A DNA stretch of 64,000 nucleotides. It comes from Hyalangium minutum (GTDB lineage Bacteria > Myxococcota > Myxococcia > Myxococcales > Myxococcaceae). The stretch covers positions 62,001 to 126,000 of the forward strand of contig NZ_JMCB01000034.1 of NCBI RefSeq assembly GCF_000737315.1, written 5' to 3'. Each line of letters begins with the position of its first letter. Positions within the stretch are counted from its first letter, which is position 1. The position numbers were made by a program, and so were the translations under genes. Below are positions 1-64,000 of the stretch, piece after piece. The notes beneath the pieces were generated by a model. The model did no database searches, was not told the DNA's origin, and saw only the letters and a program-made list of their open reading frames with translations.

Positions 1-584
1 GAGTTCGGGCCAGAGGAGAGCGGATCATCCAGGCCCACGCCCGCCATGCTGGACGGGGGCGGGAGCGGACGGTTGCCCTCGGGACCAGCGAACGGCGCGG
101 AGTTCGGGATGTTGGAGGGGGTGGACGTGGGGGCCGGAGCGGCCACGCCGCCCTGAGCAGGCAGCGCGGGCGAGCCCGACAGGGAGGACGGAGCGGGCGC
201 GGACACCGAGGACGGAGTGGGCTCAGGAGCGGGCTCGGGCACCACCGGGCTGATGGAGTGGCTGCTGCTGGAGGAAGCGGGAGGCTCCTCCGGCGTCGGC
301 GGGGTCACCGTCGGATCGTCCACGGGCGGCGCATCGAACGGAGATGGCGTGGACGTGGACGAGGGCGCCGTCGTGGGCGCCGCGGTGGCGGGCGTGTTCT
401 TGCCCTTCTTCAGGCCCTTGCCAGCCTTGGCCTTGGCCTTGGCCTTGGCGTCTCCCGCGGCAGCCTTCGGCGGCTTGGCCGGAGCCTGCGCCTCGGCAGC
501 ACCCGACCCCAGCCCCACAGCGAGGCAGAGGGCGAGTGAGAGGCGCAGCAGGCCGCGCGTCTGGCGCTGCCCAGAGAGGACCAT
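1..584 (-). CDS. Exported Pro/Ser/Ala-rich protein, N-terminal part only (runs off the window's left edge)
   Basis: ATG at 584 (minus) reads MVLSGQRQTRGLLRLSLALCLAVGLGSGAAEAQAPAKPPK..., a signal peptide then a low-complexity linker. No stop before base 1, so it is absent from the ORF track. Confidence 0.7.
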   Translation of the reverse strand, partial: MVLSGQRQTRGLLRLSLALCLAVGLGSGAAEAQAPAKPPKAAAGDAKAKAKAKAGKGLKKGKNTPATAAPTTAPSSTSTPSPFDAPPVDDPTVTPPTPEEPPASSSSSHSISPVVPEPAPEPTPSSVSAPAPSSLSGSPALPAQGGVAAPAPTSTPSNIPNSAPFAGPEGNRPLPPPSSMAGVGLDDPLSSGPN

Positions 585-847
585 GGCCGCGACACGGCGC
601 GACCAACTCATTCCAGTCGAGTGCATCATTCTCACGTCCGCTAGTGGAGAGCGTTGGAGCCCCCTCCAACCCAGAGTCTGGCTCAAACGCCCGAACTGTC
701 AGATTCAAGTTACCCTACTGCATTGATGTGAGCCAAGTGCAGGACCAAACCTGCCCGGGAGCCGCATCCCCTACCCCCCCGCCGGACCAGATGACGCGGC
801 GCGAGGAGGCCCCGCCGCGGGCCCACGCCGCGACCCCACCCTTTGGA

Positions 848-882
848 TTCCCCCTCCACCTCCACCTGATGGGTAGGGGGAA
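848..882 (-). terminator. Intergenic hairpin downstream of the binding-protein gene
   Basis: Perfect 8-bp inverted repeat TTCCCCCT (848-855) / AGGGGGAA (875-882); no clear U-tract. Confidence 0.3.
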
Positions 883-953
883 CACTTGACTCATCCTACC
901 TGAACGGGCGGATCACCGCCCGAGCCCTGCCCCTGCTCTGTCACGGTCCCATG

Positions 954-1850
954 TCAGTCGTCCGGCTGCTCGTCGGAGACGTCCATCGCCGTGGTGAAGT
1001 TGGGCAGCACCGGGTTGAGCTCGCCGGAGGTGACGAGCGCGTCCGTGTCCACCCGCAGTGTGGGCGAGTCGACGATGACGGGCTGGCGGCGCGGCGGGCC
1101 CTGCTGGACGAGCTTGCGGAAGTCCTCGAAGTCCTTGGACTGCATCTTCACGAAGGCGCTGAAGGGCGCCACGGCCCCCAACTTCGGCAGGCTCTCCTCC
1201 AGATCCTCACCGTGCAGCGTCACCAGCACCGCGCCGGGGACCTTGGCGCTGCGGTAGAGCACCTTGGCGTCCTTGGGCGCGTGCGACAGCGGGACGAGCG
1301 CGGCCTCGGCACCCTTGGCCTCGAGCATCTTCAGCGCGGACTCCACGTTGGGCACGGACACCAGCTTGAAGTGCTTCTGCGCGTCCAGGTCGCCCGCGAA
1401 GATGACGTTGGAGACGAACTTCGGATCCGAGGGCCCCGCACCCTTGGCGATCGCCAGCCGCTTGCCGGACAGATCCTTCACGGCGCCCTTACCGTAGGAG
1501 ATGACGGCCCAGCGCTGCGCGGTGTCCCCCGAGAGCGCGGCGAACGCCACCGGGGTGGCCTTGGAGCCCAGCTGTACCGCGGCCCAGCCGTCCACCACGG
1601 CGAAGTCCAGGCTTCCGTCGGAAATGGCCTTGGAGAAGTCCTCGTAGCGGCCGAAGCTCTTGGCCGCCACGGTGTCCCCCAGCGAGGTGCCGAGCTGCGC
1701 CGCCAGCTTCTCGGCGAACTGGAAGCGCTCCTGGCCATCCGCCAGGCTGGTGGGCAGGAAGACGCCCAGGGTGGTCTTCTTCTGGGCCCACGCGGAGGGT
1801 GCAAAGGCACACACCAGCAGGAGCCCGATCAACAAGCGTGCGGTCTTCAT
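954..1850 (-). CDS. Periplasmic binding protein, PhnD/SsuA (phosphonate-binding-like) fold
   Basis: 298 aa with signal peptide; 'GRYEDFSKAISDGSLDFAVVDG' and 'VKDLSGKRLAI' are typical PBP type 2 segments; ATGA overlap with the TPR gene. Confidence 0.7.
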   Translation of the reverse strand: MKTARLLIGLLLVCAFAPSAWAQKKTTLGVFLPTSLADGQERFQFAEKLAAQLGTSLGDTVAAKSFGRYEDFSKAISDGSLDFAVVDGWAAVQLGSKATPVAFAALSGDTAQRWAVISYGKGAVKDLSGKRLAIAKGAGPSDPKFVSNVIFAGDLDAQKHFKLVSVPNVESALKMLEAKGAEAALVPLSHAPKDAKVLYRSAKVPGAVLVTLHGEDLEESLPKLGAVAPFSAFVKMQSKDFEDFRKLVQQGPPRRQPVIVDSPTLRVDTDALVTSGELNPVLPNFTTAMDVSDEQPDD

Positions 1851-4381
1851 GGCAGGGTCTCCGTGGCGGTGGCCTCGTTGGTGTTGGAGTCGGTGTCGGA
1901 CGCGCCGCCCCTCAAGTCATAGAGAGATTCGAGGCGATCCTTCCACTCCTTCACGACGGCCATGCGCGGGCCACCACTCGAGGACAGGTAGCGCCGGTAG
2001 GACGCCACCGCGTCGGGGATGTCGTTGCGGCGCTCCTGGGCGTCGATGCCCAGGTTGAGCGTGGCCGTGGAGACGGAGGCCTCCAGCTTGCGCCACTCGG
2101 TCACGGCGGCAGCCATCTTGCCCTGGCGGTACGCCACGCAGGCCAGGTTGTGCTGGAGGGTGGCGTTGTCCGGCTCGGTGGCGAGCGCGGCCTTGAAGGA
2201 CTTCTCCGCCAGCTTGAAGTTGCCCGCGGTGTACGCGCGCTCACCCTCGAGCCGGTTGAGCGAGTACGAGAGCGAGGCGATCCACTTGGCCTGCCAGGGC
2301 GAGGGCTTCTTGGAGGCCACGGCCAGCATCTTGCGCGCTTGGGGCACCTGCTCCTTGCGGTAGAGGAGATAGGCCTCGGTGAGCGCACGGGTGTTGGCCG
2401 CGGCCCAGCGGGGCGTCGGGGTGAACGCCTTCTTCAGCGCCGCCGTCGCGTCCCCAAAGCGCTTGTCCTCCGCGTACACCAGCGAGCGGGTGAAGGCGGC
2501 CAGCTTGGCCAGCTCCGGCTGCTTGGCCAGCGGGAACTTCTCCGCCAGCTCCACGTCCCGCTGCGCCGATGCGGCGTCGCCCCTCTCCAGGCTGTCCAGC
2601 GCGCGGCGCAACTGCAGCAGCGGCAGGTTGGCCTGCGCCAGCTCGCGGGCCGTCGTCGAGTTGACCTGCTGCGAGAGCCGCTCCACGGCCTCGTTCACCC
2701 GCCCCAGCTCCACCTCGGCGAGCGCGGCGCCCACGGACACGTCCTCCATCTCCGCGGGCTTCTCCGTCAGCTTTCCGGCCTGCTCGAAGGACTCGAGCGA
2801 CTTCTGAGCGTCCCCAGCACCGTGGCGGGCGTAGCCCAGCAGCCAGTGCTCGCGCCAGGTGGCGCCCTGCAGCGTCACGCCCTGCTCCAGCACCATGCGC
2901 GCCCCGGCGAAGTCCCGCTTCTGCAGCAGCGCGGCGCCCAGGCGGCGGGCCATGGGAGCGCTGCGCTCCAGGTCAAACGCACGGCGCAGATCGCGCACGG
3001 CATCATCCAGCCGGTTCGTCTGCGCGCGGCCCTGAGCGCGGTGCGCCAGCGAGCGGGCCAGCCACCGGGTGGCCGTCGGGTTGCCCGGGGCCACGTTGAG
3101 CGCGTTGGTGTAGTCCTCGATGGCCTGGTCCCACTGGCCCGTGGCGAAGTGGTCCGCGCCCAGCAGGTTGTAGCCGAGCGGCTGCCGGGGGGCGAGCTCC
3201 ACCACGCGCCGGTGCACCTCGACGGCGCGCTGGAAGTTGCCAGCGCGGCGGTTCACGGAGCCCAGCGAGGCCCAAAGTTCCAGGTTGTTGCCGCCGGCCT
3301 GCACCGCGGCCTCCAGGTAGCGGATGGCCTCCTCGTTGCGGCCCTGCGCCTGCAGCGCCTTGCCCACGGCGATCTGCGCGGGCACCAGGCCAGGGGCCAG
3401 CTGGAGCACCTTGCGGAACTCGGCCTCAGCCTCGGTGGACTTCTTCTGCGCCAGCCGCACGTCACCCAGCAGCAGGTGGGCCGCGGGGGTGCTGCCCAGC
3501 TTCACCAGGGCCACCGCCTGCGTCTCCGCGCCCTGCACATCGCCGGCGTTCAGCAGCATGCGCCCGAGGCGCTCCTTGGGCTCGGGGGCCTGGGGGAACT
3601 TGGTGACCAGGCCCTGCACCAGCGCCTGCGCCTCCTTGGGCTTGCCCTCCATCTCCAGCACGGCGGCCATGCCCATCTGCACCGAGGCCGACTCCGGCCG
3701 GCCCGTCTGCGCCTTCTGGAACGAGGCGCGCGCCGAGGCCGCGTCCTTGCGAATCAGGTGCGCCTTGCCGATGAGCTCATGGATCTGGAAGTCGTTGGCC
3801 GCCAGCTTCTCTGGGCGCTGCGCCAGGTAGCGCTGGAGCTTGGCGATGGCCAGGTCCCCTCGCTGCTCATAGAGGTAGTAGGTGCCCAGGTAGTAGCTGA
3901 CGATGAGGTAGTCGGGCTTGTCCGAGGTGGACACCTGCTCCAGCAGCGGGATGGCCTCCGGGTAGCGGCGCAGCTTGAAGTACGCCACGGCCAGCGGGTA
4001 GGCCACGGCCAGCTCGGTGGGGTTGGCCGTCAGCACCGGCTGCAGCTTCTCCACCACGCGGGCGTGGTCCTGCAGCGTGTTGGCCACGGTGCCCAGCCCG
4101 GCGGCGGCCCCCAGGTTCGTGGGGTCCGTGGCGAGCGCCTGCTCATAGAGCTGGAGCGCCTTGCGGTACTTCTCCTCGGCGTCCTTCTTGTTGCCCGAGG
4201 TGACGGCGGCGCTGGCGGAGACCTGGGCGGCGTCCCCCTCCTGCACCATCCGCTGGGACTCCGTGAGCGGCGGCGGCCGGTACTGGGCCAGGGCCGGCGT
4301 GCCAACGAACGCGTTGGCAACAACGAGCGCCGCGACGAGGCGGCGCACTGCGGTTCGAGAGAGGCGTCTCATGGGGTTCAA
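1847..4381 (-). CDS. Large exported TPR-repeat protein
   Basis: 844 aa, signal peptide (VGTPALA-Q), many 34-aa TPR units (e.g. AHLLLGDVRLAQKKSTEAEAEFRKVLQLAP). Confidence 0.85.
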   Translation of the reverse strand: MNPMRRLSRTAVRRLVAALVVANAFVGTPALAQYRPPPLTESQRMVQEGDAAQVSASAAVTSGNKKDAEEKYRKALQLYEQALATDPTNLGAAAGLGTVANTLQDHARVVEKLQPVLTANPTELAVAYPLAVAYFKLRRYPEAIPLLEQVSTSDKPDYLIVSYYLGTYYLYEQRGDLAIAKLQRYLAQRPEKLAANDFQIHELIGKAHLIRKDAASARASFQKAQTGRPESASVQMGMAAVLEMEGKPKEAQALVQGLVTKFPQAPEPKERLGRMLLNAGDVQGAETQAVALVKLGSTPAAHLLLGDVRLAQKKSTEAEAEFRKVLQLAPGLVPAQIAVGKALQAQGRNEEAIRYLEAAVQAGGNNLELWASLGSVNRRAGNFQRAVEVHRRVVELAPRQPLGYNLLGADHFATGQWDQAIEDYTNALNVAPGNPTATRWLARSLAHRAQGRAQTNRLDDAVRDLRRAFDLERSAPMARRLGAALLQKRDFAGARMVLEQGVTLQGATWREHWLLGYARHGAGDAQKSLESFEQAGKLTEKPAEMEDVSVGAALAEVELGRVNEAVERLSQQVNSTTARELAQANLPLLQLRRALDSLERGDAASAQRDVELAEKFPLAKQPELAKLAAFTRSLVYAEDKRFGDATAALKKAFTPTPRWAAANTRALTEAYLLYRKEQVPQARKMLAVASKKPSPWQAKWIASLSYSLNRLEGERAYTAGNFKLAEKSFKAALATEPDNATLQHNLACVAYRQGKMAAAVTEWRKLEASVSTATLNLGIDAQERRNDIPDAVASYRRYLSSSGGPRMAVVKEWKDRLESLYDLRGGASDTDSNTNEATATETLP

Positions 4382-4384
4382 GGG

Positions 4385-6175
4385 CTAGGAGGCAGGGCTG
4401 AACTCGGCGACGACGACGGTGATGTCATCGCGCTGGGGCTGGCCGGCGCTGAAGGCGCGCACGTCCGCGAGGATGGCATCGCGCAGACCCTCGGCCGACT
4501 GCTGGGAGTTGGCCTGCACGGTGGCGCTCAGGCGCTGGTTGCCGTAGAGCTTGCCGGCGGCATCGCGGGCCTCGGTGAGGCCGTCCGAGAACCAGACGAC
4601 GATGTCACCGGGGCGCAGCTGCGCCTGGCGCGACGAGTACTGCGACGCCACCGAGGCGCCCAGCAGCGGGCCGCGCGCGGGCAGCGAGGCGAACTGGCCG
4701 GCCACACGGTTGTAGACGCAGGCCGCCGGGTGGCCACCGGCCGCGTAGTCGATGAAGCCCGTCTGCGTGTCGATGACCGCGAGCGCGCTGGACATCTGGT
4801 ACTCGCCGCGGCCCAGGTGGGCCAGGGTGATGTTGAGCGCGCTGATGAGCACCTGGGAGTTGAGCTGATCCGGCTCGCGCATCGTCATGGCCGAGGCGAA
4901 CCCGCTGGTCGCGCTCGTGGCCACCAGCGCCGTGGAGAGGCCGTGGCCCGTCACGTCGCCGATGCCAATGGCCACGCGCTGCTCATCCAGCGGCGCGCGG
5001 AACCACCAGTCACCACCGCACGCATCCGCCGTCACCACCACGCCAGCGATGCGCAGCGGGCCCACCTGCAGCGCCTCGCGGCCCGGAGACAGCGTCTCCT
5101 GAACCGTGCGCGCCAGCGACATCTCGCGCTCCAACTGCGCCTTGACGCGCACGTCCTCGAGCAGGACCTTGATGCGCTCGGCCATGTGGTTGAACACCAC
5201 GCCCAGGGTGCGCACCTCACGGCCCGCGCCGGAGGCCTGCCCGGTGCTGCGCGCGTTGAGATCGCCCGCGGCCAGCTGCATCACCTTCCTCGTGAGCACG
5301 CCGAGCGGCCGGGTCACGCGGTGGCTCTGGATGGCCACCAGCACACTGGCAAACACCATGAAGCCGAGACCGAGGACCAGGGAGATGATCAGCGTCTTGC
5401 TCAGCGCCTCGCTCTTGCTGTCCACCAGCAGCTTGATCTGCTCCTCGAGGGCGGCCTGCGAGTAGCTGATGACGATGAGCCCGCTGCCCACCTGCGAGCC
5501 GTAGTCGAGCTTCTCCTGGAACTCGAACACAGGCTGGTTGTTGAAGAAGGCCGTGCCTGCGCCCTGGACCGCGGATCGTCCGTCGAAGGGCTTGGTGACC
5601 TGCTCATCGTTGGAGCTGCCCATCAACGTGCCGTTCGCGTCGTAGATCTGGACGCGGAGGATGTTCTTGTTGGACTTGACGATGGACTTCGTCACGTCCC
5701 GGAAGAATCCGTAGTCGTTGTCGCGCACCGCCGTGGTGGAGGTGACCGCCAGGGCCTGGCTCACGGTCTGACCGAGCTCCTGGGCCTGCGTCTGCACCTG
5801 CCGGGTGAACTGCTCGGCGGTCTCCTCGAACTGGTTGCGCGTGGAGATGAAGGACAGCGTGGCGATCATTCCCACGATGAGGATCACCAACAGGCCCGTG
5901 GACATCAGCAGGATCTGATCCAGCCGCATGCCCTTGATGGAGGCCACATCCGGCAGCTCGCCGGCCTCGAGCGGCGCGACGATGGTGCCCGTCATCTCTC
6001 CCGCGACCGGCGTCGCCATCGTGGTGCTGGTGAACTGGATGGATTGATGGGAGGAAGTCGGCTCGATCGGGTTGGCCCCGGTGAAGGTCCCTTCACGGGC
6101 AGCCGGAATCGAGGTCTGCGAGGCGTCTTCAGGTACAGCACTGAGGCGCGAGGTCGTCTTGTTAGCCAAGGGCAC
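4385..6175 (-). CDS. Membrane PP2C/SpoIIE-type protein phosphatase with extracytoplasmic sensor and HAMP
   Basis: Two TM segments, HAMP (TRPLGVLTRKVMQLAAGDL...EVRTLGVVFNHM), metal motifs GGD, GDVTGHG, SDGLTE, DDIT. True start may be downstream of 6175. Confidence 0.88.
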   Translation of the reverse strand: MPLANKTTSRLSAVPEDASQTSIPAAREGTFTGANPIEPTSSHQSIQFTSTTMATPVAGEMTGTIVAPLEAGELPDVASIKGMRLDQILLMSTGLLVILIVGMIATLSFISTRNQFEETAEQFTRQVQTQAQELGQTVSQALAVTSTTAVRDNDYGFFRDVTKSIVKSNKNILRVQIYDANGTLMGSSNDEQVTKPFDGRSAVQGAGTAFFNNQPVFEFQEKLDYGSQVGSGLIVISYSQAALEEQIKLLVDSKSEALSKTLIISLVLGLGFMVFASVLVAIQSHRVTRPLGVLTRKVMQLAAGDLNARSTGQASGAGREVRTLGVVFNHMAERIKVLLEDVRVKAQLEREMSLARTVQETLSPGREALQVGPLRIAGVVVTADACGGDWWFRAPLDEQRVAIGIGDVTGHGLSTALVATSATSGFASAMTMREPDQLNSQVLISALNITLAHLGRGEYQMSSALAVIDTQTGFIDYAAGGHPAACVYNRVAGQFASLPARGPLLGASVASQYSSRQAQLRPGDIVVWFSDGLTEARDAAGKLYGNQRLSATVQANSQQSAEGLRDAILADVRAFSAGQPQRDDITVVVAEFSPAS

Positions 6176-6319
6176 ACCTGTCTACGGGGCCGCGTAGAAA
6201 ACGCGGGCTGTCGGTAGAAGTGGCGGGACTGTAGCTTACTTCTGCGAGAGTGCGAGCCCCTGCCCCCCCTGCCTGCAGCCAGCCGCCACGCGGATTAGGA
6301 TGAGTCTACCAGTTCCACC

Positions 6320-7480
6320 ATGACCCTACGCTTCAGGGTGGTCGGCTTCCCCGTCCAGGTCCACCCGCTCTTCCTCCTCACCGCATTGGCCGCCGGTATC
6401 ACCGGGTGGTGGACCCCTGGGCGCCTGGCGGTGTGGTGCGGTGTCGTCTTTCTCTCGGTGCTGATCCACGAGCTGGGCCACGCACTGGCGTTCCGGCGCT
6501 TCGGCCACGGCGCGAGCATCTCCCTGCACGGGCTGGGGGGGACGACCTCGAGCACAGGGGGCCGGACCCTCACCCACCGGCAGGATCTGTGGCTGTCGCT
6601 GGCCGGGCCCGGGGCGGGCTTCCTCCTGGGGGGCGCGGTGCTGGCGCTCCAGCGCTTCACGCCTGTGGGGCAGGCAGGCGGGCTCGTGGGCTACGCCGTG
6701 GGCGCGCTCCTCTGGGCGAACTTCGGCTGGGGCATCCTCAACTTGATGCCGATCCTTCCTTTGGATGGAGGCCACGCCCTGGCGGCAGTGATCCGTCACC
6801 GCGGCGGCAACCGCTACGAGTGGCTCATTCGCGGCATCTCGCTCGCAACAGCGGTGACGGGCCTGGTGCTCGCCATTGTCTGGAGAAATTACTGGCTGGG
6901 AGGCTTCGCGCTCGTGCTCGGCGTGCTGAACCTGGAGCCGTTCCTCCGGGCGTGGGTGGAGCGGGGCTACATGCGGAAGATCCGGCACGCCTCCCAGCGC
7001 CAGCGCCCCACCGTCGACTCGCACGAGGCCTCCGCCAGCATCGAAGGATTTCTCGCGCAGCTGCGTCCACGCCCGGGTACCTCGCGGCGCACGTCTGCGC
7101 CTCCGCCTCCGCCTCCGCCAGCGCCCCAGCGAGCCTCCCACCCCGAGCCGGAGCTCTCCGAACTCCCCCTCGGCTCCCAGTTCATGGGCGAGTGGCTGCT
7201 GGGCAACGGTCTGCCGGAGCTGGCCCTCCCGTCGCTGCGGACCGCCTTCGCCGAGGCGGCCACGTCGCAGACGGGCCATGCGCTCGCCACCGCGCTGCTG
7301 GAGGCGAAGCGCTACCCGGAGTTGAGCCAGCTGCTCGCCAGCCCGGGCGCGGCGCACCTGGGAGACGAGACCCTGCAGCTCATCGCCACTCGCGCCGAGG
7401 CCGCCGGACAGTCCGCGCTCGCCACCCGGGCCCGCGAGCTGCGTCAAGGCCGTACCTCGGCTCGCGCGCCGCGCGCATGA
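6320..7480 (+). CDS. Site-2 protease (peptidase M50) with C-terminal Pro-rich/helical extension
   Basis: HELGH zinc motif, SLAGP, NLMPILPLDGG, multiple TM segments. Confidence 0.9.
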   Translation: MTLRFRVVGFPVQVHPLFLLTALAAGITGWWTPGRLAVWCGVVFLSVLIHELGHALAFRRFGHGASISLHGLGGTTSSTGGRTLTHRQDLWLSLAGPGAGFLLGGAVLALQRFTPVGQAGGLVGYAVGALLWANFGWGILNLMPILPLDGGHALAAVIRHRGGNRYEWLIRGISLATAVTGLVLAIVWRNYWLGGFALVLGVLNLEPFLRAWVERGYMRKIRHASQRQRPTVDSHEASASIEGFLAQLRPRPGTSRRTSAPPPPPPPAPQRASHPEPELSELPLGSQFMGEWLLGNGLPELALPSLRTAFAEAATSQTGHALATALLEAKRYPELSQLLASPGAAHLGDETLQLIATRAEAAGQSALATRARELRQGRTSARAPRA

Positions 7481-7623
7481 CTGCGAGAAGACCGGCTGAT
7501 TGCCGCACCGCGCCACGTGCGGGGCATTTCCAGACTGGCGGACATCTGCCGTCTTGGGAGGCTTGAGTCGACCCGGAGCGGTTGGGGTATAGGGGCCTCC
7601 CCACCTTTCTCAGGACCCCCCGC

Positions 7624-8637
7624 GTGTCACGACCCCGCTTGATCAACCGCGAAGACGCGTCCGCATCTCTTACGCTCGATCGCGAGCTGCTCGTCCGGAT
7701 CCACGACTTGATGGTGAAGACGCGCGTGCTCGAGGAGCGCCTCATCCAGATGTACAAGCAGGGCCACGGCTATTTCTGGATCGGTGGCCCCGGCGAGGAG
7801 GCGTTCAACGTCCCACTCGGCCTGCTGATGAAGAAGGGCCAGGGCCTGGACTACGACTACCTGCACGCGCACTACCGCCAGTCCGGCACGCTGCTGGCCA
7901 TGGGCGAGGAGCCCATCGGGGCGCTGCGGCAGATGAAGAACACGGCCTCGGATCCGTACTCGGGCGGCCGCAACTTCGCGGGCCACTTCTCCAAGAAGGA
8001 GTGGAACATCGCCCCGGTGTCCTCGCCCATCGAGGTGCAGTACTCCATCGCGCCGGGCACGGCCATGGCCCAGAAGCGCCACGGCGGCGACGGCATCACC
8101 ATCGTCACCGGCGGTGACGCGGGCACGGCCGAGGGCGATTTCGCCTCGTGCCTGGTGTGGAGCAGCCGCCCCGCCAACCCGCTGCCCATCCTCATCATCG
8201 TCACCAACAACAAGTGGGGCATCTCCACCACGTCCGACGGGCAGCACGGCGAGACGCGCATCGCTGACCGGGCGCGGGCCTTCAACATCCGCAGCAAGAC
8301 GATCAACGGCAACGATCCGATCGAGTCCTATCGCGAGATCAAGGAGGCGATGGACTACGTACGCACCGAGCGCAAGCCGTACATGATCGAGTCCCTGGTG
8401 TCCCGGCTGTACGGGCACTCGTCCGCCTCGGGCGCCAACTTCGTGACCAACGAGGTGGACTGCCTCAAGGAGTTCGAGGTGAAGCTGGAGAAGGAGGGCA
8501 TCCTGACGCGCGAGCAGATGGACACCCTGCGCAACCGCTACACCGAGGAGCTGGCCGCCGCCGCCCGCCAGGTGCGCGACGAGCCGCTGCCGGGCCCCGA
8601 GACCATCTGGAACCACATCTACGCGGAGAAGAAGTAA
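7624..8637 (+). CDS. 2-oxoacid (probably branched-chain) dehydrogenase E1 alpha subunit
   Basis: TPP motif GDAGTAEGDF...NNKWGIS and RLYGHSS; GTG start at 7624 chosen within ORF 7582..8637; followed 2 nt later by E1 beta. Confidence 0.9.
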   Translation: MSRPRLINREDASASLTLDRELLVRIHDLMVKTRVLEERLIQMYKQGHGYFWIGGPGEEAFNVPLGLLMKKGQGLDYDYLHAHYRQSGTLLAMGEEPIGALRQMKNTASDPYSGGRNFAGHFSKKEWNIAPVSSPIEVQYSIAPGTAMAQKRHGGDGITIVTGGDAGTAEGDFASCLVWSSRPANPLPILIIVTNNKWGISTTSDGQHGETRIADRARAFNIRSKTINGNDPIESYREIKEAMDYVRTERKPYMIESLVSRLYGHSSASGANFVTNEVDCLKEFEVKLEKEGILTREQMDTLRNRYTEELAAAARQVRDEPLPGPETIWNHIYAEKK

Positions 8638-8639
8638 CC

Positions 8640-9695
8640 ATGGCCAACATGGCACAGGCAGTCCGTATGGCCCTGCACTACGCCGAGGAGAACCTCGGTG
8701 TCATGGACATCTTCGGTGAGGACGTGGGCCCGCCGCTCGGTGGCGTCTTCACCGCCACGCAGGGTCTGAAGAACGCGTGGAACTCGCCGCTGGATGAGCG
8801 CGGCATCATCGGCACGGCGATTGGCCTCGCGATGGCGGGCCAGCGCCCCGTCGCGGAGATCCAGTTCGCCGACTACATCTACAACACCATCGATCTGCTG
8901 AAGATCGCGGGCAACACGCTCTGGTCGAGCAATGGCGACTGGAACCTGCCCATGGTGGTGAAGACGCCGGTGGGCAGCGGCATCCGCGGGTCCATCTACC
9001 ACTCGCACTCGTTCGACGCGACGGCCACCCACATCCCGGGCTGGAAGATCGTCATCCCGTCCAACCCGCTGGACGCGTACGGGCTGATGCTCGCGGCCTG
9101 CCAGGACCTCAACCCCGTCATGTACCTGGAGCCCAAGGCGCTGCTGCGCGTGAAGGGCGAGGAGCGCATCCCCGGCGAGCCGGACGACGACAAGCAGCTG
9201 TCGAAGATGATCGACGCGCCGCTGGGAGACCGCTCGGCGTGGAAGGCGCAGTGGCCCGCGCTGCAGCCGTACGTGGTGCCCATCGGCCAGGGCAAGGTGG
9301 TGCGCCAGGGCGATCAGGTGACGGTGGTCAGCTACGGCCGCACCCTGCCCCTGTGCGCCAAGGCGGCCGACACCCTGCGCGAGCAGGGCGTGAGCGCCGA
9401 GGTCATCGACCTGCGCACGCTGTGGCCGTACGACTGGGAGCTGATCAAGGGCTCCATCGAGAAGACGGGCCGCGTGCTGTTCGTGAACGAGGACACCGAG
9501 GTGACGAACTTCGGAGAGCACCTGATGCGCCGCACCGTGGAGGAGCTCTTCTACAAGCTGCTGGCGCCCCCTCGGCTGCTGGCCGGCAAGTTCGTGCCCG
9601 GCATCGGCCTGGCCGACACCCTGGAGATGGCCTCCGTTCCCCAGCAGGCGGACATCACCGAGGCCATCCAGAAGCTGGCCTCCGAGCAGCCGTAG
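8640..9695 (+). CDS. 2-oxoacid dehydrogenase E1 beta subunit
   Basis: GEDVG..GGVF, PLDERGIIG, EIQFADY, EVIDLRTLWPYD motifs. Confidence 0.92.
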   Translation: MANMAQAVRMALHYAEENLGVMDIFGEDVGPPLGGVFTATQGLKNAWNSPLDERGIIGTAIGLAMAGQRPVAEIQFADYIYNTIDLLKIAGNTLWSSNGDWNLPMVVKTPVGSGIRGSIYHSHSFDATATHIPGWKIVIPSNPLDAYGLMLAACQDLNPVMYLEPKALLRVKGEERIPGEPDDDKQLSKMIDAPLGDRSAWKAQWPALQPYVVPIGQGKVVRQGDQVTVVSYGRTLPLCAKAADTLREQGVSAEVIDLRTLWPYDWELIKGSIEKTGRVLFVNEDTEVTNFGEHLMRRTVEELFYKLLAPPRLLAGKFVPGIGLADTLEMASVPQQADITEAIQKLASEQP

Positions 9696-9721
9696 GCTCT
9701 CCCACATCGGTGTAAATCTTC

Positions 9722-9764
9722 GGGCCGCCGCTCCTAGGGTTGGAGGAGAGGCGGCCCTTTCGTT
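9722..9764 (+). terminator. Rho-independent terminator of the E1 alpha/beta operon
   Basis: GGGCCGCC (9722-9729) / GGCGGCCC (9750-9757) stem with inner CTCCT/AGGAG pairing, followed by TTTCGTT. Confidence 0.6.
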
Positions 9765-9778
9765 AGACTCCCTGGGCC

Positions 9779-10264
9779 GTGTCCAGCCCTATCGCCAAGA
9801 ACTCGACGCCCTCGCCCACTCCCGCGACTCCCGCCGCGTTCCGGATCCGCAAAGCCCGCCGCGGAGATGTGGAGGCACTCTCCACGCTCCTGCGAGAGCT
9901 GGGCTACACGGAGGGCTCGGACACGCAGACGGTCCACTGGGTCACCAGCCATCCGGAGATCGAGATCTACGTGGCCTGCGATCTTCAGGACCGGCCCGTG
10001 GGCATGCTGAGCCTCTCGCACCGTCCGCAGCTGCGGCTGCGCGGACGCATTGCCACCGTGGACGAGCTGGTGGTGACGGAGCCGTGGCGGCGCCGAGGCG
10101 TGGGCCGAGCGCTGCTGCTGCACGCCATCGAGCGGGCGCGGGTGCTGAGTGTGAAGCGGCTGGAGCTGGCGGCCCGCCAGGACACGGGGACTGAAACGGG
10201 GCGCTTCTACGAGGCCTGCGGCTTCGTGGCGGACTGCATGGTGTTCCGCCACGCGGGCTCGTGA
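9779..10264 (+). CDS. GNAT-family N-acetyltransferase
   Basis: VDELVVTEPWRRRGVGRALL (acetyl-CoA motif A) and 'RFYEACGF'. Confidence 0.88.
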   Translation: MSSPIAKNSTPSPTPATPAAFRIRKARRGDVEALSTLLRELGYTEGSDTQTVHWVTSHPEIEIYVACDLQDRPVGMLSLSHRPQLRLRGRIATVDELVVTEPWRRRGVGRALLLHAIERARVLSVKRLELAARQDTGTETGRFYEACGFVADCMVFRHAGS

Positions 10265-10288
10265 GCCCCAACGGCTGGGGCCCTCGAA

Positions 10289-10651
10289 TCAGCGCTTGAG
10301 GCTGTCGATGACGCTCTGGAGCCGGGAGCGATCCTTCTCGCTGATGTCCGTGAAGCGAACGCCGATGGCCTCGGACTCATCCCGGACCCAGGCGATGACG
10401 CCCTGGAGCTGGAAGGCCTGGCCCTCGACGACCATGTCCATGCGGACGGGCGAGCCCACGTCGTAGGCGCGCCGGGTTCGCAGGCACAGCCCACCGGCCG
10501 AGACATTCAGTGAGTAGGCCCGCAGGGCCTTGGCGGCCTCCTGCGTGTCGTTGAAGTGCACCTCGAACCGGGCCGGGACCCGCTCTTCGGTCCGGCGGTT
10601 CGCGAGGTCATCTTGCCCCGTGGATCTCACATCAGCGGAGTTGCTGTTCAT
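10289..10651 (-). CDS. Stand-alone PilZ-domain protein (myxobacterial TIGR02266-type)
   Basis: RRTEER (RxxxR) and NVSAGG (D/NxSxxG) c-di-GMP motifs, 'IGVRF'. Confidence 0.85.
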   Translation of the reverse strand: MNSNSADVRSTGQDDLANRRTEERVPARFEVHFNDTQEAAKALRAYSLNVSAGGLCLRTRRAYDVGSPVRMDMVVEGQAFQLQGVIAWVRDESEAIGVRFTDISEKDRSRLQSVIDSLKR

Positions 10652-10902
10652 GATGACCTGGGACTCCCAAGAGCAGCTGCGAATCCAATGACAACCTGAC
10701 CCTAGGGCCTGACTGGCCCGTGCCCATCCCCCGAGCGCAGTAAGTGTCGACTGTCTCCCGGCCCCTGTTCAAGAGGCCTGCTCCGCACACTTTCCCTCGG
10801 TGAACGCAGCCTTTCTCGATTGTCCGGAAGTTCCGAGCACCGGGGGAACTGCCCGGGTCCGCCTCTTTGGAATCTTTCACCGGCAGCGGGCCATTGCGGC
10901 GC

Positions 10903-13572
10903 TCAGCCGGTGTTGCGCATACCGGCGGCGATGCCGTTGAGAGTGAGGAGGAGCGGCCGGTCCACGTCCTGGTGGCCCTCGCGCTTGCGGCGGAGCAGCT
11001 CCACCTGGAGGAAGGACATGGGGTCCACGTAGGGGTTGCGCAGGGAGATGGAGCGCTGGAGCTGGGGGTTGTGGTCCAGCAACCGCTTCTCTCCGGTGAG
11101 GCGCTTCACCCAGCGCCGGGTGCGCGCGTGCTCGGCGCGAATGCGCTGCCAGAGCTCGCGCGTGGACTCGGGAGCCAGCGTCGCGTAGCGCGAGGCGATG
11201 GTGATGTCGCTCTTGGCCAGCACCATCGTCACGTTGTCGATGACCATGCGGAAGAATGGCCACTGGAGGTACATGCGCTTGAGCAGCACCAGTCCGTCCG
11301 GCTGGGCCGCGAAGGCCTCCAGCGCCGAGCCCACGCCGTACCACCCCGGAAGAATGGCGCGGTTCTGCGTCCACGCGAACACCCAGGGGATGGCACGCAG
11401 GGATTCCAGCCCTCCGGCCTTGCGCTTGCTCGGGCGCGAGCCGATGGGCAGCGCGGAGATCTCCTCCACCGGCGTGACGGCGGTGAAGAACTCGACGAAG
11501 CGAGAGTCCTCCCACACGAGGCTGCGGTACTCGCGCCGGCCTGTCTCCGCCAGCGTGTCGAAGGCCTCGCGGAAGACGGCCTCGTCCTCCGGCGCGGGCC
11601 GGGGCTGGGCATCCATCACGTGGAGCAGCACGCCGCCCAGCGCCAGCTCCAGTGTGCGGCGGGCCAGCTCGGGACGTGCGTACTTGTGGTCCAGCGCCTC
11701 GCCCTGCTCCGTCGCCTTGTAGCCACCCGCGAGGCTCCCTCTGGGCAGCGCGAGGATGGCCTGCTGGGCGGGACCGCCGCCCCGGGCCACGGACTCGCCG
11801 CGGCCGTGGAAGAGGCGCAGCGGGATGCCCTCCTCCTTCGCCACCTGGGTGAGCGCCACCTGGGCGCGGTGGAGCGCGGCGGCGGCGGCCAGCAGCCCCA
11901 CCTCCTTACCCGAGTCGCTGTAGCCCACCATCACCTCCTGCACACCTCGGGCCTGCACATGGCGGCGGTAGGTGGGGTCTGCGAAGAGGGTCTTCAGCAC
12001 CTTCGGCCCGTCATTCAGAGCGCCGAGCTGCTCGAACAACGGGACAATGTCCACGGTGGCGCAGCCGCGCTCCGCGTCCCACAGGCCCGCGTGGCGAGCA
12101 CAGCGGAACGCCGCGAGCACATCCTCCGCGGTGCTGGCCATGGAGAGGATGAACGTGCGGCACGCCACCTCACCGGACTCCGCCTGGGCCTCGCGGACGC
12201 GATCCAACACTCCGAGCAGTCGGGCACCGCCCTCGGAGGGAGCTGGCCCTCCGGACAGCGAAGCATTGGCGCTGATGGCGTCCTCGGCAGGGACGCGGAA
12301 CTCGAGCTCGGCCAGGTGGAAGCCCATGGAGTGGACGCGGTCCATCACGCGGCGCACCTGCCTCACGCCAGCACGCTGGGCTTTCACCTCATCGAGCGTG
12401 CGCTCGATGAGCTCCAGATCCTTCAAGAACGCGGCGGGCGAGCGGTAGGCCACGGGGGACATGGGCTCGGTGCGCCCTGCGCGTTGCCCCTCGACGTACC
12501 GGAGCGCGAGCTGGAGCCGGGCCTCCATGAAGCGCAGCTTGCGCCGCCACGGCTCGCCCGCGGTGCGTGGCCCCTGGCGTCGGGCCACTTCGGGCAGCTC
12601 CGCCCCATCCCGCTCAAGCGAGAGGCGCAGTTCCTCGGGCGTGGGGGCGTGCAGATCCGACTGGGACAGGGACACGCCGAGCGCCTCCACGTCGCGCAGC
12701 AGCATGCGCAGGCCGCGGGCGCGGTGGGCGCGCAGGGTGTCCTCAAGCACCTCAGGCGTCACGAGCGGGTTGCCGTCCATGTCCCCGCCTACCCACGAGT
12801 GCAACCGCACGGGCGTGGGAATGGGGCCGAGCGGCTCGCCATAGGCGCGCTCGAAGGCCCAGGAGATGATCTCCGGCAGGCGTGCGAGCTGGTCGGCGAG
12901 CACCTCCTCCACGTACCAGAGGACGTTCTTTACCTCGTCACCCACGGTGGGGCGCATGCGCCGCAGCTCGTCCGACTGCCAGAGGGCGGTGACCTCCTCG
13001 CGCACGGACTCGACGTTGTCGGCGAACTCCTGGGGCGTCAGCGAGCAGCGGTCCCGCTCTTCGAGCGCCCGCTGGATGCGGTAGAGCTTCTCCAGCAGCG
13101 TGCGCCGCGCGGCCTGGGTGGGGTGCGCGGTGAGCGTCAGGGTGAACTGGAGCGAGAGCAGGGTCTGACGCACGCGCTCCTTGGAGATGCCAGCGTCACG
13201 GAGCGTGAGGAAGGCGGCCTCGAGCGAGCCGCGCTGGGGCAGTGCCTGCGTGTCGCTGGCATGGGCGCGGAAGCGGCGGATGCGGTGGTGCTGCTCGGCG
13301 AGGTTGACGAGCTGGAAGTAGACGGAGAAGGCGCGAAGCACGGGTTCGGCCTGCTCCAGCGGGAGTTTCTTCAGGAGCGCGGTGAGCTCAGAGGCCGCGG
13401 ACTGGCGGCCCTCCTTGGGGCCTCGGCGGCGCCGGATGGAGAGGTTGCGGACTTGCTCTTCGAGTTCGAAGAGCTCCTGCCCCTCCTGCTCAATGATGAC
13501 CTCTCCGAGCAGGCGGCCCAGGACACGGACATCTCGGCGGAGTGCTCGGTCTGCGGAACGGGTACGTGCCAT
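10903..13572 (-). CDS. ppc: Phosphoenolpyruvate carboxylase
   Basis: LTAHPT, WVGGDMDGNP, VPLFE, QEVMVGYSDSGKE, FHGRGESVARGG, LRAIPWVFAW, GMRNTG C-terminus. Confidence 0.97.
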   Translation of the reverse strand: MARTRSADRALRRDVRVLGRLLGEVIIEQEGQELFELEEQVRNLSIRRRRGPKEGRQSAASELTALLKKLPLEQAEPVLRAFSVYFQLVNLAEQHHRIRRFRAHASDTQALPQRGSLEAAFLTLRDAGISKERVRQTLLSLQFTLTLTAHPTQAARRTLLEKLYRIQRALEERDRCSLTPQEFADNVESVREEVTALWQSDELRRMRPTVGDEVKNVLWYVEEVLADQLARLPEIISWAFERAYGEPLGPIPTPVRLHSWVGGDMDGNPLVTPEVLEDTLRAHRARGLRMLLRDVEALGVSLSQSDLHAPTPEELRLSLERDGAELPEVARRQGPRTAGEPWRRKLRFMEARLQLALRYVEGQRAGRTEPMSPVAYRSPAAFLKDLELIERTLDEVKAQRAGVRQVRRVMDRVHSMGFHLAELEFRVPAEDAISANASLSGGPAPSEGGARLLGVLDRVREAQAESGEVACRTFILSMASTAEDVLAAFRCARHAGLWDAERGCATVDIVPLFEQLGALNDGPKVLKTLFADPTYRRHVQARGVQEVMVGYSDSGKEVGLLAAAAALHRAQVALTQVAKEEGIPLRLFHGRGESVARGGGPAQQAILALPRGSLAGGYKATEQGEALDHKYARPELARRTLELALGGVLLHVMDAQPRPAPEDEAVFREAFDTLAETGRREYRSLVWEDSRFVEFFTAVTPVEEISALPIGSRPSKRKAGGLESLRAIPWVFAWTQNRAILPGWYGVGSALEAFAAQPDGLVLLKRMYLQWPFFRMVIDNVTMVLAKSDITIASRYATLAPESTRELWQRIRAEHARTRRWVKRLTGEKRLLDHNPQLQRSISLRNPYVDPMSFLQVELLRRKREGHQDVDRPLLLTLNGIAAGMRNTG

Positions 13573-13668
13573 GACGCACTGCACCCTAGCGCCATCCCAG
13601 CGGGGACGGTCCAGAAAGCAGCGTTATCGCACAGCAACGGACATCCAGGCCTGCCCCATGGGGCCTCG

Positions 13669-14271
13669 CTAATCGCGCTTCACCAGCACGCCTTCCCCAA
13701 GGCTTGCGACCCGGCCATAGAAGGTTTGCAGGCCTTGGAAGTCCTCGACCACCCAGTCCCACTCCTGCTCATCGGTACGGTCCGCTCGGAACTTGTAGAC
13801 GGCAAGCTCCTCCATCCGAGAGGGCTCCCAAACCCGTCGCAGCTCACCTTCCGTGATGGAGCGCAAGTGCTCCGCAATGGCTCGGACGACTGCCGGGGGT
13901 GAGTAGCGCAGGTGAATCCCCTGCCCTCCGGTGAGATGATTGGCCAAGCGGCTGGCACCGAGAATGGCGTGTGTCCCCCAATCGTCCGCGTCAAAGCGGC
14001 CGTGCCGCCGCTCCTCGGACAACAGGTAGTGGAGCTTGTCCCAGCGGCGGTCCACGGAGCACCTGCGCTGCTCCAGCCCCGGGTGCTTGGCGCACAGTTC
14101 CCGCCATGCCTGTGCACACTCGGCCCAGACGCCGCCCCAAGCCATCCCTTCGGCGGCCTCCAGCCTCCCACTCACCGCGCTGAAGGCTTCCCCGAACTCG
14201 GGATCCCGGATTGCCCGTGCCAGCGGTTCACATGGGTCCGGAAGAGCCTGGTAGGAACAGTCGATCCCCAT
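13669..14271 (-). CDS. YfbM/DUF1877-family protein
   Basis: MGIDCSY start, 'VDRRWDKLHYLL', 'YSPPAVVRAIAEHL', 'FQGLQTFYGRVA...GVLV'. Confidence 0.7.
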   Translation of the reverse strand: MGIDCSYQALPDPCEPLARAIRDPEFGEAFSAVSGRLEAAEGMAWGGVWAECAQAWRELCAKHPGLEQRRCSVDRRWDKLHYLLSEERRHGRFDADDWGTHAILGASRLANHLTGGQGIHLRYSPPAVVRAIAEHLRSITEGELRRVWEPSRMEELAVYKFRADRTDEQEWDWVVEDFQGLQTFYGRVASLGEGVLVKRD

Positions 14272-14379
14272 GGGATGGACAATATCCCCCCAAGGGGTCA
14301 GGGCCATCGCCCAGCAACGACTCCCGGCCTGAGAAGCGGTGAGCTACGCTCCGAGGAGCCACTTCGCACGGAGAGGACC

Positions 14380-14787
14380 ATGAACAGAGAGCTGTACATC
14401 GTCCTCTACCTGGGCCTGGGGTTGATGGCCCTCTGGGTGTTTTTCCTCGTGCGGTTTCTGCGACTGCGCAGCAAGGGGCTGATCGTCCAGGGTGTGATCG
14501 TCCGGCACGAGTCTCGAAAGTTCACCCTGCGCGGCATGACCGTCCTAGACCCTTTGGTGATCGTGCGCTTCACTTCCCCGCAGGCTGGCGAGATGGAGTG
14601 CCAGATCCAGGCAGCCACCCACCTACCGAGGTTCCAGGTCGGCCAGAGCCTCTGGGTGAGCCACGATCCCGAGAAGCCCGAGCAACTGGGCCGCAGCATC
14701 GATCAGCTGCTGATGCCACCGTTCATCTGCGGGTTCTTCGGAACCATGATGCTGCTCGTCTACGTGGTCAAAGCGCTGGGATTCTGA
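14380..14787 (+). CDS. Small two-TM membrane protein (DUF3592-like)
   Basis: TM, then 'VQGVIV', 'VGQSLWVSHDPEKP', then TM; GGAGAGGA RBS before ATG 14380. Confidence 0.65.
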   Translation: MNRELYIVLYLGLGLMALWVFFLVRFLRLRSKGLIVQGVIVRHESRKFTLRGMTVLDPLVIVRFTSPQAGEMECQIQAATHLPRFQVGQSLWVSHDPEKPEQLGRSIDQLLMPPFICGFFGTMMLLVYVVKALGF

Positions 14788-14791
14788 ACTC

Positions 14792-17700
14792 TCAGGCCCC
14801 CTGCTCCACTGGACCCTGGGGACCTCCCTTGCCGTGGTGCTCTCTGTGCTTGAGAACCCGCGTGCGTGCGGACTCCACCAGCGCGTACAGCACTGGGATG
14901 AAGATCAGGTTCACGAAGGTGGACAGCAACATCCCTCCGAACACCGCCGTCCCCAGGGACTTGCGCGAGTTCGCGCCCGCCCCCGACGCCAGCACCAGCG
15001 GCAGCACCCCGAGCAGGAACGCGAACGACGTCATCAGGATGGGCCGCAGCCGCGTCTGCGCCGCGTGAATCGTCGCCTCCACCACGCCCTTGCCTTGAAC
15101 GCGCAGTTGCTCGGCGAACTCGACGATCAAGATGGCGTTCTTGCTGGACAAGCCCACCAGCATCACCAAGCCCACCTGGCAGAACACGTCGTTCGCCAGT
15201 CCTCGCAGGTTCTGCAGCCCCAGCGCTCCCAGCATCGCCACCGGCACGCCCAGCATCACCACCAGTGGCAGCGCGAAGCTCTCGTACTGCGCCGAGAGCA
15301 CCAGGAACACGAAGACGACTCCCAGCCCGAAGATGAGGAGCACCTTGCCGCCAGCCTCCTTCTGCTCGAGCGAGAGCCCCGTCCACTCGAACGCGAACCC
15401 CGCGGGCAGGTTCTGCCGCGCCACCTGCTCCATGGCGGTCAGCGCATCGCCCGTGCTCGCGCCGGGCGCCTGTTGGCCGTTGATCGTCGCGGAGCGGAAG
15501 AGGTTGTAGTGCTGAATGCTCGCCGCGCTCGTCACGGGCGTCACTTTCACCAGCGCCTCCAGCGGCACCATCTCCCCCTGCGCCGAGCGCACATAGAAGG
15601 AGCTGATGTCACGCGGCTCGTTGCGGAACGGCACCGCCGCCTGCACGTACACCCGGTACACGCGGCTGGCGAAAGTGAAGTCATTCACGTACTGGCTGCC
15701 CAGGTACACCGACAGCGTGGAGTAGATCTCGTCCAGCGGTACGCCCAGCGCCTTGGCCTTCTCGCGATCCACCTGCACGTCCAGCAGCGGCGTGCTGGCC
15801 GAGTAGGAGGAGAACACGCCCCGCAGCCCCGGCGAGCGGTTGGCCTGTCCCACGAGCTGCTGAGTCACCTGCGCCAACTCCTCCAGCGAGTGGGTTCCCT
15901 GCTGATCCTCGAGGATGAACTCGAAGCCCCCCACGCTGCCCACCCCGCGGATCGTCGGCGGCTGGAAGGGCAGCACGCGCGCCCCACCGATCGACGTGAG
16001 CTGCCCGCGCAGCCGCTCCACCAGCGCCGTGACGCTCTGCTCCTCCTTCTCGCGCTCAGCCCAGGGCTTCAGGCTGACGAAGAGCGTGCCCGTGTTGGAG
16101 CCCGCGCCCAGCAGCGAGAACCCTCCCACCGTGAAGAGATCCGACACCTCGGGCTGCTTGCGCAGCACCTCCTCGGTCTGGAGCAACACCCCCCGCGTGT
16201 AGTCCAGCGAGGTGCCCTCAGGCCCCTGCACCGCGACGATGAGGTAGCCCTGATCCTCGGGGGTGATGAAGCCAGTGGGCGTGTACTTGTAGAGCAGCAC
16301 CGTGACCACCAGGCACACCCCGAAGGCGGCCAGCACCCCCCACCGAAGCGGACCGAGCAGCTTCCCGAGCAGCCGTCCATAGGCATGACGGAACGCGTCC
16401 AGCGAGCGTTCCACCCAGCGGGCCGCGCGCCATTTCTCCCCCTCGTGGGGGCGCAGCAGCCGCGCGGCCAGGGCCGGAGACAGCGTGAGCGCCACCAGCG
16501 CCGACAAGCCAATGGAGAAGGCCAGCGTGAGCGCGAACTGCTTGTAGATGACGCCCGTGGTCCCTGGGAAGAGCGCCACCGGGACGAACACCGCGCTCAG
16601 CACCAGTGCCACGGCCACCACCACGCCAGACACCTGCCGCATCCCCCGGTGCGTGGCCTCGCGGGCATCCACCTTGTCCTCCTCCATGATGCGCTCGACG
16701 TTCTCGATGACGACGATGGCGTCATCCACCACCAGGCCCGTGGCCAGCGTCAGCCCGAACAACGTCAGCGTGTTGATGGAGAAGCCGAACACGTGAGCGA
16801 AGGCGAAAGTGCCTACCAGCGAGACGGGCAGCGTCGTCGCCACCACGAGCACGCTGCGCCAGCCGTGCAGGAAGACGAAGACGACGAGCACCACCAGCAG
16901 GATGGCCTCTCCCAGGGTGCGCAGCACCTCGTGGATGGACTCCCGCACCGCGCGCGTGGTGTCGAAGGCGGGCTGGTAGGTGAGGCCCGGCGGGAAGGTG
17001 GCCTTGAGCCGCTCCAGCTCCTTCACCACGCCCTCGCGCACATCCAGCGCGTTGGAGCCCGGCAGTTGGAGGATGCCCAAGCCCACCGCCTCCTGGCCAT
17101 TGAAGCGCAGCAACTGCGCGTAGTTCTCCGCCCCCAGCTCCGCGCGGCCCACGTCCCTCAGCCGCACCAGTGAGCCGTCGGCCCCGCGCTGCACCACGAT
17201 GTCGTTGAACTCCTCGGGCGTGGTGAGCTGCCCCAGCGCTCGCACGGTGAACTGGTACGTCTGCCCCTCGGGAGCGGGCTGCTGCCCTACCTGCCCCGCG
17301 CCCACCTGCAGGTTCTGCTCCCGTAGCGCCGCCACCACGTCCTGCGGTGTGAGGCTCCGCCGCGCCAGCTGCGTGGGATCCAGCCACAGCCGCATGGCGA
17401 AGCGCCGCTCGCCGAAGATGCGGACGTCGCCCACGCCCTTCACACGCAGGAGTGCGTCCCGCAGGTACACGTCCGCGTAGTTGCTGATGAAGCCCCGATC
17501 ATAGCGCTGCTCGGGATCGTACAGACCGAAGGACGCGAGCAACTGGGACTGGGTCTTGTTGATGGTGATGCCCAGCGCGTTGACCTGGGCGGGCAGCCGC
17601 GCGGAGGTGGTGGCCACACGGTTCTGCACGTCCACCGCGGCGATGTCGACGCTGTACCCGGGCTCGAAGGTGACGGTGATGGAGCAAGCCCCGTCATTGG

Positions 17701-17950
17701 TGCTCGTCGAGGTGATGTAGCGCATGCCCTTGATGCCGTTGAGCGCGCGCTCCAGGACGGTCGTGACGGAGCTCTCCACCGCCTCGGCAGACGCCCCCAG
17801 GTAGGTGGCGTTGACCGTCACCTGGGGCGCCGAGAGATCCGGGTACTGCTCCACCGCCAGCGAGGGGATGGAGATGGCCCCGGCCAGCGTGATGAGGATG
17901 GACAACACCGAGGCGAAGATGGGCCGTTTGATGAAGAAGTCGGTGAACAT
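14792..17950 (-). CDS. RND efflux transporter permease (HAE1/AcrB family)
   Basis: 1052 aa; FIKRPIFA, GLVVDDAIVVIENVER, KNAILIVEFA, RLRPILMTS. Confidence 0.96.
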   Translation of the reverse strand: MFTDFFIKRPIFASVLSILITLAGAISIPSLAVEQYPDLSAPQVTVNATYLGASAEAVESSVTTVLERALNGIKGMRYITSTSTNDGACSITVTFEPGYSVDIAAVDVQNRVATTSARLPAQVNALGITINKTQSQLLASFGLYDPEQRYDRGFISNYADVYLRDALLRVKGVGDVRIFGERRFAMRLWLDPTQLARRSLTPQDVVAALREQNLQVGAGQVGQQPAPEGQTYQFTVRALGQLTTPEEFNDIVVQRGADGSLVRLRDVGRAELGAENYAQLLRFNGQEAVGLGILQLPGSNALDVREGVVKELERLKATFPPGLTYQPAFDTTRAVRESIHEVLRTLGEAILLVVLVVFVFLHGWRSVLVVATTLPVSLVGTFAFAHVFGFSINTLTLFGLTLATGLVVDDAIVVIENVERIMEEDKVDAREATHRGMRQVSGVVVAVALVLSAVFVPVALFPGTTGVIYKQFALTLAFSIGLSALVALTLSPALAARLLRPHEGEKWRAARWVERSLDAFRHAYGRLLGKLLGPLRWGVLAAFGVCLVVTVLLYKYTPTGFITPEDQGYLIVAVQGPEGTSLDYTRGVLLQTEEVLRKQPEVSDLFTVGGFSLLGAGSNTGTLFVSLKPWAEREKEEQSVTALVERLRGQLTSIGGARVLPFQPPTIRGVGSVGGFEFILEDQQGTHSLEELAQVTQQLVGQANRSPGLRGVFSSYSASTPLLDVQVDREKAKALGVPLDEIYSTLSVYLGSQYVNDFTFASRVYRVYVQAAVPFRNEPRDISSFYVRSAQGEMVPLEALVKVTPVTSAASIQHYNLFRSATINGQQAPGASTGDALTAMEQVARQNLPAGFAFEWTGLSLEQKEAGGKVLLIFGLGVVFVFLVLSAQYESFALPLVVMLGVPVAMLGALGLQNLRGLANDVFCQVGLVMLVGLSSKNAILIVEFAEQLRVQGKGVVEATIHAAQTRLRPILMTSFAFLLGVLPLVLASGAGANSRKSLGTAVFGGMLLSTFVNLIFIPVLYALVESARTRVLKHREHHGKGGPQGPVEQGA

Positions 17951-17959
17951 GCGCGCCCC

Positions 17960-19105
17960 TCACTGCCCCGCGTCCGAAGCCCCGCCCACCCCTGGCCCCT
18001 GACTGCCTCGCGGCGACGCTGGCTTCGGCTGCACCGGCTGCCCATCCCGGAGCAGCTGCACGCCGCTGACAGCCACCTGGGTGCCCTGCTTCAGCCCCTC
18101 CACCAGCTCGTAGGAGTTGCCCTGGATCTGCCCCAGCTGCACTGGCTGGCGCTGCGACACCATGCCGCCATCCCCAGGAATGACCGTGAAGACAAAGGCC
18201 TGGCTGCCGAGCCGGGACACCGCATAGGTGGGCAGCAGCAGCGCCTGGCGCGTCTCATAGATGACGCGGGTGGGGATGACCTGCTCGGCGCGCAGCCCCA
18301 GCGTGTTCTGAAAAGCCGCCTTCACCTCCACCAGCTGGGTGGCGTCCGACGGCGTAGACGCCACGAAGAAGACCGGGGCCGTGACAATGGGCTCCCCCTT
18401 CGTGTCCAGCAGCTCCACCTCCGTGCGTCCCACTTGAATCTTCGCGGCGCGCTCCACCGGAACCTGCACGGAGACTTCCAGCGTCTGGCTCTGATCCACG
18501 CGGGTCAGCTCCGTCTCCTGGGAGACCGAGTCCCCCACCCTCACAGGGATGTTTCCCACCACCCCCGCGAAGGGTGCTCGCACTTCGAAGTAGCCCAGCT
18601 CCACCTGCTGGGCCTGGATCTGGGCCTCGGCGGCGCGGGCGTTGGCCTCGGCCGTGCGAGCCTGCGCCACGGCCTGCTCATAGTCCTGGCGGCTCAGCAG
18701 CCCTTCCTTGAGGAGCTGGGCGGCGCGCTCCCGTGTCTGCCGGGCGTACTCGCGGCTGGCCACCGCCGACGAGCGCTGGGCCTGCGCCGCCAACAGCCCC
18801 GCGCGCTCCCGCCGGGGATCCACCACCAGCAGCACCTGGCCCTTCTCCACCTGCTCGCCCGGGCGCACGCGAATGCTCTGCACGTAGCCGGACACCTGGG
18901 GACGCAGGGAGACACTCTGCCGGGAGAGGAGCTGACCCAGGTACTCACTCGTGTCCCGCACCTCTCCGGGTGCCAGCGAGATCACCTCCACGGCCATGGG
19001 GTCTGCCGCGCCCTGCTGAGCCTGCTGCGGACCGCTCTGCGCCTTGCCACACGCGGCCAGAGTCAGCAGTGCCAACCCAACGCCCGCCACACTCACCAAT
19101 CGCAT
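17960..19105 (-). CDS. RND periplasmic adaptor (membrane fusion protein), lipoprotein
   Basis: Lipobox LAAC, 'LRPQVSGYV', 'GEQVEKGQVL', 'VRAPFAGVVG'; start set at ATG 19105. Confidence 0.93.
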   Translation of the reverse strand: MRLVSVAGVGLALLTLAACGKAQSGPQQAQQGAADPMAVEVISLAPGEVRDTSEYLGQLLSRQSVSLRPQVSGYVQSIRVRPGEQVEKGQVLLVVDPRRERAGLLAAQAQRSSAVASREYARQTRERAAQLLKEGLLSRQDYEQAVAQARTAEANARAAEAQIQAQQVELGYFEVRAPFAGVVGNIPVRVGDSVSQETELTRVDQSQTLEVSVQVPVERAAKIQVGRTEVELLDTKGEPIVTAPVFFVASTPSDATQLVEVKAAFQNTLGLRAEQVIPTRVIYETRQALLLPTYAVSRLGSQAFVFTVIPGDGGMVSQRQPVQLGQIQGNSYELVEGLKQGTQVAVSGVQLLRDGQPVQPKPASPRGSQGPGVGGASDAGQ

Positions 19106-19440
19106 GCCGCCTCCGCGAGGAATGCCTGAACCTGTGCCTGTTGAAGCTCGGACTTGCGCACCACGAGCTGCAGCTCCGCTCGCCGCAAGGCTGCGCATCC
19201 GGCACGGGACTGGCGGACACCACAACGGCCGTGAGCAAGAGCAGACTCATAGTGAGAGCGCCTGAGGTAGGGAGGCGCGGAGCGCTCTGCTACCCACACA
19301 CAGGACTTGCTCCCACCAGCCAACATCCGCCGGCGGAGGACTGCTGAGTGGTCAATGTTTGGGGCCGACCGGAGTCTGCCCCTCCACTCCACCGAAACCC
19401 GGGGAGCGCCCGCAAGCGCTCCACCGGGTCCCGGCCTTGA

Positions 19441-20820
19441 CTACTCGCGGACCTTGAACGCGTCCTCGCGCATCATCGTCTCGAGGGCGGGCGTCAGCTT
19501 CGGCGCCACCAGCTCCTCCACGCGCACCGCCGGGAAGCGGACATCCAGCCCCCGGTTCAGCCGGTGGTACAGCGTGTTGGTGCCCAGCGAGTACAGCTGC
19601 AGCCCGCGCAGCGCGTAGCTGCCACCGAGCTTCGCCAGCCCCGCGTGCCCCGCGTCGAAGCGCAGCGTCAGCACGTGCGAGCCCGCGCGCAGCTGATCCG
19701 TCACCTGCGCCTCGGCCACCGCGCGCTCCATGCCCTTGCCATCCGTGGCCACCAGCGTGCCCGTCACCTCGTAGCGGTCGAGCCCCTGGCTCTCCACCAC
19801 CACGTCCACCTCCAGCGCCTCCACCCGGCCGCTCCCGTCGCGCACCAGCCGCTCACGCCCCACCGAGGCGATGCGCGCCGTTGGCACCACGTAGCCGAAC
19901 GCCGTCTGCTCCAGGCGGTCGAAGGTCTGCCCGTTGGCCACACCTGTCGCGTGCACCTCCACCATCCACGTGCCCGTCTCGTCCCGGTCCGTCATCACCC
20001 GCGACACCATGGCCCGGTACTCCTTGCCCACCTTCACCACCGGCACCGTGCGGTCCCGCTCGTAGCGCGGCGTATAGAGCGTCGCCTCCACCTTCACGCG
20101 CTCCAGCGCCACGTCCGAGCCGAGCTCCACCGCCACATAGCCCTCGGCCTCCGGAGACAGCTGCATGGCCGACGGAGTAATCGCCAGCTCGATGGACGAG
20201 GACGGCTCACGGATCTCCACGGCCAGGCCCACCTTGGCCGCCTTGGGGCCCACCTGGAGCTTGTAGAGCCCCTGCCCCATCTCGCGGTTCAGGCGCAGCA
20301 TCGAGATGGGCTTGCTGATGCCCTCGGCCTTGAGCCGGTCCGCATCCGCGCCGAGCTGCGCGCTCCCGTCCCGCGACGCCCGCACGTCCGCACGCAGGCC
20401 CCGCGCATCGAACATCGCCACATCCCGAAGCGCCTCCTCCGCCACCTTGGCATCGCTGCCCTTGGGGATGAGCATCACCCACGCGTCGTCGGGCGTGGTG
20501 ATGGGCAGCGTCAGCTGGGTGGCCGCCGAGCCCGGAGCCACGTGCAGCAGCGTGGACTTCGACCGCCGTGTCTCTGGCACAGCCGGCGCTGCCAGCGGCT
20601 CGGGCGCCGTGGGGTTGGACACCGAGACGAGGCCCGGGGCCACGCCCTCGCGCGCATCTCGCGCGAAGAGGCGGCCCGGCGCCACATCACCCGCGGCGAG
20701 CGGAGTGCTCGCGGTGCTGCGCAGCTTGGAATTCACGGCGGGCTCCGGCGTGAAACCCCCGAGGAAGGCAACCGCCAGCCCGAGGCCAGCCATCCGAACA
20801 ACGGAACGATGAGAGGTCAT
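19441..20820 (-). CDS. Exported DUF4785-like protein
   Basis: Signal peptide; beta-rich body; C-terminal 'RYEVTGTLVATD...AEAQVTDQL...LRFD...YALRGLQL' pattern recalled for DUF4785. Confidence 0.6.
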   Translation of the reverse strand: MTSHRSVVRMAGLGLAVAFLGGFTPEPAVNSKLRSTASTPLAAGDVAPGRLFARDAREGVAPGLVSVSNPTAPEPLAAPAVPETRRSKSTLLHVAPGSAATQLTLPITTPDDAWVMLIPKGSDAKVAEEALRDVAMFDARGLRADVRASRDGSAQLGADADRLKAEGISKPISMLRLNREMGQGLYKLQVGPKAAKVGLAVEIREPSSSIELAITPSAMQLSPEAEGYVAVELGSDVALERVKVEATLYTPRYERDRTVPVVKVGKEYRAMVSRVMTDRDETGTWMVEVHATGVANGQTFDRLEQTAFGYVVPTARIASVGRERLVRDGSGRVEALEVDVVVESQGLDRYEVTGTLVATDGKGMERAVAEAQVTDQLRAGSHVLTLRFDAGHAGLAKLGGSYALRGLQLYSLGTNTLYHRLNRGLDVRFPAVRVEELVAPKLTPALETMMREDAFKVRE

Positions 20821-20840
20821 GATCTGTCTCCTGTTCGGGC

Positions 20841-22217
20841 TCAGTGAAGGGCCCGGACGACGGTGTAGTTATGAACACCCCAATAGGTGTCGTAGGCGAG
20901 AGCCCCGCACCAGTTGGAGCCGCCCGGCGGCGCCTGCACGCAGTCATTGGCGCCGGTGGAGCCGGTGGTGGCATCGAAGCCGTACTTGGCCACCAGGCAC
21001 GCGTCGCAGATACCATCGCCATGCCACGAGTCGGGGCATACCGTGCTGTACGTTGGATAGTTGGCGGGGTTCAGGTAGGGGTTCCAGCTGGCCGTGCTGG
21101 GAACCTTGTAGCTGCTCGCGTACCCGTAGGCGATGAGGCAGTCAGGCTCGGGGTAGCCGTTGGTGAGCATGCTGCTCGAGCACCCGTACTTCCACACGGT
21201 GTGGTTCGTCATGAAGTCCGTGGCGTAGCCCGAGTAGTAGTTGTTGCAGGCCTGCCCCGCGGCCGCCACGTTGGTCTCGGGGGCGTAGGTCTGGTTGCCC
21301 GGAGCGGGGATGGGCGCGCTGGCCACCTTCTGGCCGACGAGGTAGCCGCTGTTGTGGCAGCCCCGGCGCGACTGGTGGTGGTTGAGGCGCGCGTCGTCGA
21401 TGATGATGTTGCCGAAGTAGCCCGAGCTGTCGGCGCCGATGAAGCCGTCCGTGGCCGCGCTGAAACTGCCCCAGCCGAGCAGCGCCGCCGCCTTCAGGCC
21501 GATGCTGTAAAGGTAGCCGCCGCAGTGCGCATCGCTCGAGAAGAGGTTGGCGTAGACGGCCTTGCCGCGCACCACCGAGATGGGCTTGCCGCCCACCGTC
21601 GTCGCCCCTGCGCCACCCGCGAAGGTGCCGTTGGAGTTGTAGACGGACATGTTGTCCAAGCGCTGCTGCACCACGGCTGGGTTGTTGTAGCTGCCGCCAC
21701 CGAAGAACTCGACGACGCTGTTGGCGATGTTGAGGAACGAGCCGCTCGTCGTCACCTGGTTGGCCAGCGGCGTGCCCTTCAGATCAGGCGCCGAGAAGAT
21801 GACCTGCGAGATGCGGCTCGTCACCGAGTCGACCGTGTTGCCGTTGGGGCTCACCGCGCCGGTGTGGCCCAGCATGTAGCGGATGGGGCTCGAGCCGTTC
21901 GAGTGGGTGATGACCGTAAAGCTGGTGATGTTGTTGGCGTTCATCCACGGGACGATCTGATCGACGATCGGCCCCCAGCTACACTGGCTGAAGCCCGCGC
22001 ACGTGGCGCCGGGATAGCCGATGATGAGATAGGGCCGGCCGTTACGCATGGTGTCGATGGCGGACTGCGTCCAGTAGCCGCTCGTTGCCGAGCCGACGCT
22101 CTGATCACCTGTGCCGTGAACGAAGACCACTCCGACGGCGGCTTGAGCACCGCTCGCGCCGAGCAACACGGCGCAGAGCGCGGCTTGAAGCCACCCTGTC
22201 CTGGAATGCATGTGCAT
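20841..22217 (-). CDS. Secreted alpha/beta-hydrolase (lipase-like) with Cys-rich C-terminal domain
   Basis: Signal peptide (GAQA-A), VVFVHGTG oxyanion motif, THSNG nucleophile elbow, C-terminal Cys-rich region. Confidence 0.7.
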   Translation of the reverse strand: MHMHSRTGWLQAALCAVLLGASGAQAAVGVVFVHGTGDQSVGSATSGYWTQSAIDTMRNGRPYLIIGYPGATCAGFSQCSWGPIVDQIVPWMNANNITSFTVITHSNGSSPIRYMLGHTGAVSPNGNTVDSVTSRISQVIFSAPDLKGTPLANQVTTSGSFLNIANSVVEFFGGGSYNNPAVVQQRLDNMSVYNSNGTFAGGAGATTVGGKPISVVRGKAVYANLFSSDAHCGGYLYSIGLKAAALLGWGSFSAATDGFIGADSSGYFGNIIIDDARLNHHQSRRGCHNSGYLVGQKVASAPIPAPGNQTYAPETNVAAAGQACNNYYSGYATDFMTNHTVWKYGCSSSMLTNGYPEPDCLIAYGYASSYKVPSTASWNPYLNPANYPTYSTVCPDSWHGDGICDACLVAKYGFDATTGSTGANDCVQAPPGGSNWCGALAYDTYWGVHNYTVVRALH

Positions 22218-22385
22218 GGAAACCTCCGGAGGCCGAGGGCTCGGCCTCACGCAGTGGGGGCGTGCAACGTACCGGGCCCTCCCGGAAACTGGCAAAAGCA
22301 ACTTAGCGGGATTTTCATGTCGCGCTGCGGCAAGCAGCCACCCGCGCAGGGCGCGGCTCGCGTTACACTGTGTTGAGTCCCCCAC

Positions 22386-23447
22386 ATGGATCGTTCCTCA
22401 CTCATCCAAGGCTCTCCCGAAGTCCTCTCGTTCCGGCACCTGCTCACCGACGCCGTCCAGGGGGTGCTCCGAGAGACTGGGCTGGGCGGCGCGGACATGG
22501 CGGACGCGCTCGGGGAGCTCATTGTCACCCTCTCCCGCTACCGCGAGGAGGGAGAGCCGCTGTTCCCCATGGTCTTCCTCGGCGATGACCTGGGCCCCAT
22601 GCTCAAGATGCTCGGCGGCGAGGGCCCCATTGCCATTGGCTCGGGCCCTCGGACGAAGGAGACCATCCAGCGCGCGCTCAAGCAGTGCGCACCGCTCGGC
22701 CAGGGGCGATGGTGGGCGCTGTACCTGTGGCTGGTGCCCGAGGGGCTCTCGTACGGCATCTTCCGGACGGATCCCTTCCCTCTTCTGGAGACGCCCTTCG
22801 AGCGAATGAGCCGCAACGCGGACCGCTCGCTGCACGTGGTGGGCCTGCTGCAGCTGGCCGAGAACGTCATCGAGCTTCGCGGAGCGACGGGCCTGCACAA
22901 GCACATCTACCTCTCGGGCGCCCGGGTGGATCCCGTCACGCCGACAGCCACGCTCGACGAGCTGGCCCAGGCCGTCACGGAGGATGTGCCCGCGGAGCTG
23001 CGCAACGCGGCCCGGGACTTCTACCGCCATGTCCTCTTCGAGGTGATCCAGTCCTCGCACGGCACGCTCGTCGCGGTGCTCCCCAAGGCGCGCGGCAGCT
23101 CGAGCCTCTTCGTGGACGGCCTCCTGCTGCCCGAGCCACTCGACACCATCGCCCCCATTGCCCGCTTCCTGGCGGGCTCGGAGACCGAGGCCGGCACGGT
23201 GCGCTCCATGGCGCAGCTGCTGCGCGGGATGATGTCCACGGATGGCATCACCGTGCTGCGCTCGGACGGGTGCATCGTCGGCTACAACGTCTTCGCCCGG
23301 CACCCAGAGACGCTCTCGCGCACCCCACAGCATACGGGTGGCGCACGGCGTCGCACCTTCGACGTGCTGTGCGGCGCCGTGGGCAGAGACTTGGCCGCGG
23401 CCTTCTTCCGCTCCCAGGATGGCGCCATGGCCTGCCGCCGCGGCTGA
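22386..23447 (+). CDS. Cytoplasmic protein with degenerate DisA_N/DAC-like C-terminal domain
   Basis: C-terminal 'STDGITVL...GGARRRT...AAFFRSQDG' parallels DAC 'DGA...GxRHR...SQ/EDG'. Confidence 0.5.
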   Translation: MDRSSLIQGSPEVLSFRHLLTDAVQGVLRETGLGGADMADALGELIVTLSRYREEGEPLFPMVFLGDDLGPMLKMLGGEGPIAIGSGPRTKETIQRALKQCAPLGQGRWWALYLWLVPEGLSYGIFRTDPFPLLETPFERMSRNADRSLHVVGLLQLAENVIELRGATGLHKHIYLSGARVDPVTPTATLDELAQAVTEDVPAELRNAARDFYRHVLFEVIQSSHGTLVAVLPKARGSSSLFVDGLLLPEPLDTIAPIARFLAGSETEAGTVRSMAQLLRGMMSTDGITVLRSDGCIVGYNVFARHPETLSRTPQHTGGARRRTFDVLCGAVGRDLAAAFFRSQDGAMACRRG

Positions 23448-23480
23448 GCGACCGTCTTGGCTTCCGGGGAAGTTCCGGAG

Positions 23481-24473
23481 TCAGTCCCCTCCCATCCCTG
23501 CACTTGGGAACTCCTCATCCAGAACTCCCGCGCCTGGGAATCCCCCCTCCAGGATTTCTCCATCGCCTGAGGTTCCCGCGTCGAAGAGAAACGTGCCGCC
23601 GTCGGCATAGAGCGGAGGCTTCACGGCCCCACCGAGGACCTCTTGCATGGTCAGCACGACCGTTCCCCGGGAGGCGCGCGGCGCCAGCCAGGCGAGAAAA
23701 GACTCCAGCAACGGCTCGGAGATTGTGTAGGTGTCGCACTCATCGCAAATGTCGTGCAGCGAGATCAGCACCCAGCCGCCTCCCGCTGCCTCCGCCTGGA
23801 GCACGAGTTCCTGCAGATCCCTGAGTGTCCAATCGCTCTTGATCGAAGGAGGGCTTCGGATGCGAAACCCATCCAGCGGTGGAATCGTCTCGACAGGGGG
23901 ACAAGTCGCGCAACTATGGGGGTTGCGGAGCCCCCCGGTGGATTGGGCATTGGTGAAGTTGCAGTCGATGAGGACCTGCCTCGCCGCCGGCGTGTCCTCG
24001 CCGAAGGGATAGGAGAAGGAACTCACCTGAAGCCCCATCGCCATCAGGTTCGCCCGGTCATCGCAGATCTGGTGCCGGGCCTCCTCCAGAGACACGCGCT
24101 CCAGATTCACATGGTCAATGGTGTGGCTGGCCATCTCGTGCCCCGCGGCGGCCAGCGTTCGCACGTCCGCCAAGGAGAGATAGCCGCTGCCGTGGCCGAT
24201 GCGCCCGCTCGAGAGGTAGAAGGTCGAGTGCATCCCGTACCGCGCGAAGAGGGGCCCTACCCGAGTCTGGCTCTTCTTGGTATCCGCGAAGGAGAAGGTG
24301 ATGACCGTGACACCGGGAGGAATCACCTCAGCCGAGGCCGTGCCTGGGGACTTCGCGAACTGCGGCCCGCCGGGCGGATCGGCTCTCAGGACACCTACGC
24401 CGAGCACCAACCACAGCAGAGCGCAAATGGGCCCTGACAGCAGCCTCCGCCAGTTCGAAGCGCATGCTCGCAT
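23481..24473 (-). CDS. Polysaccharide deacetylase (CE4/NodB) family protein
   Basis: HEMASHTIDH metal motif, FSYPFG, LHDI; motif 1 reads SFAD instead of TFDD. Confidence 0.85.
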   Translation of the reverse strand: MRACASNWRRLLSGPICALLWLVLGVGVLRADPPGGPQFAKSPGTASAEVIPPGVTVITFSFADTKKSQTRVGPLFARYGMHSTFYLSSGRIGHGSGYLSLADVRTLAAAGHEMASHTIDHVNLERVSLEEARHQICDDRANLMAMGLQVSSFSYPFGEDTPAARQVLIDCNFTNAQSTGGLRNPHSCATCPPVETIPPLDGFRIRSPPSIKSDWTLRDLQELVLQAEAAGGGWVLISLHDICDECDTYTISEPLLESFLAWLAPRASRGTVVLTMQEVLGGAVKPPLYADGGTFLFDAGTSGDGEILEGGFPGAGVLDEEFPSAGMGGD

Positions 24474-24675
24474 GAGCCGCACGGTGAGGCCGCCGACCCA
24501 GTGCAACAATGACCCGAGCGGGCATCCCAATGCTTGCCGCACCTCAGTCCCGAAGGCCTCGCCTGGACTTATCGCCTGTCCGCCAGGAGAGCAGCCGAGC
24601 CGCTTCCCACAAGCGCAGGGAGTCGCGTGGCCCTCCCTCCATTGCGTCCCCTCCAATCCGCGTTACCTCAAAGAC

Positions 24676-24870
24676 ATGACCGAAGTGCACACACCCACGC
24701 GGGACTACACGATTCCAGAGGGTTGCCCGGCCTGTGGCGCGGACCTGCCGGTGCGCGTCAGCGCGGCGGGCCCGAGCGGAGTCTGCAAGCACTGCGGCTG
24801 GATGGGCCGCCCGCTCATCACCGTCACGCATGGGGGGTTGCGCGTCCACTCCGCGAGCGCCCAGGCCTGA
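24676..24870 (+). CDS. Small zinc-ribbon protein (64 aa)
   Basis: CPAC...CKHC pairs in MTEVHTPTRDYTIPEGCPACGADLPVRVSAAGPSGVCKHCGW. Confidence 0.6.
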   Translation: MTEVHTPTRDYTIPEGCPACGADLPVRVSAAGPSGVCKHCGWMGRPLITVTHGGLRVHSASAQA

Positions 24871-25026
24871 GGTGGCGCGCGCGCCCAGTCAAGCCCATCC
24901 TCCTGGGAGATGAAGGCCCCTTTCCCCGGGGACCGCCTCGGGGGAGGAACACCTGCGGAGGGGGCGCCTTCCTGCTCCCTAGGGCATGCCTGGGGGGGCA
25001 GCCCCTCGGCTCACCTTGCGCTGCCC

Positions 25027-27114
25027 ATGAAGGAGCCGCCCAGCCCTCTGGAGTTCCAGGACCTGGCCTCGCTCCTCGAGGTTGCGGAGGGGCAGGAGCA
25101 GGCCGACGCCGAGCACGTCTGCCCTGAGCTGAGCCAGATCCTCGAGTCCGTCTTCTCCAGCATGGCCGAAGCCGTGGTGGTGGCGGACGAGTGCGGACGC
25201 ACGGCGCTCCTCAACCCTGCGGCGGAGCAGTTCCTGGGGCAGGCGGCCATCGGGGTTCCTCTGGCTCAATGGCCGGAGCACTACGGGCTCTACCTGCCGG
25301 ATCAAGTCACCTTGTACCCAGCGGAGGAGCTGCCGCTCGCTCGGGCCATCCGAGGCGAGGCTGTCGACAGGGTGGAGATCTTCCTGAGATCGGCCCTGAA
25401 GCCCTCGGGGGCCTGGGTGCTCGTGACTACCCGCCCGCTCCGGGACAAGGCCGGCAAGGTGCTCGGTGGCGTGGCCGTCTTCAACGAAGTCACGGGCACC
25501 CGGAAGGCGGAGGAGGCGCTGCGCAAGAGCCAAGAGGAGTACCGCTCCCTCTACAGCAGCACCCCTGTGATGATGCACTCCATCGACCAGGAGGGGCGGC
25601 TCCTCAGCGTGAGCGACTTTTGGCTGGAGAAGCTCGGCTACGAGCGCTCGGAGGTGCTCGGCCGCAAGTCCGTGGAGTTCCTGACGCCCGAGTCCCGCAA
25701 GTATGCCCTGGAGGTGGTCCTCCCTCGGTACTTCCAGACGGGAAAGTGCCAGGACGTCCCATACCGGGTCGTGAAGAAGGACGGCGGGGAGATCGACATC
25801 CTGCTGTCCGCCATCGCGGAGCGGGATGCGCAGGGAGCCATCGTCCGCTCCCTGGCCGTGATCATCGACGTGACCGAGCGCAAGCGGAGGGAGATGGCGC
25901 AGCGTCTCCTGGATGAGGCCAGCCGCGAGCTGGTCACCTCCCTTGACGATGAGGCCACGCTCCAGCGCGTCGCGGCGTTGGCGGTCCCGACCGTGGCGGA
26001 TCTGTGTGTCATCGCGCTGCAAGCGGGGGACACCTCTCTGCGGCCCGTGGCGATCGCCGACGTCTCCGAAGCGCGGGCCCGCTGCTTGCGCGAGTTCCTC
26101 CAGTTCCATCCTCCCCCAGCGGATGCGCTCTTGTGCCCCGCCCAGCGGTGCATGGGCGAGCCCTCGATCGGGATAGGGGGAATTGGCTTGCTGCGCCACG
26201 TGGATGAGGCCGATAGGCCCTGGGAGGAGCTGAGGACACTCCGGGGGCATCGGTGCCTCCACGTGCCGCTCTACGCGCGGGGCCGCTGCCTGGGCGTGCT
26301 GTGCCTGGCCTCCGCGCGGTGGTGCGACACGGACGCTCCGGCGGATCTGGCCCTCGCGAAGGAGCTGGGGTGTCGGGTGGCCTTCACGCTCGACAACGCG
26401 CAGCTCTACCGGAAGGCCCAAGAGTCCATCCGGGCCCGGGACGAGTTCTTGTCCATCGCCTCGCACGAGCTGAAGACTCCGCTCACCTCCATGAAGCTGC
26501 GCGTGCAGCAACTGGAGCGCGCGCTCGCGCAGCAGCCCCCGGACTCCCGGCTTGCCGCGAGGCTCTCGGACATGCTTCCCATCTTCCAGGGCCAGATGCG
26601 GCGGCTGGCGGACCTGGTGGAGAACCTCCTGGATGTCTCGCGTATCAACGAGAGCCGGCTGGACCTGCACCTGGAGCCAACGGACCTGGCGGCGCTGGCC
26701 CGGCTCGTCGCGGATCACCTCCGGGAGCAGCTCGACAGGAGCGGCTGCAAGCTCGAGTTGGAGGCGAAAGAGCCGGTGTCGGGGGAGTGGGATCGCCTTC
26801 GCCTGGAGCAGGTCATGCTCAACCTGCTGACGAACGCGATGAAGTACGGGGCAGGCAGGCCCATCCGGCTGACGAGCACGCTCCAGGACGGGAGGGCGCT
26901 GCTGCGCGTCTCGGACGGGGGGATTGGCATCTCGCACGAAGCGCAGCGGCGGATCTTCGAGCGCTTCGAGCGAGCCGCCTCCCACAACTACGGAGGGCTG
27001 GGCCTGGGGCTCTTCATCACGCGGCAAATCGTCGAGGCGCACCACGGCAAGATCTGGGTCGAGAGCGAGCCGGGAAGAGGGGCCACCTTCTTCGTCGAGC
27101 TGCCTCTCAGCTAG
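25027..27114 (+). CDS. Cytoplasmic sensor histidine kinase (PAS-PAS-GAF-HisKA-HATPase)
   Basis: SHELKTPL, NLLTNAMKY, DGGIGI, GLGLGL, GATF; two PAS-like segments and a GAF. No adjacent response regulator. Confidence 0.93.
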   Translation: MKEPPSPLEFQDLASLLEVAEGQEQADAEHVCPELSQILESVFSSMAEAVVVADECGRTALLNPAAEQFLGQAAIGVPLAQWPEHYGLYLPDQVTLYPAEELPLARAIRGEAVDRVEIFLRSALKPSGAWVLVTTRPLRDKAGKVLGGVAVFNEVTGTRKAEEALRKSQEEYRSLYSSTPVMMHSIDQEGRLLSVSDFWLEKLGYERSEVLGRKSVEFLTPESRKYALEVVLPRYFQTGKCQDVPYRVVKKDGGEIDILLSAIAERDAQGAIVRSLAVIIDVTERKRREMAQRLLDEASRELVTSLDDEATLQRVAALAVPTVADLCVIALQAGDTSLRPVAIADVSEARARCLREFLQFHPPPADALLCPAQRCMGEPSIGIGGIGLLRHVDEADRPWEELRTLRGHRCLHVPLYARGRCLGVLCLASARWCDTDAPADLALAKELGCRVAFTLDNAQLYRKAQESIRARDEFLSIASHELKTPLTSMKLRVQQLERALAQQPPDSRLAARLSDMLPIFQGQMRRLADLVENLLDVSRINESRLDLHLEPTDLAALARLVADHLREQLDRSGCKLELEAKEPVSGEWDRLRLEQVMLNLLTNAMKYGAGRPIRLTSTLQDGRALLRVSDGGIGISHEAQRRIFERFERAASHNYGGLGLGLFITRQIVEAHHGKIWVESEPGRGATFFVELPLS

Positions 27115-27169
27115 ACTCCCACCCTAGCGAGCCTGCTGACGGAGGCCTTTCCCAAGCGGTGAAGGTTGC

Positions 27170-27436
27170 ATGAGGTCCACTCGACATCATCTGCGGCAAA
27201 TCTGCCTGCCGACGCTAGCGCTTGGACTGGCCTGCACGAGTCCCCGGAAATACTTCGTGCATAGTGAACTGCCGAGATTGGAGAGCCATGCCAAGTTGGT
27301 AGTGGCTCCGGGCCCTTGGCAGCACGACGAGGTGCCCGTCGTTCTCACGAGTTCGGATGGAGTCCCTGATGACCTGCCATCCCTCCTCCGAAATGCTCTC
27401 CCGAAGTCCTATGAGTGCGTCGTAACCCGTTGGTGA
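27170..27436 (+). pseudogene. Short or truncated lipoprotein-like ORF
   Basis: 88 aa with lipobox-like LALGLAC; codon usage visibly less GC3-biased than flanks; ends 4 nt before the next gene. Confidence 0.3.
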
Positions 27437-27440
27437 CAGC

Positions 27441-27908
27441 ATGCTGAAGCCGCACTACCTCATCCTGCTCGTCTCTCTCATGGCGGACGGGGGGACTTCG
27501 ACGCCAGCGCCGGATGCGGGCATCGTCACGCCTCCGCCCGACCGCCCTCCCCCAAGCGTCGATGCAGGCACGCCTGGGCCTCCCCCCGAGACGGCCAATG
27601 CGATTCGCTGGCCGAAGGATCTTCGTCCTTTGGCCACGCTGGACGGACCTGCAGTGCTGGCGGCCCATGCTGCGCTTCAACAGGTGCTCTCACGCGCTCC
27701 CAAGGAATATGCGAGTACCTGCGAATACTCGGCCAAAGGCATGGAGGTCATCGTCGGCGAAGAGGGAGGGCTATATTTTGTCCGCATCAACCGGCGAGCG
27801 GACAAGTGCGGCTGGAACAAAGGCGCGAATCTCGGATTCGATTGGCTCGAGTTGTACGCCGTATCGCCCGATGGGCGCGTCCTCGCACGCTACCCCTACA
27901 TGCCGTAG
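27441..27908 (+). CDS. Exported hypothetical protein with Pro-rich 'DGG/DAG' linker
   Basis: Signal peptide, DGGTSTPAPDAG linker, two Cys, C-terminal 'ELYAVSPDGRVLARYP'. Confidence 0.65.
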   Translation: MLKPHYLILLVSLMADGGTSTPAPDAGIVTPPPDRPPPSVDAGTPGPPPETANAIRWPKDLRPLATLDGPAVLAAHAALQQVLSRAPKEYASTCEYSAKGMEVIVGEEGGLYFVRINRRADKCGWNKGANLGFDWLELYAVSPDGRVLARYPYMP

Positions 27909-27958
27909 ACCCATTCAACCACTGATAGCCCCAGCGATGGCTTCAGCTTGAACAGTGC

Positions 27959-30505
27959 TCACGTCCCGATGCGCCGCAGGATGAGGATGGGCCCGTCGTC
28001 CAGCTTGCGGCCTCGCAAGTCGATTTCGCAGTCCAGCAACCAGTCGCCGTGGCCCTCGGGGTCCATGATGCGCTGCTGCACCTCCCACAGCCGCGTGCCC
28101 GTCTCCTTGAGAAACGTCAGGCCCGGCCGGCGCGCCGCCGGGGTGAGCACCACCACCTTGTGCTCCTCGAAGTACGGCGCCATCGCCTGCTCCAGCTTCG
28201 GCGCTGTCCACTCCCCCAGCGTCACGTCCAGCATCCCCAGCGCGTCCATGTAGCGCTTCTGCCCCAGCGCCCGGAGCAGCCGGTGCAGCTCCTCGCGCAC
28301 CCGGGCCGCGAACGCCTTCGGGTCCTCCGTCAGCTCCTTGGGCTTGAGCTCCACCACCGGCTTCGGCGTCAGCACCGCCTCCGGGTTGCGCATGCGCTCC
28401 CACTCGTCCAGCAGGCTCGAGTCCACCTGCCGCAGCGTGGCCCGCAGGTGGTCGATGAAGTCCTCCACCGTCTCGTCTTTGAAGCGCTCGGGCACCGTCT
28501 GCACCAGCGCCTTGTAGACGTCGCCCACGTAACGCAACAGCACGCCCTCACTGCGCTGCAGGCCGTACTCGCGCACGTAGTCGTGGAAAGACATGAAGCG
28601 CTCGAACATGTCCCGCACAATGGACTTGGGCCGGATGTTCTCCTGCCCCACCCAGGGGTGCTTCTTCGCGAACTCGTTGAATGTGGCGTAGATGAAGTCC
28701 CGGTTCGGCTTGGGCCACTCCAACTTCTCCAGCTCCTCCATCCGGTCGTCGTACTCCACGCCCTGCGCCTTCAGTTCCTGGACCTTCTCTCCCTTGAGCT
28801 GGTTGAGCTGCGCGTAGAGCACCACCTCCGGGTTCTCCAGGATGGACTCCACCAGCGTCACCACGTCCAGCGCGTACGTCTCCAGGGTGGGATCCAACTT
28901 CTCCAACGTGTCCAGCAGGTACAGCGACAGCGTGTGGTTCATCGAGAAGTCCCGCTGGAGATCCTCCGCCACCTTCACCACTGCGTGGCCCGGGTGCTTC
29001 TCCACGGTGACAATGCCCGCGCTGCGCAGCGTCCGGAAGTGGCTGGCCGCCGTCCTCAGGTGCTTGCGCTTCAGGTAGTCCGAGTCGTGCGTCCGCCCGA
29101 TGAGCTGCACCAGCCGCCGGTACCCGCCGCTGCCCTCCGTCATGTCGCTCTGAAGCAGGTTGAGCAGCAGTCCGTGGGTCACCTCGAAGCGCGACTCCAG
29201 CGGCTCGGGGATGCCGTTCTGCAGGCGCTCGAAGGTGCTCTTGTCGTAGTGGACGTAGCCCTTCTGCGGCGGCTTGGCCATGGGCGCCTTCTTCTTGCCC
29301 TCCGCCTCCTTCTTCTTCTGCTTGATGTTCTCGATGACGTGGTCCGGCGCCTGCGCCACCACGCTGCCCTGATCATCGAAGCCCTTGCGCCCCGCCCGGC
29401 CGGCGATCTGCTTGAAGTCGCGCACGCTCAGCGTGGCCAGCTTCTCGCCGTTGAACTTGAACAGCTGGGTGAAGAGCACCGTGCGGATGGGGATGTTCAC
29501 CCCCACGCCCAGCGTGTCCGTGCCGGAGATGACCTTCAGGTGCCCCGACTGCGCCAGCTTCTCCACCAGCAGCCGGTACTTGGGCAGCAGGCCCGCGTGG
29601 TGCATGCCCACCCCGTGGCGCAGGAAGCGCTGGAACTCCTTGCCGTACGGCGTGTCGAAGGGCGCGTCCATCAGCGCCTGCCGGATGGCCTCCTTCTCTT
29701 CCTTGGTGGAGAAGTCCACCGACATGAGGTTCTGCGCCTGCTCCGCCGCCGCCCGCTGCGAGAAGTTCACCAGGTAGATGGGGTACTTCTTCTGCGCCAC
29801 CAACTCCTGGATCGTCTCGTGGAGCGGTGTCTCTCGGTAGTCGAAGTCCAGCGGCACCGGGCGCTGCGAGCTGCGCACCGACACCACTTCCTTGCCGGTG
29901 AGATTGAGCAGACCCTCCTCGATGATGTGCGTGTCGCCCAGCGTGGCCGACATCATCAGGAACGTCGTCTGGGGCAGCGCCAGCAGCGGAATCTGCCACG
30001 CGGTGCCACGATCCTTGTCCGAGTAGTAGTGGAACTCGTCCATGACGACGTAGTCCACCCGGGCGCGTGAGTCCCTCATGGCCAGGTTGGCGAGGATCTC
30101 CGCCGTACAGCAGATGATGGGGGCCTCGCGGTTGATGCTGGCGTCGCCCGTGAGCATGCCCACGTTCTCCGGGCCGAACGCCTCGCAGAGCGCGAAGAAC
30201 TTCTCGTTCACCAGCGCCTTGATGGGGCAGGTGTAGAAGGAGACCTTGCCCTCAGCCATGGCCTTGAAGTGCAGCGCCGTGGCCACCAGCGACTTGCCCG
30301 AGCCCGTGGGCGTCTTGAGGAACAGGTGCTTGTCCGCCAGCAGTTCGAGGATGGCCTCCTCCTGCGCTGGGTAGAGCTCCAGGCCGTAGGAGGTCACGTA
30401 ACCGACGAAGCGGTTGAGGATCTCGTCGGAGCTCAGCGGCGGCGAGCCGCGGGGAGGAAGCAGGGCGGCCAGGGGAGCGCGTGTCTCGGGGGCGGGGGTA
30501 TCCAT
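27959..30505 (-). CDS. DEAD/DEAH-box SF2 helicase (Ski2-like, DUF3516-type C-terminus)
   Basis: TPTGSGKS, DEFH, SAT, TDTLGVGVN, QIAGRAGR motifs. Confidence 0.92.
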   Translation of the reverse strand: MDTPAPETRAPLAALLPPRGSPPLSSDEILNRFVGYVTSYGLELYPAQEEAILELLADKHLFLKTPTGSGKSLVATALHFKAMAEGKVSFYTCPIKALVNEKFFALCEAFGPENVGMLTGDASINREAPIICCTAEILANLAMRDSRARVDYVVMDEFHYYSDKDRGTAWQIPLLALPQTTFLMMSATLGDTHIIEEGLLNLTGKEVVSVRSSQRPVPLDFDYRETPLHETIQELVAQKKYPIYLVNFSQRAAAEQAQNLMSVDFSTKEEKEAIRQALMDAPFDTPYGKEFQRFLRHGVGMHHAGLLPKYRLLVEKLAQSGHLKVISGTDTLGVGVNIPIRTVLFTQLFKFNGEKLATLSVRDFKQIAGRAGRKGFDDQGSVVAQAPDHVIENIKQKKKEAEGKKKAPMAKPPQKGYVHYDKSTFERLQNGIPEPLESRFEVTHGLLLNLLQSDMTEGSGGYRRLVQLIGRTHDSDYLKRKHLRTAASHFRTLRSAGIVTVEKHPGHAVVKVAEDLQRDFSMNHTLSLYLLDTLEKLDPTLETYALDVVTLVESILENPEVVLYAQLNQLKGEKVQELKAQGVEYDDRMEELEKLEWPKPNRDFIYATFNEFAKKHPWVGQENIRPKSIVRDMFERFMSFHDYVREYGLQRSEGVLLRYVGDVYKALVQTVPERFKDETVEDFIDHLRATLRQVDSSLLDEWERMRNPEAVLTPKPVVELKPKELTEDPKAFAARVREELHRLLRALGQKRYMDALGMLDVTLGEWTAPKLEQAMAPYFEEHKVVVLTPAARRPGLTFLKETGTRLWEVQQRIMDPEGHGDWLLDCEIDLRGRKLDDGPILILRRIGT

Positions 30506-30590
30506 CGCAGAGATGGAATCTAGGCGGGCGAGCCCCGGGCTACCTGGAAAAAGCGCTCGCCCTGCCCCGCGCCTCTGGAAGAATGGTTGG

Positions 30591-31394
30591 ATGGCCAGCA
30601 TGCAAGGGAAGACCGTCATCATCACCGGGGCTTCGTCCGGGATTGGCGAGGAACTCGCCGTGGTGCTCGCTTCACGGGGCGCGAACGTGGTGCTCGCGGC
30701 CCGGCGGGAGGAGGAACTCGCCAAGGTGGCAAAGCGCTGCGAGGAGGCCGGAGGGCGTGCCCTCAGCGTGCCCACGGATGTGTCCGATCAGGAGGCGTGC
30801 CGCAAGCTGGTGGAACGCACGGTGGAGGCGTTCGGCAGCATCGACGTGCTGGTGAACAACGCCGGCGTGACGATGTGGGGGCGGCTCGAAGACGTGACGG
30901 ACCTGTCGATGTACGAGCGCATCATGCGGGTGAACTACCTAAGCGCCGTCTACTGCACCTACCACGCCCTGCCCCACCTCAAGGCGCGCAAGGGGATGGC
31001 GGTGGCCATCTCCTCGCTCACGGGGAAGACGGGCGTGCCTCAGCGCACGGCCTACGCGGCCAGCAAGCACGCCATGCAGGGCTTCTTCGACTCGTTGCGC
31101 GTGGAGTTGCTGGGCACGGGGGTGGACGTCCTGGTGGTGTCCCCGGGTTTCGTGGCCACCCCCATCCGCGACAATGCGCTGGGACCGGATGGAAAGCCGG
31201 TGGGGCGCAGCCGCAGGGACGAGAGCCAGGACACCATGGACGTGCACACCTGCGTGGCGCAGATCGTCCGCGCCATCGAGCGCCGCGACCGCGAGGTGGT
31301 GATGACGGCCAAGGGGAAAGTGGGCCTGTTCCTCAAGCTGGTGGCGCCCGGGTTCGTGGATCGGATGGCGTTGAAAGCCATGAAGACGAGGTGA
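30591..31394 (+). CDS. SDR-family oxidoreductase
   Basis: TGASSGIG, NNAG, YAASK. Confidence 0.93.
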   Translation: MASMQGKTVIITGASSGIGEELAVVLASRGANVVLAARREEELAKVAKRCEEAGGRALSVPTDVSDQEACRKLVERTVEAFGSIDVLVNNAGVTMWGRLEDVTDLSMYERIMRVNYLSAVYCTYHALPHLKARKGMAVAISSLTGKTGVPQRTAYAASKHAMQGFFDSLRVELLGTGVDVLVVSPGFVATPIRDNALGPDGKPVGRSRRDESQDTMDVHTCVAQIVRAIERRDREVVMTAKGKVGLFLKLVAPGFVDRMALKAMKTR

Positions 31395-31525
31395 GGATCG
31401 CCCGCAAGGGGGGCAAGCAGCGCTTCTGGCCTCCCTTTCATGGGCTGACGGGTTGCTCGCAGGACCCGGCGCGAGCAAGCCCAAGCTGTGCTAACTGAGA
31501 GCCCTTCTCTCGCGAGGACCACACC

Positions 31526-33154
31526 GTGAGCGCTTTCACCTACCAGGACATGCTGCCGCTGGGCGAGGACACCACCCCGTACCGACTGCTGACGAAGGAC
31601 CACGTCTCCACCTTCGAGGCCAACGGGAAGACCTTCCTCCAAGTGGCCCCCGAGGCGCTCACCCTGCTCACCCGCGAGGCGATGCGCGACATCGCCCACC
31701 TGCTGCGCCCCGGCCACCTGCAGCAGCTGGCCCACATCCTCAAGGACCCCGAGGCCACCTCCAACGACCGCTTCGTGGCCCTGGAGCTGCTGAAGAACGC
31801 CAACATCGCCGCGGGCCGCGTGCTGCCCTCCTGCCAGGACACCGGCACGGCGATCGTGATGGGCAAGAAAGGCCAGTACGTCCTCACCGGCGGCAATGAC
31901 GAGGAGGCCATCTCCCGGGGCGTCTTCGAGACGTACACCTCGACGAACCTGCGCTACTCGCAGCTGGCGCCGCTGGACATGTACAAGGAGGCCAACACCG
32001 GCAACAACCTCCCCGCCCAGATCGAGCTCTACGCAACCGACGGCGACGCCTACAAGTTCCTCTTCATGGCCAAGGGCGGCGGCTCGGCGAACAAGAGCTA
32101 CCTGTTCCAGGAGACCAAGGCACTGCTCAACCCGGACAGCCTGATGAAGTTCCTGGATCAGAAGATCCGCTCGCTGGGCACCGCCGCATGCCCGCCGTAC
32201 CACCTGGCCATCGTCGTGGGCGGAACCTCGGCCGAGTTCGCGCTCAAGACGGCCAAGTACGCCTCGGCCCGCTACTTGGACACGCTGCCCACCAGCGGCA
32301 ACAACCTGGGCCGCGGCTTCCGCGACGTGGAGCTGGAGGAGAAGGTGCACCAGCTCACGCGCCGCATGGGCATCGGCGCGCAGTTCGGCGGCAAGTACTT
32401 CTGCCATGACGTGCGCGTCATCCGCCTGCCCCGCCATGGCGCCAGCTGCCCGGTGGCCATCGCCGTGTCCTGCTCCGCGGATCGGCAGGCGGTGGGCAAG
32501 ATCACGAAGAGCGGCATCTACCTGGAGCAGCTCGAGACGGATCCGGCCAAGTACCTGCCGGAGACCACGGACACGCAGCTGGGCGGCGAGGTGGTGAAGA
32601 TCGATCTGAACCGGCCCATGTCGGACATCCGGGCCGAGCTCAGCCGCTACCCGACGAAGACGCGCCTGTCGCTGTCCGGGCCGGTGATTGTCGCGCGCGA
32701 CATTGCCCACGCGAAGCTCAAGGAGCGGTTGGATCGGGGCGAGGGCCTGCCGCAGTACCTGAAGGACTTCGCGGTGTACTACGCGGGTCCGGCGAAGACG
32801 CCGCAGGGCATGGCGTCGGGCAGCTTCGGTCCCACCACGGCTGGGCGCATGGACAGTTACGTGGACCTGTTCCAGTCGAACGGCGGCAGCCTGGTGATGC
32901 TGGCCAAGGGCAACCGCTCCAAGGCCGTCACCGAGGCGTGCAAGAAGCACGGCGGCTTCTACCTGGGCAGCATCGGCGGCCCCGCGGCCCGGCTGGCCCA
33001 GGACTGCATCAAGAAGGTGGAAGTGCTCGAGTACCCCGAGCTCGGCATGGAGGCTGTGTGGAAGATCGAGGTCGTGGACTTCCCCGCATTCATCGTCGTG
33101 GATGACAAGGGCAACGACTTCTTCGCCGAGCTGAACGTCTCCGCCAAGGACTGA
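31526..33154 (+). CDS. fumA: Class I (Fe-S) fumarate hydratase, full length
   Basis: [43 protein letters not shown]. Confidence 0.97.
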
Positions 33155-33171
33155 GACTCCGATCTCAAGTG

Positions 33172-36100
33172 CTAGCGAGGGAGCGAATGCGCGTCCAACC
33201 ATTGCGAGACCTGCTTCGCATCGGAGGCGCGGCGCTGGCGGCTCCAGAACTCTCGGGCTTGAGAGGCCAGTTCCACGGCGCGCGGCCTCTCCCCTCCTCC
33301 ATCCCATAGCGCCCGGGCCAGCGGAAATTGGACTCGCGCTCGCCTCGCCACGGGCGCAACCGCCAGCGCCCGCTCCAGCCACGGCCGGGCCTCCACCGGG
33401 CTCCCCTCCGCGAGCAGGAGCTTGCCCATCCCCAGCAAGGGGCCGAACCGCTCTGGATGGTCTGGCGGCAGCACCTTCTCCTGCAGCTCGATGGCGCGCG
33501 TGTACTTCTCTCGCGCCTCCGCGCCGCGGCCGAGATCTCTCAGCGCATCTCCCACGCTGCTCAACGAGAGAGCCACATCCGGGTTGTCGGGCCCCAGGGC
33601 CTTCAGCCGCACGGCCAGGGCGCGTTCCCCCAGCTGCCTGGCTTCCTCATACCTCCCCATCATGTCCAGGAGGCTGCTGAGGTTCGCGAGCAGCGTGGCG
33701 ACGCGTGGGTGCTCGGCTCCGAGCATCTTCTCCCGGAGCATCAGCGCCCGGGTGTGCATCTGATGCGCCTCTTCGTAGCGCCCCAGCTCCCCGAGAGCGA
33801 GGCCCAGGCTGGCGAGCGAGATGGCCACGCTCGGGTGCTCCGGGCCCAGCACCTTCTCTCGGATCGCCAGCTCGCGCGCGAAGGCGGCTCGCGCCTCTTC
33901 GGATCGCCCCAGCTCCATGAGAGCGTTCCCCAGGATGTTGAGCGAGGAGGCCACGGCCCGGTGGTCGGGCCCCAGCAGCTTCTCCCGGATCGCCAGCCCT
34001 CGCACGAGGGGGGCTCGCGCCTCTTCAAATCGGCCCAGATTCAGGAGGGAGAGCCCCAGATTGTTGAGCGCAACGGCGACGTCCGGGTGCTCGGAGCCGA
34101 GCGCCTTTTCCTGGATCGCCAGCGCCCGCGCGGCGGCCGCGTGCGCTTCCTCGTACCGGCCCAGATCCCCGAGAACGAGCCCCAGGTTGTTGAGCGAGGA
34201 GGCCACGGCCGGGTGCTCGGGGCCCAGCGTCTTCTCTCGGAGCACGAGCCCACGGGCGAAGGCGGCGCGCGCCTCTTCATGGCGGCCCAGATCCCAGAGC
34301 TCCGCGCCCAGGCTGTTGAGCGCGGCCGCCACGCTCGGATGCTCGGGACCCAGCACCTTCTCCCGGATCGCCAGCACGCGCTCAGCCATCTGGCGCGCCT
34401 TCTCGTATTGGCCCTGCTTGCTGAACACGATGGCCAGATCGCTCAAGGAGCTGGCCACCTCCGGGTGCTCGGGGCCCAGCACCTTCTCCCTGAGCGCCAG
34501 CGCGGCCTCGCACTCTCGTAGGGCTTCGTCATACCGGCCCAGCTCGATCAGCACGAGGCCGAGATTGGTGAGCGCAGAGGCGCGGATCCGGTCATCATCC
34601 GCCAGATCCACGAACTGCTCCACCGTGGGCCGCAGCGACAGCGCCTCTTGCAGGCGCCCCATGTGATAGCCCACCACCGAGACCCGTGCGCTCCAAGCTC
34701 GGGCCAGCGTCGCCATGTCCTTGCCCCGCGCCGCCGCGGTCATCGTCTGATGGAGCCGCTCCTCCGCCCCCTTGTAGTCGCCCGCCTCGCTGCGCAGCTG
34801 GGCCGACAGCAACAACGTGCGCGCCAGCAACGGCGCGTACCCCACCGGCTCTACCTGCGGCACCAGCTCATCCGCTCGCGCCACTCCCTGCTTGAACTTG
34901 CCGGCCGCCAGCAGCACCTCCAGTCGGTCCACCTGCTCCTGCAACGCGTCGACTCTCGCGCGCACCGTGGGCTCTTCGGGCGGGGGCACCGCCGCCGTCA
35001 GCGCCTTGGCATCCATGCAGTACTCCAAAGGCGGCAGCGCCTGCACCGCCTGCACCGCCTTGCCCACCAACTCCTCATCCGGCGCCTGCGTCAGCAGCTC
35101 CGTCAGCGCTCTGAGCTGGCTGCGCCGCCTCTCCAGGCACATCTCCTCGCGCACCCACAAGCTCTCCGCTCTCGCCTCTCCCTCTCGACTCACTCCCAGG
35201 CACACCTCGGTGCGCTGCTTCACCCACCTCCCAGCGTACGCCTCCAGCCCCTTCACCACTCGCTCCGCCGTCTCCGGCGCGTACGGCAGACCTGTCGCCA
35301 CCAGCGCCTGCCTCACCTTCTGCTTCACTGCCTCGTCCCACACACCCGCAAGGTGATGCCCCAACCCGTCGCACGGCTGCTGCCGGTCCGCCCAGCCCCA
35401 CACCGCCAGCACACCCAACAACACCGTTACGCTCGTCACAGCCCCCTTCCTCACACGCTCGCGACTCTTCACCTCGGGGTCCGCCGACAGCGCCTTCAAC
35501 ACCTCTCCCATCGACGACGGACGGCGCTCCGGCTCGCTCTGCAAACCTCGCAGCACCGTGCGCGCCACCCACGCTGGCACCGCTGCTCCCTCCGGCACTC
35601 GCGCCTTCCCCGCTCGCTGCGCCTCCCTCAGCTCAGACACCGTCGCCGCCTCATACGGCACCCTTCCGTAAAGCCCCTCGTACAGCGATACGCAGAATGC
35701 ATACAGGTCGCTGCGCGCGTCTTCCCTCTTCCCTTGGAACTGCTCCTCCGCCATGTAGGCGGGTGTTCCCATCCACCTCTCCCCACCCCGCGTCAGCGGC
35801 GCTATCACTCCCGTGGCCGCTGGCAACGGCGACAGCCCTGGCTCCTCACTCTCGAGGGCCACGGGGCCCAGCCTCGCCAGCCCGAAGTCCGTCACTCGTG
35901 CGCGCCCATCCGCTCCCACCAGCACGTTGTCGGGCTTGAAGTCATGATGGATCAGCCCTGCCTCGTGCGCCGCCGCCAGCCCTCGTCCTGCCGCAAGGTA
36001 CTGCCTCAGCACCTCCTTCCACCCTCGGCCCTGCTGCCACTGGCGCAGCGTCTGCCCCTCCACGTGCTCCATCGCGATGAACAGCGTCCCGTCCTCCAGC

Positions 36101-36508
36101 CGCCCCGCGTCGTACACACCCACCACGTTCGAATGGCTCAGCCGTGCCATCGCCTGAGCCTCACGCAGGAAGCGGCCTTGCTCCTCGTCCACCCGCGCGT
36201 TGGCTCCGCTCCAGGCTCGCAGCAGCTTGAGCGCCACGCGCCGGTCCAGCCGTGCGTCGTACGCCGAGAGCACCACTCCCATGGAGCCCTGGCCCAGCTG
36301 CTTCAGCACCGTGTACCGGCCCAGCATCGTCTGCCCAGGTTGCGGCAGGGTGGGCGGCACGACCTCCTCCTCCGGCGCCTCGTACGGCCACGTGCCCACC
36401 CCCTCCTCCCGATCCCCTGGGGTGGAGTCCGGATCGCCACCCGCGGCCACCACCTCATCGCTGAGAGAGCCACCGCGTTCCTTCTCTGGCTGCTCGCCTT
36501 CGCTCATG
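33172..36508 (-). CDS. Ser/Thr protein kinase with TM segment and C-terminal TPR array
   Basis: GQGSMG, VALK, HHDFKPDN, DFG, GTPAYM; TM (VTVLLGVLAVWGW); nine 42-aa 'LGPEHPxVAxSL' TPR units. Confidence 0.93.
33420..34560 (-). repeat. Intragenic 126-bp (42-aa) TPR tandem repeats
   Basis: Nine units of REKxLGPEHPxVAxSLxxLG counted in the translation; boundaries approximate. Confidence 0.8.
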
Positions 36509-36552
36509 GCCCTCTCTCCGACCGCAAGCCGCAGCCGCAGGCTCACCCTCGC

Positions 36553-37914
<1,362 letters not shown>

Positions 37915-37993
37915 CGAAAACTACCACCCCAGGTCAACACAAGAGAACAGCCTCCACTCCAACAAGAAAGACTCAGAACCACTGAATTCACCT

Positions 37994-38027
37994 GCCTCGC
38001 TCGCTCGGCTGGAGCAGCGAGCGAGGC
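37994..38027 (-). terminator. Hairpin terminator after the RCC1 gene
   Basis: Perfect 12-bp stem GCCTCGCTCGCT (37994-38005) / AGCGAGCGAGGC (38016-38027), 18 nt past the RCC1 stop. Confidence 0.6.
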
Positions 38028-38045
38028 CCCCCCACTGTCGGAGCA

Positions 38046-40667
38046 TCACCCTCCGATAAGACCGACTCCACCACCGGGAGGAACGAAGATGCTCCCGTCG
38101 CCCGGCAGAGCCGTGACCTGCGTGGGGCTCGACCGGTTGGTGGTCGTCCCCTCTCCGAGCTGGCCGTAGCTGTTGTAGCCGCAGGACCGGACGATGGCGC
38201 CCTTGTCCAGCGCCATCGTGTGATGGTGGCCACCAGAAGAGAGGTCCACGATAGAGCTCAAGAGGGTCGCCGCCGGCGCCGTGCGGTTGGTGGTCGTCCC
38301 ATCACAGAGCTGGCCATAGGTGTTGTAGCCCCAGCCCGACACGGTCCCATCCCTCCTCAAGGCCAACGTGGAGTAGCTCCTCGCGACGATTGCGATGACA
38401 TCGCCGAGGCTCAGGACCTGCACCGGCGACGAGCGGTTGGTGGTCGTCCCGTCTCCGAGCTGGCCGTAGTAGTTGTAACCCCAGGCCCTCACCGTGCCGC
38501 TCGTGGCCAGCGCCATCGTGTGGTACATGCCCGCAGAGACAGCGGCGATGCTGGGGAGTCCGGGGACCTGCACCGGCGACAGGCAGTCGGTGGTCGCTCC
38601 GTTGCCCAGCTGGCCGTAGGAGTTGTAGCCCCAGGTCCACACAGTGCCGTCCGCCTTCAGTGCCACCGTGTGGTAGATGCCCGCAGCGATGGAGATCACA
38701 CCGTTGAGGCCAGGGACCTGCGTCGGCGAGGAGCGAGAGATGTTCGTTCCGTTTCCGAGCTGGCCGTAGCCGTTGTAGCCCCAGGTCCACACGGTGCCGT
38801 CTGCCTTGAGCGCCACCGTGTGGTAGCCTCCGGGGGAGACCGCGATGACGCCCTCCAACCCGGGCACGAGCTGCGGCGTGGGGCTGTTGGTGGTCGTCCC
38901 GTTGCCCAGCTGGCCGTAGCCGTTGTAGCCCCAGGTCCACACGGTGCCGTCATCCTTCAGCACGACCGTGTGGTGGGTGCCCACCTCCGCGTCGACGACG
39001 CCGCTCATCCCCGTCAGCAGTGCAGGCGTGAGCCTGTTGGTGGTCGTCCCGTCGCCCAGCTGGCCGTAGGAGTTGTAGCCCCAGGTCCACAGCGCCCCGC
39101 CCTTCCCCACGGCCACCGAGTGGGCAGTGCCGCCAGCCGTCGAGACGATCCCGCTGACCACGACGGCCACGGGCGAGAGGCGCTGGGAGACGGTCCCATC
39201 TCCCAGCTGGCCGTAGTAGTTGTAGCCCCAGCCAAACAGGGTGTGAGGGTTCGTCACGACCAGCTGGCGCTTCTGGGCCACTGTGTGAGTGGCACCCGCG
39301 CCGAACATCTTGACGCCGGTCATCCCCGGGACCTGCACCGGCGTGGCGGAAGTGGTGGTGCTCCCGATTCCCAGCTGTCCGTTGTAGTTGGAACCCCAGG
39401 CATACAAGGTGCCATCCTGCCGCTTGGCCACGGAGTGGAAGGCGCCGGCGGCGATCTCGACGGCTTGGGTGAGGCCCGACACCTGCACCGGGAAGACGCT
39501 GTCGACGGTGGTCCCATTTCCCAGCTGGCCGTAGGAGTTGGAGCCCCAGCTCCACGCGGTGCCGTCGCTCTTCACGCTGACCGTGTGGTAGTAGCCTCCG
39601 GAGAGGGAGCGGACGCCGCTGATGCCCGCCACCTGTACGGGCGTCAACCGGGTGAGGGTGGTCCCGTCCCCCAGCTGCCCGTTGGCGTTGGATCCCCAGG
39701 CCCAAGCGCTTCCGTCCTTCTTCACGGCCACCGTGTGGAGGTAACCCGCGGCGATGCCGAAGACGCCGCTGAGACCGGACACCTGCACGGGCGTCAGGCG
39801 GCTCGTGGTGGTCCCATCCCCGAGCTGGCCGTAGCCGTTGTAACCCCAGGCCCACACGGTCCCGTCCGCCTTCAGCGCCACCGTCCGAGCGTAGAAGGTC
39901 GCCACCGCGACGACGTCGGTCAGGCCGGGCACCTGCCTGGGCACCGCATGGAGCGTGGTGGTGCCATCTCCGAGCTGGCCGCTGGAGTTGTACCCCCAGG
40001 TCCACACGCTCCCATCCTCCGTCACCGCCGCCGAGTGCGTGTCCCCGGCCGACACGGAGACGACGTGGCTCACCCCCCTCACCCTCGTGGGAGAATTGCG
40101 CTGGGTCCTCTCGCCGTTGCCGAGCTGGCCATAGGTGTTGTAGCCCCACCCCCACACAGAGCCGTCCGACTTCACCTCCAGCGTGTGGTTGCCGCCGAGG
40201 CTCAGGCTGGGACAGAACTGGACGACGTTCCGGAACACCGTCTTGGGCAGGTTGTTGCAGTAGCTGCGATTGCCATTGCTGTCGATGATCATCGGGTAGG
40301 CCTTCACCTCGAAGCCGTGCACCCCGCAGCCCACCCCGGCCTCGCTGAAGAACCACTCCCCCGTCTCTCCCACGCGCTCGTCGACCGCATGCAGCGTGCC
40401 GTCGACGTAGTACTCGAGCTTCGCGGCATTGGCCCCATTGATGGCCGTCCAGGTTCCCGCGCCGGCCAGCTCGCCCTCGAAGGAGCTCACGCCTTCCAGC
40501 GAGAGGTCGTCGATGGCCGCCCCCGACGAGCACAGCGCCGACTCCTGGGTCCCCAGCGTCTCCTCCGGGCCGATCCCTCCCTCTTCGGGAGGAGCACCAC
40601 AAGCCGCCAGCAGCACCGAGGCCAATACCGCCAACACATCCGAACGCTTCAGGTCTCTCTTGAGCAT
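38046..40667 (-). CDS. RCC1/BLIP-II repeat lipoprotein with N-terminal Ig-like domain
   Basis: Lipobox LLAAC; 14 'WGxNxxGQLG' repeats; start set at ATG 40667. Confidence 0.9.
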   Translation of the reverse strand: MLKRDLKRSDVLAVLASVLLAACGAPPEEGGIGPEETLGTQESALCSSGAAIDDLSLEGVSSFEGELAGAGTWTAINGANAAKLEYYVDGTLHAVDERVGETGEWFFSEAGVGCGVHGFEVKAYPMIIDSNGNRSYCNNLPKTVFRNVVQFCPSLSLGGNHTLEVKSDGSVWGWGYNTYGQLGNGERTQRNSPTRVRGVSHVVSVSAGDTHSAAVTEDGSVWTWGYNSSGQLGDGTTTLHAVPRQVPGLTDVVAVATFYARTVALKADGTVWAWGYNGYGQLGDGTTTSRLTPVQVSGLSGVFGIAAGYLHTVAVKKDGSAWAWGSNANGQLGDGTTLTRLTPVQVAGISGVRSLSGGYYHTVSVKSDGTAWSWGSNSYGQLGNGTTVDSVFPVQVSGLTQAVEIAAGAFHSVAKRQDGTLYAWGSNYNGQLGIGSTTTSATPVQVPGMTGVKMFGAGATHTVAQKRQLVVTNPHTLFGWGYNYYGQLGDGTVSQRLSPVAVVVSGIVSTAGGTAHSVAVGKGGALWTWGYNSYGQLGDGTTTNRLTPALLTGMSGVVDAEVGTHHTVVLKDDGTVWTWGYNGYGQLGNGTTTNSPTPQLVPGLEGVIAVSPGGYHTVALKADGTVWTWGYNGYGQLGNGTNISRSSPTQVPGLNGVISIAAGIYHTVALKADGTVWTWGYNSYGQLGNGATTDCLSPVQVPGLPSIAAVSAGMYHTMALATSGTVRAWGYNYYGQLGDGTTTNRSSPVQVLSLGDVIAIVARSYSTLALRRDGTVSGWGYNTYGQLCDGTTTNRTAPAATLLSSIVDLSSGGHHHTMALDKGAIVRSCGYNSYGQLGEGTTTNRSSPTQVTALPGDGSIFVPPGGGVGLIGG
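38130..40200 (-). repeat. Intragenic ~150-bp RCC1 tandem repeats (14 units)
   Basis: Recurring plus-strand 'tggccgtag..gttgtagccccag' blocks, each matching one in-frame RCC1 blade. Confidence 0.85.
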
Positions 40668-40680
40668 GGTCTCTCCCCTC

Positions 40681-40696
40681 TGCACTCGCCACGCCA
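40681..40696 (-). promoter_or_regulatory. Candidate sigma54 -24/-12 promoter for the RCC1 gene
   Basis: Minus strand TGGCGTGGCGAGTGCA (GG-N10-GC). Caveat: predicted +1 is only ~3 nt from ATG 40667. Confidence 0.35.
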
Positions 40697-40792
40697 GCCG
40701 TGGCGGCCAACCATGGCTCCCTGCTTTTCCAGCGATTTCCTTGGGTTTCCTATTTACGGGTTTCGCCAGAGAGGGCCTCTGGCGGAGGCCCC

Positions 40793-40844
40793 TGGTCACA
40801 GCAGTAGCCAGGCCCAGGGCAGGCCCTGATCACAGCTGTTATCA
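40793..40844. promoter_or_regulatory. Pair of palindromic upstream boxes (putative bEBP sites)
   Basis: TGGTCAC-AGCA-GTAGCCA (40793-40810) and TGATCAC-AGCT-GTTATCA (40827-40844). Confidence 0.45.
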
Positions 40845-40872
40845 GGCGGGCCCGCCGCACCCGAGCGCGGCC

Positions 40873-42400
40873 TCAGTACTGGCCCTTCAGCGTGGTGGTG
40901 TAGCTGGTGAAGGCGCGGAGTTGGACGAACCAGGTACCCGGAAGCGGGTTGGGCAGGGTGCACGTCTCGTTGTTGCCCTTGCGCAGGGGCCGACACTGGT
41001 AGGCGTACGTCTCTGGCAGCTGGCCATAGCGGACGTAGAGGTCCGCGTCTCCCGTGCCTCCGGAGAGGGTGAAGACCACCGAGGGCCGCCCGGCCGGGAC
41101 CTCCAGCTTGAAGTTCTTCTGGCCGCCGGTGATGTCGGACACACTTGTTGCCACCCCGTTGGCAATGGGCGTGGCCTGGGGGCGCTTGTACAGCAACCGG
41201 TTGGGCGAGGTCGTGTCAAAGACATCCAGCTGCACCTGATCCACGCTCGCATCGGCGATCAAGCGAGCAGGGATGCCGGCGGGCAAGACGCCCTGGGACA
41301 GAAGGATGGCCGCCAAGCCGCTCACGTGAGGTGTGGCGAACGAGGTCCCCTCGACGTTCGTCCAGGCCTCGTCACTGAACATCGCCGCGGATTTGATGTT
41401 CGCACCGGGAGCCCAGAGGTCCAGACATTCTCCAAAGTTGGATCCATTGAAGCCGCTCGACCAGCGCGTCTGCGCCTCGTCGATCGCGCCCACGGTCAAG
41501 ATGCGCTCCCGGAACGGGTGGGTGGCGTCCGGCTGGAGACGGGCCGGCGAGCAGGTGCAGGCGTTCAGGCCGGCATTCCCCGCTGCGACCACCAGGACGA
41601 GCCCGGGATTGCTCGCCATGACATCCGCGGCCGCATCGAGCGGTGCGAACGGGCTCGTGGTGGTGAAGCTCAGGTTGACGATGGCCGGCGTGACGGCGTT
41701 GTTCGCCACCCACTCCATCGCTTGCACCAGCCCATCAACCGTCGCCTCGCCCAACTGGTTGAACGCCTTGACCGAGTTCAAACGGACCTTCTTGGCGACA
41801 CCGTACGTCTTGCCTCCAATGATCCCCGCCACGGCGGTACCATGCCCGGAGAAGTCATCCCCGAACTCCGTGGTGTTGTTGAACGCGACCTGGGCGCGCC
41901 CTTCGAACTCCGAGTGCGATGCCCGGATGCCCGTGTCGATGATGTAGACGTTGACGCCCGTCGCGTCTTCGGCCTGGTAGCTGTTGCTCAGCGGCAGCCG
42001 CTCCTGGTCGATCCGATCCAGGTTCCAAGGCGCTGGAGACTGGACGCCCGACACCCTGACGATGCCGTTCTCCTGGACGTACTCCACCTGGGGATCCTCG
42101 GCCAGCGCCCGAGCCTGCTCCTCGTTGGCGGAGATGAGGAAGCCGCGAAAGGCGGTCTCGTGGGTGGTGAGGACACGTGCGCCGTACGGCTTGGCCAGCG
42201 CATCTGCCCTCAGCGCCATGCTCATCAGACCCCGTGCGGGCTTCTCCTTGAGGACGACGAGGTACTCGCCCTTCACGGGCTCCGGGGACCTCACCAGCTT
42301 GCCCTGCTCCGGCACCCGAGGTGGCGCAGCGAGCGCCCCCATCGAGGTCAGGACGAGACACGCGGTGATCAACCTGCTCCAGCTCTTCATGCTTGGCATC
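40873..42400 (-). CDS. Secreted S8 subtilisin-like serine protease (I9 propeptide, C-terminal PPC domain)
   Basis: IIDTG, GHGTAVAG, GTSFATPHV triad; PPC 'LSGGTGDADLYVRYG...GTWFVQL'. Confidence 0.95.
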
Positions 42401-42424
42401 TGTTCTCTCTTTTCAATCATTGGG

Positions 42425-43213
42425 TCAGGGAGCTGCGGCACGGCGCACCTGTGCTTGAAGGCTCAGCTCCTGCTCCTTCACGAGCCGGCGCTGGTTGTGC
42501 GCAGCGATGTACTGCAACAGCTTCTCGAGCGAGGTCCCCTTCGCGGCTTCGACCAGGGCACGAGCTCTCTCGGGCTCTTGATCCGCGAAGATCTCGTAGA
42601 GCTCCATTCGGGTCGCGGCCATCGAGCGCCTGGCGCTCAATGACAGCTCCGGGCTGAAGGAGTCCGCCAGGATGATGCCTTCGACGGTGGACACCCACTG
42701 CTCGCGAGCGGGGTTCTGTCTCCAGGCCAATGCCTCGCGCAGGTAGTCGATCCGCATCAGGCGCTTGATGCTGGACTCCAGGGACTCCTCGGCTTCTGTC
42801 GAGGAGCCCAGCGTCCGGCGCAGCTGCTCATACATCCGCGTGTCGGCGAGCAGCGCCTCGTAGTCCTTCCGTCCATTGGAATCGAGGAGGATGTGCTCGC
42901 GGAAGTAATCGAACCGCGCCAGCTCCGGCTCCGTCTTGAAGAGCTTCGCCTTCATCACGTCGGTCGCCGTGGTGAACTCGCCGTGCTCCCCTTCCTCTCC
43001 TGGAACCTCCTCGGGCGCCGCGAGCAGGGCGGGGGGAGGAGGCACGGCGGGCCGCTCCGGCACCGCGACACGAGCCGGTGCCGGAGGAGTGTTCTCCCCC
43101 CTCACCGGGGCAGCCCTGATGAAGGCGGAGTCCTCTGGGCTGTCCAGCGCCGCGACGATGAACGCCAGCGCCACGAGCCCCGCAATGACAAACAGATACC
43201 GGCTGATCTTCAT
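42425..43213 (-). CDS. Membrane-anchored helical hypothetical protein
   Basis: N-terminal TM, Pro-rich linker, helical domain; 21-24 nt gaps to both neighbours on the same strand. Confidence 0.75.
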   Translation of the reverse strand: MKISRYLFVIAGLVALAFIVAALDSPEDSAFIRAAPVRGENTPPAPARVAVPERPAVPPPPALLAAPEEVPGEEGEHGEFTTATDVMKAKLFKTEPELARFDYFREHILLDSNGRKDYEALLADTRMYEQLRRTLGSSTEAEESLESSIKRLMRIDYLREALAWRQNPAREQWVSTVEGIILADSFSPELSLSARRSMAATRMELYEIFADQEPERARALVEAAKGTSLEKLLQYIAAHNQRRLVKEQELSLQAQVRRAAAP

Positions 43214-43234
43214 GGGATCTCGGCCTACGTCTGG

Positions 43235-44329
43235 CTAAGGGATGACGTCGGTGGGCACGCCATAGAGGATGATGCGGTTGATGTAGCGCACCTCGTCGTT
43301 CTGGAACCGCACGGAGCCCACCAGATAGCCCTGAGCCACGAGGATGTTGGACACCAGATCCGTCGACACTGGCGCGATGTTGTAGACCTTCCCGAAGTAG
43401 GTGGTCCTCTGAATGTCCACGATGGGATCCAGGGTGCCATCCGCCTTCACCAGCTCGTCGCCCACCTTGAGGGTCTGCGCCTGCACGATGCGGCCCTCGC
43501 CGTTGATGACAGGATGCTCGAGGGTGATGCTGAGCCGGCCGCCAGACTGGGTGGTGATGATGCAGAGCTTCTGCTCCGCATCGCGGAGCTCTCGCGTGTA
43601 GCTATAGGTGCTGTTCTGGTGCAGCCGCAGGTTGTCGAGCGTGGAGTCCGGGGTCAGCGTGATCAGGTCATCGCGCAGTGAGTTCATCGCGTCGAGGATG
43701 GGCACCTCTCCGCTGGAGAAGAGGATCTTCTGCTCGGGGGTGTAGCAAGCCGCCTCGCAGTAGCCGTTCACATGGGAGGGAGTGAAGACCGGCTGGGTGC
43801 TCTCCTTATCGAGATAGAACATGCAGTCCTCGAGATTTTTGTGAGGGAAGAGCTGGATGTTGTCCTCGGAGGTGATGTCCGACGAGGTGCTGAAGGTGGG
43901 GTAGAGCTGACGCCCCTTCCTCCGCCACGAGTCCCGCGACCACTGGAAGTAACCGTTGAGATCCGTCGTCTGGTAGGTGGGGCCCGACAGGTACAGGGCC
44001 ATCATGGCGGAGGTGTTCATCTTGAAGAGGTAGTCCGGGCCCGTGAACGCGCCCTCACCCTCCGGGTTCTTCTCCGGATCGGCCTCCAGATAGTCCTTCA
44101 GCGTCCCGCCCCCCGCGGCAGCCTGGCCCGTGTTGAAGAAGGCTGCCGGATCCCCGACGTTCTGGAGCGTCCCGCACTTGCGAGCCCACTCGACTCGAGC
44201 CGCCGCCGCCGCATTCGTACTCAGGCTGTCGACAGTGCATCGAGCCGTGAGGATGGGCTGCGCGAGCACCTGCATCGGCAACAGCGCCCCCACCGCCAAG
44301 GCGATGGCACCCCAGATTCTATTGAACAT
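43235..44329 (-). CDS. Secreted protein with C-terminal Hint autoprocessing domain
   Basis: Signal peptide; Hint block A C195-YTPEQKI, block B 'SITLEHPV', 'LKVGDELV', block F 'KVYNI...NILVAQGYLVGS'; 25-aa tail. Confidence 0.88.
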   Translation of the reverse strand: MFNRIWGAIALAVGALLPMQVLAQPILTARCTVDSLSTNAAAAARVEWARKCGTLQNVGDPAAFFNTGQAAAGGGTLKDYLEADPEKNPEGEGAFTGPDYLFKMNTSAMMALYLSGPTYQTTDLNGYFQWSRDSWRRKGRQLYPTFSTSSDITSEDNIQLFPHKNLEDCMFYLDKESTQPVFTPSHVNGYCEAACYTPEQKILFSSGEVPILDAMNSLRDDLITLTPDSTLDNLRLHQNSTYSYTRELRDAEQKLCIITTQSGGRLSITLEHPVINGEGRIVQAQTLKVGDELVKADGTLDPIVDIQRTTYFGKVYNIAPVSTDLVSNILVAQGYLVGSVRFQNDEVRYINRIILYGVPTDVIP

Positions 44330-44389
44330 TCAAACCCTCGCTTGTTCGTGCCGCACCATGCGGCACGGGAATCAGTGACAGGCGCTCCG

Positions 44390-46444
44390 CTACGGAGAGG
44401 AGCGCGGAAGGGAGCCGCCAGTCGTGGGCATGGCGACGAAGCTCGCGGCCGCCTTCCGGAGATCCGGGTTCGGATCGTGCTCGCTGGCCCAGGCCAGCAG
44501 GGGCAGCGCCTCCGGCACGGCCGCGCGCTGCTCTCCGAGGAGGTGGATCACGTCGACCCGGACTCCGTTGGTGGGATCCATGCGCAGCGCCTGCGCCAGA
44601 GCGGGGAGCAGGGGCGCCAAGGGCCGGAAGCCGCTGGCGAAGACGGCGACCCGCCGGACCTCGGGGGCGGGATCCTTGAGCATGAACTCGGACAGGAGCT
44701 GGTCGGCGCGGGGATCCGGGATGACGCGCAGCGCCTCGAGGGCGGCCTGGCGAATCTGGGGATCCGCGGATCGGAGCGCATCCTCGAACGTGCTCAGCGC
44801 GTCCGGCGAGCGGGTGTTGCCCAGGGTCCGCAGCGCCAGCGCCTGCTGCTCCGCATTGGAGGCCGTGCTGTACTCGCTGTTGAGCTCGTGGACGAGGGCC
44901 TCCGTACCCTTCGCGTCCGTGTCGGAGAGCTGGAAGGCGGCATTGCCGAGCGCCAGCTTCGCCGTGTCCCGGAGCATCCCGTCCGCGTCGTTCCTCGCGC
45001 CACGCAGGGCGTCCAGGCCCTCGCGGGTGGGGTCCTTCGCCACTCCCAGCGCGGCCACCGCGTCCATGCGGATGTCCGTGGGAATGGACTGATCGCCGCA
45101 GACCTCCGCCAGGGACTGGATGGCCTCGCGGGTGCTGGCCGCGGAGAGCGCGCCGAGCATGGGGCTGGCAGCGATCGGATCCATCCCCGCGCGAATGATG
45201 CCGGGGACCTTGAGGGCCTCGGAGGGGTGGAGCATGAAGAGGGCGCGGAGCTGCTCCAAGGCCTGGGTGCGGGCATCATCCTTGGCCTGGGGATCTTCCG
45301 GGAGCGAGCGCAGCTCCTTGACCAGGGTGTCGAAGTCCTTGCCCTTCAGCACCTGGCGGTACTGCTCCATCGGGTCCTGCTCCATGCCCTGGAAGGCCGC
45401 CATGGAGGCGGTGCTCAGAGAGGCCCGGCGCGCCATGAAAGTGCCGATCAGCGTCGGATCCGGGCGGCGCTCCAGCAGGCTCAGGCTCAGGGACGACTCA
45501 TACGTGGTGGGAGGCATGGCCTGGCCCGCCTCCATCTCCACCCGCTCCCGCCCCTCGAGCGAGCGCGCCCAGAGATCGCGCTCCAGCTCGAAGGTGCTCG
45601 AGGCGCTCACGGTGATGTGGATCTGGCCAGTCAGAGGCTCGAGCCCCAACGGGGACGCCACGTGGGAGTAGGACTCCTTGCGCTTCTCGAAGCGGCCGGA
45701 GGCCAGGCGCTGATACACGGCATGGTAGCGGCCCGTGGTGTCGTACTCCTCGGCGCTCCAGGTGGCGCCCGGCACACCAGCCACGACGAACTGCGAACTC
45801 GCCACGACTCCCCGGAGGATGTTTCGCACGAGCGGATCCGTCGCCTGCTCGAAGTGCGTGAACGTCGCCAGACCGGTCTTGTCGTACGTGAGGAAGAAGG
45901 GAAGCTGAAGGGCTGCGGACAGGCTGCGCTGGACGTCGGGGGCCAGGGGGCCCGCGCCGCCAACGTCCACCGTCAGCGAGGAGAGCTTGATGTTCACCCG
46001 GGCATCGACGCGCTCGGCGTCGACAGAGACGACACCCACGTTCCACTCGCCCCGGAGGTTGAACCTCATCGAGGGCAGCGCCTGCGCGCCAGGCTGTGCC
46101 GGGCGAAAGGTGAGCTTCTGATCAGCGCTCAGGGAGTACCGGTAGAGCATCCCAGGGGTCCACGCGCGAGTTCCCGTGGAGGGCTTGGAGGACACGGCCG
46201 GGGCCGGCGCCGACGGGCCTCCGGCCGAAGGGGCTGCAGCCTGAGAGGACTGCGATTCCTGGGAGGGAGCCTCCGCAGAGGACGGGGACGCAAGCGCCCA
46301 CAGCCCCAGGAGACTGACAGCCAGGAGCGCGAGCGTCACCCCGAAGAGGACGCGTGCGCGCTGACCCGCCAGGAGGCCTCCTGGGGTCGACGCCTGTCCC
46401 ACGACAGCGATTGGCTTGCTGCTCACGTTGCCCGACTTCCGCAT
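44390..46444 (-). CDS. HEAT-repeat protein with vitellogenin/MTP-like N-terminal beta module
   Basis: 'LPFFLTYDKTG...RNILRGVVASSQF...EEYDTTGRYHAVY' then alpha-helical repeats incl. 'ALRTLGNTRSP'; N-terminal TM/signal. Start 46444 or 46588. Confidence 0.75.
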   Translation of the reverse strand: MRKSGNVSSKPIAVVGQASTPGGLLAGQRARVLFGVTLALLAVSLLGLWALASPSSAEAPSQESQSSQAAAPSAGGPSAPAPAVSSKPSTGTRAWTPGMLYRYSLSADQKLTFRPAQPGAQALPSMRFNLRGEWNVGVVSVDAERVDARVNIKLSSLTVDVGGAGPLAPDVQRSLSAALQLPFFLTYDKTGLATFTHFEQATDPLVRNILRGVVASSQFVVAGVPGATWSAEEYDTTGRYHAVYQRLASGRFEKRKESYSHVASPLGLEPLTGQIHITVSASSTFELERDLWARSLEGRERVEMEAGQAMPPTTYESSLSLSLLERRPDPTLIGTFMARRASLSTASMAAFQGMEQDPMEQYRQVLKGKDFDTLVKELRSLPEDPQAKDDARTQALEQLRALFMLHPSEALKVPGIIRAGMDPIAASPMLGALSAASTREAIQSLAEVCGDQSIPTDIRMDAVAALGVAKDPTREGLDALRGARNDADGMLRDTAKLALGNAAFQLSDTDAKGTEALVHELNSEYSTASNAEQQALALRTLGNTRSPDALSTFEDALRSADPQIRQAALEALRVIPDPRADQLLSEFMLKDPAPEVRRVAVFASGFRPLAPLLPALAQALRMDPTNGVRVDVIHLLGEQRAAVPEALPLLAWASEHDPNPDLRKAAASFVAMPTTGGSLPRSSP

Positions 46445-46606
46445 GGGGGTGCTCCGAGTTGGCGGCTCTTGCCGCTTCAGTTTCAGTTCTGGTTTAGAGG
46501 GCGGGTGCCGCATCCTCAGCCGATCGCTCGACCGAGGAGACAGCACCCGGTTCATCCCGCCTGGCGACAGCCAATGCCTCTCGGGCACGGCCGTCGCGTG
46601 GCGGTA

Positions 46607-47791
46607 TCAGCCGCAGCCCAGGCTCGACATGGTGCCGCTGGAGTTGGCCAGGTTGAGGACCTTGGAGATGCCGGGCCAGTTGGCGATGGTGACGTTCCAG
46701 GTCTTCTTGAAGAAGAGGAAGTTGACCTTCACGAAGGCCTGCAGCGAGCCCTTGAGCGCGCTCAGGTTGAGGTCAGCCTTGAGGGACCAACTGGGCGAGC
46801 AGAGGGTCCAGCCGAGGCTGGCCGCGGCCTGCGCGGTGGCGTTGATCAGGGACAGGGAGCCGGACACGCCGAAGCTGGCGATGGCGACGTTCACCGCAGC
46901 GGAGGCCACCACGTTGGCCCAGCCGCCGGCGTAGGAGGTGATCGCGGCCAGCGCGGGGCTCACCTGGCCGTTCAAGCCCATCTTCACGCCACCGGTCAGC
47001 TGCGACTTCACGGTGACCGGCACGGGGCCGACCATGAACGACTTGGAGACGGAGAAGAACGAGCGGCTCCAGTTGATGGGGGTGGGCGCGAAGGTCCCAG
47101 CGAGGTTGGCGCTCCAGATCTGCGAGCCCAGGGCGTACAGCGCGGCGGTGCCGCTGTTGCAGCCGCCCTGCTGCCCACAGACGTACGAGCGGCCGCGGAC
47201 CAGCTCTTTCTCCGTGTTGAAGGCGGTGCCAAAGAGCCGGCCCTCGGCGAGCGCCTCTTCCTTCTTCGCCACGGTGCCGTTCGCCGGCGTCGCGGTGACG
47301 GAGGTGTTGACGTTGTAGCCCGCACCGAAGATGGAGTTACCGAACCGCTCCGTGCGCTGGTAGTAGACACTGACGGGAGTGACCGCCATCTGCCCGATGA
47401 GCTTCAGCCCGGCCCCGGTCTGCGTCGGCGGCGTCTCGGACGGAGGCGGCACGTTCGGCGTGCTGGCCTCGGGGATGGTGGCCTGGAGGTAGTTCACGTT
47501 CCGCCGGCCATCGTTGATGTCGAGGAGAATGGGCGCGTTGAGCAGCTGCGCCTCGTTGTTGACGACCGCGTCCTGCTCGGGCGGCGTGTAGGTCGCGTTC
47601 GCGTCGAATGGGAGGACCTGCGTCTCCCAGGGGATCCTGTTGTCGAGCTGCGTGTTGGACGGGTAGATGGTGTACGGGTACTTCACGCTGTCGACGACAT
47701 AGGGATTCGGGTCCTGGTAATCCTGCGCGGACGCGACGGTTGCGACGGTGACTGCCACAAGCGCGAATGCGCGCGATACTGCCTTCATCAT
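46607..47791 (-). CDS. Secreted beta-rich hypothetical protein
   Basis: Signal peptide MMKAVSRAFALVAVTVATVASA-Q with GAGGGG RBS; alternating amphipathic strands in the C-terminal half. Confidence 0.8.
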   Translation of the reverse strand: MMKAVSRAFALVAVTVATVASAQDYQDPNPYVVDSVKYPYTIYPSNTQLDNRIPWETQVLPFDANATYTPPEQDAVVNNEAQLLNAPILLDINDGRRNVNYLQATIPEASTPNVPPPSETPPTQTGAGLKLIGQMAVTPVSVYYQRTERFGNSIFGAGYNVNTSVTATPANGTVAKKEEALAEGRLFGTAFNTEKELVRGRSYVCGQQGGCNSGTAALYALGSQIWSANLAGTFAPTPINWSRSFFSVSKSFMVGPVPVTVKSQLTGGVKMGLNGQVSPALAAITSYAGGWANVVASAAVNVAIASFGVSGSLSLINATAQAAASLGWTLCSPSWSLKADLNLSALKGSLQAFVKVNFLFFKKTWNVTIANWPGISKVLNLANSSGTMSSLGCG

Positions 47792-47830
47792 GTTGAGCCC
47801 CTCATTGCGTGGAACGGCTCGCAGCCCTGG

Positions 47831-47846
47831 TGCACGGGGCGAGCCA
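47831..47846 (-). promoter_or_regulatory. Candidate sigma54 -24/-12 promoter of the five-gene secreted operon
   Basis: Minus strand TGGCTCGCCCCGTGCA (2 mismatches to TGGCACG-N4-TTGCA); predicted +1 ~29 nt before ATG 47791. Confidence 0.55.
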
Positions 47847-47923
47847 CCCAAGAGGGGTTGGCCTTCTTTCATCGATCTACCGTGATTTCACGGGGTTACG
47901 GTTCTCCAGGGAATACAGGAATC

Positions 47924-47995
47924 CGGCAACAACCGTTATCACTGATAACTCACATGCCCTGGGAGTGGCTCGTGGCCTGGTAACGCGCGTTATCA
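47924..47995. promoter_or_regulatory. Palindromic upstream boxes (putative bEBP sites)
   Basis: CGGCAAC-AACC-GTTATCA (47924-47941), perfect GTTATCA-C-TGATAAC (47935-47949), TGGTAAC-GCGC-GTTATCA (47978-47995). Confidence 0.5.
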
Positions 47996-48099
47996 GGGTC
48001 GCTCGCGGAGCCGCTGCCCCGCTGAGGACGCGCTCGCGCCTGGGCGACTTGAGCCCCTGGGAGTATGAGCGGGGCGCCCTACCTGCTGAGCCGAGTTCG

Positions 48100-48206
48100 G
48101 GCTGGCGCTCGAAACGTAGGCTACCCGCTGCCCACGAGATCGAACATCTGGCCCACGCCCTTGGCGCGCGCCACTTCGTAGAGCGCTCGCGCCAGCGCCA
48201 CGTCCT
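48100..48206. repeat. 107-bp direct copy of 51489-51595 (ocd 3' end plus tip of convergent gene)
   Basis: Aligned by eye at offset 3389: one mismatch (48175 T vs 51564 C); joined directly to the truncated fumA. Confidence 0.92.
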
Positions 48207-49601
<1,395 letters not shown>

Positions 49602-49617
49602 GGTAGAACTCGCGGTC

Positions 49618-50589
49618 ATGGACCGCTCTCAGTTCCTTGGCTGCATCGTGGGGCTCGCTGTCGGGGACGCGCTTGGCTACCCCGCCGAGTTCCGGTCGCG
49701 GGCCCAGCTCCTTCGTGAGGTGGGCCCCCAGGGCATCACCGGGTTCCTCCGCCTGAAGGACCCGCGCTTCTCGCGGCCTTTCATGACGGGGCCGGATCAC
49801 CCGCCGGGCACCTTCACGGACGACACGCAGATGACGCTGGCGGTGGCTGAGGCGCTCCTGTCCCACGGCCGCGCGGGGCGAGACGCGCTGATGCAGGAAA
49901 TGGGGCGCCGCTTCGTGGAGTGGCACCGCTCGCCCGACAACAACCGGGCGCCGGGCGCTACCTGTGGCCGAGGCTGCGAGAACCTGGAGCAGGGTGTGCC
50001 CTGGCGGGAGGCGGGCGTTGCGAACAGCAAGGGCTGTGGCAGCGCGATGCGCGTGGCGCCCCTGGGCCTCTTCTATGAAGATCTGGACGAGGTGGAGTCC
50101 GTGGCTCGGGACTCCTCTCTGCCGACGCATGGGCATCCCTCGGCGCTGGAGTCCTCCGCCGCGGCCGCGCTGCTGGTGGCGCTGGCGCTGCGGGGCGAGC
50201 CCCCCGCTCGGATGTATGAGGAGGTCATGCGCCGCTGCGGGGGACGGAGCCCGGATTTCGACGCGTGCTTCTCGCGGGTGCCGGAGGTGCTGAACCGCCC
50301 TCCCGAAGAGGTGCTCACGAAGGCCGTGCTGGGCGAGGGCTGGGTGGCGGAGGAGGCCGTGGCCAGCGCCCTCTACTGCTTCTGGCGCCACCCGGACGAC
50401 TACCGGGCGGCTGTGCTGGAAGCGGTGAATACCGATGGTGATTCAGACAGCCTTGCGACCATTGCTGGCTCGATCAGCGGGGCGCGGCTGGGGTTGGGAG
50501 CGATCCCCTCGGAGTGGGCGCGGGGAGTGGAGCGCTCCGCGTACCTCCACGAGGTGGGCACCCGGCTCGCCGCAGCGCGCGGGCTGTAG
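49618..50589 (+). CDS. ADP-ribosylglycohydrolase (DraG/ARH family)
   Basis: GDALG, FTDDTQM, GCGSAMRVAP, GDSDSLATIAG. Confidence 0.93.
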   Translation: MDRSQFLGCIVGLAVGDALGYPAEFRSRAQLLREVGPQGITGFLRLKDPRFSRPFMTGPDHPPGTFTDDTQMTLAVAEALLSHGRAGRDALMQEMGRRFVEWHRSPDNNRAPGATCGRGCENLEQGVPWREAGVANSKGCGSAMRVAPLGLFYEDLDEVESVARDSSLPTHGHPSALESSAAAALLVALALRGEPPARMYEEVMRRCGGRSPDFDACFSRVPEVLNRPPEEVLTKAVLGEGWVAEEAVASALYCFWRHPDDYRAAVLEAVNTDGDSDSLATIAGSISGARLGLGAIPSEWARGVERSAYLHEVGTRLAAARGL

Positions 50590-50609
50590 CGCCCCTCGGG
50601 CTGGGAGGC

Positions 50610-51107
50610 TCAGCGCAGGAAGATGTCCACGTAGTCCGCGACATCCTCGCAGGGGTTTTCCATCTCCTTCATGCGCCAGTAGCGACGCTTGCCGGTGATG
50701 CGGAAGGTGAAACGGCCCTCGCGCGGGCAGGTCTTGCCTCCGGCGATGTGGTCCACCTGCGTCTCCACCTTGCCTACCAAGACGAACGACTTCGCGTCCA
50801 CGGCCTCAATGACGCCCTCCACCGTGACGTAGTTGCCCTTGGCGTCCTTCTGCGAGCCCTTGAGCTTCAGCAGGCCGTTCTCCTCGGTGACCTGGACCTC
50901 GCCGGCCTTTGCGTTCTCGAAGGTGATCCACTGCAGCGTCAGGAGGTGCTCGCCGAGGAGCTTCTCGCGAGCGCTGGCATCGTTGACCTGCGTCTTCGTG
51001 GGTGCGGCAGGAGCCTCGTCACCGGCCCAGGCCGGGGAGACGGAGAGCATCGCGAGCAGCAGGGTCAGGGCAGCCCGAGGAACGGACAGAACGGGAAGAG
51101 AGAGCAT
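50610..51107 (-). CDS. Secreted hypothetical protein
   Basis: Signal peptide (SPAWA-G), two Cys near the C-terminus, normal codon bias. Confidence 0.7.
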   Translation of the reverse strand: MLSLPVLSVPRAALTLLLAMLSVSPAWAGDEAPAAPTKTQVNDASAREKLLGEHLLTLQWITFENAKAGEVQVTEENGLLKLKGSQKDAKGNYVTVEGVIEAVDAKSFVLVGKVETQVDHIAGGKTCPREGRFTFRITGKRRYWRMKEMENPCEDVADYVDIFLR

Positions 51108-51163
51108 GCGACCGAGCATACTCTCGGTAGAGTCGGCGCATGTCTCCGCGTGCGCGCAAGACG

Positions 51164-51508
51164 ATGCCCTCTGCTGAAAACGCGCAGCGCTATCCGCGGA
51201 CACCGGATGGGCGCTACTTCGTGGTGAGAGGCCGTCTCTGGCGCTGCAGCAACCCGGCGCTGGGGCCTCGGCAGAGGGCAACACTGGTGGAGGCCCTCAT
51301 GCGGGCACGTGCGGACGTCCAGCGTGCATTGCGAGCGGGCTCACGAGAAGCCGAGCGGAACGCCCGCACCCGCGTGCACCGGGCCAAGGTGGCGCTGGGA
51401 GAACGGGGCCCTGTGTGGTGGACCGATGGGGCCCCGGACTTCAACCGCCGGATGGCGAAGAACACGCCCTACGCGGAGTGGTACTCGCGGCTGGCGCTCG
51501 AAACGTAG
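51164..51508 (+). CDS. Conserved small hypothetical protein
   Basis: 'RTPDGRYFVVRGRLWRCSNP...KVALGERGPVWWTDGAPDFNR' reads as a folded conserved family. Confidence 0.7.
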   Translation: MPSAENAQRYPRTPDGRYFVVRGRLWRCSNPALGPRQRATLVEALMRARADVQRALRAGSREAERNARTRVHRAKVALGERGPVWWTDGAPDFNRRMAKNTPYAEWYSRLALET

Positions 51509-51509
51509 G

Positions 51510-52472
51510 CTACCCGCTGCCCACGAGATCGAACATCTGGCCCACGCCCTTGGCGCGCGCCACCTCGTAGAGCGCTCGCGCCAGCGCCACGTCCTGCACC
51601 GCCAGCCCCGTCGAGTCGAAGATCGTGATCTCGTCCCCCTGGCGCCCTTTCCTCTTCCCCGCCACCACCTCACCCAGCGTGCCTGCGATCTGCTCCTTCT
51701 TCAGCTGACCGTCGTGCAGCGGCACGTTCACCTCACCCGAGTGCAGCGCCTGCTCCTCGTCGTCGATGAAGATCCGCCCCGCTTGCAGGATGCTCGCCTC
51801 CAGTTCCTGCTTGCCCGGCGCGTCCGCTCCCATCGCGTTGATGTGCGCCCCCGCCTTCACCCACTCTCGCTTCACCACCGGCGAGCGCACCGGCGTCGAC
51901 GTGCACACGATGTCCGCTCCCGACGCCTCCTGCAGGCTCACCACCCGCCCGCCTTTCTCCTTCTGCAGCGCCTGCGCCGCCGCCTCCGACGCGTCCGCCA
52001 GCAGCAGCTCGAGCCCCTCGAACAGCGCCCGGTGCGCGTCGATCAGCACCCGCGCCTGCACCCCGCACCCCACCAGCCCCAGCGTCCGAGGCTTCGCCCG
52101 CGCCAGGTACTTCGATGCCACGCCCCCCGCTGCACCCGTCCGCCACGCCGTCAGCAGCGTGCCGTCCATGATCGCCAGCGGCGACGCCGTCTCCGGATCA
52201 CTCAGCACGTACACCGCGCGCACCGTCGGCAGCTGGTGCTTCTCCGGGTTGCGAGGATGCGCGTTCACCCACTTCACTCCCGCCGCCCCATCCAGGAACG
52301 CCGGCATCGCCCGGAAGTCCCCGTCGTACTTCGGCAGCGAGAGGTACACCTTCGGAGGCATCAGCGCCTCGCCCAGCCCGTGCGCCTTGAAGGCTCGCTC
52401 CACGGCGTTCAGCCCCAGGTCCACGGTGTACAGGTTGCGGAGATCGTTCGCGCTCAGCAGGAGGGTTGGCAT
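51510..52472 (-). CDS. Ornithine cyclodeaminase / mu-crystallin (alanine dehydrogenase-like) protein
   Basis: DFRAMPA, RTGAAGG, GCGVQA, HINAMGAD, FDSTGLAVQDVA. Confidence 0.92.
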   Translation of the reverse strand: MPTLLLSANDLRNLYTVDLGLNAVERAFKAHGLGEALMPPKVYLSLPKYDGDFRAMPAFLDGAAGVKWVNAHPRNPEKHQLPTVRAVYVLSDPETASPLAIMDGTLLTAWRTGAAGGVASKYLARAKPRTLGLVGCGVQARVLIDAHRALFEGLELLLADASEAAAQALQKEKGGRVVSLQEASGADIVCTSTPVRSPVVKREWVKAGAHINAMGADAPGKQELEASILQAGRIFIDDEEQALHSGEVNVPLHDGQLKKEQIAGTLGEVVAGKRKGRQGDEITIFDSTGLAVQDVALARALYEVARAKGVGQMFDLVGSG

Positions 52473-52560
52473 GCGGCGCCTTATACCGGGCCCCATCCCC
52501 ACCGGAAACGATGGCTCTTATTCCGAGATAATCCTCCGAATCTCAATTTCCGGAGTTTCC

Positions 52561-53865
52561 ATGAGCCGCGCCTCCCTCTTCCTCACCCTGGCCCTCGCCG
52601 CCTCTCTCACCCGCTGTGCGCCCCCGGACTCCGAGCCGGAACAGGCCCCCACTCCCGCCGAGAGCACCCAGGCCCTCACCCCCGGTGGCGGTCTTCGGCT
52701 CATGACCTACAACATCAAGCACGGAGAGGTGAGCAGCCTCGACGCCATCGCCAACGTCATCAAGGGCCAGGGTCCGGACCTCGTCGCGCTCCAGGAGGTG
52801 GACAGCCTCACCCACCGCTCGGGCAAGGTGGATCAGGCCGCGCGGCTCGGGCAGCTCACCGGCATGTACGCGTCGTTCGTGCCCTCGCTCCTCAGCTATG
52901 ACGGAGGCCAGTACGGGCTCACGCTCCTGTCCCGCTACCCCATCCGCTCCTCGACGCGCATCCCCCTGCGCTCCGCCGCCGAGCAGCGCATCCTCGCCCT
53001 CTATGAGGTGGAGCTGGACGCCCAGCACATCCTCCCCGTGGGCGTCACCCACTTCGGCACCGTCGACGCCACCGAGCGCCTCAATCAGGCCGCCGACGTC
53101 AAGGCCGCCCTCACCGGCAAGCCCTGGGCGCTGCTCGGCGGCGACTTCAACGCCTCGCCCTCCGAGTCCGGCATCACCAGCCTGCTCCAGCTCCTCACCG
53201 ACGCGTGGGCCCGCGGCGGCTCGGGCAGCGGCTACACCAGTTCCGCCAGCTTCCCCACCCGCCGCATCGACTACCTGATGCTCGGCTCCGCATGGACCTC
53301 GCCCGTGACGGCCCGCGTCGTCAGCGCGTCCTCGCAGTCGGATCACCTCCCCGTCGTCGCCACCCTCATCCTGCCCTGGAGCCAGACCCTGCTGGGCGAT
53401 CGCGTCCCCGGCACCGCCGTCCAGGCCGACACCAAGGCCGTCGAGGTGGGCGTCCGCTTCCGCAGCAACGTCCCCGGCACCATCACGGCCCTCCGCTTCT
53501 ACCGAGGCACCCGGAACGCCAGCGGCTACGTGGCCCGCCTGTGGACCAGCGCCGGCACCCTGCTCGCCCAGGTCCCCGTCACCGATGGCGCCATCCCCGG
53601 CTGGCAGGAGGTGGCACTCCCCTCGCCCGTCGCCATCTCCGCCAACACCCTGTACGTGGTCTCCTACTACTCCTCGAACGGGCAGTTCGCGCGGGACGTC
53701 GACGGCCTGCTGAACGCCATCGTCAGCGGCAACCTCACCGCCCCCAGCAGCGCCAGCGTGGGCGGCAATGGCATCTACGTCTACGCCACCGGCGGCGGCT
53801 TCCCCACGGCCTCCTACAAGAACACCAACTACTGGGTGGACGTCCGCTTCGTGCCCTCTCCGTAA
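52561..53865 (+). CDS. Lipoprotein: endonuclease/exonuclease/phosphatase domain fused to DUF4082-like domain
   Basis: MTYNIKHG, LQEVD, GDFN, RIDY, SDH; then 'VEVGVRFRS..PGTITALRFY...NYWVDVRF'. Confidence 0.85.
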   Translation: MSRASLFLTLALAASLTRCAPPDSEPEQAPTPAESTQALTPGGGLRLMTYNIKHGEVSSLDAIANVIKGQGPDLVALQEVDSLTHRSGKVDQAARLGQLTGMYASFVPSLLSYDGGQYGLTLLSRYPIRSSTRIPLRSAAEQRILALYEVELDAQHILPVGVTHFGTVDATERLNQAADVKAALTGKPWALLGGDFNASPSESGITSLLQLLTDAWARGGSGSGYTSSASFPTRRIDYLMLGSAWTSPVTARVVSASSQSDHLPVVATLILPWSQTLLGDRVPGTAVQADTKAVEVGVRFRSNVPGTITALRFYRGTRNASGYVARLWTSAGTLLAQVPVTDGAIPGWQEVALPSPVAISANTLYVVSYYSSNGQFARDVDGLLNAIVSGNLTAPSSASVGGNGIYVYATGGGFPTASYKNTNYWVDVRFVPSP

Positions 53866-54204
53866 GGCTCACACCGACCGTCCCAAGAGGGCGCACCGCC
53901 TGGCGCGCCCCCAGCCCCCCGGCTGCCCTACCCACGACGTCCGCCTCTCAGGAGCCATCCGCTCCCCTCCCACGTATGGATCCTCCTGCAGCCTTATGTA
54001 GTTGCAAGTACACGTAGCGGAATTTTTCCCGGCCGCTAGAATCATCGCCACTTCGGGCTTTACGGCTTTTCGCGGAAAACAAGGAGACGCTTTCACCTGC
54101 AGTATGATGAAAGTTCCCGTGTAACACCCAGAGCGTAACGTCACTGAACATTCATTCACCGTCGGCCGAGCGTTTCTCCGCTCGGTCCAGTAGGGTGTGC
54201 CGCT

Positions 54205-54828
54205 ATGACTTCAGAGAAGCTGGTTCACGCACAGACAGTTGAGGCGTTGTTCGTCCGCGCCTTCGAGAACCGCCTGACGCCCGCCAGCCGGGAGGCCTTC
54301 AAGCGGGCGGGGCTGGATCTCGACCGGAAGCTGGAGCGGACCTACACGCTGGAGCAGTGGAAGGACTTCCTGCGGACCGCCGCAGCCCACATCTACGGTG
54401 GGGTGCCTGCGGAGGCCGCGTACTACTCGCTGGGTGGGCGGTTCATGGATGCCTGGTTTGGCACCTTCCTGGGCAAGGCGCTGCTGGGCGTGGCGCGGCT
54501 TGCGGGCCCCCGGCGCATGCTGCTGCGGGCCGGCCAGGGCTTCCGGGGTGGCAACAACTTCAGCGAGGTGCAGGTGGTGGAGCGCGGCCCCACGTCGCTG
54601 GAGCTGCAGGTGAACGATGTGATGGCGGATCAGCCCACCTTCATGGCGGGGGTGCTGGCGCGGGCCGTGGAGCTGGCTGGCGGCTGGCGCGTGGTGGCAG
54701 TGCCCGAGGGCTTCGACGGCACGGCATGCACGTTCCACATCCGCTGGTCCGAAGTGCCCGCCGTGGCCGGCCTGAGTGAGAACGCCCAGGCCGGGGGCAA
54801 CGCCGTCGCGCCGCGTCCCCGGGCGTGA
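54205..54828 (+). CDS. Myxobacterial DUF2378 (TIGR02265-type) protein
   Basis: 'VEALFVRAF..RLTP...GLDL...Y..EQW' pattern of this paralog family. Confidence 0.8.
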   Translation: MTSEKLVHAQTVEALFVRAFENRLTPASREAFKRAGLDLDRKLERTYTLEQWKDFLRTAAAHIYGGVPAEAAYYSLGGRFMDAWFGTFLGKALLGVARLAGPRRMLLRAGQGFRGGNNFSEVQVVERGPTSLELQVNDVMADQPTFMAGVLARAVELAGGWRVVAVPEGFDGTACTFHIRWSEVPAVAGLSENAQAGGNAVAPRPRA

Positions 54829-54857
54829 GCGTCCGCGTCACCGCCTGACGCCCCCGG

Positions 54858-55712
54858 TCATCCCCCCACCGCACGCCACTGCGGATGGGCCAGGAGCCGC
54901 TCCTCCATCTCGGGAGTGAGCGGCGCGCCATGGGGGGCGCGAGAGGAGGAGCGGCGCCACCGCTCCAGCCACCGCGCTCCCAGCGGCTTTTCGAGTGCCT
55001 CCAGGCGGGTTGAGGCGATCGTCGTCTCCCCCTTGGTGCCGGTGGACACGCCCGCCCCCACGTAGAAGCCCGCCAGCAGCAGGGTGACGCGGGTCGGCGT
55101 GGCGGCGCTGTACGTCATCAGCAGCGCGCCCTCCCCGTCCTCGCGGCTGCGAGCGCGCACGCGGGACAGCACGGCCTCGGTCCACATCTCCGGGTTGGAC
55201 GCAGGCGAGAACGGATCGAAGAAGATCCAATCAGCGAGGGGCAGCGCTCCCTCCAGCACCGAGACGGCGTTGCCCAGGTGGAGCCGCCAGCGGATCCCCT
55301 CCTCTTCCCAGAGCCCGTCGCGCATGAGCGCCTCGGCGGCCTCTCGGAAGGGCTGGAGGAAGGGAAAGCCGGCGGGGTCCGCCAGAGCCAACCGGAGCGG
55401 CGCGAGATCCACCTCGAGGCTGATGACCTCGAGGGGCCGCTGGCGCTCGGGGCCCAGCTCGCGGGCGCGGGTGAGCGCGGCCACAGCGTTGGTGGCGGCC
55501 CCCAGGCCCACGTCGAGAATGACCAGCGGAGGCCCAGGCTGGCGCAGGCGCTCGGCGAGGCGGGGCTGGTCTACGTAGAGGCGCAGGGCCTCCTGCCAGG
55601 GACCAATGCTGGGGTGCATCACCTCGCCGTGCCCCAGGTGGCGCACGGCGCGGGCGCCATTGCGCAGCGTCACCAGCTCGAAGTCACCATCTCTTGGGTT
55701 GTCGGACTCCAC
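54858..55712 (-). CDS. MnmC-like SAM-dependent methyltransferase
   Basis: LDVGLGAATN, FFDPFSPASNPEMW, TYSAAT. Confidence 0.8.
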   Translation of the reverse strand: MESDNPRDGDFELVTLRNGARAVRHLGHGEVMHPSIGPWQEALRLYVDQPRLAERLRQPGPPLVILDVGLGAATNAVAALTRARELGPERQRPLEVISLEVDLAPLRLALADPAGFPFLQPFREAAEALMRDGLWEEEGIRWRLHLGNAVSVLEGALPLADWIFFDPFSPASNPEMWTEAVLSRVRARSREDGEGALLMTYSAATPTRVTLLLAGFYVGAGVSTGTKGETTIASTRLEALEKPLGARWLERWRRSSSRAPHGAPLTPEMEERLLAHPQWRAVGG

Positions 55713-55806
55713 GCTCAGGACTCCTGGGTACAGGGCTCTCCGCAGCCCGTGCGCCTTGCTGCCACAATCCGGCAGAAGCTGCCCATGGAAAATTCCCGGC
55801 CGCGCA

Positions 55807-55911
55807 TCAGAGGGTCGAGGTGTCGATCACGAACCGGTACCGGACATCGGAGGCGAGCACGCGCTCGTAGGCCTCGTTGATCTTGCCAGCCGGGATGACT
55901 TCGACGTCGAA
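55807..55911 (-). pseudogene. C-terminal remnant of a Zn/NADP-dependent alcohol dehydrogenase (YahK/CAD type)
   Basis: Reads [34 protein letters not shown]-stop, preceded in frame by TAG (55912-55914). Confidence 0.8.
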
Positions 55912-56031
55912 CTACGTCCGAACCCCTCGAATGACTACGCGCACTCAAGCCAACAACCCCTTAAGCGGTGCTTAACAGTGAGGCGTCAGCGCCTCTGGAA
56001 CATCGCCGTGTTCGTGCCAGGGTTTCTCTCA

Positions 56032-56943
56032 ATGAATACGGCTCCCCTCTCGCAACTCCAAGTGTTCCTCGCCGTGGCTTGCCTGCGCAGCTTCAGCGGC
56101 GCGGCGCGCGAGCTTGGCGTTTCCACCCCCGCAGTGAGCCAGGCGGTTCGGCAGCTCGAAGAGCTGCTGCGCGTGACGCTGCTCATCCGGACGACGCGCA
56201 GCGTGTCCCTGACGGATGCAGGCAGGCGGTTGCTGGAGGGCGCGGGCCCGGCGTTGGGGCAGGCGCTCGCCACCCTCACCGAGGTCTCCGCTCAACCGGG
56301 AGAGACGGTGGGCCGGGTGCGGCTCACGGTGCCGCGGGTGGCGGTGCCCTTCGTCATTACCCCAGTGCTTCCCACCTTCCGCGAACGTCACCCCCGGGTG
56401 GAAGTCGAGGTCGCCATCGAGGATCGTTTCGTGGACATCGTAGCGGAGGGCTACGACGCGGGCGTGCGGCTGAGCGAGTCCATCGAGCGCGACATGGTGC
56501 AGGTGCGGCTCACCGACGCCTTCCGCTTCGTGGTGGTGGGTTCCCCCGCCTACCTGGCGCGCCATGGGACGCCCCAGCGTCCCGAGGAGCTGCTACGCCA
56601 CGAGTGCCTCTGCTTCCGCTTGCCGAGCAGCGGGGCGCTCTACGCCTGGGAGTTCGAGCGGGGCCGCAGGACATGGCGTGTGCCGGTCCGCGGAGGCGTG
56701 GTCACCAACGACAACCAACTGAGGGTCACCCTGGCGGAGCAAGGCCTGGGGCTGACGTACGCCTTCGAGCCCATGGTAGCCGAGCAGCTGCGCACCGGGC
56801 GGCTGCAACAGGTGCTCGAAGCCTACGCGCCCACCGTCCCCGGCTTCTTCCTCTATTTCCCCAGCCGTGCGCAGCGCTCCCCGGCCCTGCGCCTCTTCGT
56901 GGACACAGCCAAGGAGCTGGTGCGTCAGCGCTTCAGCGTGTAG
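56032..56943 (+). CDS. LysR-family transcriptional regulator (CrgA-like)
   Basis: SFSGAARELGVSTPAVSQAVRQLE, RTTRSVSLTDAG, DIVAEGYDAGVR. Confidence 0.95.
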   Translation: MNTAPLSQLQVFLAVACLRSFSGAARELGVSTPAVSQAVRQLEELLRVTLLIRTTRSVSLTDAGRRLLEGAGPALGQALATLTEVSAQPGETVGRVRLTVPRVAVPFVITPVLPTFRERHPRVEVEVAIEDRFVDIVAEGYDAGVRLSESIERDMVQVRLTDAFRFVVVGSPAYLARHGTPQRPEELLRHECLCFRLPSSGALYAWEFERGRRTWRVPVRGGVVTNDNQLRVTLAEQGLGLTYAFEPMVAEQLRTGRLQQVLEAYAPTVPGFFLYFPSRAQRSPALRLFVDTAKELVRQRFSV

Positions 56944-57617
56944 CGCAGCCAGACCAGGTCGCCTGTGCGCTTCTCGAAGGAGACCAGCTTCAGGTGGCGA
57001 GCGGGTCCCTTCCCCTCCTTCGCATCGAAGAGCGACGGAGCCCCCACGGCCCCATCCGCGATGGGCGCCACCAGCACGCTCAGCTCGTCAATGAGGTCCG
57101 CAGCCAGGAAGGAGCCGTTGATCTTCCCGCCCCCCTCGAGGAGCAGCTTCCGGATGCCGAACTCCTTCGTGAGCTTCCCGAGCACCCTCTTCAGGTTCAG
57201 GTCCGTCTTGCCGCCAAACAGGTAGGAGACGCCCTTGGATTGAAGGAAGGCCAGGTAATCGTCCGAGACCTGCTCGGTGAGCACTGCAATCACGTGCTCG
57301 TCGTCGATGGAGCTCGACTTCCAGGTGAGCTTGCCGGACGGGTCCAGTGCAATGGCGTAGGACTCCGCATCACGCCTCGCGATGAAGTCCGTTCTCGGAA
57401 TCGGGCGCGAATCCTTGCGCGCCGGAATCCGGGCCTTCCCAGCGTAGGGCTCCATCGAGATCCGGCCGATCATCCACGCATCGGCGCCGAAGGTCGCGGC
57501 TGTCCGCTCGTACTCGCCCGTGACGCTGGCCGGGAGCTTCCAGCGCGTGACGACGATCCGCCCATCGACAGAGGGAACCATGTGGCAAATCACGTAGGGA
57601 CGCTTCGCTCTGTTCAT
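56925..57617 (-). CDS. RibD C-terminal / dihydrofolate reductase family protein
   Basis: SVDGRI, LLEGGGKINGSFLAADLIDEL; 3' end overlaps lysR by 19 nt. Confidence 0.88.
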   Translation of the reverse strand: MNRAKRPYVICHMVPSVDGRIVVTRWKLPASVTGEYERTAATFGADAWMIGRISMEPYAGKARIPARKDSRPIPRTDFIARRDAESYAIALDPSGKLTWKSSSIDDEHVIAVLTEQVSDDYLAFLQSKGVSYLFGGKTDLNLKRVLGKLTKEFGIRKLLLEGGGKINGSFLAADLIDELSVLVAPIADGAVGAPSLFDAKEGKGPARHLKLVSFEKRTGDLVWLRYTLKR

Positions 57618-59248
57618 CTGCTGGCTCCTGCCTCCCCGATGGGGGCGAGCTGCTGCAAGTCCAACTCCTCCAGATCGAGTTCCTGCTCGACTCGCTGGAA
57701 AGCCGCGTCACCAATGGTGCCATCCGCTCGCAGCGCGAGCAGCCGCTGCCGCTCGGCCGTCGTGGCCCTGCGCGCGATGGTGGCGTCAGCATTGAACGCG
57801 TGGCCGTCACCTGCTGCCGCCCCAGGAGACGCATGGCCGCCGCCTGCCAGCTCCGCTTCGGCCCGCCGGAGCATGACCTCGTACCGGCGGCGCAGCAGCC
57901 CTGCCATCTCCTCGCCAGGCAGCTCGGCCGTGACCGCGAGCGCGGCGCGCAACGTCTCGACCCGCGCGAGCAGCACCTCCCGCTCCACCGAGCCATCGTC
58001 CTTGAGCTCGAGCGCGTTGATGAGGGGACGCAACGTCATGCCCTGGACGACGAGTGTCCCGAGCACGACGGAGAAGGCGGTGAACAGGATCAGATCGCGA
58101 TAGGGGAAAGCGTGCCCGTCGGACCCGCCGGTCGGAAGCGCCAACGCGGCAGCGAGCGTCACGGTCCCTCGCATGCCGCACCACGCGACGACCACTGCAG
58201 CGCGCCTGGACAGGCCCACCGTGTCACGGCGCGCCACCGTGCCGTCCGCCGCTAGACGGCACCACCAGCGGCTCACGGCTGCGGCGCCCGACACCCATGC
58301 GAACCGCGCGAGGATCGTCGCGATGCACACCGCAGCCGCGATGCCGGCGTACTCGGTGAGCGTGCTCGAGTCGATCCGGCCGAGGATCCCCTTGAGCTGG
58401 AACCCCACGAGGATGAAGGCGAGCACGTTCAACACGAACACGGCGAACTCCCAGACCGCGTACGCGGGGATCCGGACGCGCGCCGGGGTGAGATCCGCGG
58501 CGCGGCGGGCGCTCACCATCGCGAACACGACCACGGTGAGGATGCCGGAGAGATGAAGCCGCTCCGCGAGCAGCCAGACCGCGAACGTCCCACAGAACTG
58601 GCAGACGACCGCGATGGCGACATCCTCGATCCGCGCGATCAACTCGATGATCACCCGTGACAGCACCCACCCAAGCACCCCGCTCCCCACGGTGACAACC
58701 AGGAGCTGAGGAATCACCCCCGCCGGAGACAGCGCGCCCGCCAGCGCCGCACCGACGGCGAGCCGGTAGATCAGCAGTGCGCTCGCATCGTTGAAGAGGC
58801 TCTCTCCCTCGAGGATGACGAGGAGCCGGTGCGGCGGACGGAGCTGCTTGAGCACAGCGGTGGCGGCCGCCGCATCAGGGGGCGCGACGATCGCGCCGAG
58901 CGCGACCGCGACGGCCCAAGGCATGCCGGGCACGAGCAGACGGGCCACCCCCGCGACGACGACGATGGTGAGGGCCACGGCGCCGATGGCAAGGCCGGTG
59001 ACGGTCCGCCAGTTCGCCCGGAGGTCTCGCAGGGACGCATCGAACGCGGCATCCAGCAGCACCGGCGCGACGAAGAGCGTGAGTGCAAGCTCCGGATCCA
59101 GGACGAGCGTGGGAGTGCCGGGAACGAGCGCCAGGCCCGCCCCAGCGAGCGCCACCATCGCCGGGTAGGGAGTCCCGATGCGCTTGGACAGCGCGGTGAG
59201 TCCTGCTCCGGCGAGCAACAACGCAATGATGATCTCAAAGACGTCCAT
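57614..59248 (-). CDS. CPA1-family Na+/H+ antiporter
   Basis: LGAIVAPPDAAA, LEGESLFNDA, GMRGTVTLAAAL, many TMs. Confidence 0.93.
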   Translation of the reverse strand: MDVFEIIIALLLAGAGLTALSKRIGTPYPAMVALAGAGLALVPGTPTLVLDPELALTLFVAPVLLDAAFDASLRDLRANWRTVTGLAIGAVALTIVVVAGVARLLVPGMPWAVAVALGAIVAPPDAAAATAVLKQLRPPHRLLVILEGESLFNDASALLIYRLAVGAALAGALSPAGVIPQLLVVTVGSGVLGWVLSRVIIELIARIEDVAIAVVCQFCGTFAVWLLAERLHLSGILTVVVFAMVSARRAADLTPARVRIPAYAVWEFAVFVLNVLAFILVGFQLKGILGRIDSSTLTEYAGIAAAVCIATILARFAWVSGAAAVSRWWCRLAADGTVARRDTVGLSRRAAVVVAWCGMRGTVTLAAALALPTGGSDGHAFPYRDLILFTAFSVVLGTLVVQGMTLRPLINALELKDDGSVEREVLLARVETLRAALAVTAELPGEEMAGLLRRRYEVMLRRAEAELAGGGHASPGAAAGDGHAFNADATIARRATTAERQRLLALRADGTIGDAAFQRVEQELDLEELDLQQLAPIGEAGASR

Positions 59249-59311
59249 GCGGATCGCGAACCTCTCGAGTCATCCTACGTCCTCGGCTGCCCGAACCGGT
59301 ACGCTCCCCGC

Positions 59312-60349
<1,038 letters not shown>

Positions 60350-60414
60350 CTAGGCGCCTGGAAGCCAATGGGCTGTTAAGCCCTGCCTCACAATCGGGTG
60401 CGTGTGCCATCCCT

Positions 60415-61440
60415 TCAGCGAGCGTCGAGGCTGCCTGCCAAGGCGCGCCGGTACTCCGCGGGGCGCTGTCCCGTCCAGCGCCGGAAGGCCCGGTGGAAGG
60501 TGCTCACCTCGGAGAAGCCGAGCAGGAAGGCAATCTCCGACAGCGAGAGCTTGCCCTCCTGAAGGTGGTGCAGGGTCAGCTTGCGGCGGACATCGTCGAC
60601 GAGCCGCTGGTAGCTCGTCCCCTGCTCCTGGAGCCGGCGGAAGAAGCTCCGCTTGCTCAGGCCGAGCTGGCGAGCCAGGGGCTCTGCCTCCGGGATGCCG
60701 GTGCTCAGGTTCTGCAGGATGGCGCGGCGCACCTGATCGAGGAACTGCTCCTGGACGGGAAGCTGCTCGAGGAGCAGCCGGGCAAACCGGTCGAGCACAG
60801 GGCCCAGCGTGGGGTCCGCCACCGGCAGGCGCCGATCCAGCAGGTGCCGCTCGAAGCGAAGCTCGGTGATGGGGTGGCCAAAGTGCAGGGGGGCTCGGAA
60901 CATCCGCTGGTGCTCGCGGATGTCGTCTGGCCGCGCGTGCTGGAAGTAGACCTCGAGCGGCACCCACTCCTCCCGCAGATACGCGCGCCCGCGGAGGAGC
61001 AGGCTCGCGAGGATGAACTCGTTGATGTGCCGGGAAAGCACCCCCGGTCCGCGCCAGATGTGCATGAGCCGCACGACCGAGCCCTGCTCCTCCATGCTGA
61101 ACGAGCCCGCGTCATGAATCAGGCGCTGGTAGCGCATGAAACCGCGATAGCAGTCCCCCAGGCAGGGCGCGTGGCTCATCATGTGGTCGAGCACGTCATA
61201 GGTCCCGTGAGGCAGCCGCTGGGCGAGACGGAGCCCGAAGGCTTCGTCTCCCGAGCGGCGCGGCAGCTCCTCCCAGAGCGCGGCCAGGAACTCGTGCGGG
61301 ACCCGGCTGTCGGGCGCGCGGAGCTGCTCCGCGTCCACCCCGTATCGGGCCAGGAGGTCACTGACGTCGACGCCAATCTTAGCGGCCACCTGGACCAGGA
61401 AGAGTGGCACGAGGGCTGTGACGGTGAAGCGCTGAGGCAT
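60415..61440 (-). CDS. AraC-family transcriptional regulator (arabinose-binding-like N-domain)
   Basis: 'LSEIAFLLGFSEVSTFHRAFRRWTG' C-terminal HTH. Confidence 0.93.
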   Translation of the reverse strand: MPQRFTVTALVPLFLVQVAAKIGVDVSDLLARYGVDAEQLRAPDSRVPHEFLAALWEELPRRSGDEAFGLRLAQRLPHGTYDVLDHMMSHAPCLGDCYRGFMRYQRLIHDAGSFSMEEQGSVVRLMHIWRGPGVLSRHINEFILASLLLRGRAYLREEWVPLEVYFQHARPDDIREHQRMFRAPLHFGHPITELRFERHLLDRRLPVADPTLGPVLDRFARLLLEQLPVQEQFLDQVRRAILQNLSTGIPEAEPLARQLGLSKRSFFRRLQEQGTSYQRLVDDVRRKLTLHHLQEGKLSLSEIAFLLGFSEVSTFHRAFRRWTGQRPAEYRRALAGSLDAR

Positions 61441-61592
61441 GGCGGGGAAGCGTACCTGCCCTCGCGCTCCGTGGCACTCCGGGACAATTCTCTGGCACGC
61501 CCCGGCAATGATGAGCCGCCGCGTTTTTCCCATCATGGCCGCGAGCTGAACGGGTGATGGACACCCGGCTTCCAGCTTCTCACGGAGGAGTC

Positions 61593-62183
61593 ATGAGCAC
61601 GCTGCGGAAAGTTCTGTTGTCCCTCGCAATGGTTTCACTCGGAGTCGGTTGTGGCGCGGAGGCGCCCCTGCAGGAGCGCCTCCCGGAGGAGGGACAGGCC
61701 CAGGTGGCCGCGCTCGGCTCGGCACCTCCGGCCGCGCCCGGGAGCAAGCTGACAGGCTTCGTGGTGAACGGCACCCAGTCTCGCGTGTACTTCCTGGGCG
61801 CAAACAATCACGTGTATGAGCTGTGGTTCGACGGGCAGAGCTGGCACTCCGGCGACCTGATGCAACGGGCCTCGGCACCCAACGCCGCACCGGGCAGCGC
61901 GCTCACCGGCTTCACGGTGAATGGCACCCTGTCACGCGTCTACTTCACCGGAGCGGACAACAAGACCTACGAGCTCTGGTACGACAGCCAGAACTGGCAC
62001 TCCGCGAACCTGACGCAGTGGGCCTCGGCGCCCAACGCCGCGCCCGACAGCGCGCTCACCGGCTTCGCAGTGAACGGCAACCTGTCTCGGACCTACTTCC
62101 TGAGCGCCGACAACCACGTCAACGAGCTCTGGTACGACGGGCTGAACTGGCACACCGTGGATCTCACCGCGACGGCGAACTGA
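61593..62183 (+). CDS. Lipoprotein with three fucose-lectin-like beta-propeller blades
   Basis: Lipobox LGVGC; three 51-aa repeats 'LTGF.VNG..SR.YF..A.N...ELW.D...WH..DL'. Confidence 0.75.
   Translation: MSTLRKVLLSLAMVSLGVGCGAEAPLQERLPEEGQAQVAALGSAPPAAPGSKLTGFVVNGTQSRVYFLGANNHVYELWFDGQSWHSGDLMQRASAPNAAPGSALTGFTVNGTLSRVYFTGADNKTYELWYDSQNWHSANLTQWASAPNAAPDSALTGFAVNGNLSRTYFLSADNHVNELWYDGLNWHTVDLTATAN
61734..62180 (+). repeat. Three 153-bp intragenic tandem repeats
   Basis: Units start at 61734, 61887 and 62040. Confidence 0.85.
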
Positions 62184-62266
62184 GTTCCCCCACGTCTGAC
62201 ACCCTGTGCCAGGAGACGGCGGATGCTTCGCCGTCTCCCTCCCACTTGAATGGAGCGACAGCCCCT

Positions 62267-63919
62267 TTACCGGGTGGAGACGTTGTTCCAGGCCGTGTGG
62301 ATGCGGTACCTGCCATCGCTCGCCGGATTGGTCCATGCGAGAACGGACCATCCCGCCTGGTCGGTCACGAGGCCGACCGAGCCCCAGTGACTGGGGCCAA
62401 TGATGTCGAACGGCCCCGCCTCGGTCCTCCAGGCCGTGTCTCCTGAACCGAGCGCAGAGACCCGAAGCTCGAAGTCCCCTCCGGCCCGGGGTTGCTCCCA
62501 GGCCAGGAAGAGCGTGGAGCCACTCACGGCGAGCTTCTTCGGGAAGGCCCAGTTCTCCGCCGCGAGCCTGGGCAGATCGCTCCAGTCCGTCCCCGTCCAC
62601 ACCTTCACGAGAATTCCGTCGTTCGCAGGCGAGCTGTAGGCCACGACGGGCCGCCCCTGCGCGTCCACGCTGAGCATGGGTCGCTCATAGCCAATTCCCG
62701 GGAAGGACTCCCCCAGCTGCACCCAGCCCTCAGGGCTCCAGGCGACGACACGCACGGAGGCCGTACCGGCAGCGGTCCGCTCGAGCCACGCGAAGACCGG
62801 CCGCCCCGCTCCGTCCACAACCACCTGCGGCTCCGTGGTGAGCCCGCTCTCGGGCCCGCAGGGCATCCCGGTGAGTTCCTCGAGCGTTCCGTTGACCACA
62901 CGGCCGGCATGCTGGCAGCGGTACTCCTGCGCCGGCTGCCAGCCAAGCGCCATCATGCCGCCCGGACCTATCGCGAGCCCGACATTCCACGTCCACGTGG
63001 AGAACGGCATGGTGGCGATGGGGTCACCCCAGACGTCGTTCACCAACCGGTGCACGTGGATGCCGTGATGGGCGGCGTACGCGATGCCATCGGGCGCGGT
63101 CGCCAGCGCCACCGCGCCGGTGTTCGACTCGACGCGGGCGGCTGGGCCGCTCTTGCAGAGAGATCCAAAGGCAATCGCGGGAGTCTCTTGTCCGGGAACA
63201 GCCTCCTGGTAGGCCATGACGATCTCCGAGCCGCTGCGCGCAATCGTCATCTCGCTCGAGCCCGGTGAGTCGGGGCGCAGCCCCTCCACGAGCCGAGGAA
63301 CTTCGAGCCCCCAGGGACCTTCGCTCAGGACGTTGCCGAACTCGTCGGTGGCCATTATCGAGATGTTCCAGGAGGTAGGCAGCGCGGCAGGCACGGCAGG
63401 GAAGATGAGCAACTTGCGGCCGCCGAGCAGCACAAGGCTTGCGGGAACGGAGGCGCCTGCCCCATCCCGAACGGTGACGGAGAGGGAGTCCGGAACAATG
63501 ATCTCCGAGAACTCGGCGGCAATGCCACACGCCCGCGTGAAGGGCTCACCGGCCTGGGGCCACCGCGCCACGATCTTCGGGGCCGTGGCGTCGCGGGTAA
63601 AGCTCACACGGCGCTCCAGCTGAGGGCGCTCGCCGTTCACGTTGAAGAATGCGACGGCGGTGAGCTCGTGGGCACCGTCGGCCAGTTGCCGCAGATCGAG
63701 CTCATGGGTGTACGGCGAGGACAGGCGGGCGACGATCTCGCCGTCCAGAGACAGGTCGATAAAGGCCGCCGCAGGCGCCGTCTGGAGCTGAACGGTGAGC
63801 CGCTCGCCCAGGGTGCTGTTCTCCACCGGAGAGACGAACTCGAGCGAACCGGTGAATTCCTCCTGCTTCGAGCAGGCGACGAGCATGCCCAGCCAGGCAA
63901 CCATCAGGATGCGATACAC
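62267..63919 (-). CDS. Lipoprotein with Ig-like domains and a probable beta-propeller
   Basis: Lipobox LVAC; 'P(Y)THELDL.QLADGAHELTAVA' Ig-like, 'DATAPKIVARWP' Ig-like, then repeated beta units. Confidence 0.7.
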   Translation of the reverse strand: MYRILMVAWLGMLVACSKQEEFTGSLEFVSPVENSTLGERLTVQLQTAPAAAFIDLSLDGEIVARLSSPYTHELDLRQLADGAHELTAVAFFNVNGERPQLERRVSFTRDATAPKIVARWPQAGEPFTRACGIAAEFSEIIVPDSLSVTVRDGAGASVPASLVLLGGRKLLIFPAVPAALPTSWNISIMATDEFGNVLSEGPWGLEVPRLVEGLRPDSPGSSEMTIARSGSEIVMAYQEAVPGQETPAIAFGSLCKSGPAARVESNTGAVALATAPDGIAYAAHHGIHVHRLVNDVWGDPIATMPFSTWTWNVGLAIGPGGMMALGWQPAQEYRCQHAGRVVNGTLEELTGMPCGPESGLTTEPQVVVDGAGRPVFAWLERTAAGTASVRVVAWSPEGWVQLGESFPGIGYERPMLSVDAQGRPVVAYSSPANDGILVKVWTGTDWSDLPRLAAENWAFPKKLAVSGSTLFLAWEQPRAGGDFELRVSALGSGDTAWRTEAGPFDIIGPSHWGSVGLVTDQAGWSVLAWTNPASDGRYRIHTAWNNVSTR

Positions 63920-64000
63920 GGGAGTCCCCCATTCAAGATGCGCCGCGCTCTCTTCGCACGGAGCGAGCGGCGCAGCCAGGAGAACCCTCCACTCATCGAC

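Follow-up and report, generated by a model that had tools for sequence, protein, structure and literature searches.

Five co-oriented genes for exported proteins, gA to gE, occupy positions 40873-47791 on the minus strand of a 64,000-nucleotide stretch of Hyalangium minutum DNA (hereafter the window). The same five genes are found together in further genomes from several genera, with variable gene order, and their arrangement is therefore not a matter of chance. We see about an even chance that the locus is an envelope operon under sigma-54 control, in which two conserved modules of two genes each (gA+gB and gC+gD) are combined with a protease. In line with the earlier note, our literature search returned no paper describing lipid-transfer, Hint, and protease genes together, but the gC family was already noted in 2008.

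The five-gene locus and its regulatory surroundings

Third-codon-position GC is 0.84-0.91 in the five minus-strand genes, indicating that all are real. A long plus-strand ORF (43772-47983), for which this value is only 0.63, was rejected as a high-GC artefact. The gaps between consecutive genes from gA to gE measure 18-162, 60, 21, and -17 to +34 nt and vary with start codon choice. These GC values and coordinates bear out the initial description of five co-oriented exported or membrane genes with short gaps. The labels first given to the components also held: gA is beta-rich, gB a Vitellogenin_N/HEAT protein, gC a Hint protein, gD an anchored helical protein, and gE a subtilisin. The genes and their parts are as follows:

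46607-47791, minus strand: gA, 394 aa counted from a conserved ATGATG (the ORF reaches 47872); exported beta-sheet protein, proposed lipid-cavity (C-sheet plus A-sheet) subunit
44390-46444, minus strand: gB, 684 aa (the ORF reaches 46588); transmembrane (TM) helix, disordered linker of ~45 residues, half beta-barrel, and helical superhelix
43235-44329, minus strand: gC, 364 aa
44261-44329, minus strand: gC signal peptide
43748-44260, minus strand: gC N-domain, residues 24-194; Cys-rich, secreted, predicted to be released by Hint cleavage
43238-43747, minus strand: gC Hint domain, residues 195-364
43748-43750 and 43745-43747, minus strand: codons of the predicted scissile bond, Ala194-Cys195
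42425-43213, minus strand: gD, 262 aa; N-terminally anchored helical protein, conserved partner of Hint genes
40873-42441, minus strand: gE, 522 aa; secreted subtilisin-family protease with I9 propeptide, S8 catalytic domain, and PPC domain

The unit extends beyond these five genes and also takes in an RCC1-repeat lipoprotein (gF), an FHA-sigma-54 activator (gG), and a Ser/Thr kinase. Features surrounding the five genes are as follows:

48207-49601, plus strand: 5'-truncated duplicate of a class-I fumarase gene
47989-47995: second TGATAAC-type site, near the palindrome
47935-47949, minus strand: palindrome GTTATCAGTGATAAC, candidate activator-binding site, ~90 nt upstream of the -24 element
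47831-47846, minus strand: predicted sigma-54-type -24/-12 promoter element TGGCTCGCCCCGTGCA; the gA start codon is 40 nt downstream
40838-40844: TGATAAC motif by the second sigma-54-like element
40681-40696, minus strand: second sigma-54-like element TGGCGTGGCGAGTGCA, before gF
38046-40799, minus strand: gF, RCC1-repeat (beta-propeller) lipoprotein (Pfam RCC1 x14)
36553-37914, minus strand: gG, FHA-domain sigma-54 enhancer-binding protein
33172-36546, minus strand: Ser/Thr protein kinase that also carries TPR repeats, 6 nt downstream of gG

Sequence conservation predicts a sigma-54 promoter with an upstream palindrome before gA. The motif GGGTGGC[GT]CG-N4-[GC]TGCAC is present at -55 to -57 from the gA ATG in the window and in seven other loci (L001, L002, L053, L006, L007, L025, and L054), with GG and TGCA constant and the spacer bases variable. 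The bare sigma-54 pattern is not above chance in the window, and support comes from its conservation across loci. The palindrome is kept as GTTATCAGTGA(T/C)AAC, at equal distance, in 8/8 gA-first loci, within non-coding DNA that otherwise diverges. For both elements, the eight loci correspond to about four independent lineages. In gA-first loci, this is the single predicted promoter for all five genes, which are separated by very short gaps. The TGGCGTGGCGAGTGCA element before gF, found also in L001 (13598) and L002 (13625), is a weaker site, lying merely ~14 nt from the predicted gF ATG (40667).

Downstream of gE, gF has a lipobox (LLAAC/G) located after Met45. It follows gE in gA-first loci, and in two Archangium loci (L004 and L005) gE is followed by an RCC1 gene of opposite orientation. 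gG matches FHA/Yop-YscD_cpl, Sigma54_activat (5.8e-64), and HTH_8 in Pfam and keeps its syntenic position, at 81-90% identity, in every gA-first locus whose flank is long enough. From its sequence, gG is likely the activator of the operon. The adjacent kinase (Pfam Pkinase, 4.3e-31, and TPR) is likely the input to the FHA domain of gG, and a homologue with 56% identity lies divergently upstream of gA in L006, L007, L025, and L054. The whole 15,052-bp gene block is bracketed by a 1.4-kb direct repeat consisting of two fumarase copies (31760-33154 and 48207-49601). The copies share 98% protein identity, and a shift of 16,447 bp aligns them in register with ~97% DNA identity; the right copy is without its first 98 codons.

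gA and gB as a probable split lipid transfer protein

The earlier proposal that the HEAT protein has a lipid-transfer fold was confirmed: Pfam, profile searches, and Foldseek all identify in gB the N-terminal fold of the large lipid transfer proteins (LLTPs; MTP/vitellogenin). gB matches Pfam Vitellogenin_N (PF01347) at 2.7e-13 (49.8 bits versus a cut-off of 24; profile positions 302-582), as do all ~60 of its close relatives, and HEAT_2 is also matched. Lipovitellin 1lsh was matched to gB by phmmer at 0.0027, and a profile including distant gB members matched 1lsh at 6.5e-10 and MTP at 3.5e-4, both collinearly. In the AF2 model (pLDDT 84), strands span residues 99-347 and helices occupy 169-179 and 204-217, mostly with pLDDT >90. 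Two LLTP hallmarks are present: a half beta-barrel at the N-terminus, around a central helix, seen with AF2 and Foldseek, and a two-layer alpha-helical domain after the barrel, corresponding to PF01347. Foldseek ranks 1-10 in the PDB were held only by LLTPs (MTP, lipovitellin, vitellogenin, and apoB), led by MTP at 1.8e-20 and 1lsh at 3.8e-16, then honey-bee vitellogenin and apoB100. Since ~640 columns are covered, these alignments take in the gB barrel. Generic HEAT/ARM matches begin at 6e-9 and cover ~350 columns. The gB chain stops after the helical domain, and the lipid-cavity C- and A-sheets are absent from its model. The family to which gB belongs comprises 437 clusters at 50% identity and has a uniform architecture. 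Databases name its relatives "HEAT repeat protein," with one UniRef entry called "Vitellogenin domain-containing protein," and our literature search returned no paper on bacterial members.

gA has a signal peptide and a beta-rich composition, and by sequence it matched nothing in Pfam, NCBIfam, or the PDB. Its AF2 model (pLDDT 84, pTM 0.72) begins with about eight short strands, followed by six of 16-27 residues, and a Cys331/Cys393 pair is conserved. The best three structures among 350,542 chains searched with Foldseek were MTP (6i7s_G and 6i7s_H) and lipovitellin (1lsh); these matches are weak (E 0.012-0.029, probability 0.57-0.80) and carry no target ranges, so gA could match the LLTP barrel instead of the cavity sheets. 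MTP's C-terminal domain has been described as a C-sheet and an A-sheet with strands twice as long, together with a C-terminal disulfide (PMC6717300), and the strand pattern and Cys pair of gA agree with this description. gA adjoins gB at every gB locus whose flank extends to the neighbouring gene. A gA homologue at 27% identity likewise adjoins a gB-like gene, and the two genes remain neighbours at identities as low as 27-30% and whichever of them comes first.

We consider it probable that gA and gB together form a split bacterial LLTP, and the model of gA indicates that it probably supplies the lipid-cavity sheets in trans. It is very unlikely, in our view, that gB is a mere HEAT-repeat scaffold and gA an unrelated beta protein, with an LLTP likeness that stems from shared repeat architecture. 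Such a reading could point to the low TM-scores of the gB matches (0.31-0.33, rmsd 15-19 A), the weak E-values of gA, and a profile of close gB relatives for which designed HEAT repeats are much stronger matches than lipovitellin. The barrel and helical domains of MTP, moreover, chiefly bind proteins (PDI and apoB) (PMC6717300). Yet the barrel-spanning LLTP alignments of gB lie 11 orders of magnitude above the best pure-repeat match, the barrel domain alone defines the 437-cluster family, and the same LLTP structures also come out on top in the independent search with gA. As a split LLTP, the pair would work as follows. gB would be tethered to the inner membrane through one TM helix and a flexible linker of ~45 residues, and would bear the half beta-barrel and a helical clamp. 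gA, exported separately, would provide the short-strand C-sheet and long-strand A-sheet, which enclose lipid in MTP. The two may then assemble into a leashed periplasmic particle that binds or transfers lipid.

The Hint protein, its partner, and the linkage of the two modules

The gC Hint domain contains C195 (block A, CYTPEQK), T269xxH272 (block B), and VYN (block F), and C195, T269, and H272 are invariant across 31 sequences. A Hint fold with an N-terminal Cys and TxxH, a mark of Hedgehog/Hog proteins, is thus present. At block G, gC reads LVGS, with Val-Gly where inteins have His-Asn-nucleophile. The protein ends 25 residues later, and the residues after LVGS are conserved (RFQNDEVxYINR...VIP). 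A splicing intein was rejected because gC has neither His-Asn nor a C-extein for ligation. Profile matches to inteins 2jmz (2.9e-4), 4e2u, and 7qil and to the BIL domain 2lwy (E 0.16) run from block B to block F, and NCBIfam intein_Nterm aligned with residues 195-274 below its cut-off. We also rejected membership in Pfam PT-HINT (PF07591), for which gC scored 17.0 bits (E 0.007) versus a cut-off of 27.7 and in which the Hint domain lies upstream of a toxin rather than at the C-terminus. Relatives of gC number ~200, and NCBI names them "Hint domain-containing protein." The N-domain, which found no match in Pfam or the PDB, has four invariant cysteines (C31, C52, C169, and C191) and the motifs RCxxDSL...AxxRxEWARxC and NGYCEA(S/A)C. 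At four loci (L009, L012, L016, and L052) this domain is joined to PPC domains, not to Hint.

Self-cleavage of gC at Cys195 is very probable. Following Sec export, the Hint domain would turn the Ala194-Cys195 peptide bond into a thioester with the help of its Cys1, Thr269, and His272. Lacking His-Asn and a C-extein, gC cannot splice, and so the thioester would be resolved by an outside nucleophile, whose attack would free the disulfide-bonded N-domain of ~170 aa. The link between modules that we prefer is that the lipid module may handle a lipid that attacks this thioester (C-terminal lipidation) or may solubilise the released gC fragment. That the Hint product is lipidated or loaded with lipid is speculative, and we regard the formation of a lipid adduct on the gC fragment as unlikely. 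As to the sterol synthesis raised in the earlier note, no sterol-synthesis gene was found among the 39 window proteins scanned.

gD has a TM anchor followed by a Pro-rich linker and a ~170-aa helical domain bearing the motif W-(K/R)-x-N-P-x-R; it matched nothing in Pfam, NCBIfam, or the PDB. It lies immediately 3' of the Hint gene in 25/40 loci, including loci alignable only in the Hint domain. Anchored in the same membrane, gD might bind the gC precursor or its N-domain. gE is, by its sequence, an intact S8 (subtilase) protease (Pfam S8, 1.1e-29; PPC, 6.2e-15; I9, 1.4e-5) with all triad motifs (Asp in IIDTGI, His in GHGTAVAG, and Ser in GTSFATPH), and it could trim or clear products of the system. 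Its position after gD is kept in Hyalangium, Archangium, and Corallococcus-type loci.

The earlier note treated the five genes as a unit. They are indeed kept together across several genera, but the unit is not obligate: it divides into two separate modules of two genes each, gA+gB and gC+gD. The modules adjoin each other in Hyalangium, Archangium, Corallococcus/Myxococcus-labelled genomes, Cystobacter, and Citreicoccus, in three arrangements. The identities of all five genes drop in parallel across loci (about 80, 70, 55, and 50%), as expected from co-inheritance. Among nine loci found through gB, three have the full cluster, and in another four a short Hint-like gene lies at a distance of 3-7 kb. 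No Hint gene lies within 8-10 kb of gB+gA at H. gracile locus 2 (L047) or in S. erecta (L051), and none was found near gB+gA on distant metagenome contigs (L048-50), which are shorter. Conversely, the majority of gC+gD loci have no gA/gB nearby. Polyangium and Chondromyces have gC+gD, and a word-limited gB search found no gB relative there. Because each module also occurs alone, functional coupling of the two is plausible but unproven.

We place physical cooperation of the modules a little below an even chance. An appreciable likelihood, though one short of even, attaches to the modules being independent and merely co-housed by shared regulation and an exported destination. gA/gB would then have a lipid task of their own (e.g., envelope lipid traffic), and the Hint domain would be a self-removing pro-domain, lost by plain hydrolysis with no adduct, with gD as chaperone or holder of gC and gE as its maturation protease. 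That each pair is found without the other fits this account, as do the absence of a sterol-recognition-type region from gC and the occurrence of Hint proteins beside further secreted proteases (M4, S8) and beside propeller proteins of the SBBP or RCC1 type. The occurrence of the gC N-domain on a cleavable PPC in place of Hint further suggests that the C-terminal part needs only removal. Harder to reconcile with mere co-housing are the one predicted promoter and very short gaps of gA-first loci, and an adjacency that outlasts a gA/gB swap, gB inversion, and divergence to ~45-50% identity in at least five genera.

Predation and kin discrimination, both traits of myxobacteria, form a setting that would suit gC/gD as members of a diversifying family of secreted toxin-immunity or effector-antidote pairs. 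Hint self-cleavage would free the N-domain as a toxin, in the manner of pretoxin-HINT proteins, and gD would be a periplasm-facing immunity protein, with gA/gB either unrelated or helping delivery through membranes. Genomes carry many gC paralogues, tandem arrays occur, the N-domain diverges faster than Hint (34% versus 60% at long range), and some family members do pass Pfam PT-HINT. gD identity tracks that of the N-domain, and gD is a small anchored gene immediately downstream. We nevertheless judge a toxin role unlikely. The variable part is N-terminal with conserved end motifs and no cassette swap, the N-domains of close orthologues are 76-82% identical, and in several arrays a single gD accompanies 2-4 Hint genes, a departure from one-to-one immunity. 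The N-domain also matched no toxin family in Pfam or the PDB, and PADLOC reported nothing specific.

Comparison with known systems

For gA+gB, the closest known systems are the LLTPs: MTP (6i7s, 8eoj), lipovitellin/vitellogenin (1lsh, 9ens), and apoB100 (9bd1, 9e9r). gB has the same domain order as these proteins, at similar size, with the half beta-barrel N-terminal to the two-layer helical domain. The gA model resembles the C-sheet/A-sheet domain of MTP in its short-strand sheet, its six subsequent strands of about twice the length, and its C-terminal Cys pair. The combined mature length of gA and gB is ~955 aa, versus 894 aa for MTP-alpha. Unlike animal LLTPs, gA+gB is bacterial, is divided between two polypeptides, is membrane-tethered through the TM helix and disordered linker of gB, and has no PDI partner gene, vWD, or DUF1943; sequence identity is 13-18%.

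The "Hedgehog-type" label of the earlier note survives for architecture and fails for the sterol-related part. Like Hedgehog/Hog proteins, including the nematode Hh-related ones, gC has a signal peptide, an exported N-domain of ~170 aa, and a C-terminal Hint domain that starts with Cys and contains TxxH. It likewise has no C-terminal splice junction, and therefore only N-terminal thioester cleavage is possible. Unlike in Hedgehog, the sterol/adduct-recognition region of 60-70 aa is absent after the gC Hint domain, where there is only a conserved tail of ~25 aa, and the gC family profile matched no Hedgehog chain in the PDB. Nor was any resemblance to Hh-C detectable in the sequence. The N-domain is unrelated to Hh-N and has no conserved His, and therefore no zinc site.

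Bürglin 2008 (PMC2362128, additional files 16-17) described secreted proteins of bacteria that carry a novel Hint-like domain at the C-terminus, among them STIAU_1829, MXAN_6253, and plu1731, a subgroup that Dassa and Pietrokovski had also detected. That family, which has myxobacterial members, was characterized by a signal peptide, N-regions of low similarity that share conserved cysteines, and Hint-like motifs A and B, and was set apart from inteins as well as from Hog and BIL domains. Compared by description, gC and its ~200 relatives show every one of these features, and gC most probably belongs to this family. The 2008 account (PMC2362128) assigns the family no function and mentions neither a partner gene gD nor any connection with LLTP-like genes. 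At the sequence level, the nearest matches of gC are inteins and a BIL domain. Like BIL/PT-HINT domains, the gC Hint fold sits in a secreted bacterial protein and is predicted to cleave rather than splice. Whereas those domains lie mid-protein, upstream of a C-terminal toxin, the Hint domain of gC is itself the C-terminus, and the part predicted to be released is N-terminal.

A split lipid transfer protein candidate

The window has a GC content of 66-71%, and its ORF lists are therefore full of artefacts. True reading frames were chosen by GC at the third codon position (GC3). By this measure, every real gene in 33172-47872 lies on the minus strand, and a 1403-aa plus-strand ORF across the region was rejected as spurious because its GC3 pattern is wrong.

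Genes of the cluster in transcription order
46607-47791, minus strand: gA, exported beta protein
44390-46444, minus strand: gB, Vitellogenin_N/HEAT protein
43235-44329, minus strand: gC, N-domain with C-terminal Hint domain
42425-43213, minus strand: gD, anchored helical protein
40873-42441, minus strand: gE, S8 protease
38046-40799, minus strand: gF, RCC1-repeat lipoprotein
36553-37914, minus strand: gG, FHA-sigma-54 activator
33172-36546, minus strand: Ser/Thr kinase with TPR repeats

An earlier note had described the first five genes (40873-47791) as an operon for lipid transfer, a Hedgehog-type Hint protein and a protease; the GC3 frames and Pfam bear out its coordinates and all five gene labels. 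The nearest relatives are Hyalangium proteins, 83-86% identical, which makes a Hyalangium-like myxobacterium the probable source of the window. An anti-phage defence system was rejected because all products are exported and PADLOC returned only generic matches (kinase, AAA, subtilase, HEAT), with nothing for gA, gC or gD. Elsewhere in the window, an RND efflux pump (AcrB family, 1052 aa) with a HlyD-type adaptor (14792-19225) comes before a DUF4785-domain protein (19441-20820), after which two further proteins (20841-22385 and 22386-23447) match nothing in Pfam. Two unusual secreted proteins also lie outside the cluster: one (51766-53865) is an exported Exo_endo_phos and DUF4082 protein, the other (61554-62183) a small one carrying a fungal fucose-lectin-type domain.

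gB matches Pfam Vitellogenin_N (2.7e-13, 49.8 bits, cut-off 24), with the match confined to the helical half of the Pfam model, and phmmer matched it to lipovitellin 1lsh (E 0.0027). A profile of close gB relatives alone matched only designed HEAT repeats, which swamped any signal from large lipid transfer proteins (LLTPs). With distant members added, the profile matched lipovitellin (6.5e-10) and MTP (3.5e-4) at collinear coordinates. The AlphaFold2 model (47 homologues, pLDDT 84; residues 90-674 mostly >90) begins with a transmembrane helix (29-46) and a disordered linker of ~45 residues, followed by a strand-rich region (99-347) that includes two helices, and by helical repeats (360-671). 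When this model was compared with the PDB using Foldseek, ten LLTP entries filled ranks 1-10, among them MTP 6i7s (1.8e-20), lipovitellin (3.8e-16), honey-bee vitellogenin and apoB100 over ~640 columns; ordinary HEAT/ARM proteins appeared from 6e-9 over ~350 columns. TM-scores to the LLTPs were low (0.31-0.33); we put the low values down to the disordered head and to domain orientation, but they stand as a caveat. On profile and model, gB is predicted to be the N-terminal module of an LLTP; that it is a mere HEAT scaffold, the kind of protein recovered by the close-relative profile, is unlikely. Because gB ends after its helical domain, it has no counterpart of the sheets between which MTP and lipovitellin keep their lipid. 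The lipid-transfer fold proposed for the HEAT protein thus stands for the N-terminal module and not for the lipid-holding part.

gA has no sequence match in Pfam, NCBIfam or the PDB, and its family profile found no PDB match even at an E of 10. Its model (40 homologues, pLDDT 84, pTM 0.72) runs from a signal peptide through one helix and about eight strands of 8-16 residues to six antiparallel strands of 16-27 residues, and the family has a conserved Cys pair (C331/C393) near the C-terminus. In MTP, the C-terminal lipid-binding domain has six strands in its C-sheet and then six in an A-sheet, where the strands are twice the length; a C-terminal disulfide braces the domain (PMC6717300). Foldseek against 350,542 chains gave nothing at E <1e-3 for gA; the best three matches were MTP 6i7s_G, MTP 6i7s_H and lipovitellin 1lsh (E 0.012-0.029, probability 0.57-0.80; the target region is not given by the tool and may be the LLTP barrel), and MTP 8eoj ranked eighth. 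It is very unlikely that gA and its neighbour gB both match the same few LLTP structures by chance. Judging from the models, gA probably supplies the lipid-cavity sheets absent from gB. An outer-membrane barrel was rejected for gA: OMP and autotransporter matches had Foldseek probabilities <=0.07, versus 0.57-0.80 for LLTPs, and the C-terminus (...LGCG) is not aromatic.

The two genes are adjacent, in either order, at all gB loci with enough flank to include the next gene. On metagenome contigs, a gA homologue of no more than 27% identity precedes a TPR_Vitellogenin/HEAT_2 gene (610 aa) by 30 nt. The joint mature length of gA and gB is ~955 aa, compared with 894 aa in MTP-alpha. We consider it likely that gA and gB together form a split LLTP.

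The gB barrel domain alone (256 aa), searched against 1.84 billion representatives (E <=1e-3), recovered 437 clusters (50% identity). Among the top 150 of these, almost every one is 580-667 aa with the barrel at residues ~60-320, and there is no long eukaryote-type protein. Named members of the gB-like family are all Myxococcota; the rest, among them most of the distant members, are metagenome sequences. Databases name gB relatives 'HEAT repeat protein', with one UniRef entry called 'Vitellogenin domain-containing protein'. In three marine metagenome (TARA) loci, L041-L043, a very distant gB-like protein, P0181 (2747-4729, 19-21% identity, faint PF01347 match), adjoins a DksA/TraR zinc-finger gene and large unannotated genes; tblastn detected no gA-like gene there.

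The Hint precursor and its neighbours

gC has ~200 relatives, all Myxococcota as far as named and often several per genome. An alignment of 31 sequences shows a signal peptide, an N-domain with four invariant cysteines (C31, C52, C169, C191) and the motifs RCxxDSL..A..R.EWARxC and NGYCEA(S/A)C, and a Hint domain with invariant Cys195 (CYTPEQK, block A), T269xxH272 (block B) and VYN (block F). At the block G position, where inteins have His-Asn and a nucleophile, gC has LVGS, and a conserved tail of ~25 residues ends the protein. Given these motifs and the lack of a C-extein, a thioester at Ala194-Cys195 appears possible, and splicing or C-terminal cleavage would be impossible. An invariant Glu247/Asp250 pair, 19-22 residues before TxxH, lies at what we take to be roughly the site of the Hedgehog general-base Asp. 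The family profile matched inteins 2jmz (2.9e-4), 4e2u and 7qil and the BIL domain 2lwy, with no Hedgehog chain among its PDB matches, and gC has no region as large as the Hedgehog sterol-recognition region. The Hedgehog-type label therefore fits the layout of the precursor, but not these two features.

Bürglin (2008; PMC2362128) described bacterial proteins that start with a signal peptide and end in a Hint-like domain separate from those of inteins, Hog and BIL, with conserved cysteines ahead of that domain (examples STIAU_1829 and MXAN_6253). He named Dassa and Pietrokovski as having noticed them before and put forward no function. gC fits this description and most probably belongs to this Hint family, which is already known, though uncharacterised. 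Distant members, including those of a Bdellovibrio-labelled MAG and low-GC MAGs, keep the end motifs and have shorter or different middles.

The gC N-domain is also found fused to one or two PPC domains in place of Hint, often beside an S8 protease gene (L009 4791-6122 and 18683-19564; L012 8714-9892; L016 1294-2343; L052 8624-9865). These fusions suggest that the N-domain is an independent module with a C-terminal appendage meant for removal; the predicted arrangement is one cargo with two alternative removable appendages, Hint or PPC. The N-domain diverges faster than Hint (82% versus 93% identity in the nearest relative, 34% versus 60% at long range).

In gD, a transmembrane anchor and a Pro-rich linker are followed by a helical domain (~170 aa) that bears the motif W-(K/R)-x-N-P-x-R. 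At 25 of 40 genome loci, gD is the gene immediately after a Hint gene, even at some where the Hint domain alone aligns. The identity of gD to the window protein tracks N-domain identity (gD/N-domain 77/76, 54/52, 37/36 and 25/<25%) more closely than Hint identity. This pairing could be read as a toxin and its immunity protein, which we regard as quite unlikely. We take the layout of gD, and an 'RFDYF' in the window protein, to recall Lif and its motif; a Lif-type lipase foldase was rejected, as gD has no match in Pfam, NCBIfam or the PDB and RFDYF is not conserved in distant gD proteins. The adjoining gE has I9 and PPC domains and intact triad motifs.

Secreted beta-propeller proteins (SBBP, or RCC1 repeats like gF) recur beside Hint-gD pairs in different genera (L009 12000-13406 and 16233-17636; L010 2734-4152; L052 15673-18758; L032 6585-8258). 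One of these cases is an RCC1 gene that adjoins the Hint gene of a Bdellovibrio-labelled MAG.

Synteny, regulation and mobility

Five arrangements of the gA/gB and Hint-gD genes were distinguished across loci.

Arrangements of the two gene pairs
Type I, gA-gB-gC-gD-gE-gF-gG: window; Hyalangium L001, L002, L053; Corallococcus/Myxococcus-labelled L006, L007, L025, L054 (near-duplicates included; about four independent lineages)
Type II, gB-gA-gC-gD-(SBBP propeller)-gE: Archangium L003-L005, L009, L026; H. rubrum L052
Type III, gB divergent from gA-Hint-gD: Cystobacter fuscus L028; Citreicoccus L033
Type IV, gB-gA with a 278-aa Hint-like gene 3-7 kb off behind an M4 protease gene: Myxococcus, Pyxidicoccus L044-L046, L055
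Type V, gA/gB alone: H. gracile second locus L047; S. erecta L051; distant contigs L048-L050

Across types I-III, the identities of the five proteins drop together (~80% in L002, 70% in L006, 46-69% in L005, 45-59% in L009), as expected for co-inheritance. Conversely, Hint-gD pairs mostly have no gA/gB in their vicinity (Polyangium, Chondromyces, Corallococcus arrays, M. xanthus). Among nine loci found via gB rather than gC, three have the full cluster, four a distant Hint-like gene and two neither. A metagenome scan anchored on gB gave only three loci, all of types already seen, so the unbiased co-occurrence sample is small. The cluster thus comprises two two-gene modules, each of them robust. 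They are found together repeatedly and stay together through rearrangements, though not obligatorily, and the earlier reading of a single system is supported to that extent.

In Myxococcus and Pyxidicoccus, proteins of 270-278 aa follow secreted M1 and M4 metalloprotease genes 3-7 kb from gB-gA (L044 1573-2385 and 4168-5004; L045 1280-2110; L046 1861-2697 and 4500-5336; L055 3504-4157). Those after M4 genes are Hint-like with an N-domain of ~95 aa.

A sigma-54-type element, TGGCTCGCCCCGTGCA, lies at 47846-47831, 40 nt upstream of the conserved gA ATGATG start. All eight type I loci have the pattern GGGTGGC[GT]CG-N4-[GC]TGCAC at this distance, and its spacer bases vary. As a bare motif it is not above chance within the window, and its assignment as a promoter derives solely from this conservation. 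A palindrome, GTTATCAGTGA(T/C)AAC (47949-47935), is also conserved ~90 nt farther upstream. A second, imperfect palindrome, CTGATAACGCGCGTTACCAG (47975-47995; TGATAAC-type at 47995-47989), lies ~30 nt upstream of the conserved GTTATCAGTGATAAC site. Such tandem palindromes would fit binding of an oligomeric activator. A further, weaker sigma-54-like site precedes gF. A kinase homologue (56% identity) adjoins gA in L006, L007, L025 and L054. The promoter sites, together with gG and with the kinase, which travels with the cluster, suggest a regulatory chain from kinase through FHA activator to sigma-54 promoter, which would offer a defined regulatory handle.

The block from the kinase to gA (33155-48206, 15,052 bp) is bracketed exactly by a 1.4-kb direct repeat (31760-33154 and 48207-49601; ~97% DNA and 98% protein identity). 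On the left, the repeat is the 3' end portion of a class-I fumarase gene that is intact (31526-33154); on the right, it is a fumarase duplicate without its first 98 codons. The repeat looks like the footprint of a single-crossover (Campbell-type) insertion of circular DNA. Flanks differ at other Hyalangium loci and, taken with the repeat, this suggests that all eight genes moved together as a unit.

Proposed mechanism and comparison with animal systems

A mechanism can be proposed from the exported or anchored topology, folds, catalytic motifs, synteny and promoter conservation established here by computation. gA would dock on gB to give a tethered periplasmic lipid-binding particle. gC would cleave itself at Cys195 via the thioester, freeing the N-domain, while gD may hold or guard the precursor or N-domain at the membrane and gE may mature or clear the products. 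The lipid module could then supply the nucleophile, leading to C-terminal lipidation, or carry the product, as the earlier note had imagined.

The recurrent association of the two modules favors their physical cooperation, and its non-obligate character weighs against it; we place cooperation just short of an even chance. Independent modules, with plain hydrolysis of gC, are a possible if doubtful alternative. An actual lipid adduct on the gC product is unlikely. The fullest form of the cooperative model would be a counterpart of the Hedgehog-lipoprotein axis, in which the gC Hint domain moves the Cys-rich N-fragment from the thioester to a lipid presented by gA/gB, and the particle then carries or releases the tagged protein; we consider this rather improbable. 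The lipid could be a sterol, a glycerolipid or an amino-lipid, and the tagged protein might signal, or act as an effector, over short distances in the social behaviour of myxobacteria. Sterol-synthesis genes had been suggested as a check on such a pathway; neither squalene epoxidase nor oxidosqualene cyclase is among the 39 window proteins scanned.

Animal lipoprotein biology rests on LLTPs (MTP, apoB, vitellogenin, lipophorin), and the literature searched treats them as an animal family; it yielded nothing on bacterial LLTPs or these locus tags. The best-supported new point is the probable occurrence in bacteria of the LLTP fold as a split two-gene module, which the earlier note had only half seen. 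The Hedgehog-lipoprotein reading, if true, would also mean that a fold considered an animal invention arose as a two-gene bacterial module. The split family would bear on the origin of the superfamily and provide a new candidate for periplasmic lipid handling, and this diverse family would be a tractable model for the assembly of a barrel-helix clamp with lipid sheets. As the earlier note supposed, we found no description of the combination in the literature searched; the joining of gA/gB with Hint appears undescribed, as do gD as a partner gene, the layout of the regulation and the structure of the island.

The recurrent Hint linkage makes an old question testable in a genetically tractable group: can a bacterial C-terminal Hint domain attach a Hedgehog-like adduct? 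Even a negative answer would be informative, because in animals lipid-modified Hedgehog travels on LLTP particles.

Follow-up and report, generated by a model that had tools for sequence, protein, structure and literature searches.

Does the Hint domain of this secreted protein only cut off the domain in front of it, or does it remove itself from between two parts that belong together? The question is raised by a gene in the 64,000-nucleotide stretch of Hyalangium minutum DNA analysed here (the window), whose product the initial annotation had described as a Hint protein wired for N-terminal cleavage only, after the logic of Hedgehog.

Architecture of the precursor

The gene lies on the minus strand, which was absent from the initial annotation, and its translated open reading frame gives a precursor of 364 aa with a signal peptide, an N-domain, a Hint domain and a tail, in this order. 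A slash marks a cleavage or junction site in what follows.

43235..44329, minus strand: whole gene, 364-aa precursor, ATG at 44329 (ORF list and translation)
44261..44329, minus strand: predicted Sec-type signal peptide, residues 1-23, cleavage at VLA/QP (read from the sequence)
43748..44260, minus strand: secreted N-domain, residues 24-194, a predicted autonomous orphan fold that ends in ...YCEAA (AF2 model and relatives)
43298..43747, minus strand: Hint domain, predicted BIL-type, residues 195-344 (Foldseek, Hint-only profile, site conservation, PT-HINT end mapping)
43745..43747, minus strand: codon of Cys195, Hint residue 1 and predicted nucleophile of the N-S acyl shift (166/167 relatives; TIGR01445 position 1)

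The n/h/c layout and an AxA-type site can be read in the N-terminus, MFNRIWGAIALAVGALLPMQVLA/QP, A23 is kept in at least 90% of the homolog alignment, and the N-domain of the relatives always starts at about residue 25, all of which bears out the predicted signal peptide. The translation also agreed with the other positions that had been named: four cysteines in the N-domain (31, 52, 169 and 191), the Ala194/Cys195 junction with its codon at 43745-43747, a TxEH block B (TLEH at 269-272) and 'GYLVGS' at 334-339, with 25 residues after S339. A sixth cysteine at 256 had been overlooked and is not conserved. We found 197 homologs of the Hint protein, mostly of about 365 aa, and counted site conservation over 167 non-redundant relatives. 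Two profile-search entries (P0183 and P0196) were excluded as repetitive-sequence artefacts. Paralogs of the gene are tandem and variable. The conserved features of this protein lie far beyond chance expectation.

The Hint domain and its active site

The full-length AF2 model has a mean pLDDT of 86. Foldseek matched residues ~195-340 to inteins, BIL domains and Hedgehog (1at0) with a probability of 1.0 and target TM-scores of 0.73-0.84, which confirms the Hint fold of this region at the level of the predicted structure. The domain contains block B (T269-x-x-H272), block F (V315-Y316-N317), G338-S339 and an extension of five residues whose last two are Q343-N344. A Hint-only profile run against the PDB retrieved inteins and a BIL with E-values down to 9e-7 and aligned VYN to VYD/VYN, and position 1 of the TIGR01445 intein_Nterm model aligns with residue 195. 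Curated thresholds are not reached by the window protein for PT-HINT (17 bits, cutoff 27.7), Intein_splicing (14.2, cutoff 35.8) or TIGR01445 (17.1, cutoff 24.5); a few relatives just reach that of PT-HINT (P0059 with 28.8, P0312 with 29.4).

The residues expected of an active domain are nearly invariant: C195 is found in 166 of the 167 relatives, T269 and H272 in 165 each, and G338 in all; VYN is nearly invariant too. Together with the fold match, these counts uphold the proposal of a secreted Hint whose Cys1 is nucleophilic and whose block B is a TxxH. With both present, an N-S acyl shift at Ala194/Cys195 would be expected as the first step.

A further residue, D250, is kept in 158/167 relatives. 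It lies about 22 residues N-terminal to H272, which we take, by position and not by superposition, to be roughly the place of Hedgehog's cholesterol-activating Asp. This residue, the resemblance of the fold to 1at0 (TM 0.73) and the layout of a secreted protein with an N-terminal cargo domain are what one would expect if the Cys195 thioester were resolved by a specific external nucleophile, such as a lipid, a peptidoglycan amine or a protein lysine. The N-domain would then be coupled at Ala194, and the tail and/or the product of a neighbouring gene would present the nucleophile. We consider this outcome improbable on the strength of the tail, the Hint domain's C-terminal end and the gene neighbourhood, to which we come below.

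An orphan N-domain of predatory bacteria

The fold search with the full-length model gave Hint matches only, so the N-domain was modelled separately. The resulting model (pLDDT 93.8, pTM 0.89) found no match with Foldseek in the PDB or BFVD, the best PDB hit having an E-value of 1.1 and a TM-score of 0.13. C31, C52 and C169 are invariant in an alignment of 104 sequences and C191 in 167/167 relatives; C31-C52 and C169-C191 are putative disulfides. The domain is rare: a search of 1.84 billion proteins gave 86 cluster representatives. Its core signature (RCxxDSL..W..C, RPxYPxF and C..C) was found joined to a Hint domain in Myxococcota, Pseudobdellovibrionaceae, Bacteriovoracaceae, Silvanigrellaceae and Oligoflexus, and the non-myxobacterial members, when their proteins were read directly, proved to have this N-domain in a shorter form. 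The domain is a confidently predicted fold without a solved relative, present mainly in predatory bacteria, and its most likely role is that of an extracellular effector or ligand.

Elsewhere the N-domain occurs joined to PPC, P-domain, VWA, LamG or Cys-rich repeats; C191 is then kept and C195 absent. That the place of the Hint domain is taken by binding domains, PPC, VWA and LamG among them, makes an anchoring role conceivable, as the coupling of the N-domain to an external nucleophile would imply.

The Hint domain's C-terminal end

The initial annotation had pointed out that the His-Asn needed for splicing is missing, and this proved correct for the canonical block-G position, where Gly338-Ser339 is found instead; the PT-HINT model end maps to 'G-D' at the corresponding place in a sister protein. 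Block G was placed by this one Pfam coordinate mapping and by manual comparison; HMMER alignments to PDB inteins end at block F, so that block G is not placeable from them. Beyond this point two further features are found:

43298..43303, minus strand: Q343-N344, proposed C-terminal catalytic pair, with the putative scissile bond N344/D345 (conservation, co-loss, Hint-less relatives without QN)
43238..43297, minus strand: conserved tail, residues 345-364, DEVRYINRIILYGVPTDVIP (motif (D/E)xxx[YF]xNRxxLxxxxxPxxx[ILV]P at the C-terminus)

An intact Cys1/TxxH core next to a Gly-Ser at the canonical His-Asn position could mean that the protein undergoes N-terminal cleavage only, by hydrolysis. The Hint domain would free the N-domain from a Hint-tail stub, the tail would be a docking or sorting motif, for instance on the cell envelope, and in relatives without a Hint domain the N-domain would stay on its tail. 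Type B BILs, which carry type-specific motifs of their own and every intein motif but that of block G, are described as cleaving without coupling to splicing (PMC4031507); the Hint domain here fits their lack of block G similarity. We nevertheless hold this explanation to be somewhat unlikely, as it leaves the QN pair, conserved to the level of Cys1, specific to Hint-bearing proteins and decaying together with Cys1 and His, unexplained.

Q343-N344-(D/E)345 lies five residues beyond the canonical end and equals Cys1 and His272 in invariance (Q343 in 166, N344 in 164 and D/E345 in 162 of the 167 relatives). N344 has no His before it, the preceding residue being Gln, and AF2 confidence is low from residue 341 onward. 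'FQN' corresponds to residues 342-344, and its Asn is the downstream residue through which, according to the initial annotation itself, true splicing would have contradicted its reading; it turned out to be near-invariant.

Four degenerate paralogs (P0146, P0162 and, at locus L037, 7889-8833 and 9110-9988) have lost Cys1 and/or His272 together with the QN pair and have retained the tail, whose core (basic residue...Pro) reads NR in P0146 and P0162 and KR/QR in the two from L037. The claim of N-terminal cleavage only is difficult to maintain against a near-invariant Asn that is followed by D/E and is co-lost with Cys1/His272 in these four paralogs. The same Asn finds no explanation if an external nucleophile resolves the thioester. 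The Cys1-less degenerate paralogs, which occur in Pseudoalteromonas and in metagenomes, do suggest that an uncleaved form is tolerable, as it would have to be if the Hint domain were catalytically silent, a structural or binding module in a protein that stays unprocessed. This is highly improbable for the protein studied here: the full set of Cys1, T/H, N317 and QN is intact in it and in 164/167 relatives, which argues for purifying selection on catalysis.

A tail shared with Hint-less relatives

Seven relatives lack the Hint domain and consist of the N-domain, a linker of 6-30 aa and the same tail, from the D/E that follows N344. The QN pair is absent in all seven. A tail HMM detected these proteins with E-values of 6.8e-7 to 2e-3 and gave no unrelated match in 599,000 aa, whereas of the Hint HMM no more than the first ~10 and the last ~25 positions match them. 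Within the tail, N351, R352, P359 and P364 show little or no variation, and the AF2 confidence is low (pLDDT ~52).

As the tail is joined to the N-domain where no Hint domain exists, its role must be independent of the Hint domain, and its start at the D/E after N344 makes N344/D345 a natural module boundary. Tail and N-domain thus belong together, and the Hint domain (C195..N344) looks like an intein-like insert between them. In the Hint-less relatives the tail is always at the extreme C-terminus, as would be expected of a terminal recognition motif, and this agrees with N-terminal cleavage only. The Hint-less proteins could be deletion derivatives that keep a tail with an independent role, for example as a sorting or docking signal.

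The tail had also been read as a Hedgehog-type adduct-recognition segment. The sterol/adduct-recognition region of Hedgehog is about 60-70 aa long. Hedgehog/Hog proteins share with the present one a secreted N-terminal cargo, Cys1 and TxxH, the lack of a canonical His-Asn and a C-terminal extension, but the extension here has 20-25 aa and an invariant Asn stands at the Hint/tail boundary. A tail of only 20 aa that also ends seven proteins without any Hint domain is, by its architecture, no Hint-dedicated adduct-recognition region, which speaks against both this assignment and the coupling of the N-domain to an external nucleophile.

A partner gene apparently specific to Hint-bearing loci

42425..43213, minus strand: partner gene, 262 aa, starting 21 nt past the stop codon of the Hint gene (low-coordinate end)

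The partner has an N-terminal membrane anchor, a Pro-rich linker and a helical domain of ~160 aa whose predicted location is the periplasmic side. In 25/38 loci, the six non-myxobacterial ones all among them, a homolog is found downstream of the Hint gene, immediately so except in L004 and L036, with a spread over Myxococcota, Bdellovibrionota and Pseudoalteromonas; the spacing of 21 nt seen here becomes an overlap in L035. No partner was detectable in 13/38 Hint loci, some of which are on truncated contigs. Its apparent specificity for Hint-bearing members is drawn from its absence beside Hint-less genes, where none was found at four loci, only one of them with long flanks. We dropped the idea that the partner tracks the Hint domain independently of the N-domain, which had come from BLAST matching only residues ~187-355 in non-myxobacterial loci, since these loci have the shortened N-domain. 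Stigmatella-type loci have a different downstream gene (270/288 aa); these genes were rejected as remote partner homologs (hhalign probability 0.6%).

The partner matched nothing in Pfam, NCBIfam, PADLOC or the PDB, and two neighbours of 421 aa and 580 aa matched no family in Pfam, NCBIfam or PADLOC. Two partner homologs bear the UniRef names 'Lipase helper protein' and 'Lipase modulator'. Lif foldases have an N-terminal membrane anchor, a Pro/Ala-rich linker and a helical periplasmic domain. The partner resembles them in its anchor, linker and helical periplasmic domain and in a gene directly downstream of that of a secreted client, but the client is not a lipase, and homology to Lif was rejected as neither Pfam Lipase_chap nor PDB chains gave sequence support.

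A Hint-specific, membrane-anchored partner might be what presents a nucleophile to the Cys195 thioester. However, it has a single invariant residue, Glu204, and no conserved Lys, Cys or Ser as a potential acceptor. Nor is any sterol or lipid gene consistently linked to the locus: a HEAT/Vitellogenin_N-like neighbour was rejected as a lipid link or core component, being confined to the Cystobacterineae version of the cluster. No pointer to a specific external nucleophile, be it a lipid or another, was found in the sequence, model or neighbourhood analysis.

Comparison with known Hint systems

In the broad sense, BILs are bacterial Hint domains that lack a +1 nucleophile and occur in proteins outside housekeeping, secreted or variable ones (PMC4031507, PMC7664689). 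The protein studied here falls within this definition by its predicted signal peptide, variable tandem paralogs and D/E at +1. Its best structural match by target TM-score (0.84) is a type A BIL, that of Clostridium thermocellum (PDB 2lwy), which likewise has 'VYN' in block F and no +1 nucleophile, but carries His-Asn at the canonical block-G end, where Gly-Ser is found here, with the Asn five residues on and after a Gln. Class 1 inteins have a His-Asn at block G followed by a Cys/Ser/Thr +1, whereas here G338-S339 occupies that position and D/E follows N344 in 162/167 relatives. Such inteins sit at a conserved site of a housekeeping host protein that also has intein-less alleles; the host here is a secreted orphan protein, and Hint-less relatives of it do exist, with linkers of 6-30 aa in place of a precise junction. 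Pretoxin-HINT domains lie upstream of a variable C-terminal toxin with an immunity gene; the present domain follows an N-terminal cargo and precedes a conserved 20-aa tail, and the partner, found only beside Hint-bearing members, is unlike a toxin-specific immunity gene.

Related myxobacterial Hint proteins had been noted already in 2005-2009, probably those called "C-type BIL/PPS-1". A 2009 study (Funct Integr Genomics 9:153; cited in PMC9185962 and PMC2797640) reportedly places a Hint domain in proteins that predatory bacteria secrete, after a conserved domain shared by Bdellovibrio-like bacteria and myxobacteria. Type C is marked by motifs of its own and by a PPS-1 domain N-terminal to the Hint in predators. 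The taxonomic pattern fits the protein here; B. bacteriovorus was absent among the top matches of our relative search. STIAU_1829, MXAN_6253 and plu1731 belong to a group of bacterial Hints described by Dassa & Pietrokovski 2005 / Burglin 2008 (PMC2362128). This group shares a signal peptide, conserved upstream cysteines and a divergent C-terminal Hint of Hedgehog-like length, and its end, '...AGGFLVGDxxMQ', is close to '...AQGYLVGSxxFQN' here. Its junction (NSCMA/... against CEAA/CYTPEQ) and its N-domain are different, which makes the two sister subtypes. Short Stigmatella proteins of the form 'CKCG/CFE ... LVGDLAWQN' are another sister subtype.

A proposed model of self-excision

The explanation that we favour, to which we give a little less than an even chance on these sequences, is that a BIL-type Hint (C195..N344) sits between the N-domain and the tail of a Sec-exported precursor and removes itself, leaving its flanks ligated or released. 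After export and folding, Cys195, aided by T269/H272, would turn the Ala194-Cys195 peptide bond into a thioester, a step suggested by the intact Hint active site. Asn344, on the 5-residue extension past the usual Hint end, would then cyclise and break the N344/D345 bond, to which its conservation, its co-loss with the catalytic residues and the module boundary all point. With Asp/Glu at +1, rather than Cys/Ser/Thr, no branched intermediate would form. The freed alpha-amine of the tail may instead attack the thioester and ligate the N-domain to the tail, as proposed for type A BILs, in which a thioester on the N-terminal side goes together with cyclisation of an Asn, and ligation is by aminolysis although no +1 nucleophile is present (PMC4031507). 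Alternatively, water would resolve the thioester and leave the N-domain, Hint domain and tail as separate pieces. The ligated product would match the natural Hint-less proteins of N-domain and tail, and the partner would serve the precursor with the Hint domain as a dedicated periplasmic helper (a chaperone, timer or inhibitor).

Several points count against self-excision. N344 appears to be off the canonical block-G site and has no penultimate His, the QN pair could be conserved for structural reasons, and the linkers of the Hint-less relatives, at 6-30 residues, show no precise junction.

In a bolder form, which we think unlikely as a whole, the family would represent a distinct bacterial Hint that ligates without a +1 nucleophile through an Asn five residues past the canonical intein end, acts in the periplasm or outside the cell under the control of a dedicated membrane-anchored helper, and splices an orphan-fold predatory effector to a C-terminal sorting peptide. 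Hint-less alleles would then correspond to the spliced product, and the Hint domain to an intein-like element that predatory bacteria have domesticated in their secreted proteins.

Significance

The gene comes from a predatory soil myxobacterium and belongs to a little-studied kind of Hint that is already in the literature. BIL domains are poorly understood, both in their benefit to the cell and in the way in which their thioester is resolved. This family offers a clean test bed, with a three-part precursor, Hint-less counterparts that predict the form of a ligated product, paralogs with a dead Hint domain and a dedicated partner gene. If ligation without a nucleophilic +1 residue is indeed efficient, the domain could interest protein engineers, and the function of the cargo may be relevant to the attack of these predators on other cells or to their recognition of them.

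A conserved, secreted Hint protein

The window has a G+C content of 67.8% and carries the Hint gene among the following neighbours.

Genes at and around the Hint locus (window coordinates)
33172..36546, minus strand: Ser/Thr kinase with a long TPR array
36553..37914, minus strand: sigma-54 activator with an FHA domain
38046..40799, minus strand: RCC1-repeat protein, 917 aa
40873..42441, minus strand: secreted subtilase (S8 peptidase) with Inhibitor_I9, Peptidase_S8 and PPC domains
42425..43213, minus strand: partner gene, 262 aa, starting 21 nt downstream of the Hint gene
43235..44329, minus strand: Hint gene, 364-aa ORF
44390..46588, minus strand: HEAT/vitellogenin-N-like protein, 732 aa, HEAT repeats
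46607..47872, minus strand: 421-aa ORF, looks secreted, no family match
47877..49619, minus strand: 580-aa ORF, no family match

In the translated ORF, Cys31, Cys52, Cys169 and Cys191, the Ala194-Cys195 junction (Cys195 codon, 43745-43747), the T269-L-E-H272 block, G334-YLVG-S339 and F342-Q-N344 lie where the initial annotation had placed them, and 25 residues follow S339. A sixth cysteine, Cys256, was absent from that annotation and is not conserved. The N-terminus, MFNRIWGAIALAVGALLPMQVLA followed by QP, reads as the predicted Sec-type signal peptide. The observations were thus confirmed; their Hedgehog-like interpretation was only partly supported.

Curated sequence models detect the Hint domain weakly: PT-HINT (E=0.007) and intein_Nterm (E=0.008, model position 1 on Cys195) both fell under cut-off, and the Hint claim therefore required independent support. 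We found 197 homologs, nearly all ~365 aa, whose names go no further than 'Hint domain-containing protein', 'cell surface protein' or 'hypothetical'; the nearest from a named species belong to Hyalangium gracile (86%) and H. versicolor (83%), which points to a Hyalangium-like myxobacterium as the origin of the window. The AlphaFold2 model (104 sequences) had a mean pLDDT of 86, and with residues ~195-340 Foldseek matched inteins, bacterial intein-like (BIL) domains (T. thermophila BIL2 6y75; C. thermocellum 2lwy, TM 0.84) and Hedgehog (1at0, TM 0.73), at probability 1.0 throughout. A Hint-only family profile matched inteins and the C. thermocellum BIL in the PDB (E down to 9e-7), aligning V315-Y316-N317 to the intein block-F 'VYD' and to 'VYN' of that BIL. 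Over 167 non-redundant Hint segments, C195 was conserved in 166/167, T269 and H272 in 165/167 each, N317 in 164/167, G338 in 167/167 and S339 in 161/167; that the Hint should be silent is very unlikely. This is a real, conserved Hint protein, and its fold, profile matches and site conservation make an N-S acyl shift at Ala194-Cys195 well-founded as the predicted first step.

A displaced Gln-Asn pair at the end of the Hint domain

Gly338-Ser339 occupies the canonical block-G His-Asn position, as had been held. On a Stigmatella sister protein, the 137-position PT-HINT model aligns up to position 134, the 'V' of 'LVGDLAWQN', so that its last positions fall on 'G-D-L'. Five residues beyond the canonical site, Q343 (166/167) and N344 (164/167), together termed QN, match the catalytic core in conservation, as does an acidic residue at position 345 (162/167), and the ending '...LVG[SD]xx[FWY]QN' recurs in sister Hint proteins with unrelated N-domains. 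Four degenerate paralogs lack Cys1 and/or His272 (P0146 and P0162 from the N-domain profile search, and two of the four Pseudoalteromonas luteoviolacea paralogs at locus L037). All four have also lost QN and retain the downstream tail motif. Since QN is lost with these residues and the tail is kept, QN appears to behave as a component of the catalytic machinery, unlike the tail, the conserved C-terminal 20 aa.

This pattern at the downstream Asn of 'FQN' goes against the initial claim of N-terminal cleavage only. Such cleavage, with the Hint as a release device and the tail as a terminal docking or sorting motif, is nevertheless the main rival to the scheme proposed below; it agrees with the behaviour of type B BILs but leaves the conservation of QN unexplained, and we consider it rather unlikely.

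The L037 paralogs (P. luteoviolacea IPB1, 1881..9988) are four short forms within 8 kb; in two of them, at 7889..8833 and 9110..9988, Cys1 and the QN motif are gone and TxxH and the tail are kept, making them natural 'dead-Hint' controls.

The Hint domain as a probable insert between N-domain and tail

The N-domain is an autonomous module. Modelled alone (residues 24-194) it reached pLDDT 93.8 and pTM 0.89, and fold searches of the PDB (best E 1.1, TM 0.13) and BFVD returned nothing of similar structure. An exhaustive profile search gave only 86 matches among 1.84 billion cluster representatives, with the domain always starting directly after the signal peptide. Elsewhere its fusion partners are PPC domains (one or two), a proprotein-convertase P-domain, VWA, a LamG-like domain, Ig/PKD domains or Cys-rich repeats; all these fusions retain C191 and lack C195, which places the domain boundary at 194/195 and assigns C195 to the Hint. 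R30, D34, R45, W48, P144 and the four Cys are universally conserved and form no recognisable catalytic site. A ~290-aa short form, found in Bdellovibrionota, Oligoflexus, Pseudoalteromonas, Zooshikella, Spartinivicinus and Algicola, has its N-domain cut to a ~95-aa core (RCxxDSL..W..C, RPxYPxF and C...C[TE][SA]S/CYTP[ED]Q).

P0121 (358 aa) has two tandem N-domains without a Hint. At L033 (Bacteriovoracaceae MAG, 2448..5558), a 1036-aa protein carries ~850 residues of Cys-rich repeats before N-core, Hint and tail, a unit that can therefore end a much larger secreted protein. P0183 and P0196 were rejected as family members, being highly repetitive and scoring via repeated short matches.

Seven Hint-less relatives among the N-domain matches (P0124, P0128, P0171, P0184, P0187 and two further genes of L043) comprise a signal peptide, a complete N-domain, a linker of 6-30 residues and a tail-like C-terminus, such as ...AYCPS-GSSALAQPK-DAISYENRVLLFRAVPEAVLPQ or ...AYCGS-...-EELRFMNRALHYKTIPAELIP; in the window protein, N344 is followed by DEVRYINRIILYGVPTDVIP. 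Searched against 3,595 ORF segments (599,000 aa), a 20-position tail HMM matched Hint-less relatives at E = 6.8e-7, 3.2e-6, 7.8e-4 and 2e-3, with no unrelated match below ~0.8. P0184 matched partially (E = 1.8) and P0124 was not reported; by inspection, both have the YxNR...P...P pattern of the tail. QN precedes the tail in none of the seven, and matches of the Hint HMM to them are confined to its first ~10 and last ~25 positions. L043 itself (ENA metagenome contig, 1..2710) holds three tandem Hint-less genes with a 194-aa ORF between and no partner homolog.

Because the same tail ends proteins without a Hint, its role would be independent of the Hint, and by architecture it is not the Hedgehog-type adduct-recognition segment that had been proposed. 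Hedgehog-like transfer of the N-domain to an external nucleophile thereby loses that segment and has no positive support; D250, which hardly varies, and the partner with its membrane anchor could lend themselves to that reading, but we regard such transfer as quite improbable. To judge from these sequences, the 150 residues C195..N344 behave like a self-contained insertion separating two modules that are directly connected elsewhere, and with N344/D345 as its C-terminal boundary this would be the arrangement expected of an intein-like element.

In the best-supported scheme, which we put forward tentatively, the precursor would be exported by Sec, a thioester would form at Cys195, and the N344/D345 bond would be cut in a step dependent on Asn344. 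The thioester might then be resolved by aminolysis from the freed tail, joining N-domain to tail, or by hydrolysis, giving three fragments. No branched intermediate would be possible, because the +1 residue is acidic; ligation by aminolysis has been proposed for type A BILs (PMC4031507).

A partner gene and other neighbours

In the partner, an N-terminal membrane anchor and a Pro-rich linker precede a helical domain of ~160 aa; Glu204 is its sole invariant residue, and it matched nothing in Pfam, NCBIfam, PADLOC or the PDB. Homologs (BLAST, then profile) follow the Hint gene on its own strand in 25/38 loci, a count that includes two with another placement, L004 (several kb off, opposite strand) and L036 (~2 kb downstream). 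The partner occurs in 6/6 non-myxobacterial loci (two Bacteriovoracaceae, Pseudobdellovibrionaceae, Silvanigrellaceae, Pseudoalteromonas and a groundwater MAG), comes after the last copy where Hint genes are tandem, and is absent in some lineages. None was detectable beside Hint-less genes at four loci (one with 4-kb flanks, the others with at least 1.1 kb downstream). UniRef names two homologs 'Lipase helper protein' and 'Lipase modulator', and architecture and gene order recall lipase-specific foldases, as an analogy only.

At Stigmatella-type loci, repeated cassettes hold another TM-anchored gene (~270-288 aa) followed by a ~462-aa gene; the former was rejected as a partner homolog (not detectably homologous, hhalign probability 0.6%). 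L002 (Stigmatella aurantiaca DW4/3-1, CP002271, 2306..12103) has three such tandem cassettes of Hint protein, ~270-288-aa TM-anchored protein and ~462-466-aa protein. In two of its Hint proteins, of 274 and 290 aa, the N-domain is another one, rich in Cys and with the junction ICKCG/CFE, yet the ending '...LVGDLAWQN' is the same. Hint genes are also tandemly duplicated in L003, L004, L022, L023 and L031 (Pyxidicoccus, Polyangium, Corallococcus). Two kinds of protein flank them, one of ~700-750 aa that matches FG-GAP/TcdB_toxin_midN faintly and an SBBP beta-propeller protein of ~380-465 aa; L003 has a Peptidase_C39 ABC exporter upstream as well.

Three other neighbours (the HEAT gene, the 421-aa gene and the subtilase), conserved only within Cystobacterineae, are not core parts of the system. 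The HEAT gene lies upstream of the Hint gene, stopping 60 nt short of it, and is kept only in the Cystobacterineae version of the locus; its product matches Vitellogenin_N ('lipoprotein amino-terminal region', E=2.7e-13), a similarity to lipid-transfer proteins that may be mere shared helical repeat. In 12 loci the 421-aa gene accompanies the Hint cluster in synteny, though Hyalangium and Archangium differ in how it and the HEAT gene are ordered. The longest ORF of the subtilase overlaps the partner stop by 17 nt; its synteny with the Hint gene extends to loci of Hyalangium, Archangium, Cystobacter, Corallococcus and Myxococcus and no further. Downstream of the cluster (33172..40799, minus strand) lie typical myxobacterial signalling genes.

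Relation to known Hint families

Burglin (2008; PMC2362128) described, with examples from Stigmatella, Myxococcus, Photorhabdus, Serratia, Yersinia and Reinekea, bacterial proteins in which a signal peptide and conserved cysteines precede a divergent Hint at the C-terminus, and credited their first sighting to Dassa & Pietrokovski (2005). Hints of that group end '...AGGFLVGDxxMQ', a sister of the motif in the window protein. Because it lacks His-Asn at block G, the latter is not a type A BIL; the missing +1 nucleophile sets it apart from class 1 inteins, the missing downstream toxin from pretoxin-HINTs and its architecture from Hog proteins. We therefore file it with the BIL-type Hint proteins of predatory bacteria. 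Dori-Bachash et al. reportedly defined, in 2009, C-type BIL domains of predatory bacteria accompanied by a 'putative predator-specific domain 1'. Taxonomic pattern and architecture fit those proteins well and, matched by description only, our Hint family is probably the same C-type family.

The family is already annotated and partly described, and three of its features, the shifted boundary at QN, the relatives without a Hint and the partner gene linked to the Hint, may or may not be in the literature already. The window protein is not the Hedgehog analogue first suggested; it provides a small system in which the role of a secreted bacterial Hint can be tested directly, with an orphan fold as its cargo.

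Follow-up and report, generated by a model that had tools for sequence, protein, structure and literature searches.

Lipoprotein assembly and yolk formation rest on the LLTP superfamily (MTP, apoB, vitellogenin and apolipophorin), which is treated in the literature as an animal invention (e.g. PMC1783640, PMC6717300). MTP works as an obligate heterodimer, with barrel and helical domains that bind proteins (apoB, PDI) (PMC6717300). Our literature search brought up no paper about LLTP homologues in bacteria, though database labels exist: UniProt automatically names orthologues of the protein described here 'Vitellogenin domain-containing protein', and one orthologue is named 'Lipoprotein amino terminal region' in IMG. 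The protein is encoded by Hyalangium minutum, within a 64-kb stretch of DNA (hereafter the window, to which all coordinates refer). A preliminary description had recognised in it a bacterial carrier of the vitellogenin/MTP/apoB N-terminal signature, a claim borne out by a 50.1-bit match to Pfam Vitellogenin_N, by Foldseek matches to LLTPs and by a colinear hhalign alignment with MTP. It had also expected annotation to offer only a HEAT-repeat protein. This is true of NCBI, where the entry reads 'HEAT repeat domain-containing protein', but not of the UniProt and IMG names. The NCBI name, which arises because the C-terminal half matches HEAT_2/alphaRep-type repeats, is correct yet covers half of the protein.

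The gene occupies positions 44390..46444 on the minus strand and encodes a 684-residue protein, hereafter the LLT-like protein, from an ATG at 46444 to a stop codon at 44390, as given by the open reading frame list and its translation. The frame is open as far as a GTG at 46588. A GGAG sequence lies 8 nt upstream of the ATG, the length of 684 residues agrees with the database cluster representative and close homologues (666–684 residues; 650–680 for homologues in general), and Pfam HEAT_2 and Vitellogenin_N both match the product. RCC1 repeats and Ser/Thr kinases are encoded in the same 64 kb, and an FHA-sigma54 activator is encoded near the LLT-like gene.

Four segments can be distinguished in the protein, all encoded on the minus strand. 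Residues 28–50 (46295..46363) form a hydrophobic segment, a putative signal peptide or signal anchor; the Kyte-Doolittle profile peaks at 2.3 over residues 33–51, preceded by R29 and R31, and AlphaFold2 places a low-confidence helix at residues 28–48. Residues 51–92 (46169..46294) are a low-complexity linker rich in A, P, S and Q, recognised by composition and by low pLDDT, which is below 50 for residues 1–90. A hydrophobic N-terminus followed by an A/P/S-rich stretch occurs in every homologue inspected. Residues 93–352 (45389..46168) make up the LLT-type N-terminal β-barrel domain, delimited by the AlphaFold2 model, Foldseek and hhalign, and residues 357–671 (44432..45376) a HEAT-like α-helical arc of about 19 helices, delimited by DSSP of the model, Pfam and the match to lamprey lipovitellin (1LSH). 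Given the hydrophobic N-terminus and the flexible linker, the folded part, barrel and arc together, would lie outside the cytoplasm.

A motif block at residues 181–244, defined by the family alignment, carries the pattern PFF..D..G ... L.RG...S.QF ... W...E.D.TG.Y.A.Y. The preliminary description had put it at 45715–45910, which is close; the actual ends are 45713 and 45904, on the minus strand. All four strings that it quoted are present in the translation: LPFFLTYDKTG at residues 181–191 (45872–45904), VRNILRGVVASSQF at 206–219 (45788–45829), EEYDTTGRYHAVY at 232–244 (45713–45751) and, in the helical half, ALRTLGNTRSP at 537–547 (44804–44836). Most of the invariant residues of the bacterial family sit in this block (G191, Q218, E233, G238 and Y244), and W229, D235 and A242 are nearly invariant. 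The consensus given in the preliminary description for large lipid transfer modules, E.D..G.C...Y, does not hold at its cysteine: the family reads E.D.TG.Y.A.Y, the window protein reads EEYDTTGRYHAVY, and the only cysteine in the whole protein is C449. In animal LLTPs the cysteine of this motif forms a disulfide. It is probably not a defining LLTP feature outside secreted animal proteins.

Plain sequence searches link the helical half to LLTPs. Vitellogenin_N (PF01347) matches with E = 2.2e-13 at 50.1 bits, where the gathering score is 24, over profile positions 302–582 of 590, which correspond to residues 370–629 and so to the helical half only. All ten distant family members that were scanned passed the same gathering score, with 27–65 bits. 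The helical domain of 1LSH, the sole LLTP reached by plain search of PDB sequences, matched with E = 0.0025 from the single sequence and 3.5e-9 from the family profile. Tandem helix-turn-helix repeats of about 30 residues are present in this C-terminal half, with HEAT_2 at E = 4.9e-22 in three stretches and HEAT (PF02985) at E = 1.1e-8. The top PDB sequence matches are designed alphaRep/HEAT proteins, for which the profile reaches E = 1e-25. These results, together with the confinement of the Vitellogenin_N match, would also suit an ordinary HEAT-repeat protein joined to an unrelated β domain, its Vitellogenin_N match being cross-talk between helical repeats. The N-terminal domain, searched alone with HMMER, is consistent with this reading too. 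Against PDB sequences, residues 92–353 gave only a chance nanobody match by phmmer, and a profile of 26 myxobacterial N-terminal domains had no match even at a threshold of E = 10; Vitellogenin_N was absent from Pfam scans of those 26 domains.

As plain HMMER misses the kinship of the barrel in the myxobacterial subfamily, a broader profile of 202 bacterial sequences, hhalign and a structure model were needed to see it. Aligned by hhalign with MTP, whose profile was shallow and built from mammals only, the bacterial family scored a probability of 94.9% (E = 4.8e-8) over 457 colinear columns spanning barrel and helices, and this single alignment reached human MTP residues 29–515. The 202-barrel profile aligned with the MTP N-terminus motif to motif (84%, E = 7e-6, 151 columns); by hmmsearch it scored 17–25 bits for the best mammalian MTPs and 11 bits for human MTP. 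In these profile comparisons the motif block falls in register with MTP at about 120–180 (RPTLLHLI-HGKV...NIKRGLASLFQ...EVDISGNCKVTYQ), a weak indication that the conserved N-terminal motifs correspond to those of animal LLTPs. One relative, P0189, matches Vitellogenin_N at positions 77–150, in the barrel part of the model and at the motif block. Identity of the LLT-like protein to animal LLTPs is 13–18%, and the likeness exceeds chance. Both the colinear alignment and the match of P0189 count against cross-talk between helical repeats.

AlphaFold2, given residues 90–352 alone, returned a β-barrel with a pLDDT of 92.8 and a pTM of 0.90. When this model was searched against the PDB with Foldseek, LLTP barrels filled the first seven places (E from 3.8e-14 to 2.3e-8, TMq 0.54–0.64), comprising MTP at E = 3.8e-14, the apoB100 barrel, lipovitellin and bee vitellogenin, and these were the sole significant matches; the first match outside the superfamily followed at 4e-4 with a TM of 0.2. 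The N-terminal region, whose failure to form the LLT barrel would have told against the preliminary description, is thus modelled as that barrel with LLTP-only matches, and the two proteins that it had named as targets, lipovitellin and MTP, were found with both the barrel alone and the whole model. For the whole model, Foldseek ranked MTP, lipovitellin, bee vitellogenin and apoB100 nearest, with alignments of about 640 columns at E-values from 1e-20 to 3e-10. The ten best PDB matches were all LLTPs, with designed HEAT proteins next at E = 3.6e-9 or weaker. The LLTP matches are 11 orders of magnitude ahead of the HEAT proteins and cover both domains. A two-layer helical arc comes straight after the barrel in the model and in the hhalign alignment, the order seen in LLTPs, so the helical superhelix that had been described after the barrel is there, colinear with the animal proteins. 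The TM-scores of the full-length model to LLTPs are low (0.26–0.38, rmsd 13–21 Å) and its pTM is 0.53, which leaves the placement of barrel against arc uncertain. The model supports an LLTP-type β-barrel as the N-terminal domain, and cross-talk between HEAT repeats as the source of the likeness is largely refuted; we consider it extremely improbable.

The likeness stops where the arc stops. By DSSP of the model there are no strands beyond residue 347, the last helix ends at residue 671 and the protein ends 13 residues on. No Pfam match to DUF1943 or to the MTP lipid-binding domain was obtained at E up to 10. Lengths in the family are nearly all 580–700 residues among the matches listed, the best 150 of 1,837 clusters. 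As modelled, the LLT-like protein comprises just the two N-terminal domains of the LLT module, without the β-sheets of the lipid cavity. The large lipid transfer module of the preliminary description therefore holds for barrel and arc and not for the cavity sheets, and with these missing, membership of the superfamily does not entail lipid transfer. By analogy with the animal proteins, some lipid role may nevertheless exist. In its simplest form, the protein would by itself bind or shuttle lipid as a miniature MTP or vitellogenin, with its neighbour gene incidental. Membership of a superfamily of lipid carriers would fit such a role, as would the arc of lipovitellin (1LSH), whose concave face lines part of the lipid cavity. 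The bacterial protein lacks the cavity-forming sheets, and a neighbour found adjacent at 92% of evaluable loci (see below) is not incidental. In MTP, moreover, the ability to bind and transfer lipid resides in the C-terminal domain and in neither barrel nor helices (PMC6717300). We regard a lone lipid carrier as very doubtful.

The window gene is one member of a large, many-phylum bacterial family, not a myxobacterial oddity; an orthologue in Myxococcus xanthus is WP_171444777.1. The barrel profile matches 1,837 clusters at 50% identity, a total that may include eukaryotic LLTPs. Confirmed members come from Myxococcota, Planctomycetota, Verrucomicrobiota, Acidobacteriota, Spirochaetota, Cyanobacteria, Gamma- and other Proteobacteria, and Desulfobacterota. 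Related loci were sought at the DNA level, through a degenerate pattern that encodes W-x3-E-x-D-x2-G-x-[YF]-x-A-x-Y; of the 120 loci that it retrieved, about 50, mostly from Paenibacillus, were false and were discarded by hmmsearch. The suggestion that the protein is a prokaryotic member of a supposedly animal family is supported, and the spread over many phyla adds to its relevance for the origin of that family. Were it instead a piece of some animal LLTP gene that myxobacteria had acquired recently, it would be uninformative on this point. Myxobacterial genomes are large and hold many eukaryote-like genes, and the RCC1 repeats and Ser/Thr kinases of this window are in keeping with such a transfer. 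Against it stand the number of clusters, the many phyla with confirmed members, an identity to animal LLTPs of just 13–18%, and a bacteria-specific partner gene kept throughout the family (54 of 59 evaluable loci). A recent arrival from animals is therefore scarcely credible.

This partner lies directly upstream on the minus strand (46607..47791) and encodes an uncharacterised secreted protein of 394 residues from M28, in a reading frame that extends to 47872. Its N-terminus is of Sec type, a classic signal peptide (MMKAVSRAFALVAVTVATVASAQ), and a database protein of 394 residues is 98% identical to it. A conserved core of about 250 residues (46634..47389, minus strand), delimited by profile, carries the motifs FGAGY, VGPVPV, ASAGV.G.L.L and KK.W..T...W.G and scores 239 bits against a 48-sequence partner profile. 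The core is rich in A, S, G, V, L and T; its hydrophobicity has a period of 2 in 67% of 9-residue windows and a helix-like one in 1.7%, a pattern that suggests a wealth of amphipathic β-strands. The partner protein matched nothing in Pfam or among PDB sequences, and among 5.8 billion proteins searched by profile its relatives were all named 'hypothetical' and had no Pfam domain.

Partner and LLT-like genes form a conserved two-gene module. Of 59 evaluable loci across about eight phyla, 54 (92%) have a member of the partner family next to the LLT-like gene: it is directly upstream and in the same orientation at 50, downstream at two and on the opposite strand at two, with a detectable partner absent at the remaining five. 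It was also adjacent in all seven genomic contexts retrieved via the protein. The rarer order, LLT-like gene then partner, occurs in Cystobacter, Stigmatella and two MAGs. Secreted proteases are often found nearby (S8 at the window locus; M4, M1, astacin or trypsin at others). Partner proteins of other taxa carry fused Laminin_G_3, PA14, B_lectin, β/γ-crystallin, TSP3 or Ig-like domains, of kinds common in proteins that are secreted and bind surfaces.

We favour, as moderately probable, a reading in which the barrel-plus-arc protein is an MTP-like scaffold in an extracytoplasmic complex with its β-rich partner. The export or anchor segment and the linker would put barrel and arc outside the cytoplasm, where the LLT-like protein and the secreted partner would form the complex; the one basis on which we infer that they bind is the adjacency of their genes. 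The barrel-plus-arc unit would then hold the β-rich partner as a scaffold or holdase, and the complex would deal with something hydrophobic, either lipid or the partner's own membrane-seeking surface. Against this reading count the five evaluable loci with no detectable partner, the lack of any fusion of the two proteins at the loci examined, the partner's dissimilarity to the MTP lipid-binding domain and to Pfam and PDB entries, and the uncertain placement of barrel against arc.

Alternatively, the partner may be a secreted membrane-inserting β toxin or adhesin with lectin-like targeting, which the LLT-like protein would serve as a chaperone in the periplasm, an export helper or a self-protection factor, with no lipid transport at all. 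The Ser/Thr/Gly/Ala-rich core with its strong β periodicity, the fusions to Laminin_G_3, PA14, B_lectin, crystallin and TSP3 domains and the frequency of secreted proteases (S8; M4, M1, astacin or trypsin) beside the loci would all suit such an effector, and myxobacteria are a predatory lineage. In Pfam and the PDB, however, the partner matches no established family of toxins or pore-formers, and the family occurs in non-predatory lineages as well, such as cyanobacteria and acidobacteria. This alternative, which we rate as rather unlikely, overlaps the scaffold or holdase step of the favoured reading and differs from it in end use alone.

A further proposal, bolder and distinctly less likely than the toxin or adhesin, is that the gene pair represents a split ancestor of animal LLTPs. 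The partner core would be the counterpart of the cavity sheets, docking in the arc to make a lipid cavity in trans, and animal LLTPs, MTP first, would have arisen by gene transfer and fusion. Fusion of genes in the rarer order, LLT-like then partner, would yield the animal domain order. Among the loci examined there was no fused partner/LLT-like reading frame, and when the partner core was compared by hhalign with the whole of MTP (mammals-only profile), no similarity to its lipid-binding domain emerged, the probability being 0.1%.

The signature barrel-plus-arc unit of LLTPs thus exists free-standing, and probably exported, in a large bacterial family that spans many phyla. The origin of animal lipid carriers becomes addressable, as a rooted phylogeny is now possible. 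The near-constant pairing with a β-rich partner offers a handle on the role of the unit without a lipid cavity, and defines a second, wholly uncharacterised protein family.

Among known systems, PBS-lyase/alphaRep-type HEAT proteins (HEAT_2, PF13646) resemble the C-terminal half of the bacterial protein; they lack the N-terminal barrel and come far below LLTPs in the whole-protein structure search. The N-terminal β-alpha1 region of apoB100 (9BD1, 9BD8, 9E9R) matches the barrel with E = 9.4e-11 and a TMq of 0.63, and the whole model with E = 1.3e-12. ApoB differs in being a 4,500-residue belt round a lipoprotein particle, and the binding of its barrel to the LDL receptor has no counterpart in the bacterial protein. 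Lipovitellin and vitellogenin (lamprey 1LSH; honey bee 9ENS/9ENR) match both the whole model (E = 2e-16) and the barrel (E = 2e-10) in Foldseek. Vitellogenins are proteins of 1,000–1,800 residues that carry lipid and possess C- and A-sheets, DUF1943 and vWD, parts that the bacterial protein lacks.

The best structural match is the large subunit of human MTP (6I7S/8EOJ), with E = 9.6e-21 for the whole model and E = 3.8e-14 and a TMq of 0.64 for the barrel. The two proteins share a β-barrel followed by a helical arc, and a common motif block, at an identity of 14–15% and with the motif cysteine absent from the bacterial protein. Unlike the bacterial protein, MTP goes on to a two-sheet lipid-binding domain of about 290 residues (PF19444). 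Its partner PDI has a thioredoxin fold, whereas the bacterial partner is unrelated, predicted to be β-rich, and secreted. The scaffold role proposed here would nonetheless resemble that of MTP, whose barrel and arc hold both PDI and apoB, an amphipathic β-sheet protein.

The LLT-like gene occupies 44390–46444 on the minus strand of the window and encodes 684 residues. Its reading frame stays open as far as GTG 46588; ATG 46444, with GGAG 8 nt upstream, gives the length seen in homologues. All four strings quoted in the preliminary description occur in the translation, at residues 181–191, 206–219, 232–244 and 537–547, and the motif block lies at 45713–45904 (−). The gene region has a G+C content of 64–71%. 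The nearest relatives, at 81–83% identity, are from Hyalangium, followed by those of Myxococcus, Archangium, Cystobacter, Corallococcus and Stigmatella, which assigns the window to a Hyalangium-like myxobacterium. Several myxobacteria, including Myxococcus qinghaiensis, Cystobacter fuscus and Hyalangium, carry two copies.

By Pfam, the protein matches HEAT_2 (E=4.9e-22) and Vitellogenin_N (PF01347; E=2.2e-13; 50.1 bits, gathering score 24), the latter match being confined to the helical half, with residues 370–629 aligned to profile positions 302–582 of 590. The top PDB sequence matches are designed alphaRep/HEAT proteins, after which ranks lamprey lipovitellin 1LSH; its E-value falls from 0.0025 for the single sequence to 3.5e-9 for a 41-sequence profile, and it too aligns over helices only. 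The N-terminal domain alone gave no match with phmmer, a 26-sequence profile or Pfam. After the sequence searches, a HEAT protein carrying an unrelated β domain was still a viable rival reading.

We modelled the whole protein with AlphaFold2 from a 41-sequence alignment (mean pLDDT 83.7). The predicted N-terminus is disordered, with one hydrophobic helix at residues 28–48; a β domain spans 99–347, including two helices (169–179 and 204–217), and about 19 helices run from 360 to 671. In a Foldseek search of the PDB, ten entries for the animal lipid carriers (LLTPs) ranked first, each over about 640 aligned columns, with values of 9.6e-21 for MTP (6I7S), 2e-16 for lipovitellin (1LSH), 1e-13 for bee vitellogenin (9ENS) and 1.3e-12 for apoB100 (9BD1); designed HEAT proteins began only at 3.6e-9. 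Global TM-scores against the LLTPs were low (0.26–0.38) and the model pTM was 0.53, so the relative placement of barrel and arc is uncertain. Folded alone, residues 90–352 gave a pLDDT of 92.8 and a pTM of 0.90, and all seven top PDB matches of this isolated barrel were LLTP N-terminal barrels, including those of MTP (3.8e-14, TMq 0.64), isolated apoB (9BD8_A; 9.4e-11, TMq 0.63), lipovitellin (2.1e-10, TMq 0.59) and bee vitellogenin (2.4e-9). The first non-LLTP match, an outer-membrane barrel, came only at 4e-4 with a TM of 0.20. The N-terminal region is thus predicted to form an LLTP-type barrel rather than an unrelated β domain, the opposite of the outcome that the preliminary description named as refuting its reading.

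A 202-sequence barrel profile, built from the listed matches of the barrel search, scored mammalian MTPs at 17–25 bits for the best-scoring species (E 1e-4 to 0.04 among the listed top matches) and human MTP at 11 bits (E 2.2), in a PDB-sized search space. The alignment begins at MTP residue 31 and places PFF..D..G opposite MTP RPTLLHLI-HGKV, L.R.L...Q opposite NIKRGLASLFQ, and E.D.TG.Y.A.Y opposite EVDISGNCKVTYQ. By hhalign, against a shallow MTP profile for which the sequences returned were mammalian MTPs only, the barrel profile aligned with a probability of 84% (E=7e-6, 151 columns) and the full-length family alignment with 94.9% (E=4.8e-8), in the latter case over 457 colinear columns of full-length MTP (29–515). 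The query sequence used for human MTP agrees with its database entry at every residue (100% identity). In P0189, a distant relative from a Polyangiaceae MAG, the match to Vitellogenin_N covers positions 77–150, which is the barrel motif region. The animal consensus given in the preliminary description is right in substance, since the motifs align with MTP, but its cysteine is absent from the bacterial motif. The preliminary observation is confirmed and, with caveats, the barrel model, the Foldseek ranking and the hhalign alignments support a prokaryotic member of the LLTP N-terminal unit (LLT-N).

Among 1.84 billion representatives, the barrel profile matched 1,837 proteins at E≤1e-3, of which 770 reach E≤1e-10. 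Nearly all of the best 150 of the 1,837 are 580–700 residues long, with the barrel at about 50–330. The LLT-like protein itself terminates 13 residues past its last helix, its model is free of strands beyond residue 347, and neither DUF1943 nor the MTP lipid-binding domain matched it; on these grounds the family is barrel and arc only. In MTP, the C-terminal sheets carry lipid binding and transfer (PMC6717300), whereas the LLT-like protein has no such sheets, and belonging to the N-terminal LLT unit does not imply lipid transfer.

We scanned one genome from each species for a degenerate DNA pattern of the best-conserved motif; filtering of the matches with the barrel profile (E<1e-10) left a sample of at least 68 loci, with taxa taken from record titles and MAG labels as deposited. 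These include Myxococcota (Polyangium sp. 6x1, Minicystis rosea DSM 24000, Myxococcus sp. 1LA, and Kofleriaceae, Haliangiales and Sandaracinaceae MAGs), Planctomycetota, Verrucomicrobiota, Acidobacteriota (including Terracidiphilus and Bryobacteraceae), Leptospirales and other spirochaete MAGs, Cyanobacteria (Calothrix sp. CCY 0018, a Leptolyngbyales MAG), Gammaproteobacteria (Pseudoalteromonas xiamenensis CGMCC 1.12157, Paraperlucidibaca), Magnetococcales and Desulfobacterota. The breadth of phyla and the identity of 13–18% shared with animal LLTPs together speak against recent transfer of the gene from animals to bacteria. Pattern matches in Paenibacillus and Saccharibacillus (L007, L008, L013–L015 and about 25 other loci) were set aside, as none matches the barrel profile; those in Paenibacillus appear to be one conserved position in an unrelated conserved protein.

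Directly upstream of the LLT-like gene lies a partner gene (ORF 46607–47872, −). Its translation probably begins at M28 (47791), which yields 394 residues with the classic signal peptide MMKAVSRAFALVAVTVATVASAQ. In all contexts retrieved by protein, those of Cystobacter fuscus, Stigmatella aurantiaca, Hyalangium gracile, two NCBI MAGs and a JGI contig, a partner homologue adjoins the LLT-like gene. We searched the genome loci (at least 68) with a 48-sequence partner-core profile. The core is directly upstream on the same strand at 50 of the 68, downstream at 2 and on the opposite strand at 2; at 9, the upstream DNA is too short to judge. It accordingly stands beside the LLT-like gene at 54 of 59 evaluable loci and went undetected with this profile at 5. 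The pairing is near-obligate across phyla, and no fused protein was seen at the loci examined. Paralogous groups differ in gene order, with the partner upstream in the window, at L004–L006, in H. gracile (L127) and in most phyla, and downstream in C. fuscus and S. aurantiaca (L001–L002) and two MAGs (L124, L126). In Photobacterium halotolerans DSM 18316 (L022:459–1226, +), a partner core has no LLT-like barrel above threshold within 8 kb; either the partner can stand without an LLT-like gene, or that gene has diverged too far or falls beyond the 8 kb. In the window, the two genes are separated by a 162-bp gap containing TTGGCTGTCGCCAGGCG at 46558–46574 (−), whose GG-N10-GC spacing is that of a sigma54 −24/−12 promoter, though its flanking bases are poor; no terminator-like site was found in the gap on the minus strand.

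The partner has no Pfam match and no PDB sequence match, and its relatives are all named 'hypothetical protein'. Its core of about 250 residues, with motifs FGAGY, VGPVPV, ASAGV.G.L.L and KK.W..T...W.G, is rich in A/S/G/V/L/T, and its hydrophobicity has period 2 in 67% of windows against 1.7% helix-like, which suggests amphipathic β-strands. Against the mammals-only MTP profile, hhalign found no similarity. In other taxa, the core is the C-terminal end of much larger proteins bearing Laminin_G_3, PA14, B_lectin, beta/gamma-crystallin, TSP3 and Ig-like domains, a repertoire typical of secreted surface- or glycan-binding proteins.

After 60 bp, the LLT-like gene is followed by a gene for a 364-aa protein with a signal peptide (43235–44329, −), in which Pretoxin-HINT matches the C-terminus weakly, below cut-off (E=0.007). 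H. gracile has a 366-aa gene at the matching position; Cystobacter, Stigmatella and more distant loci have no counterpart. Beyond it come a protein of 262 aa that begins with a hydrophobic segment and lacks a Pfam match (42425–43213, −) and a secreted subtilase of family S8 carrying an I9 propeptide and PPC domain (40873–42441, −), an order that H. gracile keeps. Secreted M4, M1, astacin and trypsin proteases adjoin family members elsewhere, which could be chance in protease-rich genomes. A 917-aa protein (38046–40799, −) has about 14 repeats of RCC1, a eukaryote-like β-propeller (RCC1-like domain, E=3.5e-181); the ORF opposite (38220–40829, +), with no Pfam match, is probably spurious. A few kb downstream of the LLT-like gene are an FHA-sigma54 enhancer-binding protein (36553–37914, −) and a Ser/Thr kinase with TPR repeats (33172–36546, −). 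Similar genes flank the family in Stigmatella (L002), a Polyangiaceae MAG (L005) and H. gracile (L127), and both classes are very abundant in myxobacteria. On the other side, an MBOAT acyltransferase and an ALGX-domain protein (L127:2724–5423, +), a pair used for exopolysaccharide O-acetylation, come before the partner gene in H. gracile, whereas a fumarase encoded on the opposite strand (48267–49601, +) occupies the matching place in the window; the neighbourhood before the partner is therefore not conserved.

In the openly accessible literature, LLTPs are treated as animal proteins (PMC1783640; PMC6717300), and we found no publication there on bacterial homologues. The databases are ahead: UniProt auto-names orthologues from M. 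xanthus, M. virescens, M. stipitatus and C. fuscus 'Vitellogenin domain-containing protein', and IMG names one 'Lipoprotein amino terminal region', so the bare domain match is already recorded. The expectation that annotation would stop at a HEAT-repeat protein holds for NCBI ('HEAT repeat domain-containing protein') but not for these two resources. In precomputed Pfam, PF01347 is renamed 'TPR_Vitellogenin' (version.29), which suggests that the model was narrowed to its helical part; if so, bacterial barrels would be left without any Pfam label. Four points appear to be new: that the barrel is of LLTP type, that the architecture is truncated, how large and widespread the family is, and that it has a conserved partner. 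A bacterial LLT-N family would surprise a specialist in lipoprotein evolution, and makes both the origin of the animal LLTPs and the function of the barrel-plus-arc unit directly testable.

All LLT-like homologues inspected have an N-terminal hydrophobic segment and linker. We infer that the LLT-like protein and its partner both act outside the cytoplasm and bind each other, the former possibly anchored to the inner membrane through its N-terminal helix. Barrel and arc would scaffold the amphipathic β partner or act as its holdase, a model that, in this generic form, we consider reasonably probable. Within it, delivery of a membrane-active or adhesive protein, as a toxin or adhesin, is a rather unlikely end use in its own right, and at least as likely as lipid carriage. 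The scaffold likeness to MTP speaks to how the LLT-like protein may work, not to its membership: the barrel and helices of MTP bind and hold apoB and PDI (PMC6717300), and we propose that the LLT-like protein could play the same role toward its partner.
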